Numbered from the stretch's first letter, positions 1 to 64,000 are shown. The stretch is 64,000 bases of DNA from Paragordius varius (GCA_964247055.1 OZ176056.1:2604001-2668000), one strand, 5' to 3'. Program-made: numbers and translations. The notes: a model not told the origin generated them from the sequence alone.

Positions 1-373
1 TTCTTTATTTAGCCAATACTCTTACCATTGGTTTTAATTAAATAAATATTAGGAATTCCTATTTCTTCCAAAAGAGGCGGGAAGATAAATCTAAGGGGGG
101 CGCGAAAAATTTGAAGAATTTTATCGAAAAATGAAACTAAAAAAGGAATGATTTTAGGTGCGAATTATCAAGATTTGTCACCGATATAGGGAAAATTTTT
201 CAAAAAAATGCAGATATATAACGCAAATCGTTATTTATTTAGATTCTCCGTTTTTTCAAGTTTTAAGACTCACAGGATAGAGCTATAAAATGGTGGACTT
301 AATTTAAATCAAGAAAACTTGATAATATACGGTAAAATTTAATTTTTACTTTAACTATCTATAATTTAGTATG

Positions 374-412
<39 letters not shown>

Positions 413-2099
413 TAATGGGTGGGGTGATAAAAAGTCGCACTTAAGTTGTAAGCAAAGCGTGGCAAGTTGAGCAAGATTACTTAAGCCAGCAAGTGTTCAC
501 TTGAAGATTGGTGATAAAAAAACACTTAAGTCAAGTCTTTTGTTTATGAATGTAACATTTTTTGCCAAGGCCCTTGTTAAAAAACTTAACGTTAAACACA
601 AAACTACGAATGTTAATTCTGCAACAAAATCCAAAATAGCCGAAAAACAAACTTTAAAATTGCCGTCAAATTTATAACAGATTTATATCTAAATTAATTT
701 ATAATATAATTTAGATTTCCGCGCTTTATTATTGCATAGTCTATTTAAAGATTATTTAAATAATGTTTATACTTCACATTCGTAGAAGTTTGTATTGGGC
801 AGGATTAAAATTATCATCCCCGTTCAAAAATCATAATATTAGTTCATTAACTTGTTAACTGCTACATGTTGGATTTTTTATGAAGTAGCCAGTCCTATTT
901 TATTACCCATAGGTACCCTACGAGTTCATCATAGCGAATATTAATTAAATTATCAAATAAAATATTAAAGGTTCAAATAGTGATTGTCAAACATTTCATT
1001 TTAAATCCTAATAGAAGTTTAACTTCTAAATTATTTTTTCAAGGCAATCGTTTGGGTATTTTTACATCCTATTTTATACCTTTTACACTTCAAATTCACC
1101 CTTGAACAATTTGAATATATCATCGAGCAATTCAAATTCACATTAAAATAAATTATGTGTTTAGTAAGAAAATTGCTTATATTTTTTTATAATTTAAAAA
1201 ATGAAATTTTGGGTAAAATTAACATAATACTGAAAAAAATAAACTATGCTTTAAAGTAGTAATTCATATTTAATGGTAAGTTGTTATATTAGCCCGAAAA
1301 TAAAAAATTTATTTTTAGGGTGAAAATAAATTGTTTAAGGGTGAATTTGAGGTGTAAATGGTATTGAAAGTTAAATGGGTATATTGATTCGCAAACTTAC
1401 AGTAAAAATTGAAATTATACGGACAAAGGTAAAAAATAAAGACAAATATTTTTAAAAGACCACCATACTTTTTAAACCTTAATTTTTCTTATATGAATTA
1501 TATAACTAACTACAATTGTAAAATATATAAGTGATTGTTTTACCGATATACATATCAATTTTAACTTTGCGGTTTAAAACCATGAGTTATATTTAAAAAA
1601 ATCAAGATTCAAAAGGTATGGTTGTTCTTTAGAAAAAATATCTGTGTTTATCTTTTTACGTTTTGTCAGTATGATTTCAGTTTTTACTGTAAGTTTAATA
1701 TAAATTTTATACCTCAAAATCACCCTTAAGCACTTTAACTTTACTTTTAATTTCAAACTTACCGAACATTTTAATTTGTCTCTTGGCTACAAATTTACCT
1801 TTAAACATTTGAAAATCACCATAAAATTGTGTTTTTAGCTAACTAATTATTTATATAAAATATTTTCTTAGGCATATTTTGTTTTCTATATTATGGTATT
1901 TTAAACCGAATTTCAGTAAAAATCTCAAAAAAGATAATTTTGATTTTTATCACCTAATTTATATTTATGGAATAAATCTGTTTTAGGATCAAATGATATG
2001 TTTAAGGGTATATTTGAGATGTTTAAGATTGAAATGATATGTTTAAGAGTGAATTTGAGATGTTTAAGAATGAATCTGAGCTTTAAATGGTGTATATGT

Positions 2100-2720
2100 G
2101 TATCCTTTTGCTGGCTTTCTCAAAAAATCGCTTGCAAACTTAATTCATAAGGTTTATATGAGAGGCACTCTATGAAAGTGTTTTAGTCAGCCAAATCAAA
2201 TATTTTTCCGTTCTCGAGGGCCGTACACCTTTTACCGAAAGTTTCGCAATTTTTTAATACCCCAATATCACCCCAAAATTAATGAATAATCTAGATACAT
2301 AACAAAGCAATTTTAGTGCCGCATGCTGCCAATGCTCGCTTTAAATCCATGGATCTTTTAATTCGAGAAGAATGGGTTCTAACGCAAATTTTTGATTCTT
2401 ATTATGATCTGTGCTATATATTGTATGAAAATTCTCATGCTATTGCTTAATTAGGCCAAACTAAAAATTCATAATTACTTGCCCTCTTATACCTTGCCAT
2501 ATATGAAACATTGAATTTATTTGAATTAAGAATGAGGAGATAAATAGTTAATCAATATAAAAAATATATTACATCTCGTTTTAGTAGTTCTGCAAATTTT
2601 TCCACAAACTTTCTTGAAATTGTAAGAGCCCCTTTGTTTAGTGTCATCACGTGTAAATAGTTTATTGGTTTTGTTGAAACTCGTTTATGTCCATCCCATT
2701 CCCATATGGTTTTAGGACAA
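2100..2720 (-). pseudogene. Possible decayed core-2/I-branching glycosyltransferase (GT14)-like sequence
   Basis: Fragments KGALTISRKFVEKF, HENFHTIYS, ACG..LLCI...FWGDIGVL and GKIFDLAD.NTFIECL occur in an order reminiscent of GT14 motifs (GSAYFxLSRxFVEY, PDEHFWATL, CIFGxGDLxWL, ANKFDxDVD..AIQCL), but with several stops. Weak recall-based similarity only. Confidence 0.22.
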
Positions 2721-3723
2721 ATTAGAGTTTAATATATAAAAATTATTCGCTGATATTTACGAAATCGTTTGGATCAATCATTCAACTTCTTTTTAAACCT
2801 GCAAATCAGAGTTTTTGCAATTTTTGAATAGCAATACCCACGGAAAGTAGTCTTTTTTTACAACAAACAACTCAATTTCCATTATCTTAATTCAAAGTGG
2901 CTAAAGGTCAATAAAGTATAAAAACATCTCAGTTAGGGGGAGGTGAGAAAAACATATATTATAATAAGTTTTGATAAAAATTATAAAACGTTAATCGAGA
3001 TAATTCAAAAATACTTTAAAATACAATTTTCAGATACCGGTTTTTAGCCTTAAATAATGATATGTCGGTTACATAATTTGTTTTCAACAGATTAGGAGCC
3101 ATTATATTTATTTCCAAATCTCTTAGCAGCCAGCTGGATAAATAAATGGCAAAACGATCGATTATGTAGATTTTGTTAATATGATTATTATATATCTGAT
3201 TTCAATTGCTACATACATTTCAGATTTAATCAACAATTTTTAGGTATTTTAATAAAAAAACAATGTTTTGCATATTTTAATAAAAATATTATTTTATCTA
3301 TTAATAAATTTGTATAGCGGTTCATACTTATTATTTTTAATCATATATTGATATCAAATCTAACTTAAAAATATCAATTATTTATTGAATTTGCAAATTT
3401 AGGATCATGAATTATGATTTTATATGTAACAAGGCATCAGAACAAATATAATTTTTTATAACTTATAAACGCTATAAAATAGGTTACATTTTCATCAACC
3501 TCAATCATCTGATTAAATATTATTTATCAAATATTTATTTAAATAAAAAACAATAATCTGTTTGTATATTAGAAATATGAGAATTTAAAATAAAATAATC
3601 TAAAAAAATATTGTTGATATTATAGTACTCTGTAATAGCTGGGAAATTTTTTAGCTAAATATAGTTCTCATTTGTCCACCCCTTTTAAAATGTTATATAT
3701 ATATATATATATATATATATAAC

Positions 3724-4436
3724 TAGGGTTGTGCTGACCAAGTCATGACCCGGTCAATTGGTCATGACCAGGTCAGTGACTATTTATTTTTTGACCATGG
3801 TCATTTTAAAAACACCAGTTTTTTAAAAAATTGCTGATAAATTTTTTTGGAAGAGAGATAGTAAGACTTTATTGCTTTTTAATATACTTTTAAAAAAATA
3901 TAAATTAAATATTTAAATATGCTTATTTAACAATATAAAATTGAACATACATCCTTATAACATTATCATTTAGCATATCCAGTTATTTTAAAAAAACAAT
4001 CAAGCATTTTGCAAAATATGCGATTATTCTATATAAATTAACCAATAAAATGTAAAAACATTTTATAATTGTATATTTTAATGATGAAAGAAAGTGTAAA
4101 ACAAACTAAGTAAAATTTTATTTAAAATATCCAGTATTAAAAGCAATGAATTTGACGATTCAGAAGGCCACAAGAATGTGGAAAAATTTATTTTAAAACA
4201 AAACTCTTGATTAAATTTGATTGAAAATATTGTAAATATACAAAAATGTATAATATAAACTTTCAAGAAAAAACATGACATTATTTGTGAAACGCAAGTG
4301 TCGTTTGAACATTATTTTTACAATCCAATATCGCATGGTATTTACTTAGGTAAAGTTGTCATGAGCACGGTCATGACCATGGTCTGACCGGGTCTGACCG
4401 GACTTTTTTGAAAAAGCAGTCAAATTCACAACCCTA
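3724..4436. mobile_element. Non-autonomous hAT-like TIR element
   Basis: Terminal inverted repeats TAGGGTTGTG...CACAACCCTA with multiple subterminal GTCATGACC/GGTCAG motifs at both ends. The 8-bp TSD is only partly matching. Confidence 0.6.
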
Positions 4437-6039
4437 TATATCTCTATATTCGCAATCATTGAAAACTTTTCGTGAATTTTTAGGCCCTTGTGTCTGTATT
4501 TTATAATTATTTTCATGCGTTGACCATTTACAGTTTTTTGATTTCCATTTTTACTGGTAAATGAGTAAAGTGGGGATTTTAAAATCGCTGCTTTACGCTC
4601 TACGAAAAAATAAAAATGAATTTCCATTTTTCCACATCTTTCCAAATGCTGAGATATTGAAATATATTTGTGCGGCTGCTTTCCTGATATTATATAAAAG
4701 TTAGTGAAAAACAATGTGGGAAATGGCTTTGGGAATCATTTGTTTTATAAATCATCAACTATTTCACCATATTAATAAATTTAAATATATTTATCTTAAA
4801 ATAAGTATATATATGTATGCAAAAAGCTGATTTATTAGGAATTAATATATAATTTTAAGAAATTTGTATATTGAATTATCTCAATCCCTGCTTCAAGGCT
4901 CTAAAATAGTTTAAAGATAAATTTTCGTGAAAATTAATTTACAACAATCATGTTACCTGTGAAATCTGGCATGTAGCCTACATTAAATATGAATTATATA
5001 TTTCTTAGTTTATAATATCAGTCATTATTTATTTAGGTAAATTTTTTCATAATTTTCCGAAATCCCAAAAATTTAACTTTTAAATATTTACGTTGTTTAT
5101 TGAACATCACCAGTTATTGTAGACAACGTAAAAGGTTTGGCGATTTTCTTTTATTTAATTTTAAAAATTCATAAGATTTAAAGTAAAATTGAATTAAAAA
5201 TTTTCATCTTGTTAAATTTTGTAAACTTAAAATGCTGCAATTTAAAAAGATCGAGTTATTTAAAAAATTTTTAACGGTTGTATATTATTACGATAAATAT
5301 TTTGACCGCGTTACATTTTTAAATTTATAGGACAGCTGTTTAACTTATTTGTATTTTGCATTTATTTCTCATATATGGCATTCCCACACATTTTTTAAAT
5401 TTAAAAGTATTTTGGTATATTAGATTTAACATAAGTATTAAAAATTTGAAGTTTTCGGAGTGAATGTTGGGCGTCAATTAACGTAATCGTAAAATTAAAT
5501 TACCGTCGATGAATTTTTTAAATTAAAAATTAATACTTTGTTTTATTTGTAATATATTTTATTGGAATTATAGTAGAAAAAAATGTAGATTAAAACCATT
5601 CAAGAGCATAATAAACCATTATCATTATTTTTTATAGTAATTAATTTAATTTTATCAAAATATTGACATTCGGTTCAAAATTGCAGGTCTTTTTATGTAA
5701 TTTGCCAGCGATCTATTAGGTTTTATTTATATTTGCACTTTGTAATATATAGAATGATAAACTACCCATTTTATCAATTTTATTTATCGGTCATTTTCAA
5801 ATTTTCTTTATAATAAATATATAATATATTACTTTCAAGGTCGGCATTATTAACTAATCGAGTATAATATAAATTAGATATTTGAATTTGATTAAAATCG
5901 TTTGATTAAATTTGAGATTATTGACGACCCCACAAAAACTGAAATTTTTAATCTACTGATTAGGCTTCCAAATTTTATTCACTATTTATATAATACACAA
6001 CTGATGTGATATTCAAGAGAGTTATAATGAGTAAAATAA

Positions 6040-7527
6040 TCTATATATTTAATGGAAAGTGGTGGCTTTGTGATCTGTTTCCGAAAAACGGACCCCTTCA
6101 AATATCGAAAAAATATAATCATTAATGAATGCCCTTACAATAGCTTCGCCCTTTTTTGAATTAGGTCCCCAGTTCAGCCCCACCCCGTGTAAAAAACGGT
6201 TTTTTTAACACAAGTTCACAAAAATCGTGTTTTTGCGACAATTTTCCCAAAAACGTGTTGGACCATTTGATTTCAAATATGATTTTTTTACTTATTTCGA
6301 TTGCGCCGAACATAGTCTGCTCGCTTTTTTAATATAGTCCCTCTTTTTACCCGCTTACCCCCGTAAAAAGTTATTTTTCTCAAAAAAAACAAAGTCCACA
6401 AAAATTTCGCCCAAAGTATGAGGCCGTAAAAATTTATTAAGGATTCCAAGTATTTCCCGTTAAAAGGCAAAAACTTTAGTCGTGCGTTTCTTTTATAATG
6501 GCTGACGGGTGAGGAGCTACCCGCTAAAAACTGACGCGTCATATCGAAATAGCGTGCCTTTGGGGCTAAATTTCAGAAAACCTATCAGGCCATAAGAATT
6601 CAATAGTTGCTTAAAGTATTACCCGTAACAAGGCAAAAATTTAGATCGTGCGGTTTTCAAAATTAGCCGTTAATTAGGCCCTTCACGCCCTGAATGCGCC
6701 ACCATAGAATGATTTTTTAATATTGAGGCATATTTTCCAAAAACTAATGAGATTTTTAATGAATCATGATTCCAGGTATTCTCCGTAAAAAGGCAAACAT
6801 TTGAATCAAGCGCTTATTTATACCAGCCTCTGGGTAAGAAACTACCTGCCAAAAACTGCGCCACTATATAGAAATTGAGTTGTTTTGGAACTAATTTAAA
6901 GACAACTTATGCCATATGAACTCATTTAAAGTTCGAAATATTGCCCGTAACTAGGTAAAAATTAAGGTGATGCCTTTTTTATTAGCTGTTAATTGGCCCT
7001 TATGCCCTAAAAATACGCCATCAGATTATTTAGTTTTGAGGTATTTTTTCGAATAACCCATGAGACGATGGTCTCAGAAATGATTCCAAATATTTTCTAT
7101 ATAAAGGCAAAAATTTAACTTAACGCTTTTTCCATTTGGCCTATGGGTAGGGCTCTACCGGTTTAAAACTGAGACGCCATACAAAAATGGCGTGGCTTTG
7201 GAACTAATTTTTAAAAAAACTTAAGAAGCCATACGAGTTCAATAAAGGCTTTAAATATTACCCAAAGGTAAAAATTATAGCATAGTGGTTTTTTCGTTAG
7301 CCGTTAATTTGGGGCCTTTACACCAGTAAACAATATATTAGTATGAATGCAACGTTTAGATAATCCTATTAGATCATAGCTATCAAATAAAGTTTCGAAA
7401 TAATCTACATATATAATCATTTTCTTGATCCTTTTTTTCAAATAGCCCGCCGCCCCCCCCCCCCCCCCCCCCCCCAGAAGTCCTAAGGACTTCCTCGGGC
7501 TGCGTAGCAGCACGAAATTTACGCTAG
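6040..7527 (+). mobile_element. Non-autonomous Helitron, copy 1
   Basis: A|TCTATATATT 5' end (A6039) and CTAG|T 3' end (7524-7527, T7528). Subterminal hairpins GAAGTCC-TAA-GGACTTC and GCTGC-GTA-GCAGC. Six ~160-bp internal subrepeats. Homologous over its length to 19345-21276 in reverse orientation. Confidence 0.85.
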
Positions 7528-8493
7528 TATTCATTATGTTTATAATTTATGCCTACTTCGCCATAACATTATTAATTTCATATATACAATATTGTTTTTC
7601 GTAATACACCGACTGTGCCACATAGTTAAGAGCGGAATAGATATATACAATTGCCAACCCCGATATATTAGGACTTCCCTAGGATAAAAATATATATTTT
7701 CGACAATGTTTACATAAATTTATTAAATAAATACATGGTTTTTTATGTATTTCGAAAAGTTCAATTCTGTACAATTAGTTTGGGAAAAAAATGTATTTGA
7801 TTCGCTATACCGGTTGATTAAATTTAACCGATGTTTTCGAAATAGTGCCTTTATTGGTAAATTTTTTTTATTTTACAAAATTTTCGGGTTATAAACCTAA
7901 TCTGTTCGCGGTTCGTTGCGTCACACCGTGATTTAAAATTAAAAGTTGATCGACAGTGAAAAATACTGTGTTTCTTAATTTGCAATATTTTATTTCTAAA
8001 GTCTGATGCCATCAATAATCTCATATTGATAATAATATTATTAAATTATATAATACAATTGTTTGCTCCAATTTCGTCTGTATTTGATAAATAAAAAATG
8101 AGATTTTTTTGGAAAAAATGAATTGAACAATAAAAATTGGGTATACTCAAGGCTTCTTGCATATCCGAAAAAACTACGAAACAGTATTTAGAGATGATAT
8201 TTTATTAAAGCTAATAGTTATATTATGAATGTATTTGAAATATCACTTTTAAATATTTAAAACCTGGATTCGTTGGAATATCTACAATAACAATATATGC
8301 ATTGAAATTTGAACTAACAGTTATAAAATATGTTATAATAGGAAATTTTTTACTTGAAACTACATTATCGACTTCTACAACATAAAAAATTAGTTAGAAT
8401 ATGTGAAAAGCGTTAACATAGTTTTAATATGAAATAATATTTTTTTGGCATTATCTCCAAACTAATTTCCAAAAAATTGAAAAATATTCATAC

Positions 8494-11400
8494 GATTTAC
8501 GATTTCTCCGAGTTCTAGATTTGAAGAAAAAATTAAATATTTTTTTTATAAGGAAAAAAATAAAAATATATGATATTTACGGTTGGAAAACGTTCCGATT
8601 TCTAGATTTGATAAATAAATTATTATATACAAGTAGGCTAATACACCTAGATATAATTTTCATTTAATTCTCAATTATTCCTAAAAAAATTAATTTCAAA
8701 GATTGCTAAAAAGATACCTGCTATAACTTCTCTCAGTCTTCCAAAAATATCTTGATTTAAAAATTAAAATTTAACAAATAATAGAAAATATAAAAATTAA
8801 CAAAAAAAAAATTAATATTACTTGCTTCTCTCAAACCTAAAAATTTATATTTGAAATAAATTTAAAAATATAAAAGATAAAATTCATATTAAAAAATAAA
8901 ATATTATACCATATAACATTCCACGAAATCCAAATGTTCTGACCACTATATAGTTTATGATAATTAAAATTTTGATCAAATACATATATATTAGCGTTAA
9001 CATACAGAATCCGAATGTATATTTAACGCTATATAAGCGAAAAAATCAAAAAATCATCAAAACAGCTGATTTTATATTTGAAAAATATTCTTTTAGCTTA
9101 ATGTTGATCCCAAAAGTGACAAAATTTATCCGGTATAAATAATTTTAGCAAAGATATAAATATCTACATATGACTGAATGCGTGTAACGTTATAACGATA
9201 TTATATTATGTGTTTATTCTATGTTATATGAATGCGCGATTAACCCTAAAAATTGCCAAGATTTATATCATCTATATTAGGATATTTATTGCATATATTT
9301 TGTTATTATTGAATTTTAATATTTTAATTAAATTTTATTTTCTAAATAGGATTATTAAACCTATAAAGATTTTTATTTAAATATTAGGAAGTTTTTGCGG
9401 TGGTTTACAAATTTATTAACCTACACGAGTTTTAAAGTGTTAATTTAGACACTTAAAGAGCGTTAAATACTCATAATATCTTTCATAATAGAGGCTATAA
9501 TCGAATACTTTAATTTCTTATCAAATAATCTTAAAATAAAATAAACATTTAGAGATGTCCTTTATGAAAAAGGGAAAGATATTTGGGAAATTTTTTGATT
9601 AATCGATGCCGTACTATTATATGTCGCAGTCGCTTTAAAAATAAAGTCAGATGTTTGTTAAATACGATTAAAAAATATAATAAATAAAAAAACCTTTTAA
9701 AAAAACAGTCTGTAGAAAAAAATAACATATGCATTTTAAATTTAAAACATAAAATTTTAGTTTTCCGGTATCTGGTTTTAGTTTATATTTTTGAAAGTTT
9801 TAAAATAATTCAGTTTTTTTAAATCATCTACCACCTATGGCATAAATGGTTTTTTTGGATTTCAACCAAATATAAAATTATGGTTAATGTTTTTTGTTGC
9901 TCAACTGTTGTTACGCGCGCGCGTTCGACCACTTCACAAACGAAAAATTCTAAATTCATTACTTATAACAACTATTATAATTATCATTGTTATCTATTTA
10001 TTTTCCAAGTTTATTCTATCTTTTATCAGTTTTTCTCATTCATTCAAAAAATGCACGAAATTACCTTAGTAAAATACTCCAATTCGAAATTCTTAGGATT
10101 CGTATCTTATTTTATTTCATTTTTATTAATTGATATATATTTATATATTTTTTTTCTTTAATTAATATTATTATTATTATATTTTTGGTTAAAATTTTTG
10201 ATTCTTTTTTAGATTATTATTATTATATTTTTGGTTAAAATTTTTGATTCTTTTTTAGTTGCTTTACATATTAGTTACTATATATCTTAGTGTTTATTTT
10301 CATCTATATTATTCTTCTTTATTGTATTTTTGTTTTTTATGAGTGTTTTATGTAAGGCGTGCAGGCCAGACCCGGCCAGTCGCTGCACGGAGGTAGGGGC
10401 CAATAGGGATAAGGAAGGTTGTAGGATGTGTTTTGCCAGTATAAATGCTGGTTCGTTAAAAAGTAAGTTATATGATTTAGTTGAAACTATAAGGGTAAAA
10501 AAAGTAAATTTTTTGTGCATTCAGGAGACCAGATACCGTGGAAATGGTACTAAGACGTTAGAAGGTAATTATAAAATGTTTTATTCAGGTTCTACGGATG
10601 GTTACTGTGGGGTTGCCATAGTAGTGTGCCCAAGATTTGCCAATCAAGTAATTGAGGTTAGACGTGCTGACAGTAGAATCATAAGTGTCGACCTATTGTT
10701 AAATAAGAGGGTTTTTACTATATTTAGCGTTTATGCACCCCAGATAGGTTTAACCAAACCGGAGAAAGATAAATTTTATGATTTGTTAGTCGCAGAAATG
10801 ACTTCATTAACGAAAGACAGAGAAATTATATTTTGTGGTGATTTCAGCGGGCACGTGGGACAAAACAGAGTTTGAGCCTTGGCACGGCGGAAAAGGTTAC
10901 GGGGTTATAAATGAAGAAGGGGCTAGTTTATTAAGATTTGCCCAATCTTATAACTTTGCTATAACAAATACCTTTTTTACGAAAAGGGATAGCCACTTAA
11001 TTACCTACGAAAGTGGAAATAAGAAGTCACAAATTGATTATATTCTAGTGCCACGAAAGTCTTTAAAGTTTGTTTTGGACTGCAAAGTGATACCTAACTT
11101 GCAGATTAGTACACAACACAATTTAATTATGTGTAAATATATGACAGATATACCAATAAATGCCAAAAAGCCTAAGCTTATAGCGCCGAAGGTAATTAAA
11201 TGGGATTCTCTAAGAAACAGTAAAGAAAGATTCGTAGAAACAGTAGGCATACTAGACAGGAACAGTGATCCAGAAAGTGTTTGGTCTCAGGTGGCAAAAA
11301 AATAAGAGAGGCGGGAGTTAAGGTGTGCGGAACGAAAGGTGGCAGAAACCAGGTTTATAGAGAAGCATGGCTGAAAGACGAAAAAATAATTCTGAAATCG

Positions 11401-14400
11401 CGAGAGAAAAATCAAGCTTTTAAAATGTGGAGGTTTACCCACCAAGCAGAAGACAAGGAAAAATATAAAAGGATTAATAAGGAACTTAAAAGGCTTGTAA
11501 GATTGGTCAAAAAAGAAAAGATGGCATCATTATATGAAGAGTTAAACAGTAGGCAAGGTTTAAACAAAGTTTTTAAAATTGCTCGACAAAGACACAGAAG
11601 AAAGCTGGACTTGCCCCCTTACGCGACAGCTATTAAAGATAAAAACGGCAAATTACTCGTTGAGGAAGCGAAAATATTGAAAAGGTGGAAAGAATATTTC
11701 CAGGACCTTGAATTGGGCGTCAGTGAAACAAGTTTACCCGAAACACCAGATTATAAATCTGCGCATATTGAAAGTATAACAAAAGAAGAAGTTCAGGCTG
11801 GTTTAGAAGAGATGTCAATAAATAAGGCTGCAGGTCCAGACGATATTAACATAAACTGTTGGAAAATATTGTCAGAGAAAGGTATTGAATTTTTAGTGGA
11901 TATTTTTAATAATGTAGTTACTATAGGTATGATACCAACCGAATGGAAGGAGAGTTTCACTGTTCCCATTTTCAAGGGTAAAGGAGATATTAATGATTGT
12001 AATAATTACAGAGGGATAAGATTGATGTCGCATACAATGAAGTTATTTGAGAAAGTACTAGAGAAAAGAATAAGAAAAATGGTTAGTATAGAGGGTAATC
12101 AATTTGGTTTTATCCCAAGAAAATCCACCATTGATCCAATTCACGCAGTAAGAAGGTCGAGAAGCATATAGAAATGAAAAAGGAGTTGCATGGAATTTGT
12201 ATTGATATTGAAAAGGCATTTGACAGAATACCTCGGAGCACAATATGGTGGAGCTTAAGACGGAAAAAGGTCCCTGAAAGTTACATAAAAATCTTAAAAA
12301 GCATGTACGAATCACACCAAACCAAAATTAAAACACACCAGGGAATATCAGGTCCTATTAAAATAAACGAAGGGGTCTATCAGGGGTCTGCAATCAGCCC
12401 GTTATTATTTATAATATGCATGGACGAAATTTCAAAAGAAGTAGGGCAACATGATGGCTGGTATTTTCTTTATGCAGACAACCTAATAGTGCTGTCCGAC
12501 GAGTTGCATGAATTAAAAGAATCGGTGGGTAAATGGATTGATGTGTTTCGACGATGCGGATTAAAAGTTAACAAAAAGAAAACGGAGCTGATAAATTTTG
12601 GCGGGAAAAAACAAGAAATAGAATTAGAAGAAGGGTGGGTATTTAAAGGTCAGGAAGAATGCAAATATTTAGGAGCGATATTAGCAGCTGATGGTTCTTT
12701 AACACTTAATATTAATTTAAGAATTCGAAATAGTTGGGCAAATTATAAAAAGATCTCAAGTGTGTGCGACAAATTGACCTAAAAGTGAAGGGTAAGATTT
12801 ACAGTGCTGTTGTACAACCAACAATGATGTACAACTCACAGACATGGGCAATAAAGAAATCAGAAGAGAGGCACTTTGAGGTTACTGAAATGAGAATGCT
12901 TAGATTGATGTGCGGTGTAATGAGGAATGACAAGGTGAAAAATGTCTACATAAGAGGAAGTACGGAAATCAAATCGGTAAAGCAAAAGATGATGGTAAAT
13001 CGTTTAAGATGGTTTGGACATGTTGAAAGAAGAGATAAAAATGGTAAAAAGATTGATGATTATATTGTAAAAGGCAAGAGGGGAAAAGGGCGCCCTAAAA
13101 CGCGATGGATAGATACAGTTAAGAGGGACTTGGCAAAACTGAACCTAAAACGCGAAGACGCCTTAGACAGGGTTCTATGGCGAAATAGTTTACGGATATG
13201 ACCGCTCGAAAGAGTGATATCATATAATGTAATTATTATTATTATTATAAAATTATGGTTAATATTTTACCAGAAAATATTTTATACAAAATACATTTAA
13301 AAGAATTTTTTTATTAAGGATTAAAATAATATTATAAATCTAAATCGAATAAAAACTTGATATCCATTCGTTAACACCGTTTGCCGTTATCTCAGCTTCT
13401 AAAAATTTATAAAAAAATAAATAATAAAATTAATTTCAAATTTTAAAAAATCTAATAAGTTTCATACGATCAGATATGCGATTTAATACTACATATTTAT
13501 AAAATATATGATAATCGTCAGAATTTTTTAAAAGTAATTTTTAAGAATGAATTGTAAATATCAAAAATAATTTACATTCTCTCATTGCAGTCATAGCTAT
13601 AAGGACGCAAAAAATATTTGATTAAAAAAATATTTGATTAAAAAACCAAAAAATAATTTATATAATAAATAATTGAGATAATAGTTTTAGAAATTAATTC
13701 TGAATTTTATCAGTATAATTTATATTTATAATACAGTAAAAATGGAAAATAAACGGACAAAGCCTGAAAAGAGATATATTTCAAAAGATACTTTTTTGCA
13801 CCTGAAATTATCCTATAAAAATCCTTTTATAAAAATCGTAGAAACAAAATTGATTGTGATAGACATTTTTTGAGCAATGTCACACTTATTAAAACTTAAT
13901 TTGTCAAATATCTTCATTTCGGTCGTCAAAATAAGTAACGAATTAAATATAAATTTAGTGTCTTTTAAAAAAAAATATTTTTACTTTTTGACAGTATAAT
14001 TTAAATTTTACTGTACAATTAATGATAATGAAATAATTAAATTATTCCCCTATAAACTGCTTCTTTGATATTTTTACTTACATCTTCGCAGCACAGGGTA
14101 TTCTGGGCTAGTGCCAACATCTCCGGGATCATCAAACACGTCTAGATATATATTACAATTAATATTTTAATTAAATGATATAAAAACTCTCAAAACTAAA
14201 AATATTATTCAGTTTAGAGTTTCATTTTTCTCTTTTAATATATTTAAATATAGAATGGACTTTAAAAAGGCTTTAACACCTGCCTGCTTTAGACTTACAT
14301 ACTTTCTAAAAATTGGCATCAAAAGTTAAACCATTCCAATTACCTACTATGTCGAATAAACGCCCAAATTATAATTTATGCAATAATCTAAAAATGAATA

Positions 14401-14882
14401 AAATAAATTACGGAAAGTTTCTTCATCTTCTCCGATTTCCGAATCAGATCCTTCTGACATTTCATGAGCTTCTTCATTTGGCTCGGCCTGTTCTGGAATA
14501 AATTTTAAAAAAAGTTTCTTTATTTTCATGAAAAAATTTAGATAATTTTATATATATTAATTATAATATGACTTGACTAAGTGTATGATCCATGGAATTG
14601 TAATTAGAGAATAACTTGATTATATCACAATTTTTTGATTAAATTAAACGTATGAGCCTCAATTAGCATTTAATGTAAAATATTTGACGCATAAATATAA
14701 AAATTAGCTTAATCATTCAAACTTTCGTATTATTCTTACATTCATAAGAGACTTTATTCACCTAATTGAATTAAAAGCACTAAAACTTTTATGATAAATG
14801 TAATATTTCTAGAATAGGAGTACTTAACACAATAACTTCTTAAGGCGCATTTTTGACTCAAAAACCCCGACGTGCCTCATTT

Positions 14883-14913
<31 letters not shown>

Positions 14914-17900
14914 TGGGGATAAGTAAATATTTTTTATTTCAAACATAAGACTGTAAAATTACACCAATATAACATTTTTTTCAGTTTAAAAATTTGCTTA
15001 ATTAACATTTACAAAGATTTTATAAGCTTTTTTGCAAATTATGGATTTTCAAACTTCCCAGGCCGCGCATAAGAGTCGCGTAATGGGGACCCCTGTTCTA
15101 GACACCTAATAGTTAGTACTTGATATAAAATTTTATAATTTTAACCAAATTGGACAAATTTAAAAACTCGACGAAATGCCGTGTAATAAAAGATATCTCG
15201 ATTGCACACGATTAATATATAAGGATTAAATGGTTCCAAGGGATGATTTAAGAAAGATATAACCACTAATACTTATTCGATAATTGTTGTTTCGATTTAA
15301 ATATAAAAATCTAATAGAAGCTGCTAAAGGTAAAGCAATGCTTTTATATATAAGTTTTTTAAGGAGAATCATATATTTTTTGGTAAAATTGTCTAATTTT
15401 CCTAAAACAAAAGCATAAATGCCGAGATTGTACGACAGAATGTTCATATAGATTAAAATAATAATTTGTCAGGTGGGGCTAACGCTAGCGAGTTTATCAT
15501 TTAGTTAGTTTATAATAATAATGCTAATACTTCATTAAATATATATATCAAAAAAAAATTTAGAGAAAGGATTCGAAACATGTAATCTTATTACCATTAA
15601 CTTCTCGGGGTTGTCCTTCATCCAAAACCTGTTCATTCGTAACTTCGGATTCCGGAACATTATCTTATAGGGGTAAATAAAATTTGTACCATCTAATAAA
15701 GTTTCATCGAAATCGAGAATTGAATCTATAAAATAAAAAAATTAAACAAATTTACCAAATAATTTATGTGTTTAGGAATGTTGATTTCTTGTTACATTTC
15801 CAATGTATTTTTTAAATCAAATTCTCTATAATTATATGTTGGTGAAAACTCCTTGGCATTAAATATAATTATCAATCTAAATGATATAATCATTTCGAAA
15901 GAGGATTATAAATTAATTTCTAATAATTTCAAATTTAGATATAAAAATCGTGTATAAAAAAATATTTTTGAAAAAATAACCGTAATCGATATTGCTGTTT
16001 TCACTCAAGCTGAATTCGGATGCGCTATCATCTAATATTTATAATTTAAATATTTTATTACCTATTAAAAATTAAACTTATTAATTTTTTGGTTTTTTTT
16101 TTCAAGAAAAAAATTATACCAAATTTTGCCATTTTTGGGTCTGTTTAAAATAAATTGAATAATTATATAAAAAGAAAATAAAAATCTCTTACTGCATATA
16201 TTTATAAAAATGAATCTTGTAAAAAAAGGAGATTATTGATTTCGTTAAATATTATCGTCTACCTGGTCCGGCATCTGGAAATTTAGGATATATAAATATA
16301 TATATATATATATATTAATTCAATAAATATAAATGATAAATATCAAAATTAAAACAAAATTTACCCTCAAAAGGATAGGGTCTGGATGATCCTATATGAA
16401 ATATTTGAATATTATGCATGCTTAAAGTTTAGAAAAAATTTAGATGTTTGACCATAATAGCCATTTTCTTGACATTTTTTATATCACAATTCGTTTAATT
16501 TTGAATAATAGATATGTATGATATTTAAAGATTTATAGGCATTCTTTTAAAAACTAAATAATTATAGAAATGTTAGTAATTAATTTTTAAAAAATAAAAT
16601 ATTTAAGTTTTTACCTCTTGAGGTGGAGGGTCTTGGCTCATTCAAGGCATCAACTATTTTAAATCCAATATATATATGTGGAGTAAAAATTTAAATTTAT
16701 ACGGACAAAACGTTTAATTATAAAAACAAATATTTTTCTACAAGACAACCAACCATACTTTATATATATCTTGATTTTTCAAAATATAGCTCATTGTTTA
16801 CAACTAAAATAAAAAATAGAGATATATATAGGTAACACCATCAATTAAGCATTTTACAAAAAATGATTTTATAGGATAAAAGGCTTGAAAAAGGTTGCCT
16901 ATAGAAAAAAAGCTGTCTCTATATTTTCACGTTTTGTCCGTTTATTTCAATTTTTACTGTATTTTTAAGAGATTAAATATATTAAATATTAATAATCAAA
17001 TACTACCTGCGCTAGTTTCTGTAATTTCTTCAGTAGCTCCAACTATAATAATAATATAATTACATTTTTAGCAAAATATATTAAAAATAAATTTATTACA
17101 ATGTTAAAATATATAGGATATTCAAGAATTTTTTCTTATTGATATATAATACCGGCTGTCTCTGCGCCTTCTTGAGCGGCACCCGCTAAAACTAATATAT
17201 ATATAAATCGATTATAAGATTTTTTCTAAAATTTTACAAAAGGTACATTAATTTTCCAAATGTGCATTTTATAAAGTTCTGATAACGCTTTAACCACAAA
17301 CTTATGACATAGTTTTTAAAATCGTAATTCAAATCGCTTATAATTCCCATTGAACAAAAATATTTACATTTGTTATATGAAATAATGGGTATAAATAAAC
17401 TTGAATGCAAATTGAAATCATCTTAAAATTATTATTTTAAATTTAAAACTCCATAGTATAAAGTCCGTCGAAATCGATAAATTATCAAGTACTTATGATA
17501 GAGTATGCACATTGGTGTGGTCATCTTATATTTTTGACCAATTGGCAATTATGGGTAAAAACAACAAATGTTTGAAATTCCAATTTTCTTTTATTTTAAA
17601 GTGCTTATATTTAATTATTGACAAAATTTGTTAAATATATTAACTATATTACGGACTAATTTTAATGTGTCTATTATTGTAACTGAAAAACACTTTTTCA
17701 GATACTAAAAAAAAGGTTTAATTTCTCTAAAGCAAAAAAATGTACCTTCTCCTGCACCAACGATTCCTGTCCCTGCTTCTATTCCTGTGGCGGCAGCTCC
17801 ACCCGCGGCTCCTGTTCCTAACATTATATCAGCCAATAAAATATTCATTTTCATATTTGAAATAGAGACTCTGAACAAAAGTTTAATGCTTATTGCATTA

Positions 17901-20900
17901 AAAAGTACGTTTAAAATTTACTTATCTTAAAAATTTAGGTTTAAAACCGACAATTTTAAAAATTAACAGGGATTAGGCTTTATATCATTTGCAAACTTTT
18001 TTATATATTAAAAAACTAAACTTAGCATAAATTAGCTGTTTATTGATTACATTTTTATTTAATTTGTTCTATTCACAATTAAAACACACTTCCGAAAGTA
18101 TATAAACGAGTTTATTGGATGTTGACTTTTTAAAAAAATTAAATTTTATTGTGCCAATTGCTAGGCAACTATCAATATAATATTTTTAAAATAATATAAT
18201 ATACCTGTTACAACTAAAACAATATTATATATTTGATTATATATCAATTTTTTATTAAAAAAATTTACAACTACCCAAAGCGGTTCCTGCAGTTAATGCT
18301 AAATATATTAATTTTATAACCATTAACTTTTAAACAATTCAGATTCACCCTCGAACAATTTAAATTCACGCTAAAATTAATTATGTGTCAAATAATAATA
18401 AACTAAGCCATAAATATATATTTCATATTAATGAGTTATATTAGCCCGAAAACACATAATTTATTTTTCAGTTAAATTTGAATTGTTCAAGGGTGGATTT
18501 GAATCGTAAATAGTATAGAACCTATGTTAAAACATTGAAAATTATATTTTTTTTATATACATACCGGTTCCTGTGGCAATAGCTTCTAAAATAATTATTT
18601 GAATGATTTGACCATATCATTTTAAATAAATATCATCTTATAAAGCATTAATATCTATTTGAGATGATCCCTAAACCTGCTCTAAAGAATTCATATAATT
18701 AAAAAATCATCCAAAATTTTAATCCCCTTTTACAGATTCGGATTCGTAAATCATAATATTTGAAAATTAACTTAAAATTGGATTTGAGTTTGAATTTGAT
18801 GAATGTTGCACTTGATGAGTGGTCGTTAATTTTGGCGCTGATATTTTTGGTTTCGTATCGACATTTTTACCTAGAAAATATATACAGCAATTGAAATTAT
18901 CCGGACAACACGTAAAAATGTAAAGACAATATTTTTTTCAAAAGACAACCATCCTTTTTTAACCCTTGATTCATCCTATAAAAACATGCAATTACAATCG
19001 TAAAATACATAAGTGATTGTTTTTACCAATTTACACTTCTATATTATACTTTGTAGTTTTAAAACAATGAGTTATATTTAAAAAAATCAAAATTAAAAAA
19101 GTATGGTTGTCTTTTTGAAAAAAATATTTCTTTATAATTTTACTTATTTTCTGTATTTCAATTTATACTGTATTTTTTTGTCATGGATAAAAATTAATCT
19201 AAGGGGCAAACAATGTAATGAAACACATATATATACATATTTATTTATATGGTTAGAAAGGATTAATAACTAAAAAACTATTTTAAAATAAGGCAGTTAC
19301 AATTTTACCAAAACATTAAAAAAATATATTACTTTATTAAAATACTAGCTTGTATCTCGTTCTGTTACGCAGCCCGAGGAAGTCCTTCGGACTTCTGGGG
19401 GGGACTATTTGAAAAAAGGGTTCAATAAAATGATCCATATATGTGGATTATTTCGAAACATTATTTAATAGCTATGATCTCATAGGATTTTCAAATGTTC
19501 ATTCATACTAATACTTTGTTTACTGGTGTAAAGGCCGCAAATCCACGGCTAAAAAAACCGCTATACTATAATTTTTACCTTTACATTGGTAATAATTAAA
19601 GCCTTTATTGAACTCGTATGGATTCTTAAGTTTTTTGGAAATTAGCTCCAAAGCCACGCTATTTTTTTGGCGTTCAGTTTTAAACCGGAAGACCCCTGCT
19701 CATAGGCCTATATAGAAAAAGCGCCAAGTATATTTTTTGCCTTTATAGGGAAAATATTTGGAATCATCTTTAAGACCATCGCCTCATGGATTATTTGAAA
19801 AAATACCTCAACACTAAATAATCGTTATATGACGGCGTATTTTAGGGCATAAAGGCCCCAAATTATCGGCTAATAAAAAAGGGCTGACCTTAGTTTTTTC
19901 ATAGTTACGGGCAATATTTCGAACTTTGAATAAGCTCATTGGCATAAGTTTTCTCTAAATTAACAACGCAATTTCTATATAGTTTCACAGTTTTTAACGG
20001 GTAGCTTTTACCCAGAGAAAGGTATAAAAAGACGCAGGCAAAATCTTTGTCTTAATATGGGAAATTGGAATTATAATGTCCATTTCCATATGTTCCTATA
20101 ATTTCTTGGAAATATAGCTTCAAAACTAAAAAATTGTTCTATGGCGGCGAATTTTTAGGGCGTAAAACCTTTCTTAGTGACTCATTGAAATAACCCCTTA
20201 TACTAAAATATTTGTTTTTAAGGGGTAATAAATATTTTAGGCCCTTATTGAACTCACATAGTCTCATAAGTTTTCTTTATAGTGACGAATTTTTACGCGG
20301 GTAGCCCCCTAAGTATTTAACCGCTAATTTAAAAAATCCGCTGGACTTAAATTTTTGCCTTTTTACGGGTAATTTTTTATTTGGCCTGATTTCTGAAATT
20401 TAAATCCTAGACAAAGCATTTTTATAGTTTGCGCAGTTTTAGGTGGCTAGCTCCCTGCCCAGAGGCTTTACGTAAAAGCGCCTGATCAAAATTTTGCCTT
20501 TTACGGAGAATACCTGGAATCATGGTTAATTCCATATGTTCTCATTAGTTTTTGGAAAAATTGCCTCAAAATTAAAAATCTTCTATGGTGGATTTTTCAG
20601 GGCGTAAAGGGCCTTATTAACAGCTAATTTGAAAAATCAACTCGACTTAAGTATTTGAATTTTTACGGGTAATATTTTAAGCACGAATTGAACTCATATG
20701 GTAGATTTTCTGAAATTTAGCCCCGAAGCACGCTATTTCGATTGACGGGTCAGTTTTTCGCGGGTAGCTCCTTATTCAGCAGCTATCATCAAAGAAACGC
20801 TTGACTAAAATTTTTGCCTTTTAACGGGGAATACCTGGAATCCTTATTGAATTTTTACGGTCTCATAAAGTCATTTAGGATCCATGGGCCTCGGTAATAC

Positions 20901-23161
20901 ATTGGGCGAAAAATAAATTCAAAAATCATTGTTGACCTAATTTTTTTAAAAAAATGGTATTTGACGGGAGAGCGGGTAAAAAAGGGCCTAAATTAAAAAA
21001 GCAGGCCGACTATGTTCAGCGCAATCGAAAATAATTAAAAAGTAACCGAATGGTCCAACAAGTTTTCGGAAAATTTGTCTCATAGACACTTGTGGACTTC
21101 TGTTTTCAAAAATCCCGTTTTTACACGGGGTGGGCCCGAACTGGGGACCTAATTCAAAAAAGGGCGAAGCTTCGGGGCATTTATTAATGATTATGTTTCG
21201 TCATTTGGATTTGAATGGGTTTACCGATTTTCAGGCAAATCAAAGCCATCACTTTCCCTTTTTATAAATATATAGCTTTTTAAATATTTAAAATGTGTGC
21301 TTATAAGTTACTTCAAGAAATTATATATATTTGCTTTTTATAATTTTTCTTCTTTATTCTATTAAATTTGTCTAAAAATATACAGGCTAATTTTGCTTAA
21401 AATAATTTTTAAAAACACATTTTTTCTAAAACTTTTTTTTAATATAATGGCAGATAAATATACTTGTTACTCTACTTGTAGTGATAGGTTTAGGTGTCTT
21501 TTCTGTTTTTGACTGAGTTTCATCTATCCAATAGTAATAATTAATATCATAAATAAAAATAAAGATATCGTTTATTAAACATACAGATATTAGTTTTATA
21601 CGTATTTATTCAAAAACATATATTAAATATTTTTTTACATATTTACGATTAAAGGATAAATGAAGATAGATTATGTGTTAAAATTAATTTGTATTTTCAG
21701 CAAATTTTAGCTTAAATTATTCAAAAATATACTTAAACTAGTTTTGAGCACAGCCTTTGTCTGGGTGATATTGAATACTTTAACGGTTGAATCTATCAAA
21801 GGGCAAAAAAGAAATTAATTGAATTATATACAGATAGGTAAAAGCTTTACGATATTGAATATCAAAATCATTAGATCAACGAATAAAAATAAAAAAAGGC
21901 GTCCTAATCCTAATGCTTCATAGGAAATATTTAGAATCTCCATTGTCCTGGTTTTAAGGCTCACAAGATATAGCTATAAAATTTCACACTTAAATTTTAA
22001 TCTAGAATTGAGATTATACGGTAAAATTTAATTTTTATTTTAACTATCTAAAATTTATTTTATATATTATAGATAATATATTTGTACGATTAATTGAATA
22101 TATCGGGTTAAAAAACTTATATTAAAAATTTTTTTATAATTTGCACCACAGGGGAAGTAGCGTTTAATTTAAACGATATCTCAAATATTATATATATATA
22201 TATATATTATTTGTATATTTGACATAGAAAAAACTTCTATTGACTCATTTGTCCATAAAAGTTTTCCAGAAGCCGGGATCAAAATCCAAAATGGCGCCAA
22301 AAATAACAATCCAAATTAATATTTGTTTTTTTAATATATGCTTTTAAATTTTATTTTAAAATATATGTCTATTTATTTCAGAATTTTTGAAGTAATAGCT
22401 GAGTGTTATATCAGATTTTTCATAATTGTAAGACTTATTTATAGCAGGGTTATATTTATATAAAATGCGTTTAAAACTACAAATAAAACCCAAACCGACA
22501 TAAAAAATATTGATTTTACTTGATGATTTTTGTTGATTGTGCTGCTGCCTATTAACATTTTGAGTTTTGGGTGATTGGTAGGCCTTCATATCCCTTTTAA
22601 ACATTTCTAAAAATTCATAAATATTACATACACACACTCACACATATTTATAATATATATATATTAATCTTATTAATAAATAATTACCAATAATTTTGAA
22701 ATTAAATTGATCGTATGTATCTGTGATATTTGATGATTGCGATTCATGTTGTAACATAACAGCTATATAGTCAAAAAATATACCATTTTTAGTTAAAAGC
22801 AACACTTTTCCAAGAAAATGCTATATTTTTTTAAGCATATGCAACATTTTTCAAGCAAATACAACATTTTTCATTCCGTTTTAACGTTGCACATATTAGT
22901 TTAATATACCTTGACAGCTTACAAAAATGATCAGTACTTTTAAAACATATATTACGTGATAATAATTAATAAAAAAGTAATAAAACCTAAAATATTAAAA
23001 TTTAGTAAAAAAATTCTATTATACATAATCTTCATATATAAATATAAAACCAAACATACATGTTTTATAAAAATATTTAATAGTAATAACTTTGATAGAT
23101 TAGGAGAGAAATCTGTCGCATTTTCTCTTGATAATGTATTTCTAATGATAAAATAATAATT

Positions 23162-23199
<38 letters not shown>

Positions 23200-25383
23200 G
23201 TGCAAAAAGGAGGGTTAATTTTTTTTAATTTTTTTCATGAGATAGCTTATTACCAGCGAATTCATTTGCCGCAAATATTATTATTTGTTTTCAACCTAGT
23301 TTTTGAAATATTGAGAGAAAATCAAAATCTGGCATAAAGTGAAAATTGAGGATAATTATAAAGATAATAAAATTATATGGATTATTATGATTTTAGGATA
23401 TATGCCTTAATTATATAGTTAGGGTTTCTCTAAAAAGCTCAAAGATAGCGAACACTCACATGAAATTTTTTTATAATCAAAAAACCAAAAAATATTGTTT
23501 TTTATTTTTACATTTTTGTCGTCTGGTTTATGAGTTATAAAAAATCCATACTGTTCTATCTTGGAATCCTACATGAGTGCGAATTATAAAGTATATAATT
23601 TATGCAAAATAAGATTCAAAATTAGTGGAATATCTACCAACAATCCGTACAAATCCAAATAATATTAATTTGTCATAAAACAGACTTGTTACAGGGATTT
23701 GTAAGGATTGTTGGTTGATATTCCACTACTTTTATATCCCATTTTGCATAAATTATGTACTTTATAATTCGCACTCATGTAAGATTCCAAGATAAAACAG
23801 TATGGATTTTTATACACTCATAAACCAGACGACAAAAAAATGTAAAATAAAAAACAATATTTTTTGGTTTTTTGATATATAAGTTTTTTCAATAAATAAA
23901 ATATGAATGTTAAGATTTTAATAGTGAGTTTAGGAGGTAAATAATTAAAAAAATAATTTTAATATAGTTTCATTTAAATTTATTTGTCTTATGAGTGTGT
24001 TAAAAGAAAAACGCCATTTGAGCTGATATTTTATGGAAACCCTAACTATATGATAGGCTTTTTATATAGTGAAAATATATCCTAAAATCATAATCCACCA
24101 TAATATCTCAAATTTTATCATTATTTCTTGAATTATTTTTAATTTTTACTTTTTGCCCGATTTCGATTTTCTCTCATATTCAAGATTGTCAACAAACAAA
24201 AAATTATGCGGCAAATGAATACGCTGGTCATAAGCTATCTCACGCAAAAAAAATTTTTTGCACACAGTGTGTATATATATGAGGCAGGGATGAAGCAAAA
24301 AGAAATTTATTATACCGGAAGCTTTTTGGTCCGTAGTAAGACTTTTATTTGCTAAGATCTTTACATCTTCTATAAATATATGAAATGTATATGTTTAAAT
24401 ATGTCTGATAATAAAAGCTTTTTATAGTTATCTAAAGTATACTCAAACCCAAGCCGCGTCTGATTTACGGATGTTCGCACCTTGTTCAAATTTATAAAAA
24501 ACGTATTGCGATTCCATCGATAGTATTAAAAATTTAATATTTGAATTAAAAATAATTAAATTGCTTGACACAAGGTAGGTGCAAAAATAAAAAATGGATC
24601 GAAAAAACAATTATAATATACAAATTCTTTCATTGTAGAAAATATCACTTTTTTAACCAGTAAAAAAAGATTCATTTCGGGATTCAGGAAAATATTTTTG
24701 GTATGCCCGAGTCAATGTTTAATGTTTTTATGGAGTTTTTTATCATTTAAGCTAAAAATTAAGGAATAATAGCAAATATCCTTTCTTAGTATCATCAATA
24801 TCTGTATTTACCTTGAAACATTTTCATCCATAAGTTTTCATATCTCTTTAAATCTAGATATTGATGATTTAAAGTTTAATTCCGAAAATTTTAAAATACA
24901 ATGGAATGAACATACCCGACAACATTTGAGCTGAATTTTTAAATTTATCAGAAAGTGAATCGGTTCTTGAGATGTTTTCTTGACCTAACCTGATAGTCTG
25001 GATTTCGCCTTAAAATATAAAAAAATAATTATCCTGATCTAAAACATTTGGCTTAACTCTAATTTAAAATATTTAAACGTTAAAGCCCGTCAAAATTCGA
25101 AATATTCCCATTTAGTACTAATTTAATCAATACCTGTGTATGAGTTGTGGAAATCATATGGTACTAAAATGTTTAAATGATATATGGAAGAATTGAGATA
25201 AACTATGTGAAGAATCATATATTTTAAATCAATTTTTAGAGAATAGGCGTTATTCTATTATCGCTCTATAATTTTAATTAAATAAATATGTAATTAAATA
25301 TCTTACAAATCAATAGACACGTACAAATGAAAATTCTAAAAAATTATCGATATCCGTGTTCTTTTTAATTCTTTGAATTGCAT
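8494..25383 (-). CDS. Micro-exon gene 1 (MEG-like): multi-exon, probably secreted protein of unknown family, built from symmetric phase-1 exons
   Basis: GC-richer islands, each bounded by AG and GT on the minus strand, in 5'->3' order (length in nt): 25134-25163(30), 24916-25008(93), 24812-24853(42), 24316-24369(54), 23091-23141(51), 22520-22606(87), 21733-21792(60), 21464-21523(60), 18772-18870(99), 18565-18585(21), 18275-18298(24), 18205-18213(9), 17746-17817(72), 17153-17185(33), 17007-17042(36), 16615-16653(39), 16365-16391(27), 16263-16274(12), 16005-16031(27; or 15981-16031, 51), 15690-15725(36), 15595-15663(69), 14412-14492(81), 14082-14141(60), 13576-13596(21), 13468-13488(21), 13357-13398(42), 9615-9632(18), 9471-9494(24), 8910-8945(36), 8822-8836(15), 8718-8750(33), 8581-8601(21), 8494-8514(21). 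All are 3n long and open in phase 1, and no junction codon in this order is a stop. A hydrophobic exon 25307-25335 (IFICTCLLI) precedes them. The joined protein includes ...KTPKPITTSRVT...GTGAAGGAAATGIEAGTGIVGAGE...EPNEEAHEMSEGSDSEIGEDEETF...LRRSMTAMRELLNRISDQAEITANGVNEWIS. The 14.0-25.2 kb exons are best supported. The 8.5-13.6 kb set, the start and the stop are less certain, and further exons may be missed. Confidence 0.75.
9889..13245 (+). mobile_element. Full-length RTE-clade LINE retrotransposon (APE endonuclease + reverse transcriptase), decayed
   Basis: Perfect 18-bp target-site duplication TATAAAATTATGGTTAAT at 9871-9888 and 13246-13263. 3' (ATT)n tail. APE motifs (SINAGSL, LCIQET, SVYAPQ, GDFSGH, SQIDYI), RT motifs (KGKGDINDCNNYRGIRL, QFGFIP, IDIEKAFD, GVYQGSAISP, YADN) and the RTE C-terminal RLRWFGHVERR...RGKGRPKTRW. 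Confidence 0.96.
10330..13201 (+). pseudogene. RTE ORF broken into five overlapping frames
   Basis: ORFs 10330-10875, 10835-11305, 11281-12171, 12174-12782 and 12764-13201 are consecutive parts of one APE-RT polyprotein. Catalytic YADD reads YADN. Confidence 0.9.
19345..21276 (-). mobile_element. Non-autonomous Helitron, copy 2 (in an intron of MEG-1)
   Basis: CTAG|T 3' end at 19345-19348 on the minus strand, same subterminal hairpin, 5' end GCTATATATT (TC changed to GC), about nine ~160-bp subrepeats. Confidence 0.85.
23194..24269. mobile_element. Foldback element: ~500-bp inverted arms around a ~40-bp spacer, in a MEG-1 intron
   Basis: Ends (T/C)ACTGTGTGCAAAAA / TTTTTGCACACAGTG. The arms mirror each other up to the centre near 23665-23700 (e.g. 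ccttacaaatcc/ggatttgtaagg, actcacatgtaggattccaagatag/ctatcttggaatcctacatgagt variants). Confidence 0.85.
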
Positions 25384-28300
25384 ATAATTTATAATCAGAT
25401 GATTCCCAGCTTATATATTGTCAAGTGCTTTTTTGGTTTACAGTAATTATGGTTATAGGCCGTTTCAGTATATTAATAGATATAAGGGATTGTATTTACA
25501 TGTTTGTTTACATGTTTGAAATTTATTTTATTAGTTAGATATATATAAATGAACCATGTATTTTTTCACAATTTTATTGTTACAGTTTAAATTCACCTTT
25601 AAACAATTCAAATTCACCCTTGAACAATTCAATTACCCTTGAACAATTCAAATTCACCCTAAATAAATTATGTGTGTTGGAACTAATATAACTCATTATT
25701 AATATTAAATATATCTTTATGGCATAGTTTATTTTTTTTAATTTTAAACAAAATATTATTTTTAAAAATTTATAAAAAATATATGTAATTTTTAATCTAA
25801 AAAAAATATAATTTTGAGGGTTAATTCGAATAGTTCGAGGGTGAATTTGAATTGTTCAAGAGTGATTTGAAGTGTTTAAGGGTGAACTCGAATTGTGAAC
25901 GGTACATTATTTATTAGATTTTAAATACAAGACGGTAAAATTCAAGCGTAACATAGCTATTTTTTCTAATTATTTTTAATTAAATAAACAAATCGAAAAA
26001 AAATAAGATGTTTATTTTACTTAATTTTCAAAAGGATTTTTTACAAAATAACGGATATGTTAGCCATCCCCAAAATTATGTAGACTTATCCACATTATTG
26101 GTAAAATTATAACACAGAAGCGCATTATAAAACAAATTGTGTCCATATTTAAATAAACAGATGAATGTGGTAAGATGGGAAAGAATTTTTTAACGACATT
26201 ATGTTGTTTTTACACATATGCTACTGTGTTGATAATTAATCAAAAATAATAAGTTTCGACCAACATAATTTAAATTTTGTAAATAACGAAATTGCTTAAT
26301 AAAAGATCTTGTACTATATATTTTCAAGTGCATTTTTGATAAAAAAATAGTACAGTAAGCGAAAGAGTGTTTATATGGCTGTTTATTGTAATATTTGATA
26401 TGTATATGCTTAGTGTGAATATATAAAAAATCAAATTTATAAAAATCTCGAATTGATGTTCTAATTTCAAATAGTGGGAAAATAAATTATAATTGTAAAA
26501 TACCAACCTCCATTCGTTTTGGAAAACAAGGATGATTGGGCAAGGGTGCCAGAAAAAAATAGGTAACAAAGGGCTGCTAATATCATTGATTTATAATCAA
26601 TTAAAAAAATTAAAGATTAAAAAATGATTTAAAACTGTTTTTTAAAGACGTTATAAATACTTGTTTAAAAAATTTTAACAGTTTTTTAAAATCTATTTAT
26701 AAGGTTGTTGTGTTTAAACTTTTGTTTACTAAAAATATAACATATTTTATTTAATACATGTTTACAGGCGTGAAAACCAATACACAATTTTGGTCTAGGC
26801 AATCTTTTTAACTTTTTTACATAAAAATTTAACAATTTTATATGTATCTAGAGTAAAATTTGTAAAAATAATTGGTTGATTATTTTTTGCCTAAATAACT
26901 CCACCATGACCAAAAATAGTTTGATATGCATTTCATAAACAATTGTTATATCTATTAAAATTTTTAAATTTGGTTACTACATAAATAAATTTAAAATAAC
27001 CATGTTTTAGGCTACTTTTTTGTGAAGATGTATTAAAATCGGCTAAAAATTTGGTTAAAAAACGATTTCCAATTTCGTTTATTGGTATTATGGGTCGAAT
27101 TATTGTTGACATGTTGGGTTAATATATATTCCAGACCATTTAGGAAACATACTTTGAAGGTTCTTTTAGATTGAATATTCAATAATTGTGTTCTCATATA
27201 AAGATAAAAAGCTTTAATTTTTAGAGTTTTGCGACTTCTGGAATCCGAAATTGGGACAGTTCCAAAACCCGATTGAAACAAACAGCAAATATTAAAATGT
27301 AGTCTGATAGCTCTTTTAAATTTTTTACCCTGTTGTATTAGAAAAAAATTATAGAAAAAAATGGTGTCAATTAGAGATGGGAGATTTTTGTACAATTTTA
27401 CATCCTTTTATAAAAAAATGTATAATATACCTAAAAGGCTAAATAAGCATATATATTCCGCTTAATCCCTAAATACTTTGGAAGATATTTAAATTTCAAA
27501 TCGCTCTGGGATATAAATCTGACCCGAAAAGTTATGGACTGTTACATGCCTTTTAGCATGTATAGTTTAATTTTTGGAGTTAGTAATATTGGAAAAAACT
27601 GGCGTCTTAATCTGTTTGCAATAAAATATAATTCGGCAATATTTTAGTTTAACAAGTTTAACCCATTTAAAAATTAAATTTAGTTTTTAGAATTTTTACA
27701 AAATATGTAGCACAATATAAATTGATGTGAGGATGGTAATAATCAAAATTATGTAAAACCAATTATTAGTTCGAAATTATCAACAAAGGCACATCGTGAT
27801 GGCAATATTTAATCAACTAGCAATGTATATTAAAAAGTATAAATTTACAAAAAGTTTTGTTGAATGATTAAACAATATCATTTATATGGGTGTATAAACG
27901 GGTATAGGGTAAAATTTTATTTGTGGCTTCATGATAAGATAAACTGTGCATAATTTACCAACAAAAAATAAAAATTTATATTTTCACCCGACTTATAATT
28001 TCATTCCCCTATAAACATTTTGAAAGTATCATATAGCCTAATGTGATCAGATAGGCTGTTTTTCGTAGTACAGTACTAGATTTTTAGAAAAAAACTGAGT
28101 TTACTGCTTTTTGAAATTAAAAAATTAATTTTTTATGAGTATATATTAATGACCTTTTATTTATTAATAGAAATTATATTAGAATTTGATATGGTACCCT
28201 CTGTAAAAATAACCCCATAATTTGTAGAGAAATGGTTCATTTTGCGGTAAAAAGCTAATATTGGCCTATTTTCAATTGGTTAATATTTTACTTTCTGCTC

Positions 28301-31073
28301 GAATTATATATAAAACTTGGGATATATTCGCGCATTGAGAAACTATGAATCTCGAACTCCACTGTAAGATTCAGCCTAATGGCTCTTTCACTAAGGGCTT
28401 TTGCAAAAAAAATTTAAAGGTAACAAAATTTATTTCAAGTAGAAAGTTTATTTTTTTTAAATTATCAAACGTAAAATTATATAGAAAATTATTATTCCCG
28501 TAACATATTTAAAATTGATAATATATGGCATATGATTTTGAAATCCTTTTTTCGTGTTACAGCGGTTTTTAATGTTTTCACTCAGTAGGTGGGAGGTTTG
28601 ATATTTCTTAATTTTCCTAAACTTTAATTTTTATTGGTTATCTCATTTTGCATAAACAAATTTGATATATTTTGTTGAAGCGTACTCGCTTTAATAATTT
28701 GATGATGCATTACTATAGATAAGTTTAATTTAAATTTGTTGCTTTCAAATTTTGGTTAATTTTTGTAAAAAAACACGATTTTATTTAACATAAATTTCAA
28801 AACGAACACTATTTTAAAAATTCTGAGTGAGAAAATTGTATAGCATTATCGAATTATATATATAAAGTGTTATAACATCTCACCCGTTCATATCGTTTCC
28901 ATCAACAAAATTTTGCTAAAAATTAAATTTTTGAAAGTATACACTTTTTAAAAAATATATCTAGTTGATATCAAAATTTAGCATATATTTAAAATAACTG
29001 CACGATGTCTGAATTTTTGCGTTATCTTTAAGAGAACAGTCCATTTTAAAAATCCAAATAATTTGGGACTTTCAGATCCCACATCTAACAATTTAAATTT
29101 TTTAAAAAATATTGTTTTGCTTTTTACATGTGTTTATGTTATATTTTAGTGATATTTTTCGAAACAAAGCATTTAGTTTTTGCCACAAATATTTCAAAAA
29201 ATTGCGCACCTTTTGCCATTTTATACAGAGCACCTACCACAAAAGTGTAAATAACCTTCTTTAATAATTCGTACGTTAAACTAAAAGCACCATGATAATC
29301 CAGATATTTTCTTATAATAATATATATATGTATAAATCATCAGGTTTTTTTGCGGAAACTCTGTAATATACCACACCGATGGTGGAAAAATAAACAAAGT
29401 AAGTTTTAATTTTGTACTGCGTCAAGGTTCAAAATATCTGGTCACATTACTTTAGATTGCATTTTAAATATAAATGCTATCTCGGTACATTCAATGTAAA
29501 ACTAGAACATATCTTACACTTTATACAGGGCTTCCACACAAATAGCTTGGTGTGCCACATATTCGAAAAATAGGCATAAATAAATATGTTAATACAATTC
29601 ACACATAAGACTTTTATAATTTAGGACACTACTTATTTATTATAGTAATTTTAAAATTTGTTGCTGATCAGGACCTATTTTTATTTAAATTTACCAAAAT
29701 ATTGTTAGAGAAAGATATACCTATTTTAAGTAATATTCTCAGATAGCCAATGCAGCAAAGAAGATATATTGGCTAAAAAATTGTAAAAAATAACACTGTA
29801 TTGCGCTTTTCTGTGCTATCTGGCAGTTATAATCAAAAACTATCAATATATTATTATACTGTAATATCATAATGTGACTGGTTCTAAAATTATAGAATTC
29901 CTATTTATTTGATATTTTTCAAATCTTGGGGACATATCTCCAGAGGCCTCCGACACCTCAGCTATAATTTAATATTTAGCTAATATTTAGATATTCAATT
30001 TTAAATGGTATACTACCTGGAATACATACCCTACAATTTTTGCATATAAGGTCGGGAAATTAAAAGGAACTATGGTTGAGCCATTGGATGGAGCTAGAAA
30101 GGGACAGATAATCATAAAAATCTAGAAAATGGGTATCACAGCTCTCAGATGTGTATCAAAATTTGTGCTTCAAAACATGTCTAGGCCCCAATTTTTAATT
30201 TCAAATGCAGTTTATAATTATAATGAGTCTATAAAAATGAAAAATTATGTGCTTTACTTCGTTCTATATATCATATAGATATACAACCACATATAGTGAA
30301 ATCGAGATTCAAACCTGTAAACAAAGAAATTTATCATAAATGCAAGTCCTAGGCAGGCGAGTGATAATGATATGACAAGTCCTAATACAAATTAATTTCT
30401 TACTCGAAAAGGAAAAAAGATATGCTAAATTTATTTTTATAGAAATTAAATATTTTTAATTATTTATTTCTAAAATTATTATATTTTTTACATTATAAAA
30501 CAAAAATAGTAAGTAAAAAAATATTTTTATCGTATAATGTTATCCAAAATACGTCAATGCAAAATGTATATATTAATACAAGGAAATCATTATTTATGAG
30601 GTTATGGCTAACTTAGGTCTGATGTAATATATTCGCTTTTAACTGGTTAATTTTATTAAATGGTATATTGATAAAGTTGTTTATGCAAATTAAGACCACA
30701 ATTACGCACAAAACTTTATATATACAGATTTATTATAAACTCAAAAAACATTAATATTTCAAATTTCATATTAATTGTGATAAAAAAAAATATTTTAAAC
30801 AAAGTTTAGACATACTTTTTTTTATTAGTAGATGTGTGACTTGTTCAATCGATTATTAATAAATTTTTATTTGTTCATATGAAAGGATAAATTGTCGAAG
30901 AATAATCAAAACATATTTAATAATTATTTCATTAATTATGTGGGTTTACCTCTATGTTAGATTCATGCCCATTATTATTAATATAATTTACTTCAAATCA
31001 AAGGAATAAAAAATGTATGTTAAATTTTGATTTTATGGCTAAATTTATTCTTTAAAGCTTGTTTTGTATACCT

Positions 31074-31078
<5 letters not shown>

Positions 31079-31127
<49 letters not shown>
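31079..31127. repeat. (AT)n microsatellite (longest of many in the window)
   Basis: Uninterrupted AT dinucleotide run. Shorter runs at ~380, 3700, 14890, 23170, 44755 and 51810. Confidence 0.95.
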
Positions 31128-31129
<2 letters not shown>

Positions 31130-33740
31130 CAGCCGACCAAACTTTTTTATTTTTAAACCTTTAATCCGGCTTAAAAGACACTTTATGAAGTCATTTCGTC
31201 TTTTAAGCCATGAAAATTTAAAAATCAAACAAGCCACAGAGGTCTGACTCAATTTTTTTATTTCATTGCTTGATTCATTTAAATCTAAACGAAACGCCTT
31301 ATTTATAGGCTATATTTTTCGATACTAGGGGCTTAACACTATAACCTAAAAACTGGCGCTCAATCATGATGTCACATCCTACGTTTCTAACATATTCCAC
31401 CATAACAATGTGCGTAAAATGTGGTTTCTAATATCCCTGGAGATTTCGATTTAGCAGCTTCAAAAAATTTTATTTTTACTTTTTTTGTTCCATATCTAAA
31501 AATCGCAAAATAAGCGCATATTAATTAAATTTGGTAAAGTCGATTTATTCTAAATTTAATATGATCTCACATATTTGGACCTCGAATATTGAATTAAAGC
31601 AAAACAGCCGACTCGATAAGAATTGTATCACATGGTAGATTATAATTAATAGTACATTTAAAAAGGAACCATTTTATAAGCTTTTGGGGTAGTTATCTGA
31701 TCCAAAGCATCACATATTAAATAAATTAAGAAATATTATTAAGGGGCTTAAATAAACATGTATTTTACAGACGTCGGGAATTATTCCATATTTTAATAAG
31801 ATGTAAAATTATATAAAAAACCTCATTTTATTGATTTTGCCGCAATTTTTTACTATTTCTTTAACCAATTGCTAATAATACTGTCATAAAAATATACTAA
31901 ATTAATTCCATTAAATATAAAATTAATTCACAGCAGGGGTCAGCTGTTTTTGGATTGGAAAGAGTTAATCAAATATTAGTCTGTAGAAAGTACAGGTTGT
32001 ATATCAAAAGTTATACTTAAATATATAAACATTTTAATCATCATTTGGCCAAAACACCCTTTCAGTATTATATATTATTACAAATACAATAAAATATGTT
32101 CCAAAATGTATTTATTCATCTCTTCATAGAAAAATAAATGAAATGTTAATTTGCCATGTTAAATGGAATTGATGGGGCATATTATTACAGCAACGGGACA
32201 ACTGGAGCTATTATAGGCTATTTCTCATTTATAAATGGCTAACAGCGTATTTAAATCACATGTGTGTTGGCATGTATGAGATTTTTTATTTCATTAGTTT
32301 CAATAACACTCTATCATTTTTTGGGTAATTTATTTCCCAAAGCGGTTTGAAATTATCTTAAAAATTATTTAACGTAATAAGCCGATTATAAAAATATACT
32401 CTCTTTAGCCTTTTGGGCGCATTATACAGAAATCTTTTTTATCAATGTAAATTAGTAAAAAATCCTCATCTCAAACTTTTTTACAGCTATTTCTTTTTCT
32501 ATAATTTTTTTTTAAATCACAAATGCAATAGATAAATTAATTTATATTATGGTTAGAAAATGTAAATTGACTTGAAGCTTACAGGCTACATACCAGGATT
32601 TTGATATATTTTCATTTTGACATTAGCTGTTCGTTTCAATCGTGTTTTGGAGCTCTCCCAATTTTATACTTTAAAAGTCACCCAACTAAAATTATAAGAT
32701 TTTGTTATCAAATCCATGATAACAATGTTTGATAAATTAAATCTTTAGAATAACTTTCAAAGTTTTTTTTACAAAATTAAGCTCTAGGATTTAATACTAC
32801 CCCAAAAGGTAAACTAAGACCGTAATGAAGTGTTAAAATTATTCTAACATTATATATCTTGCGAACAGCTACTATATGTTTTTTACAATTAAATATGCGT
32901 CTATTAAAATTGAAAAATTATACAAACAGCAGTTAAAATTCCTCTTTAGACATTTAAATACCAAACTGGCCAATAATAACCATCGTTACTGTCGAATGGG
33001 TTATTTTCAGCCGTAACTGTATAGATTTTAATAAAACATGTGGTAGATATTATTACTTTGTATGAATTGAGTTCTTTTAAATTTCATATATATTATAATT
33101 ATCTATATTCAGGTTAATGAATAATTCTATATAAAAAACTACAACTTAAAATATTCCCAACAATTATGAATTTTTAACTTAGACAAAATTTTTATAGCAT
33201 AGCCTCTAAAAAGGAGTACGATAATATTAATTATATTTATAAATAATGGAAGGCTTGACCATAAATGAAAATAATTGTGTTATGCATTTTTGAAATAATC
33301 TAGTCTCATAAATCTGCATATGTCATTTTTTTATGTCAAAAACTATACATCCTGAATCAAAAGAGGTTATTTTACTCAATAAACATTCTTTTAACAAGTT
33401 TTAAGCTATAAAGTTCACCCATTTTTTATGTTAATCAGAGTATATAAATATAATAATTTCTTACAATCATGTCCAAATTTTCATTACAATAATCCATCAT
33501 TTTGTACTTTTTGCAAAAAAGCACTTGATAAAAAAATTAAATCTGTCAAATGAAATGTCTTGAGTTTGAAATTTTCTATTCTATGCCATTTTTTGCGCAA
33601 AACTTTAAGAAACTCATCTAATTTGCATAAAAGTAACAGGTTTGACGTCATTTATATACTTTTATATATAAAATGCAAAATTATAATAATGTTGCATCAT
33701 TTAATTATCTCTTTTTTTTATTTAAGACACAAAATTCTAA

Positions 33741-36700
33741 ATGAGATCCAAAATGTATCTTGTATATTTGGTGTGGATTTTAGCTATGTTGACAGCAGGT
33801 ATTCAAGCTATCGCATTAAGAGGTAAATCCTTTTTATCAGTTTAATTAATTTTTAATAATCTAACACGACCGTTAACGATTTTCACCGTTGATAACGCCT
33901 GTTAGGAATTGAACCGATGAATTTACAATTATATAATAATAACAAATGTAACTATTGCCCATTTTTTATTTAATACATTGAACTGGTGGTCACCAAAAAA
34001 ATGAAAAGGACCGCCCGATAAAAATTTCATAGCTGTTTTGGCACATTTGCAGATATCAATCCAAAAAATAAATAATTTATGGGTTTAAAAAGCACTTTTA
34101 GAACCGCATGCGGTCTGTGTGCCGCGGTTTGAATCCTCTGCGCAAGATTGGCATGCGCAATACCCATTTTGAAAAGTCAATCTTAATCCTGTTTTTTTGG
34201 GGTTTTTTACCATATTGTTTGGATAACTTTCGTTGCACAATTCAAGTGATTTCGTTAATAATCAGAATCTCTTGTGAGTTATCTATCCAAATTTTATTTC
34301 CATCTCATTCTTTGTTGATTCTTTTCATAATTAATGTTTAGTAGCTGCACATCATAATCTATATAACAGCCCCGTATTTACCTTTTATATTTGCCGGACA
34401 AAACATTCCGCAATTGACCAGTTTATTTTAATTTCCTAATTGATATTTTAAAGTTCATACAAACACTCTACATAAAATTGGGGGGTATAAAAATTAAATA
34501 AATATGTTCTCATGGTGTTTTAGGTTTTGGGCTTAAGAGGGCGAAAAGAGAATCATTAAGTTTTTGTAATAACTATTCCATATCGAAAATCGCAAAATTT
34601 GACATTATGCTTAATAAATTTTTTGGTAAAAACTAAATATCATTAAAACATATAATATATTTTAAAGTTAAGTCAAACATTATAAATTAAATTTCTCGAA
34701 ATCCTTAAATTCCAATTCAAACGTTTGTTCCTAATTTGAGTTTAACTAAATATGTTTTTTGTAATAGTAAAATTTAAAAAAAAAATGTTTTAATCGTGGA
34801 TATTCTGATGAATAGAAATTAGCGTCATCAATTTATAGAGAAAAGTGTTTAGGAATGTCTTATGGTGTTTAAATTTTACCATGCTCCAAAATACCATAAA
34901 TTATGGTTTATAAAATTTTTCTAAAAATCAAATATTCATTTATAAAAAAATATTTTATTGTTGTCATAATCTCGCCTTTTTTTAAAATTACTAAACCATT
35001 TTATAAATTTAAGACTTCCATAGCCCACAACTAATTATGATATAGAAATTATGTTGATCAAAATTATGTTAGATAATTTTTGGATTGAAGCATTCTTTCA
35101 GCAAAAAAACTATATTTAATAAAATATGCATAAATTTTGAGATTTCTTAATATAAATTCATAACCACAAAAAAATATTTTTCTAAAGTGGTAAGGTCCAA
35201 AACCAAAAGCACTATGAGAATCATGATGCCATTTATTATAGGATAATTTTTTCTGTGCACTGTGTTTATGTTTATTGATTTTAGGAACATATAATTTCTA
35301 TAGTTATTAAGTACCAATTTTCGTTAAGTTCTAATTGGAAAGTTTTTTAAAAACTGCTGTACATTCTATTAAATTAAACTTTATCTAAAAATAAAAAAAA
35401 TTGGGTTTCTCAGCATGCAAAAATTCGAGCCACCCAAATTCTACCAACTTTTAAATTTTGTCCCTACGCAGAATAAACAACGGACTTTATGGCAAAGTCT
35501 TTGAAATATTCCTTAAACTTTCGGTTAAGTCGAATAGGACAATGTTTGTGATATCTTCTCTAAATGTTTTCCACAACCTTTAATAATACTTCTATTCATC
35601 AATTTTTAAAGCGGTAATAATTAATTTTCTCCAAACAAAATATAATCTAATTTATTAGATATCTATCTCAAATATATCCCAATTGATAATATTTACATAA
35701 TCCAATTATAGCAGTAATTAGCCTAAAAGTTTGGAACAATAAGCTTAAACAGTAATAAAATATCAAAAACATTAAAACTTTTTTAAACCTTAAATAAATA
35801 ATTACAAGGTAGGACTGCATTTAAACATAATTTTTATTTCCATATTTTAGATTTGGGTGAATTCAATGGAGCCGACTCTGGTATATTTTGTTTTTTTTTT
35901 TTCATATATAAAAATTTATTGTTTTCTAATAATTAAATTTTCTTTATCCTAGCAACTCTTACCGCTCAAAGGAAGAAAATCAATGAGAAAGGTAGCTCAA
36001 GGCGTTATATAGGTGTAAATATTAATAGCGGCAGAAATGTGGATTAAAAATAAACGTTTATAAATTTTATATCATTTGATAGCAAAAGTCGCAGGATAAT
36101 GAATATCGAAATGATAAATGCGGTTAACATAGTAGAAAAAGCTATTATACCTTTCTGCTATAAGCCAACTTCAAAAAAGTGCATTTTTTATGGCACATCA
36201 GGTTGAATAAAATTAAATAGAAAAAAAAGCAATTAAAATTTTGTTATTAAGTACGTAGAGGCACCACCTCCAAAATCAGGAAAAAAACCTGATGAAATAT
36301 ATATTCTGATAGGTTGTCACGATTATCGATGCTTTTAGTTTTGGCCCTTTCGAGTGATTTAAGAAAGTTACACTTTTATGGTTAGTTCTCATATCAAAAA
36401 ATGGCAAAATTTCCGCACATTTATAAATAAAATTTTGAAAGCTAAATTCCCAAGAAATATCACTAAAAATATTATAAACTACACATGTAAAGCAAAATAA
36501 TATTTTAATAATTCTAATTTTTAGATATGGGCCTTCGAAAATCCCAAATTTTTTCCTCTTCTATAATAGGCCAGTCCTCTTAAAATACACAAAAATACAG
36601 GGATTGCGCGATAAAAATTTAAATGTAATTTTGATTTCGACTAAAAATATTTTTTAAAAAAAACGTACTTTTTTAGCAAAATTTTGTTGAAACGTACTTT

Positions 36701-37943
36701 ATACTATTTTATGTCATAATGGAAAATTAAAAGGTTGATATCATAAAAACAGCTTTTCTACATAATTCGATGCTGAACATTTCTAACACCGCAGAATTTG
36801 ATTAAAATACTCGTTCATCTTCAAATATATGTTAAATATGGGGCCTTTTTTTTAAACTTCCCAATATTCTTAAGCATACAAACCTTTAAATTACAATTCT
36901 GAAGCTATAGAAATGCTTAGCCTCATCGAATCATTAACAAAAAGTGTTTTTATATTATTTAAAAACTTTTTAAAACCTTTCCACATGACTCAAAATAGTA
37001 TGAGATACGCTTCAACAATATTTTGCTAATTTTCAAAAAAGTATGTCATTTTTTAAAAAATATTTTTCCATAGTTAGCACAATTTTAAATTTTTATCGCG
37101 CAATCCCGGCATTTTTGCGATTATTACAAGTAGACTAGCCCATTGTAGAAAAGCAAAATAATTTGTGACTTTCCAAGCCTACATCTAAAAATTAAATTTT
37201 TTTAAAAATTTTGTTTATATGTAGTTAATTAAGTTAAAAATAAAAATTATCTTTTCTGTATAATAAAAAGTTTTTATGATTCATTTTTAAACGCTAAAGT
37301 GCAATTATTTAGCTTTATTGTAAGTCTTTCTTGGATTATCTGAAAAATATGAAAACTTATCGATAATAATTGTATTTATCGTGGCTCATATTAACAAGTT
37401 GACGTGTTTTCCTCTATTGCATTTAATTTTATTCGACCTAAAATCCGATAATAATGCGATATTTTAACTTTGGCTTATTAAAGAAAGTTTTATTTCTAGC
37501 GTATATATAATTGGCATATTCTTTAAAGCATTTTTTAGCTGTTGAATAATATATGATTCATAAACATTTATTTTTTGCACCTCATTTTCGCTGCCAATAT
37601 TTATATTTTATACTAAAATATATTTTTATTAGAGGCTTTATATAAAATAATTAAAATTATACGGATAAAACATAAATATTTGATTATTAAAAATATAATT
37701 AATTGTGGTACCAATTTACCTCTTTGCAGCTAATAACAATTAGTTATATATTTAAATCAAGTTTAAAAAAAGAAGAGCGTTTTTGCAAAAAATATCTTTA
37801 TATTTAAGTTTGGCCCGTATAATTTTAATTTTAAATAAATAATCTATTTTTTCAGTAAGTTTATAAAATTTAAAAATTAGGTCTTGATGATTTTTGCCAA
37901 AATGACTGCAAAGATTCGAAAGGATTCTGCTCAATTTGCTCAG
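33741..37943 (+). CDS. Candidate micro-exon gene 2: signal-peptide exon followed by symmetric phase-1 exons, secreted protein, 3' end not found
   Basis: Exon 33741-33822 encodes MRSKMYLVYLVWILAMLTAGIQAIALR with a phase-1 AG|gtaaat donor. Downstream 3n, phase-1-open AG..GT islands: 33906-33947(42), 35851-35880(30, LGEFNGADS), 35953-35991(39) or 35953-36012(60), 36259-36312(54, APPPKSGKKPDE), 36339-36353(15, after a 26-nt intron), 37881-37943(63, LDDFCQNDCKDSKGFCSICS). Confidence 0.5.
36478..37225. mobile_element. Foldback/long-TIR element in an intron of candidate MEG-2
   Basis: Arms such as GGGATTGCGCGATAAAAATTTAAA (36600) / TTTAAATTTTTATCGCGCAATCCC (37085). A related fragment lies at ~28900-29110. 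Confidence 0.7.
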
Positions 37944-38649
37944 GTAGTTTTGCGTGATTTTTTGAAAAAAATATTAATATAAAATGTGTTTAAAGGAGTG
38001 TCTAAAGTTTAGTATTTAAACTTTTTATCATTATAATGTATAAATTGCGTTAAGAACTAACTCTACTAAGCTTTTATTATTTAATTAAATTTGTAAATAG
38101 AGCAAAAATTGAAAAAGAAAAAACGTAAAAATTAAACGGTCATTTTGTATATAATTCCAATTTTTACTGTTGGTCAAATTTTAGGCGCATTATTTTACAA
38201 ATCTAATTTTTATGGTTTAATTATATTTTACTATAAAAAACGTTCTACAATGTTTGTTACCAATCGTTTTTTTTAAATATTTATATATACAAAATTGATT
38301 TTTTATCATCAAACTTATTTTTATTATTGAAAAAGGCAAAAATTACTATTTTAGACGTTTATGAGCTTAATAATTGCCAATATAACAATTTATTCTCATA
38401 TATATTATATTATATGATAAAAAAACTAGATATTTAGGGTGATTTTGAAAACAATTGGGGGAGTTTAAGATTTTTTAATGACTAAATAAATATACAAGGT
38501 GTAGACTTAAGTTATTACCGGTTTTACTAAGAGAAGACGTAACCAAAAATTATGCAGACGATTAATTTGTTAGTTCTTTTGTTTTTCTACATTAAACTAC
38601 AAACACCCGTCAGCCAAAAGGTAGCAACTTGTTTTTATTATTCAGTAAT

Positions 38650-39420
38650 CATGTCGAATTTAGTGCGTGAAAAAGAAAATTTGCAGCACGCCTCACACCA
38701 TCAGAAGAAAAAGGGCTGTTATAAATAATTATTTGCTGTTAGAAACATATGTTAAACATATTCTAGCACTTTGTAGGCTCATAACTGAGAGGATGCTAAA
38801 GTTGTAGATTTATTGAATAATGATTCAACTCAAACTTTACAATTATTGGCAGAAGCAATAAATGTACAATCAATAGTGACTAGCAATGAAATGGTTTTAA
38901 CACAATTAGGATAAACGTCAAATCAAAACTCGCAAAGTACAGCTTTCTACGAAAAAAGAAATTATTTTTACATTGTTAAGGGTGAAATAAATAGCCATTT
39001 GTAAATACAACTGGAAAAAATCGTACCTAATCAAGCCGATATCTACACCAAAGCTAATTTCGACATAAAAAACATGTTTGTTTGGTGAAAATGAACTATC
39101 TGAAACCCGATGACACTATTAATGCAAAGTCACAAAAAACAAATCAATAATTTGAACCATGTATTAATCAAAAAACAGTCAGAAGATAAAACAAAGTATT
39201 TAGTACATGACAATGTTACTTTATACACAGGAAAACCAGACTTTGAAATCGTTTTGATGGAATTGTTACGCATCCGCGAAACTCTTCTAACCTGGTGCCA
39301 TCTAACTAATATATCTTCACATCAATAGGACACACCTTCGCAGTGCAGCACTTCATAATTTTGAAGACATTGAAATATGGCTTAAAAAATAGTTTTCTCC
39401 GAAATACCTTTAATGCAATA
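38650..39420 (+). pseudogene. Mariner transposase relic
   Basis: Degenerate translations EDAKVVDLLNNDSTQTLQLLAEAINV, LNHVLIKKQSEDKTKYLVHDN, THPRNSSNLVPSN, NFEDIEIWLKK match the mariner HTH, HDNARPH and PHPPYSPDLAPSD regions. Many stops and frameshifts. Confidence 0.75.
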
Positions 39421-39499
39421 TTATGAATAAAATTTGCTGTTATTTTAGAATATATATCTTTTAAAGGATATCAATTATTTATTCATCAAAGCGATTTTA

Positions 39500-40075
39500 A
39501 AGTGCCTTTCACTGGTATCGCTGTGCATGATGAACATTGTATATCAAAATACTTTATCTTGTCTTCTGGCCCATTTCAATTGTTTTCGATTTTTCATCAG
39601 GTTTGAAAAGTATATAATATACAATACCTTTCTGGTCACAACGCATCGTTTTCTTGCCGAAATCATAATAGAACGGCTTGGTGAGCCACGACTTTTTGCT
39701 TTGGATTACAAAATAAAGCCATCTCTCGAACTGATAATTATTTCTTATCGTAACGTTGAAGCAGGGTTTCACAAGTCATTTGCGATTTTTGATTTGACGT
39801 TATTCAAATTGTGTGGCTCTTTATTGAAGTATTTTGTGATACATTTTATGCTTTTGCCAATTGTGTTTAAATTTAATTGAATCCTCATCTAATTCGAACT
39901 TTAGCGCCATCTCAGTGGTGTGGTCTGCCAATCTTACATTTACATAAATCACAACTTTTCGCCATGTTTCATGTGCGTTAATAAATAGAGCATGTTCACC
40001 ATATATTTCTGACAGCAAACGGTTATTCTTAACAGCCTTTTTCTTTTTATGCCAATGCGTGCCGGAAATGTTCTT
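39500..40075 (-). pseudogene. Second mariner transposase relic, opposite orientation
   Basis: MLSEIYGEHAL (N-terminal HTH), ELDEDS, ERWLYF..SKKSW, GKKTMRCDQKGIVYYILFKPDE match the mariner MLxEVYGE and KxMLCxWWDxKGVVYYELLKPGE motifs. Confidence 0.8.
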
Positions 40076-40331
40076 ATTACAGTCGACATAATTAGTGATA
40101 GACGCTGGTTTATAGTGAACTTAACTAGTGGGTTTTTGTCGTTTAATGTCAGAAATGGGGTATGAATAAAAAATCGTCATATTACTTTTAGTTAACGTAT
40201 TCTTAGTTAATCGGTTATAAATTATGACTTCTGGTTTATATCATAATATAATTCAAATGAAAGCATAGGGTTTAAAGTTATGCGTAGTAAATTATCCTAA
40301 TCGATGTTATAAAAACCTTTTTAGTTTAAAA

Positions 40332-40597
40332 CAGGGGTGCCAAGACAAATGGCTTCGCGGGCCGCATTGAAATATATATGGGCGCTCATGAATATTATAT
40401 TAAATATAAACACAAGACTGGAAAAGGAAAACGGAACGTAGCAATTTTTCGTTTTTGCTATTTGGATAGACTTATTTGGTGAAAATTACAGAATTATTAA
40501 TTTATTTATGATTTTTTAATCACATTATTGTAAATTATGGATTTCGAATTTTTCGTGAACCGCACACAAAGTCTCGAAGGGCCGCATGTTGGCCATG
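40332..40597. mobile_element. hAT-type MITE
   Basis: Starts CAGGGGTGCCAA with the subterminal CGCGGGCCGCAT motif, ends GGGCCGCATGTTGGCCATG. Flanks GTTTAAAA / GATTAAAA (7/8 TSD). Confidence 0.65.
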
Positions 40598-40771
40598 GAT
40601 TAAAACATAAGTTTAATTTCAACTTTTTTTATTTATGCATACAGCATTGAACGGAAAGCCGATAGAGAATCACAATCAGAAATAAATGATTTTATATTTA
40701 CCATGGTCAATTTTTAAAATAAATATTTTCCTTTTTTTATACAATCGAAAAATCCATTTTTAAAATGAATA

Positions 40772-43367
40772 CTATGTGGAACTGTTTAATAACAGTTTAC
40801 ATTTATGATAATGTAAAATAACGCAGCAGATAACGGGTAAAATATATCTTTCTCTATAAACTTTATATGACTTAACACATTTGTAATCAATATTTTTGTG
40901 AAGAGGTTCAAGCAGCACTGTAATTTTTAGGGGTTTTCGCAACGCGATCGTTTCCTGCTGAATATTATTCGATGAAATTCGTAATGCACTTTTGCGCAAA
41001 ATAAATGATAAAACATTCGATTCCTCGCGGCCTTGCAAAGTGTTAGGGGAATCAAGATAAAAAATTTGATATTTAAGTGAAAACATTTTGCATGTATGCT
41101 TGTAGGTAGATCGTCGAAGAGCTTTTTGTTTGTTGGGAAATAGATAATTTTTTGGAGTTAAATATGGAAATTGGTCACCATAATTTATTGTATGGTACTT
41201 TATGGTATAAAATGGGCTACTTAAAATTTGATTGCTTCCATTTAAGCATAATAATGGCGTTTGTTTCAGCCTCCTTGTATCACCACATTGATAATTTTTA
41301 TAATCTTTAGGGGTTGAATCTCGTTTGTTAGCAAGGGGAAAAATATAAGCGGTCTGACCAAATGGATGAAACGTATAAAGATCTGAATAATCCCATAAAT
41401 CACAAATGTTATATTGAGGCATCATCCAGTATGCATTCTTTGTAGCAACAACTTTCTTCGAGTTTAACGTTTCTTTATATGAATTCAATTTTGATTCTTT
41501 AGCAGTGATATCTTGGTCGGTAACAAATGTTTTTGGTTTATTTAAATTATTTGTAGAGAATGCTTTCTCATCAAGAAAATTTTCCGTTTTTAGGGTATGT
41601 TTTTCCAATTTTTGACCCCCAAAAATTTTTTGATAAAAATTGTTGCGATCTATTTTACGATTTATCAATGGTATGAGGTTAGCCGGGCTAACAAATCGAT
41701 TGGTATACAAATAAAAAAGGATAAAACACAAAACAACCATGACAAAAATTATAAGCAGAAAATATCCCAGAAACCCATTAAAATTGCCAACATTTAGCCT
41801 GTCATTCCTTTGATGCAGAGGAGAAGGTGGTACATTAAAATTGTGTAATTTGCCATGTGAAATACCGTTACATTCCTATTTTTATACAAACAAAAAAAAT
41901 AAAATTAAATATTTTATTCCAAACCAATAAAGATTACCCATTTCCCAGCCATCTTACATTTAAAAAACGCGTTTTGAAATATTGGAAAACCTTTAGGTTT
42001 GAGCTAAAAAACAACTTTGGGGAAAATAAAATATATACTTTGATAGCCAGAAAAATTGTCCAAATCTTTTTAACATTGTGCGGGAATAACATGTGACAAG
42101 AATAGAGACCTATTATTAAAGAAAAATTAGATATTAAGCATAGTCTAAATTCTTAAACCATAGAAACGACTCCCCAGAGTTAGCTCTTTTTTAAAACCGC
42201 TAACTATTAATTCAACATTCAATCCATAAAACACAAACCCATTTAATTATTTTTGATAGTATAGTGCTTTAAAAATCAGAAGTTAAGGCATTTTTTAAAA
42301 CTGAATTTAAATTATTTGTGCCAATGAAATATCCAAAATTACCTTGATCTGCACAAGTTAAATGTTTGATTTTAAGCGTATTCCTTTTTTCACCAATGTT
42401 AGTTTGTTGCGCTTGGGGAAATAAATTAATTGATTCCCAAAAAGCATCTTTTTGGAACTGATGGCTACATTCCAAGTTTATCTTTTGTGGATAAAAATGT
42501 AAGGCTTTAGTAAATTTTTTTTACAATCTATTTCTATTCGCTTTAAAAAGTATAAAAAACGCACTTTATTATGAAGATGTTCTTGAATAATCACAAATGT
42601 TTTTCCATAGCTTTTAGGGACTTTTTTAAGAAGGGTGTGAGGAGCATGGCCAATATTTAAAATATAAAATGTTTGGCTTGAAATAGCATCCATCCATTTA
42701 TTAATACCGAGAAATTCCATATTCGATTCTTAGCAGGAATATTAAAGAAAATTAAATAATACTATTAAAATGGCTTTCTTCTGAATCATGAATATTAATT
42801 TTATCTCTGTCCTTATGAAAATATATTTTATTGTCTGATAAAGTGTTTGATGTTTCAAAATTTTTTGTCCGATTTTGCGGGTATTTGACATTAATTTTGG
42901 ATAAATTTAACCAATCTAAAATGTATTTGGTTAAGCTTTGCGGCTGTTTGATAGACAAAGTATTGTTTTCAAACTTTTTATTCGGAGAAAACTTATACAA
43001 AAAATAGTATGTATCAGTAAACTGATTCTGTAATTTCAATTCTTCCTGCGTTTTTAAATGGAATCGATCTAAGGGAATATATAATTATTACATTTATGAA
43101 ACAGTAAATTATCATGTTAAAGAGAAAAAAAAACTTTAAACCTACTTAAACAATAACATACTATACACCCATTTTGATATTTATCTAAAATAAGGATTAA
43201 ATCATTCCTTTGACACTTGGGACAGGCTCTAACTTTACAAAAGTTTGGTTGATGATTTTCTAAAAATTATTTGGCAATCAAAATAATAGTTTTAAACCCA
43301 TAAGCTCCTCAAGATCAAATACGTCTTTCTGTGACCCAAAAATAATGCTATAATTTCCAATCTTCAT
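40772..43367 (-). CDS. Unknown multi-exon gene, probably a single-pass membrane protein (may be two genes)
   Basis: ATG at 43367 opens MKIGNYSIIFGSQKDVFDLEELM-ENHQPNFCKVRACPKCQRND...CIVCYC. ORF pieces 42752-43039, 42478-42720 and 42269-42475 can be linked by a 34-nt intron and a one-base shift in an A8 run. The long ORF 40772-41740 extends upstream in frame to an AG near 41877 and includes the hydrophobic stretch GFLGYFLLIIFVMVVLCFILFYLY, followed by about 300 aa. No family recognised. Confidence 0.4.
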
Positions 43368-43469
43368 AATAAAACTTTTTAATATTAAAGAATAATGTAT
43401 CTAATAGAATGTTCCAAATTTATTAAGGTATAATAAAAAATAATGAGAATAATAATTCATTAATAAAAA

Positions 43470-46400
43470 TCAAGTATTTTCCGGTTTTGTCTCTATATAA
43501 TCTGGCAATTTTTGTGGTGTGTATATAAAATCTCCAAGTTTTGAGTATTTTATGCATTTGTACGTGGATCTATATAAATTAAAGTAATTTATAAAAATTA
43601 AGTATTAGAAAAGTGTAAAATCTTTTAATACAGTAAAAATTATAATTATACGGACAAAATGTAAAAATATAAAGAAAAATCTAAAAGGCAACCATAGTTT
43701 TTCAAACCTTAATATATCCTATTTAAATATTTAATTTTTATCGTATAATACTTAAATTGCTTGTGTTATCAATTTACAACTTTATATCCTACTTAATAGT
43801 TTGAAACAATGTGTCATCATTGTAAAAATTAAGATTCAAAAAGTCAATGGTTGTCTTTGACAAAAAAATATATGTCTCTATATTTTTACGTTTTGTCCGT
43901 ATAATTTCAATTTTTACTTTTTAATATTTATTAATAAATCGTAAATTAAAACTAAAAGTAAAAAAAACCTTTCACAATTCGATTTAGTAGCTATAAAATC
44001 TTGAATTTCTCCTTGAGGCGTGCACATTCTACAGTGGCTATGACCATGCCTTAATAAAACAGGTGCTACTATACGGTTTAATTGATGTTCTTCAACTATC
44101 AAATAAATAAAATTTGTTAAAAATGAAATTTATATATAATTAAACATGTCCTAAATTATGGTAAATACTACATGCAATAATATCATTGATTTGTGCTTGT
44201 TACTTATATTAACTAAACTTTTCAAGGGTTTATATGGTAAAAAGTTTTTTTATTACATGCTCACCAATTATTTAGTAATATTTCAAAATAAAATATTAAG
44301 CATTTAAAATATTTTATAGTCAAATTAAAAAACTAAACAAAAATATCCTAAAATGTAATCTTAATTGATTTAATCATTGGTTAAATAAAAATAAAAAAAC
44401 ATTTTTTTTATTTAAAAAAATCAAAATTTTCGTGAAAAAACATATTTACTTTTTTTTCAATAACATTATTTAGTTGAAGCTTTTTATGCGCACATAAAAA
44501 TATCGGATAAAGTATTTTAAGGCAATAAAAAAACGATTAAAAAATTATAAATTTTACTGGATATATACTGCTCTCTATTTATAAATTATTTTAAATAAAA
44601 AAATTTAATCAAAAAATATGAATATTTTAAATAAAATATCTAATAAAATAAAATATTTTTACCTCCTGGCGTTTCATTCGGATCACAAATTTCAAAGACA
44701 ACATATGAATATGGTTCTTGTAAAACCTCATCACGAGTAGGCTAAATATACATATATATATATATATATATTATTTATGCAAAAAAGTTAAAATATATTT
44801 TTTAAAAAATTAATATATTTATAAATAATTTTATTATTTAAGTAAAAGAAGTTTTTTTAGTAAACAACAAACCAAACATTCAACTCTTTTTCGGACCATA
44901 TATAAAAATCACTGATATTCATATAAATAGGTTATATATTATCCTATATTTTTTACCATAAAAAATATTATATGGGAAATTATATTTCATACAATTTAAT
45001 TTTAAAAATGACACTTTATTATCAATCTAATCGATAAGTATGGGTCAACTCATAATTATTAAATTGAAAAGTAATTTCCATATTTACATAAAAATAATTA
45101 AGAATCAACATTAATATCCCTAAAAATAAATAATTACCCAATTTAAAAATTTAAAATTAAAATTCATATGATAGAAATAAATTAAACCAATTTACATTAA
45201 AAAAGCTGGTTAAAAAACAGTAAAAACATTTTAAAATTAAAAAAAACCTCAACAATTTTTAAAGGCTTATATTTAACGGTAAAGGCACATGGAGAATTGC
45301 GTAATATAGATTGGGGTCGGGGACATTTGAACTGAGAATGTGGACACTAAAATTTTATTTTATGCATTATATAAATTTTATAATTAATAAAATTGGAAAA
45401 CTAAAACAATAAACTAAAGTTTTTTTTATTAAGAAAACCAATTTTTTGAGTTTTAGGGTTTCAAGAAATATACAATATATCCCCCAGTTGTATTCATTTA
45501 TTATTAAAAAATTATGTAAATTAATATTTTGTGTTTTTTTAAAATAATCAATTAAGTTTTAAGCTTTGTGGTAAAAATTTTACTTATACAGTAAAAAATA
45601 TAGTCATATAGAAAGTAGCTAACAAGTAAAACTCATTTTTTTTTGAAAAAAATATTTTTTAATTGTTAAATAATTTATATGATTACAGTATTGTGATATA
45701 TATAAATTGAGTGTCTATGAAAATTATTTTCTTAATTTAAAAATTGGTTTTTCTTATGGTTTCATTTCAAAATTTAACGTTTTTTTAGAAAAATATATTT
45801 AACAAAAAATAAATCAAAATTCGTATCTTACAGGGGCAAGAATTTTGAGGCTAATATTGTTGAAATTTGATTTATTGCTTTTCTTCACCTAATCATAGGG
45901 TAAAAAATATAATTTTATAAAGATTATCAATAAAATTTATTATTAAAAAAACTTCATATTTTACCAAATTTAAAATGTATTTTCTGGCTTGCAAAATCGT
46001 TTCGAAACCCAAGGAGGACCCATATTCAACAAATATCTATAATAATTTACACATGCGATATGTAAAAAAAGTTATTTAAAAAGATTAGAACTACACAATG
46101 CAAATTTGATTTTAAAATAAAAATTAATTCCTTGAACAGATTAAATATAAATCTAAATAATTTTTTTGATTTTATTAAAAAAACGTAAACATAGCCAAAA
46201 AACTATAAAATTTACATAAAAAAGCCACAATTTGTATAAATTCCTCAAGGTTATTTGAAAAGTGTAATAGATTAATACGTACAAATTCTAATATATTTTA
46301 AGATCTTAAAAATAAAAAATAAAATAATAATTATTAATCAGAGTCAGTAATACATTACTAAAAATAATATTCAAACTAAAAAGATTACCATATAATATAA

Positions 46401-49400
46401 AATAGAATAATTTTTTCTCATATAACTCACCAACACAAATGGCTTTGCGGGCCGAATTTGATATATACCATTATCAAATTCAACCTTGAACAATTCAAAT
46501 TCACCCCCAAATAAATTCTGTGTTTTCGGGCTTAAATGACTCATTATTAATATAAAATATATCTTGATGGCTTAGTTTATTATTTTTTCAGGATTATTTT
46601 AATTACAAACAAAATTTCATCTTTTAAAAATATAAAAAAATATAAGTGGTTTTTAATCTTAATAAACACACATAATTTATTTTAAAAGGATGAATTTAAA
46701 TTGTTATAGGGTGAATATGAAGTGTAAATGGTAAAGGGCATATATAATAAATTTATTACATTTCAAACATAAAACTGTAGAATGCTAACGTAATACTACA
46801 AAATTTTCTTCTAATTCTTGCCAATTAGATAAAAACTTATTTCAAAAATTTTTTAAAATATTTCAATTTTGTTAAAGTTTTAAGAGCTGATTATTATTTT
46901 GCAAATTATGAATTTTCCAAATTCTTTCGAGGGGCGGACAACATAAAGTCTCAAAAGCAATCTTTGATTTAACTATTACACATAAAAAAATTACAAAAAA
47001 AAAATTTACCAAATATTTTGAAGTTAGGGTTAAAAGTTTTTCAATAACCCGCTTCCGTTTTGTATTATTTTCCACGTCTAACAGGGAATGTGCACACACC
47101 ACTAAATCATATTTTTTCTATAGAATAAAAAAGGTTAATTAAAATTGATTGGGAAAATCATAATTTTCTTTTAAATTATAATTATTTAAAATGTTAATAA
47201 TTTTGTGTAAAATAAATTACTATAAAATATTTAGGATTTACTTGTCTTGTATCGATAAAATATCTAAAACAATCAAGTCAAAATCATAAAATATATATTG
47301 TCAGTGAATCAATCAAAATAAATCTAACCAAATATACTGGTTTTTTATAGTTTTAATTAAAATATATAAATATAAGATAAAAATTAATGAATAATTGTTA
47401 AATTTCACATTTTTTAACCTAAAATTCTTAACATATTAATTTGAACCAACTGATAAACATATGTATAAAAATTTGGTTTTAAACCAATAAGCCCGACCCA
47501 AAAAAACATTTATACAATGCGAAACAATAGTTACAATAAAAAAATTTAAAATAATAAATAAATTACATATTTTTACTTTCAATTTTAAATATTTTTTATC
47601 GAAAAAACAACTGTTACAGGTGACAATATTATTTTTTTTTCATGTCAAAATATTTAAATCCTGTTAAATTTTTGTAAAATATTTTTCTGTTTTATTTTTT
47701 TTCGAATTCATAAATAGCACTTATATAAGTATAAAATATGAATAAATAGGCATAAATGTTGACATATATACTATGTATAAGGATTCAAAATCATATATAA
47801 TAAAATAAACCAACATTCAAATGGATTGATTTTATAAAATACTTTTTGTATCGTTTAGAAACTGCGGTTTTAATTATAACCAAACGGGTTTAAACAAGTA
47901 TTACTTTTTCTAAAGTAATGAATATAATTTTGACAAATTGAAATTAGGGTTTCATAATAAACAAGTACTTTTATCCTTAATTTTATAGCAAATTATAAAA
48001 ATTGGTTCAAACAAAGTTAAAAACAGTTTAATTACCTTTTTAACTTGATTTAAGTAGATTTTTTTAGAATTTAATTAGAAAGAAGTTTTGAAGAAGATGT
48101 TAAATTTTTTTAAAACAAAATTTTATTTAAAAAACTTTTTTAGTAAATTTTCAACCATAGTTTTTTTTCAAAAGAACCACACAATATATTATAAACTTTC
48201 GTCTTAAAAATTTATCAATTTTAAAATAAATCATGCCTGAACCGATGAAGGCAACATTGTTCTGTACGCAATATATTCTCCACAAAGGCCAGCATTTCGA
48301 TTTGAAAATTGATTGTTAGTTGAGTTAAAGATAAGTGATCTACCCAAATCTCTTAAATAGTAATTCGATTCCACCAACATATGGAGTTGGGGATAATCTA
48401 AACCCCACACGGAATGTGCTGCCCTTAAATCATAAATGTTATAAAATTTATAAGCAAAAATTTTTAAAAAAATGGAAATATTTGACAAATTTAATGTTTA
48501 AAAGGCGAATAATAATAATGCTTTTGCGAATATAAATTAATTTTAATGATTGCCATATAATATTGATTCTATAACATTGTAAAAATTAATTAAATATAAT
48601 ATGCAGGATGCTTTTTAATAATTGCTAATTTCACACTATAATTAGGCAATTTGCAACACAACACAGTAGTATATGGAAAAAGCAACAAAATGTTGAATAA
48701 ATAATTGATTCCTTTCTTTTTTTCCATACACTACTGTGTTGCAAATTGTCCCACTATAGTGTAAAATGAGCAATCATTTAATTGCATATTGTAAAAGTAA
48801 AATTTTTGAGCGGTTTAAAAAATTAAATTAAAAAGATGAGCAGAAAAACTTTTACGTATTTAAATTTATTTAAATTTCATAGATGGAATAAACTAATTCC
48901 CATAATGATCTCTGAGGGTAATAATTTAACATTCAAAGATTGTTAAAACTATGTGTTCCAATAAAAATTTAAAAGGTGCATGTTAACTAGCAGCTGATTA
49001 GTATATATGCCCTGTTTATTTTATCATAAGTCCTTTTTTTAATTTTTTTGATGATGAGTATTAATATAAATGCCATCTCAAATGAAAAAATATATACAAT
49101 AGCGTATGGCATAAAATATTATTAGTCTATAAAAGAATAATAAAATGTTTTTTAAAAAACAAGCCTAGTTGTGTATATATATGTCCATATAATTTCCTTT
49201 TACTCTTTTATGGACTAATATTGTTTTATGCCATACGCTCCTGTAAAAAATGTTGTTTTTATATTAAAAAATAAATAATATATTAAATTAATTTACCAAA
49301 AGGTAGAACCTAAACCAGATCCGAAATCCAGCAAACTATGTGGCCGGTATAAAGGGCGACGTAAATTTAACTAAAAAATTTTTAAAATTTTATGTAAACC

Positions 49401-49988
49401 TCCTTAAAAATTTTGACAAGGACGGCATAATTTGGAGACAATTTAGCTGCTAAATACATCAAACCAAGTTTCTTTTTATACCTAATATTCTTTAAACTAA
49501 ATCACTTTATATTGATGTTAAGTTGATCTGGTTTATTTTCATTTAATATTTGATTGGCTAAATGCAATGGGAGTGGTACATCTTTGTGATTAATCACTAA
49601 CGAATCAGAATTAGATATATTATTGTCGGTGTTAGTACTTATATCATATGAATCAAATATTAAATTTTCCGTATTATTTTTATCTTTATTTGTATTTGGA
49701 AAATAATTTCTTTTATTCAATTGATCTGTTAATAATTTAATTTCTGTTTTATAGGTTGAAGGCCGAAAATTGTATTCTAAATTATGTATTGAGAATTATA
49801 CGTTCACACAAAAGTTTAGCGTTATATTCTAATAACAAGGGTGGAATTATGAAATCTTTATAAATTAATCGCTGTAAATATCTGTTATTTTGTTTTGGAT
49901 ATGTTGATGAAATGGAAATCGGCTCTTCCCTTACAACAGCTTGTAAAGTGGTAGAAAAGCGTTTGAAAGACTTCAAAGTTTTAAACAT
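43470..49988 (-). CDS. METTL17: Methyltransferase-like protein 17 / mitochondrial small-subunit assembly factor Rsm22
   Basis: Twelve in-frame exons: 49988(or 50018)-49802, 49776-49506, 49481-49400, 49370-49297, 48423-48237 (or -48243), 47117-47010, 46036-45965, 45888-45832, 45346-45248, 44741-44663, 44095-43969, 43569-43470; about 480 aa. Family motifs recalled: LMYLAAKLSPNYAVL, SLLDFGSGLGSTFWAAHSVWG (SAM motif I), YDLVVCAHSL, IFVEYGSSLGF, ILAPCPH, RIVAPVLLRHGHSHCRMCTPQG, YKCIKYSKLGD. The N-terminus MFKTLKSFKRFST resembles a mitochondrial presequence. Confidence 0.92.
48599..48789. repeat. Palindromic MITE (~190 bp) in a METTL17 intron
   Basis: Arms gcaatttgcaacacaacacagtagtatatggaaaaag / ctttttttccatacactactgtgttgcaaattg. 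A second small palindrome lies at ~49098-49245 (agcgtatggcataaaat / tgttttatgccatacgct). Confidence 0.7.
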
Positions 49989-50038
49989 GATAAATGGGCC
50001 ACGTTCTGGCACATTCATATTATCAGGAAAAAGAGCAC

Positions 50039-51805
50039 ATGGAAAATTTAAATATTTGTCAAAGCTTTTTGAAAAAAGTCCCAAGCAAATTGGGGGCATT
50101 TTGCCAAAATACTTTAACTCAATGTGTGTATGGATATGCTGGAAAATGGATTTATAAATTTGGTAAAAATTGAAGATAATTTATAGATAATAATAATATT
50201 AGTGAAAAAAGCGAAAACTCTCTGCATTCTCAATATGGAGAAATGGAAATCATATCATTTGATTTTATGCCTCAATATGTACAATTTTTGTATTATAATT
50301 AGGATTCTTTATGTTTATCATTTAATTGCCGAGATTCTTTTTCTATATATTTGCTAACTCTAAATGGTTACGAAACTTCTAGTGAATGCGCTTTTGAACT
50401 GGAAACTCCAGCTATAAGCGGACGCTGGAGTCATGATTATGAACATTTCTGTTTTATAAGTCAGGTTTTTGTCAATATAATTATGTTTTTTAGGATCAAG
50501 TTTATATTTTGAATTCTGAGTTTTCTCAAGTACATCAAAGCGATTTGAACGTGAAAGAAATTGGATCATATGAACATGTTTCCTTGGGATGGGGTTCCAA
50601 ATCAACCCAATTTAAGGGGAAAGGAGTAAGTATTTTACCATTTTGTTTATTTATAATTTAATTTATTTTGATTTTTTTCCTTTACCATAATACTAAGTTT
50701 ATGTTTAAAATTTCCTCTTTATAATGTAATATAATTTGTATGTATAATTTATTTACGACCTATTTGCCTTTTTAATGACGGTAAATGAGTTTTTGTAGGC
50801 TTAAAAAATAAAAATCACCCACATAATTTTTATAAATAAGTTGTTTTAACTTTATATTTGTTTTTAAAATTAAATTCTTCATTATATATATTTTTTTATC
50901 AGTACTTATTTCGCATTACAACACTTTTCTAGGAATAAAATTTATCGTATGATATATATAAATTCGACCTTATGCAAACTTTAAGAAATTAATCAAGCTT
51001 TTAATTATTTTAAATTATTAAAAATTTTAGAATAAATATTTTTTCAAGTAAAAATATCTGTTTTACCCGATTTTCCTGATTTCGAAATTTTTTTCGATCA
51101 ATAATAGTTTAAATTTTAAAATATGCCTCATGCCATACAAAAAAAGAATTTTAGCTATACTTAACTGCTTAATATTATTAATAAGTATAAAAACTTAGTT
51201 GAAACCCATTTTTTATCAATATCCTTATTGTAGATGAAAGCACAATCTAATGAAGAAAATAAAGAATCATCAAAAACACCACCTCAGGATAATTTGGAAA
51301 CTGAAAATAAAAATCAAAAACCGTGTATAGCATGGAACATTCAAGAAAATCGATTTTTAGCCATTAGCAACTCTTTTGAAACACAAGAAGTGAAAATACG
51401 GATTTATGATCGTTTTGCTGATTGGACACTTCATACTACATTGGCTTATGATGCCATGGCTTTAATGGTTTTATTTTGTTTTTTAAATTCTTTTACGAAA
51501 TTTTTGGAAATCTTTACATATGTTTTACCAAGGGGGTTTGAGCTAAATATTTTGGTGTAATAATTTAAATTTACATTAAAAGTGTATTACTATATCAATA
51601 TTATTATTGATAATTATTCATTCAATATTATTTGAAAACATATACGTTATTATAGATATATACAAAATTAAAATTCCAAATTATTTTTTGCCCTGGTTTT
51701 CAAAAATATTAATTGGTTTGACCGACCGTTTAAAAATACACGTATTCATAAGCAGACTGCGAAATTACTTAAATTTTACATATTTTTACAATAAATTATA
51801 CTTAT

Positions 51806-51849
<44 letters not shown>

Positions 51850-54800
51850 CTTGTTTTAAAAATTTATTTTAAGCATATTATTTACACAAATTAATGTTTT
51901 ACCTATATTTAGTATAATTTTATAAAATCATATATATTTGTAAATTATGTATTTTAATTTTGATTATTATTAAATGCGGTCAAATAACGGTCAATGTTTT
52001 TTAAGCAATTAAACCCCCCTTGAATTTATTATTAAATATAATTTTTTAATCCAATACTAAACTTTTATTATTTTTATAATTATTAAATGCTTTTTTAAAA
52101 AATTTTGACTGGTTATTTTAGAAAGTGGTCTTTACTCATATTTTCATTTGTCACCAAACAGAAAATCAATTTACTTAGGATATTCCGAAAATCTACAATT
52201 TTCGAGTAAATATATATCTATAGTATGCAGATGACTTATTCACATTATTGTAGGTCGATTAGCGACACAGTAGAGTAGGTAAAAACAACAATGTGTTGAA
52301 ATTAAACCAGCGTTATTCCCAGCTTACCACATTAATTTGTTTTTTATTTGTTTATGGACAGATTTGTTTTATATACCATTTTCAGTTCAAATTCACCCTC
52401 GAACAATTCAAATTCACCCTAAAAATAAATTATGTGTTTTCGAACTAATATAACTCATTATTAATATGAAATATATCTTTATGGCATATTTTATTATTTT
52501 TTCAGTATTACTTTAATTTAAAACAAAATTTTATTTTTTAAAATTATAAAAAATATGTAGGTAACTTTTCATCTTAAAAAATATATAATTTATTTGAGGG
52601 GGAATTATTGTTAGAGGGTCAATTAGAATTGTTTAAGGGTGAATTTGAATTGTTCGAGGGTGAATGTGAATTGTTTAAGGGTGAATTTGAATTGTAAATG
52701 GTATAATAACACATGCTACTGTTTTGCCGATTGACCAACAAGAATCTGAATAAGCCAGCATAAAATACTGAATAATATAAAAAAAAATAACATCTACCCT
52801 CCTTTAAATATGTGACATTTATATCCAACATTTATTTTTAAATTAGCCAATATGTTGGAGACCTGATTACAGTGATTTACTTACCGCCATAACTGGTTCA
52901 ATCATCGGCGAAAAAGAAAATTTGAAACCTTCGAACGCGCCGGAACTTAGCGTTAATTTTTATGAATCTAATGGTTTACGCTTACCCGGTCCTTGTTTTT
53001 CACTCAATCGGAATGTTAATTATTCTTTTCCAAATTCTAAGGCAAAGCAAAATTTTGCATTTTTTATCCCAGTAAAGCTGGAATGGAATACAATATGCCA
53101 TAACAATAATAATTGTTCAACAAGTGATGAAATACCAATTTTAGCTATTTTATATCAAGATCCTAGTGTCATTCCCCTAGAAAATAATGATTTGTCATCT
53201 TTGCTAGGATTGGAAATCGAGGACGGGGTAAGTAGTTAAGATAATTTATCAGTATTTTTATATCCTATTGTATTTTTCCTATAAAGTTTTTTAATTATTT
53301 ATACATTACAATAAATTGACTAAAACTATTATGATTTTACTACTATTTTCGATCCGAATTAGAAATGGATATAAAATGTTTTTGATATACATCGGATAAA
53401 TAATTTGTAAAAACAAATTTAAAGCAGCATTTTCATGCATAACTACTAATGTATCGTATATTATATATTTAGGTGACATCAAAAGAACAAAATCCCCTTT
53501 CCTACATTGAATTATGGACCGCTAAAAACTATATATGGTATCTTAAACAAGTTATCATGCCTACTCCTCCTTACACTTCTGAAAGCAATGAACAAAAAAC
53601 CGACAATTATTACATTGTAGATTTTCAATGGGATGTCATAGACCCCTACAAATTATTTTATATAACACAATTTAATTTCCGAACAATTCATTTAGCTCCT
53701 ACGATAAATGTTAGCCGAACTTTTTGTGGTGAAAATAAAAAAGCTGTTGTTGAAGTATGCAATATTAGCCCAAAAACTAATCTTGTAAAAGCTTTGAGGA
53801 ATACGTTGGTAATTAATGGTTCAAGTCTACAAATCACACCTCTTAATTATATATCTCTACCTGTTCCGGCCTTATATGCATATTCATATACCTTTCCCCT
53901 ACCCATATCAACCATTGCATACATTGATACCGAAAATAACGTTATTTTAAACCACAATTTCAAAACCGTTCCGTATATAAATAATTATCTTTACGTGTTT
54001 CTAATTGATTCCTCTTGTTATCTGTTTGAATGTACATCCTTTGTTGATTCTCAACTTTCTTTAAATACGGAAGAATTGGAAATAGAAAATTACCCCAAGT
54101 TAAGTATTTCCATGCATGCTGAAGCTAGTATGTTTAAACAACAAATTCCATTTTACAAGTTTTTATCGCTCCAAAATTATGACAATGAAATTAAAATGTA
54201 TGAATTGCTACATATAACACCAATCATGCCGTTTGCGTTCTTAAACTCTTTTGAAATCGCAAAAAATAAGGCGGGACAAAATCATTCCTTTGTAGCTTTG
54301 AAGAATGATTATTGCACTAACCAAGTTGATCTTTGTTTTATAAACTTACAATTTGATGCCCAGACACCACCCATTAAACTGATTAAAACGGTTGAATTGA
54401 ATTTTGCTGTTTTAGGTTTGCGATGGGTTACAGATCACATAAATTTTACCATTATTCTACAATCCCTTGATGGACAGTTGTTTATATGGTCTTATCCCTG
54501 TAAAGATTTAATTAATGAAACATCTCCAATAACGCAAATTAAGCCTTATGCTCGTTTTCAAAGGCCATGCCTTAAATTTAGTATACTATGCTGTTTCGAT
54601 AATTTTTGCAATCATAATGAAAATTGTTTAATACTGCTAATTGGTTTAAATGAGCAAACAAAATCTTTACATTGTGCATCGTACAAAACTGATAAGGAGG
54701 GACAAAACAAAATTATTACAAAGGTTACTTCAAAAACCAATAATATTGATAAGATATTTAATGTACACAGTGCAAATTTCGGTATAACCGATATGAAAGC

Positions 54801-57800
54801 AGTCAATTCATATAGCTTGCTGCGTTGCTATGGAAACGACACTGATTTTTTGCTATTTTTCGTGGGTTTGAGTAGCGCCTCCATGCTTTGTGAACTTCAT
54901 TCTATGCACTTTTACCTGCGAGTTGATAAAGATAATTCCCCTACATTAAATTTGTTAAATTACGAGATACGTAAAAGTTTAGAGTTAAATTCTACCATAA
55001 TTTCGGCATCGATGGAACCAGAACCAATGTTATGGCTCCATATTCCGCGCGGAAGTATGGAAATTATATATCCGAGAATCTTACTTTCCTTATCATTAAA
55101 AGAGCGTCTCAATGATTCAAATTGTTGTTTAAATCTACCGGATGCTGGTATATATCAAGCTTTTCTGATAGCTAGACGACATAGGATTCCTTTTTGTGTT
55201 ATACCCCTTGCACTGATGTTCAATGCAAATTTAAATCAAGAAACGATTGTGGATGAGAGTAGTTTAATTGAAAAAGTTGTAAGTGCAATTTGTCAATCTA
55301 TCGCCTCTTATCGATTCAATGAAACAGATTTTAGCAATTTAAATGACAACACTCGTCACCTTCAAAATCAATCTTGTATCAGAGATTCTGAACTTAGTTT
55401 ATTCCTTGCAAATTGTGATATCTTACCCGAAAACGCTATCCTTGACTCATATTTAGGCAATAATGCCAATACCGATGATCACAAAATAATTGATTTACCC
55501 AAAAAAGAACAATTTTTACATCAATTTTTAGTGGCTACGAAACGTCTAATGAACGATGAAAATACTAGCCATCAAAATAATGCCTTATATCTGAGTTATT
55601 TAACAGTGTGCGCTAAGTTAGGGGATTACAAATCTGCCCTTACATGTGTCAAACGACAATCTACTACCCCTTTAATGGAAAAGGGTATTAAGCATTTACT
55701 TTACTTTGCTAGGGGGGATAGTAGTTCAAACTCTTTGTATACTCATTCACTTGCTACGCATGATTTAGATTTGGCTTTGTTAGTTGCCAAATTCTCCCAC
55801 AAAGATCCGAAAGAATATTTACCCGAGTTAGAAACACTCAAGGTTTGTTCTGTTACGGATACCCTTGAACACTTAAACAACATTGACGCAGATACAGATG
55901 AAAGGATTAAGAATTTACTTTTGAAAGATATTTTTTACCGAAACTATGTTATAGATGTCACCAAGTGTCAAACTTTATTCCCAACCGGGCTGTGCAATCT
56001 ACTACTAAGTTGTATGTTTTGGATATCTGTTATTTTTACAAACTCTGAAATTAAAGATATAGAATCTATTGGTGGGCAGCTAACAAAAACCCTAATATCC
56101 ATTTTTCAAATCCGTTTTTGTCAATTATTGAGTCACTTTAGCACGGAATATACGCTCTCTTTAAACGATGATCAGATGATTGCTCCAAAAAGTAAAAGTT
56201 TGCAGAATTTTAACAAACTTTTTGATTTGTTACATTTTCACAATCCTACCTTACAGCAAACATGGAAATCACTTGGCGGTCATGAATGTGCCGACTGCAT
56301 AAAAAAATTAGCTGTCGACTATTGTCATCTCAATGTTGAATCGGAATTTTTTATCGCAAACCTATGTCAAACATTTCTATCCAAACATTTTTACACGGTT
56401 GCTTTGAAAACTCTTACACGCAGTGATATAGGAACCAAAAATATAGAAAAATCACTCTCTACCAATGTTTTTGTCCCTAAAAATTCTCAGGATACTAAAA
56501 AGTGTACAACATATGCTTTGCTACTTTATTTTCTACAGAAAAGTTGTTTTAACAATAGTGAAATGGCTCAAAATGTAACTAAACTTTTTTGTTTTCAAGG
56601 CCCGCATACTAAAAAATTGGATTCGTTAGTTAAAGAGAAACTAGAGCCTTTGAGTAATTATTTTAGCAATCAAACCCTTATTCAATCATTACAAAAATGG
56701 GTGAATGTTCATCAACCTAAAGCTGTGAATTCTGACATGATAAATGCAAATTTGTATAAATTACAAACATCGCTAAATAACAATGATGATTTAACAAATA
56801 TTAATAATATCCACGGACTATCAAATAGCCAAAAAATATGCTTGAACTTTCTACCAAATGCAATTTTAGCCCAATTGATTGAGCTATATCAAAGCGAAAA
56901 ATGGCATTACCAACCATACTTTTGGTCAGATGTATTTTGGTTATTATTTTATTCGCTTAACTTAAAACCGACACCATCAAAATCAGAATTGCAATCATAT
57001 TTATCAAGCATTATTGATATGTTATGTCGAAGGATTGGTTTATTATTTGCTTCTCAAAACAATCGTAATCTCAGTGACAAGGTATTTTATAAAATGAAAT
57101 ATTAAAAAAAAGACTTGAAAATTAATTGAAAAATATTATTTGCTCACAATTTTATTTGATTTTATTGCTCACCTATATATCATAGACCAATTTTTGGTTC
57201 AAAAAAATATTCGGACCTAATATTGGATTAAATAATTAAATTTAAACTTTAATTTTTACGCTGTTTATTACTAATTATGCGATACGTTTTTTTTAAATGT
57301 TGGGCTAAGTTTAATGAAAAAATTATTCTATCTATATCATTATTTTTTCCATTTGTGTGCACATAGGAAACCATGCTGCCCCAAGATCTAAATAATTCAA
57401 AATTCCCAATGATTATTACAGAGCTGGAAAATGTCCGTAATACTATAACATCTACTCATGTAAGATTACGTCAAGTCCTAATGTCTAAGTTAGCCATTGT
57501 TAATGCAGAAGAACAACCGTTTGATGAACAATCTCAATTCGTTGATTTATCATCGGTGACAAATTTGAGTTCTATATCCACGCTTTCATCCAACAGTTCA
57601 ATCAAAGCCACAAAAAATAAAATGTTGTTTAATAACACAGCAGCGGTGGTTGATTTTGACCCTAATAAACTGTCACACATTACTGCAAATTATTTGGCTG
57701 AATGTGGTGGAGCTATAAAACCGCCGCCCGCTGAAATATTATCGGCTTATTCGATCAAAAGCACCACTGTAAGTCTTAAAAGTCGAAAAACTGGAAAATC

Positions 57801-59059
57801 TACCAGGTCAACTTTTTCTTCATCCCTTACAAATCAGGTAAAACTTTTATTTTATCCGCTCAATAGACTTTTTTTACTTTAAGACATCGATATCTTACGA
57901 TATGTTTATGTTAGAGTTTAAATGCAGATTTTTTTAATTGACACTGTCAGCTCTGAATGGCTTAAATCAGTGGTTTCCAAAAGGTGGACATGCCCCCAAA
58001 ACCGGGCGTAGAAGTATCTTAGAGGCGCTAAAAATTTTGAGAATTTGATTAAAAAATAAAACCAGAAACTAATTGAAGAATATCAGGTGCAATTTATCAA
58101 GATTTATTACCCAAATGAAAAAATATTTCATACAAGGATCTTATTAATTGCGATTTTTATAAGATTATAATAAATTTAACATTTTTAACTTGGTTTTTTT
58201 TTAAAAGGGGGTGTAAGAATTATTTTTAATTTGGTGTGGCGTGAACAAAAAAGGTTGGGAACCACTGGCCTAAGTGATATCTAATTTAATTCCGTAATCT
58301 AATTCAAAAAAGAAAAAAAGTCATAAAACAAATATTTATATGATTTTTAAACCAATTTATATATATGTGTGTGCGTAGACTGAACAAATCCCCCTATTTA
58401 TTAAACGGGCAAAACTTAAAGAAGGATCTACCTATGAACATGTAGCTTTGTTTGAGGTTTTGCTTAAACAACTTGACACTTTTCCTATAATCCAACTTGC
58501 TACAGCTCTAGAATATCAACAGTTGATAGGGGATATGAAAGATCCCTTGACTATTCCAATAATGTGCCCAAAATTAAATGGCATGTATAACAAGTGTCAT
58601 AACATATACTTCCAAGAGTTGTATGAAATCCAATGTTTATTAAACTTTTTATGCAATATATCCCCCTTGCCCCTACCTAAATTAACCGATCTCAATGATA
58701 AAAAATTGTTAACATTGTCACAAAACTTTCTGGGTACGATTGACAAATTTTGGGAATTAAATACTTATGTTTGCCACTTAAATGATACATTTATATGGCC
58801 TTTGATAACTGGTTTCCATATGAATTTGATTGAAAGCCAACACCCCTTCAAACATTCAGATATGGCAGAACGTTATGAAAAATACGTTGCAACTTTATTT
58901 AGTTTTCCCACGGTTCAAGAATTGAAACAACACATTGACTCGAATTATCGTGAAATACAAAGTGAAAATGAAAATTTATTGAATTTTGAATCGTTTGATG
59001 ATTGTCGCATACAATGTATATATATGTATATATATCTTAAACAAAAATCACACAAATAA
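50039..59059 (+). CDS. ELP1: Elongator complex protein 1 (IKI3/IKAP), unusually long
   Basis: Exons 50039-50162, 50187-50278, 50303-50464, 50494-50625, 51234-51467, 52847-53227, 53473-57081, 57367-57837, 58379-59059 join in frame (5886 nt, about 1960 aa). IKI3-family motifs appear in the expected order: MENL.., LGWGSKSTQFKG, ICWRPD, FYESNGL, IELWTAKNYIWYLKQ, IPRGSMEIIYPRILL, DLDLALLVAKFSHKDPKEYLPEL, Ser-rich segment, KRAKLKEGSTYEHVALFEVL. The exact 3' end is uncertain. Confidence 0.93.
57968..58267. mobile_element. hAT-type MITE in ELP1 intron 8
   Basis: TIRs CAGTGGTTTCCAA / TTGGGAACCACTG and degenerate 8-bp TSD GCTTAAAT / GCCTAAGT. The interior resembles window positions ~60-220. Confidence 0.75.
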
Positions 59060-59115
59060 AATAAAAGTTATAGATATAAATTAAATGCATAAAAGTTTAT
59101 ATTTAATAACAAACA

Positions 59116-60447
59116 TTAAATATCTTTGGTCTTAACACTAATACTTTTTTTGTCCTCTCCTTTATTCTTTGTGACGTGCTGTAGTTTGGTTTTTTCTTGT
59201 TTTAATGACGCATCTTGTTTGTGTTGCACAATGGCCGCCTTTTTAACGGTAAAAATTGAAATTATACAGACAAAACTTAAAAATATTTTTTAAAAATACC
59301 CCCAACCTTAATTATTCCCACGTAAATTATTTTTATTAAAAATTAAAAATATATAAATGTACATCTATAACTTATCCTTTGTTTTTTATAGGTGAGAATA
59401 CATTGCTGGTTTTTCAGATAGATATACAGCAAAAAGCAATTTATAGGCTAATGGTTAAAAATCAAAAAAATAACCATAGGCTATTAATATTACCATTTGC
59501 TGAATATCTAATAAAAATACTTGCTCACACTGTAAAACAGTAGTATACCATTTGCAATTCAAATTCACCCTTAAACAATTCAAAACCCTCAAATAAAATA
59601 TATGTTTTTTTAAGATTTAAATTACCTAGAATTTTATATATTTTAAAAAAAATTTTGTTTAAATTAAAATAATACCGAAAAAATAATGAACTATGTCATA
59701 AAGATATATTTCATATCAATAGTGAGTTATATTAGTTCGTAAACACATAATTTTTTAGGGTGAATTTGAAATGTAGATGGTATACTAACCAAAAAAATTT
59801 TTTGACTGGCCAATACCGATAAAATTTTTATGGCTATCTGACAAATTTGCAGATATTTATGCTTAAAATAAGTGTTTAGACCCATAAAAAGCTGACCTCG
59901 GTTCGAATATCTCTGCTAACAAAGGAGTTATTATTTAAAAATTAAAAATGTGTATATATTGGTTTTTACGTCCGTATAATTTAATTTTTATCGTAACAAC
60001 CTTTTTCTTGTTTTGGCCTTTATCTTTGTCATCACGTCGAATAATCACACTCTTAAGTATGTCATCGATTATGGTATCATTCGAAGTGACTAAAGGGTTT
60101 GAAACGCCTTCCCCAGTTGGACAAATGACGAGATGTGCATTTCCATGTTGCCTATTTTCTGCAGAATTATTTCCATGGTGTTTTGTCACATTTAGCATAT
60201 TAAAATTAAATTTATCATTTTTTTCTGTGCCCGTCGAAGTTATGTCAAAAGATTTTGCTTTGCCTCGAAAACCAATAGATTGATGACATACAGGGACTGT
60301 TTTAGAACGTGAAACAACAGGGTGTGATGGTAGAGCTTTAACCAAAGAAATAAGAGCTAGGCAGAAAATTAGAAAACTCCCCAATATCTAAACAATAAAA
60401 TTAAAGATTACTTTATCTTTAAATTTTTTATTGAAAACGAAATCCAT
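59116..60447 (-). CDS. Lineage-specific secreted protein, Lys-rich C-terminus
   Basis: Model: 60447-60412 (MDFVFNKKFKDK), 24-nt intron 60411-60388, 60387-60001 (ILGSFLIFCLALISLVKA-LPSHPVV..., signal-peptide-like), intron 60000-59239 (almost entirely a MITE), 59238-59116 (AAIVQHKQDASLKQEK...KDI*). All joins are in frame. No family recognised. Confidence 0.65.
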
Positions 60448-62934
60448 TTGTTCCGAAACTAGTATATATTATCCTTTATTATTTTTTCCTCGTAAATATT
60501 GTTTTAATTAAATTTACATAATCCCAATAAAAAGTTTATATTCGATTACGGTTATATTAGGAAATTTGATATATTTAATTTTAAAAAAGGATTATATTTA
60601 CCTTCATTAATAGAGAATCTATGATTTATAGAGAGAACAAATTAAAAACGAAAAATAAAATGTTTCAAAGGATTTTCTGTATTTATATAAAGATTAACCA
60701 GCATGCTTAATCTAGGTCGTGGTGAGATTAAGTCTCAAAATTATTATTGACCTTTAATAAATGCATTGTCTTTTTTATTAAAAAAAATATAGATGTGTAA
60801 TTAAAGTATCTCTTTATAAATAATGGCATTTTCCCTTCATTGAGCATAAAGTATACAATATATTTAAATTCAAGGATTTTTCAAATGTCGGTGATTTAAA
60901 TATATTTTATCCAAACAATGAAGGTCATAGAGATGGCTTTTATTATACATGATTAAAATTATATATAATAAAGTTTTTAAGGTAAACATGGTTTTAAAAT
61001 TTTATGTAGATTATAGCGTTTGTAAAACAAATGGTATAAAACCAGTAGAAAATAATTCTATTTCTCTGGTTAATTATTTAAGGCGGCATATACTTAGGAA
61101 TAATTTTGATTCAATGGTCCTGAGCATTTCCTTATCATAAAAGCCTGGATTCTGGTCGATGCGACTCTTAATTGGTTTGGGTAGAAACCACTATGTAAAA
61201 TTCGACACCCGCAAATAAATCAAGAGTGTTTCGAACGTTTAAAATATCAATCTTAATTTTTACCATCATATACATTTCTTTTATGTAATATTTTTAACCT
61301 TAAATTGTTCCCTGGCTTCGGCGACACATGCAGTAAAATTTGGAATTATACGGACAAAACGTAAAAATAGACATATATTATTTTTTAAAAGACAACAACT
61401 TTGCTTATAAATATAAATTATTGTTTTAAACTGTAAGAATAAAGTCCTATATTTAACGGTAAATTGATAACAAAATCAATTAATTTTACATTTGTAATTA
61501 AATGATTTTTAAAAGACAAATTAATGTTTAATAAAAATATAGATGTTTTTTGAAAAAAGATTTTTGTCTTTATATTTTTACGTTTTGGTATAAATTTAAT
61601 TTTTACAGTAAAAATACACCTATAAATCCAAACCTTTAGAGCTAATGCATTGGATATCTAACATAAAAATTATTAATGATCATTAAAAAAAATTATTAAA
61701 AAGATTTTAGTGTAAAGAATTTTGTGGAATGACTTTCCAATTAAGTAGAACAAAGCCAATTTTGACGTCAAGTGAGATTTTTTAGTGAAAATTTGGACAA
61801 TTATCTATTGTTTCATAGGTGAATTTATTTAACTTATTCACAAATTATATTAAACTAATTATTTAACAAATTAAAAGTAGAGCTCGAAGGGGTAAAAAAT
61901 AATCTGATCAAATATTTTCTGATATGAAAAAGTAACCTAACTTTGTGGACCCCGTGCCCTCAAACCATCTTAAATAATGTAACATATTGAAACCATTGCA
62001 AAAGTTTGCACTTATATAACATTGATATACCGGAATATAAAAGTGAATTATTTAAAAACATTATGTTATGGATAAGCCTCACACCGTTAAATTTAATATT
62101 AGATGTGATTTAACTAAAAATTAGCTTTATTTTAGTTTCAAAATCAAACACAATATTTTGCAAATATGTTGTTAAATAAAAATGGCGCTAAATAGTTTGA
62201 TATGAAATTTTATTTCAAAACTAAATATTATTTGATATTTTGGCCTATTTATGTAATTTTTATCAGGAGACAAGCATAAATTAAAATAAAATTTGCTTCT
62301 TTCTTTCAAAAATTGAACTAAAATAAGTATCGGGGTCCCTAGATACACCAATTTGAATCGAAATGTTAAATATATGGCAATTAAATTGGGTTTTTACGAA
62401 AATACACCATATTTTGGCAAATGAAGCAATAAATTAAACTCAAAAGCGATAAAATGTTCAGAATCAACGGTATATATAATAATTTAAAATTATCGCTTTC
62501 TAGTAACATTTTTAGTTGTTGCCACAATCTCGGAATCGTTTACTGTAAGAAAACTGGCCCATTTTAGAAGAGCATAAAATTCGAGACTTTCTCAGTTCAC
62601 ATATAAAAATTTAATTTTTTTAAAAATATTATTTAGCTTTTTATATGTTTATAATGTATTTTAGTGTTAATTTTTGGAATGAATTATTAAGTTTGCACCA
62701 AAATAATGCTCTTCAAAATATTGCTCAAATTTAGCCTTTTCTGATATGAATTTACCATGAATTACACAACTTTCTTAAATTACTCGTTAGGCCAAAACCA
62801 AAAGGACTATGGTTCCTTACATTTTATTAAACACTGTATTAATCATTCATCAAAATGTTTAATAGCCCCTCCTGCCAATTCGCACAGTGTTGTGGAGGCT
62901 ACAAATATTGGCATTCTGAATATGGTACATATAC

Positions 62935-63436
62935 CATGGCACTTCAAGAGTATTCATAAAATTTTAAGTTGGTTAACAGTATCCTTCAACACTTCTAGTT
63001 GGCCTTAGACTTGTTTTGTATTATCAATAAAATCGTGTATTATTCATTTCTTTTATCAATTTTAACCTATTTTCTTTATTTAAAAGGAACTATAAATCAA
63101 CATCAACTTTAATTCGGAAAAGTATATTTTATTGATAAAAATTATTATAAATTAGAAGATATTAATACGTTATAAAAATTAAATATAAGTTTTTTGGGTT
63201 ATTATTTATTCAAAACCTTCATAAGTTAATAATTATTTTAAATGGCAGATTAGTTTGAAAATAAGTGGTTTTATAATAAACTAATTTGTTAATGACTATT
63301 TACATTAAAATAAAAAAAGCAAAAATTTGGTTTAATTAAAGCATTCAAATTTTAAGGACCAACTTGAAGTGTTTAAAGACCAACTTAAAACCCTCAAGGG
63401 CCAACTTGAAGTGTAGGACACTCTTGAAGTACAAAT
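62935..63436. repeat. TIR element with iterated CCAACTTGAAGTG subterminal repeats
   Basis: Left arm cacttcaagagt...acacttctagttggcc is the reverse complement of right-arm ggccaacttgaagtgt...actcttgaagt. Confidence 0.55.
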
Positions 63437-63660
63437 GATATTTTATAGATATTTTAGTAAGAATCATTTCGCTTCTTCCAAAAAAATCTATTTGGCAGCA
63501 GTTACCATAGAAGTTATAATTATTCCATTGACTTGAAGTTTAAATTTTAAAATACTATAACCCTTATACGTTTTTCTATCAAAATTTTTACTATGATAAT
63601 AATAAATAAATTTGAAATTTTTTGAAATAAAAAACTACACACATAATGCGGTTACTAATT

Positions 63661-64000
63661 ATAGCGTAAATCTCGTGCTGCTACGCAGCCCGATGAAGTC
63701 CTTCGGACTTCTGTGTGGGGTATTTGAAATAAGGGACAATAAAATGATCCACATATGTGGATTATTTCGAAACAATATTTAATGGATATCATTTTATTGG
63801 AATTTTAAAACGGTGCATTCATGCTAATATATTGTTTACTTGGGGAAAATAGATTCAAAAAGTTATTTTTTTGGACTTTGTTTTTTTGAAAAAAATGGCA
63901 TTTTACGGGAGGAGCGGGTAAAAAGAGGGCCTATATTAAAAAAGCGGAGACTATGTTCGGAGCAATCGAAAATAACTAAACAAAAATCATATTTTAAATT
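63661..64000 (-). mobile_element. Non-autonomous Helitron, copy 3 (internally deleted, runs off the window)
   Basis: Same terminal sequence (gcgtaaatctcgtgctgctacgcagcccgatgaagtccttcggacttc) joined near 63840 directly to the 5' segment, skipping the subrepeat array. The terminal CTAG is degenerate (CTAT). Confidence 0.8.

Follow-up and report, generated by a model that had tools for sequence, protein, structure and literature searches.

Genes built from small symmetric exons

Phase 1-1 cassette genes include those for vertebrate elastin and chicken BG, the tails of the latter being encoded by 21-nt heptad exons. In these genes, the codon split is uniform, loss of any exon leaves the frame intact, each small exon corresponds to one repeat unit, and the product is a low-complexity secreted or surface protein; elastin exons alternate between hydrophobic and cross-linking types, and BG tails are cytoplasmic. 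In the phase 1-1 exon-shuffling class, a signal-peptide exon ending in phase 1 is followed by 1-1 symmetric exons, which represent folded domains.

The micro-exon genes (MEGs) of schistosomes, a class restricted to Platyhelminthes, consist of a signal-peptide first exon and many tiny symmetric 3n exons, with 10-20 coding exons in all. Their exons are of 6-81 bp, mostly 15 bp, and their proteins are of 189 aa or less with a hydrophobic/aromatic motif after the signal peptide (PMC10526429). Through the skipping of exons, one gene yields a pool of variant proteins (PMC4350168, PMC10526429). MEG introns range from ~100 bp to several kb and are enriched in transposons; the products are secreted and disordered, have no relatives beyond the lineage, and are hard to annotate. 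Aphid bicycle and megacycle genes likewise contain many micro-exons, with almost every internal exon beginning at codon position 2, and encode an N-terminal signal peptide; the bicycle proteins bear paired CYC (Cys-Tyr-Cys) motifs, evolve fast in a parasite-like animal, and are unlinkable by sequence search but recognisable by gene structure (PMC9168663).

Here we describe a locus of similar design in a 64-kb stretch of genomic DNA (hereafter, the window). The locus is probably a single intact minus-strand protein-coding gene of ~18.6 kb (26586 to ~7990), with 35 coding exons, a terminal exon and a secreted product. The genome is hairworm-like rather than flatworm-like, being MITE-rich with 25% G+C and 26-nt introns; for comparison, values of 26.9% G+C and 64% repeats are published for a hairworm genome (10.1101/2023.06.26.546503).

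Exon chain and extent of the gene

The exon chain, its phase and the integrity of its ORF were computed, whereas its splicing is predicted from the genomic sequence. The rebuilt chain and associated features are as follows, in window coordinates and in the direction of the gene.

26508-26586, minus: exon 1, 79 nt; ATG and predicted signal peptide, M-ILAALCYLFFSGTLA, likely cut before QSS; ends in phase 1; G+C 0.41
25134-25163, minus: exon 2, 30 nt; 3n and phase-1-open
24916-25008, minus: exon 3, 93 nt; called by both frame-blind callers, absent from training seeds
within 24916-25008, minus: possible alternative form of exon 3, 24 + 15 nt flanking an in-frame 54-nt GT..AG segment
24812-24853, minus: exon 4, 42 nt
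24316-24369, minus: exon 5, 54 nt
22520-22606, minus: exon 6, 87 nt
21733-21792, minus: exon 7, 60 nt; bears N-glycosylation sequons
21464-21523, minus: exon 8, 60 nt; Thr/Ser/Lys/Pro-rich
18772-18870, minus: exon 9, 99 nt, the longest; Thr/Ser/Lys/Asn-rich stalk
18565-18585, minus: exon 10, 21 nt
18269-18286, minus: exon 11, 18 nt; 30 nt if an alternative acceptor, in frame at 18298, were used
18205-18213, minus: exon 12, 9 nt, the shortest
17746-17817, minus: exon 13, 72 nt; Gly/Ala/Thr-rich; G+C 0.61
17153-17185, minus: exon 14, 33 nt
17007-17042, minus: exon 15, 36 nt
16615-16653, minus: exon 16, 39 nt
16365-16391, minus: exon 17, 27 nt
16263-16274, minus: exon 18, 12 nt
16120-16140, minus: exon 19, 21 nt
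15981-16031, minus: exon 20, 51 nt; acidic region begins
15690-15725, minus: exon 21, 36 nt
15664-15689, minus: GT..AG intron between exons 21 and 22, 26 nt; if retained, a 131-nt segment, out of frame
15595-15663, minus: exon 22, 69 nt
14412-14492, minus: exon 23, 81 nt; Glu/Asp-rich
14082-14141, minus: exon 24, 60 nt; GTAAGT donor
13576-13596, minus: exon 25, 21 nt; last base T
13468-13488, minus: exon 26, 21 nt; weak, score -2.3; sole 9-60-nt AG..GT candidate in its 177-nt interval
13357-13398, minus: exon 27, 42 nt; called frame-blind, absent from training seeds
10330-13201, plus: degraded non-LTR retrotransposon (endonuclease and reverse transcriptase) within the 4520-nt intron 27
8822-8836, minus: exon 28, 15 nt
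8718-8750, minus: exon 29, 33 nt; weak AAG acceptor
8581-8601, minus: exon 30, 21 nt, one heptad
8494-8514, minus: exon 31, 21 nt, one heptad; last exon of the preliminary description; a rival GTAAAT donor would make 14 nt
8354-8374, minus: exon 32, 21 nt
8264-8281, minus: exon 33, 18 nt
8147-8173, minus: exon 34, 27 nt; weak, score -10.3; frame kept if omitted
8057-8077, minus: exon 35, 21 nt; last base T
7985-7995, minus: terminal exon begins; the TAA stop is completed by AA and overlapped by AATAAA

The preliminary description had proposed 33 AG..GT islands of 9-99 nt between 25383 and 8494, most under 45 nt, all 3n, open in one phase and joining without a stop. Within this range 30 such exons were recovered rather than 33; the pattern and the 99-nt maximum (18870-18772) hold, in that all 30 are 3n, open from the third base and free of stops when joined, and 20 are 45 nt or shorter. 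The proposed ends and a hydrophobic N-terminus between them did not stand: the ATG at 25383 reaches TAG after 15 codons, and the sole convincing signal-peptide exon, with the gene start, is at 26586-26508; past 8494 lie four further exons and then a stop, split as T|AA across 8057|7995, with AATAAA directly after it.

The complete coding exons are of 9-99 nt (median 33 nt). Each of the 34 internal exons has a 3n length and begins at codon position 2, and none of the 35 introns departs from phase 1; as exon 1 ends in phase 1 and every later exon is 3n, the frame is carried through the 35 phase-1 introns. The joined exons form a single 483-codon ORF (CDS 1450 nt). Small exons predominate by number (31 of the 34 internal exons are 81 nt or shorter; 24 of the 35 coding exons are 51 nt or shorter, eight being exactly 21 nt), and exons of up to 36 nt hold 462 of the 1450 nt of CDS (32%), those of up to 51 nt 44%. 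Just one minus-strand ORF of at least 90 aa is present within the locus, in line with the expectation that it would nearly escape ORF finding.

G+C content is 41% in exons and 21% in introns shorter than 700 nt. Donors have A at +3 in 30/35 cases, and acceptors have T at -3 in 27/35 and G at -3 in none; poor scores mark three weak exons (13488-13468, 8750-8718 and 8173-8147). Introns range from 26 nt to 4.5 kb, the long ones packed with transposons. Every repeat family (LINE, MITEs and a foldback element) falls in introns, and the exons are unique.

Evidence that the chain is coding

A chain of AG..GT islands might arise by chance in AT-rich DNA, or might be a decayed pseudogene. Short exons are frequently open in more than one frame, chains of 12-15 exons arise in other phases too in a frame-aware chain search, and no homologues were found, all of which are compatible with such an origin. 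The strand specificity of the same search points the other way, in that non-repeat exons number 19 on the minus strand vs 1-3 on the plus strand.

The results of frame-blind calling also argue against chance. With a trained caller whose only inputs are splice-site scores and base composition, and which is partly circular because its seeds were picked by eye, 30/40 calls in the non-repeat part of the locus were 3n and phase-1-open vs 59/357 on the two strands of the remaining window (Fisher p = 6e-14). Six calls scoring at least 4.8 lie outside the seeds (25008, 13398, 8836, 8601, 8514 and 8077), each of them 3n and open, an outcome with a probability of ~2e-5 at the background rate of 59/357. 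An untrained generic caller, which is far less sensitive (9/35 exons recovered exactly), gave 10/14 in the locus vs 24/151 elsewhere (2e-5), and its longest run was 7 vs 2 on the opposite strand.

In addition, the 483 codons contain no stop in the proposed frame, whereas the two alternative frames of the joined chain contain 26 and 42. Codon log-likelihoods, trained on an unrelated ELP1 ORF, are +30, +89 and +9.5 bits for the 5' part, core and tail in frame, and negative out of frame; G+C in the core is periodic by codon position (GC1/2/3 = 0.58/0.48/0.29, i.e., GC1 > GC2 > GC3). The ATG, signal peptide, stop and AATAAA are all intact. Overall, a chance chain or dead relic is strongly disfavoured and, in our estimation, highly improbable.

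Word matches in two sequencing runs provide indirect support for expression or conservation. All five sampled words of exon 9 are present in runs X13 and X12, which carry <5% of the words of 13300-19000 (holder threshold 5%), a region made up ~95% of intron words. X13 is transcriptome-sized and shares its sample and study with the genome runs. In three RNA-labelled runs of 2017, none of the sampled exon-9 words occurred, which counts against the gene model.

One gene or two tandem genes

Exon 26 is required in the single-gene model because, without it, a T|AA stop forms at the exon 25/27 junction (13576|13398). Exon 27 would then be a terminal exon, with a poly(A) signal AATAAA (13315-13310) ~85 nt on. 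This raises the possibility of two tandem genes, one for a 403-aa secreted protein (26586 to ~13310) and a small one for an amphipathic peptide (~9000 to 7990), for which a 79-nt ATG exon at 9003-8925, coding for a hydrophobic product, is available; the single-gene model, for its part, requires a 4.5-kb intron containing a LINE. However, exon 27 is 3n, GT-bounded and coding-like in the phase-1 frame, and its EIT-ANG-type sequence is like the EIG..N heptads encoded by the exons near 8 kb. The candidate at 9003 consists of AT-only sequence, its hydrophobic core contains a Lys and its GTGGAA donor is poor, and transposons are also present in other long introns of the gene. We thus regard two genes as rather unlikely, and a single transcript is predicted to span both sides of the LINE-bearing intron.

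Predicted protein

The single gene would encode a 483-aa secreted, largely disordered protein. Once repeats and AT-only sequences are set aside, exon 1 is the sole hydrophobic ATG exon between 18.9 and 34 kb, and its peptide has a hydrophobic core with small residues at -3 and -1, a classical signal peptide by heuristic call. The sequence that follows is polar (QSSLFSKTNGVPYDF...), and no transmembrane-grade hydrophobic stretch occurs after the signal peptide. Low complexity throughout, together with this signal peptide and the non-flatworm genome, agrees with the earlier proposal of a modular, probably secreted protein in a genome unlike that of a schistosome.

After the signal peptide, the predicted order is a helical N-part, a basic Thr/Ser/Lys stalk, a Gly/Ala/Thr region, an acidic region and an amphipathic heptad tail, with regional pI values of 10.9, 3.5, 3.6 and 3.8. 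This matches the domain order given previously, except that the hydrophobic N-terminus lies outside 8494-25383. The mature protein has no cysteine, and five N-glycosylation sequons (heuristic) fall in the amphipathic N-part. The Thr/Ser/Lys/Pro stalk is probably O-glycosylated, and the Gly/Ala/Thr-rich segment may provide flexibility before the strongly acidic Asp/Glu segment. Secretion and glycosylation are thus predicted features of the product.

In the C-terminal tail, a 21-nt exon often encodes a single heptad; the tail could adopt a coiled coil and thereby link chains into oligomers. Hydrophobicity in residues 425-466, a stretch picked after viewing the sequence, has a period of 3.5 residues, reached by 0/5000 shuffles; over the tail as a whole (404-483), the period falls short of significance (p = 0.23). 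The same period is seen in the N-part (p about 0.005).

Profile and homology searches with exon peptides returned no relatives: phmmer gave no match for the exon-9 peptide among 1.84 billion representatives, and Pfam gave no match and no folded domain for seven exon peptides. As the exon-9 peptide has no phmmer match, no transcript-derived or annotated protein confirms the gene model.

Comparison with known systems

The design resembles those of schistosome MEGs and aphid bicycle genes, although several features that mark membership are absent in each case. The MEG architecture proposed at first is seen in the symmetric internal exons, the signal peptide in the first exon (heuristic), the transposon-enriched introns and the disordered, orphan product. 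In contrast to MEGs, there are 35 coding exons, the median exon is 33 nt (maximum 99 nt) with 32% of CDS in exons of up to 36 nt, although 31 of the 34 internal exons are within the 81-nt upper limit of MEG exons, the protein has 483 aa, and neither the motif after the signal peptide nor sequence similarity is found. Bicycle genes share the phase (codon position 2; here 34/34) and the signal peptide, but the mature protein here, with 0 cysteines, lacks CYC motifs, and the window holds no family cluster.

Elastin and BG genes share the uniform codon split, droppable exons and 21-nt one-heptad exons, but have no sequence relation to this gene, which combines a basic mucin-like half, an acidic half and a heptad tail. 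The order of a phase-1 signal-peptide exon and 1-1 exons is that of the exon-shuffling class, except that no Pfam domain is found in the seven exon peptides compared here.

Frame-neutral exons

Combinatorial skipping of symmetric exons, as in MEGs, might yield pools of variant secreted antigens or effectors at a host interface; this would add a claim to the gene model rather than replace it. The products of schistosome MEGs and aphid bicycle genes, which share this design, are parasite proteins that are secreted (PMC4350168, PMC9168663). All 34 internal exons here are frame-neutral, in-frame alternative sites exist (acceptor 18298 vs 18286, and the 54-nt GT..AG segment in exon 3), several exons have weak sites, a frequent trait of cassette exons, and skipping of exon 26 would yield a 403-aa form without the tail. 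However, phase 1-1 exons are also common in constitutively spliced genes for extracellular proteins, as known from Patthy's exon-shuffling work and from elastin. Moreover, only 32% of CDS lies in exons of up to 36 nt, the protein far exceeds MEG products in size (PMC10526429), and no paralogue cluster is present in the 64-kb window. A diversification locus is therefore considered unlikely.

By its frame-neutral design, any internal exon of the gene could be skipped, duplicated or lost with the frame unbroken. This design would mainly be an evolutionary route, perhaps serving length tuning, in a gene that is nearly hidden from ORF-based annotation.

Exon Chain and 5′ End of the Gene

When the minus strand is read, short islands of higher G+C content stand out, each lying between a T-rich acceptor ending in TAG and a GTA donor. 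Twenty-four such islands were set by eye; all 24 have lengths that are multiples of three (3n) and they join in a single frame. Extended both ways, the chain comprises 35 coding exons and a terminal exon, with a coding sequence of 1452 nt (483 codons). Exon lengths range from 9 to 99 nt (median 33), 24 exons being no longer than 51 nt and eight being exactly 21 nt, and intron lengths range from 26 to 4520 nt (median 125). The G+C content is 41% in exons versus 21% in the shorter introns (<700 nt). At the splice sites, the donor has A at +3 in 30 of 35 cases, and the acceptor has T at -3 in 27 of 35 and G in none. Retention of the following intron breaks the frame between its two neighboring exons:

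15664-15689, minus strand: 26-nt GT..AG intron between exons 21 and 22

The preliminary description had placed 33 joinable islands within 8494-25383. The exons are present and joinable, but 30 rather than 33 were recovered in that interval. Its basic observation is confirmed, with both ends of the gene corrected. The ATG at 25383, at the 5′ limit of that interval, was rejected as the start: it meets a TAG after 15 codons and its product is not hydrophobic; the hydrophobic N-terminus claimed within 8494-25383 was not found in that range. A screen for ATG exons ending in phase 1 yielded a single good candidate, exon 1 at 26586-26508 (79 nt, 41% G+C), whose product has a short n-region, a hydrophobic core and a cleavage-type site (TLA/Q). 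Other hydrophobic ATG exons, at 24231, 21943, 28531 and 26146, were discarded as lying in repeats or AT-only sequence. Strong exon calls are absent from the 7 kb upstream of exon 1.

Genomic Setting and Repeats

The G+C content of the whole window is 25%, and neither tRNA nor Rfam matches occur within its 64 kb. Both this composition and the load of MITEs agree with a published genome of a hairworm (26.9% G+C; 64% repeats, mainly DNA transposons; 10.1101/2023.06.26.546503). Long open reading frames are few, namely the pieces of a non-LTR retrotransposon and an ELP1-like frame, both on the plus strand:

10330-13201, plus strand: degraded non-LTR retrotransposon (LINE) with endonuclease and reverse-transcriptase Pfam matches, its open frame in at least five pieces
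53473-57105, plus strand: ELP1-like gene, an open frame of 1210 codons matching the ELP1 alpha-solenoid (E = 4e-10)

The latter, in which one exon is very large, is an ordinary conserved gene; it served as an independent codon-usage reference. The LINE lies antisense within intron 27 and has an AT-rich trinucleotide tail near 13205-13245.

Self-comparison indicates that the repeat families of the micro-exon locus are all intronic and that its exons are unique. Besides the LINE, the repeats are as follows:

19341-21281 and 6035-7531, with fragments at 63662-63980 at the window end: G+C-richer repeat of about 1.9 kb
23183-24280, in intron 5: foldback element with outer arms 69% alike
25580-25896, 18373-18520, 52369-52697, 46462-46757, 59555-59774 and 1078-1368: MITE family with GGGTGAATTTGAATTGTTCAAGGG-type terminal repeats
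18863-19194, 16682-16981, 43627-43918, 1380-1698 and 61328-61601: second MITE family, palindromic, about 300 nt

The two window copies of the 1.9-kb repeat are in inverted orientation with 74-79% identity, and intron 8 (2.6 kb) consists largely of one of them. On the minus-strand reading, some 26 consecutive G residues are seen at about 7445-7470, at the edge of the 6.0-7.5 kb repeat. The foldback element contains an inner palindrome (23471-23882) with arms 88% alike. Two copies of the MITE family with GGGTGAATTTGAATTGTTCAAGGG-type ends are located in introns of the micro-exon gene, and one copy of the palindromic family has an end that lies a few bases at most from the acceptor of exon 9 (18870-18772).

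Frame Consistency Compared With Chance

As the seed islands were chosen with their frames visible, tests free of frame information were used. A semi-Markov caller, trained on the locus, took account of nothing but splice-site matrices and base composition. Of the 40 minus-strand calls that it made in the locus outside repeats, 30 are both 3n and phase-1-open (i.e., without a stop when read from the third base), compared with 59 of 357 on both strands in the rest of the window (Fisher, 6e-14). All six non-seed calls scoring at least 4.8 (25008, 13398, 8836, 8601, 8514 and 8077) are 3n and open, for which the probability at the background rate is about 2e-5. An untrained caller with generic parameters is less sensitive than the trained one and gives 10/14 versus 24/151 (2e-5), with a longest consecutive in-phase run of 7 versus 2 on the plus strand.

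Codon usage points to the same frame. With a codon log-likelihood trained on the ELP1-like frame, the proposed frame scores +30 bits in the 5′ part, +89 in the core and +9.5 in the tail, and is the only positive one; it contains no stops, versus 26 and 42 in the other two. In the core, G+C at codon positions 1, 2 and 3 is 0.58, 0.48 and 0.29. A frame-aware search for the best chain outside repeats found 19 exons on the minus strand versus 1-3 on the plus strand; it separated the phases poorly, as transposons dominated its scores and a short exon is frequently open in more than one frame. When splice sites were paired by position weight matrices only, no difference between the locus and background emerged in this AT-rich DNA.

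The 3′ End of the Gene

Exon 25 (13596-13576) ends in T and the next clear exon, exon 27 (13398-13357), opens with AA, so that their direct join creates a TAA stop, after which AATAAA occurs at 13315-13310. Between them there is one AG..GT candidate, exon 26 (13488-13468; 21 nt, open), which ends with C, and thus the frame runs on through it. The stop at the direct join with the AATAAA beyond it, and the weak score of the bridging exon (-2.3), would speak for two genes, split at the LINE-bearing intron, whereas exon 27 appears to be coding when read in phase 1, with GT at its boundary, its sequence is like the EIG...N-type heptads of the exons around 8 kb, and a separate downstream gene would have no convincing start exon. 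For the latter reasons, one gene extending on both sides of the 4520-nt intron is favored, and a division into two genes is considered the less likely reading, though one of appreciable probability.

Past this intron, eight further 3n exons (8836 to 8057) keep the frame of the single gene up to a stop split as T and AA between 8057 and 7995, which is overlapped by AATAAA. The chain therefore goes on beyond 8494, where its 3′ end had previously been set. The weak 21-nt exon 13488-13468 is a possible switch; if it were skipped, the protein would have 403 aa and lack the heptad tail.

Predicted Protein

The order of protein regions in the preliminary description matches that of the rebuilt protein:

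Residues 1-16: predicted signal peptide
Residues 17-99: polar and amphipathic part, with a 3.5-residue hydrophobic period (p about 0.005)
Residues 100-201: basic part (pI 10.9), rich in Thr, Lys, Ser, Gln and Asn
Residues 202-264: Ala/Gly/Thr-rich part
Residues 265-403: strongly acidic part, net charge -30
Residues 404-483: tail

Residues 48 to 149 contain all five N-x-S/T sequons. Cysteine is absent from the mature protein, which has a pI of 4.3 and neither a transmembrane-grade stretch nor a hydrophobic C-terminus; a transmembrane reading of the Gly/Ala/Thr segment was rejected, the maximal Kyte-Doolittle 19-residue mean being only 1.05. Several of the 21-nt tail exons correspond to one heptad each. 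Residues 425-466, a sub-window picked after seeing the sequence, have a marked heptad period that 0 of 5000 shuffles reach; over the whole tail (404-483), hydrophobic periodicity is not significant (p = 0.23). Overall, the gene design and a secreted modular product are well founded, and the product would most likely be a soluble secreted glycoprotein, or a component of a matrix or coat.

Relatives and Sequencing Reads

No relatives were detected by Pfam searches with seven exon peptides (0 matches at E <=1), by a phmmer comparison of the exon-9 peptide (33 aa) with 1.84 billion representative proteins (0 matches), or, for paralogs within the window, by tblastn with the joined 483-aa protein (self matches only). 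Sequencing runs were also screened for 31-mer words of the locus, a run being counted as positive for the 5.7-kb stretch 13300-19000 at 5% of its words. Run X13, which is transcriptome-sized and shares its sample and study with the genome runs, contains 5/5 sampled words of the 99-nt exon 9, as does run X12, filed under another organism label (<5% of the stretch); both are below this threshold. Only about 5% of the 31-mers of the stretch are wholly exonic. Spliced RNA could account for the pattern, and so could conservation of the exon in a relative; it is proof of neither. Run X5 contains 22% of the words of the stretch and 3/5 exon-9 words. X12, X5 and X6 bear three other organism labels and contain parts of the locus; their source may be closely related organisms, or the samples may be mislabelled. 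RNA-labelled runs of 2017 contain none of the sampled exon-9 words.

Known Micro-Exon Genes and Biological Meaning

Schistosome micro-exon genes (MEGs) start with a signal peptide, after which most of their coding region is divided among very small symmetric exons. They contain 10-20 exons with sizes of 6-81 bp (15 bp in most cases) and transposon-rich introns of 0.1-5 kb, the products have at most 189 aa, and exon skipping is documented (PMC4350168, PMC10526429). Aphid bicycle genes encode secreted putative effectors with CYC motifs and contain many micro-exons, nearly all of which begin at codon position 2 (PMC9168663). The architecture of the present gene is common to both systems, and its exon phase is that of the bicycle genes; however, it falls outside the schistosome MEGs in size, motif and taxon, and outside the bicycle genes in CYC motifs. 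A text search found no literature linking micro-exon genes to Nematomorpha, one incidental co-mention aside. The present gene is likewise similar to phase 1-1 cassette genes, of which elastin is an example, and to the heptad exons in the tails of chicken BG genes.

The preliminary interpretation of a diversification locus is partly supported overall: diversification of the product by exon skipping is a possibility that the gene design permits. A much broader and rather improbable proposal is that horsehair worms, independently of flatworms and aphids, evolved a genome-wide class of phase-1 micro-exon genes for secreted proteins, in which regulated skipping of single exons would generate pools of variant surface or secreted proteins against the insect host. 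The skipped exons would include the 21-nt heptad exons, setting the length of a coiled-coil tail, and the 21-nt switch exon, deciding whether the tail is present.

Micro-exon genes like this one are missed by standard gene finding. A published hairworm annotation includes only about 10,000 genes with 72% BUSCO completeness (10.1101/2023.06.26.546503), and a large part of the secretome may be missing from such a gene set. The tail with one heptad per exon and the possible switch exon provide a simple testable case of exon structure mapped onto protein repeats. If RNA confirms the gene, horsehair worms would join blood flukes and aphids as a third animal lineage using long chains of tiny same-phase exons for secreted proteins, and again a lineage living inside or on a host, which would indicate that a gene design fit for rapid change has evolved convergently.
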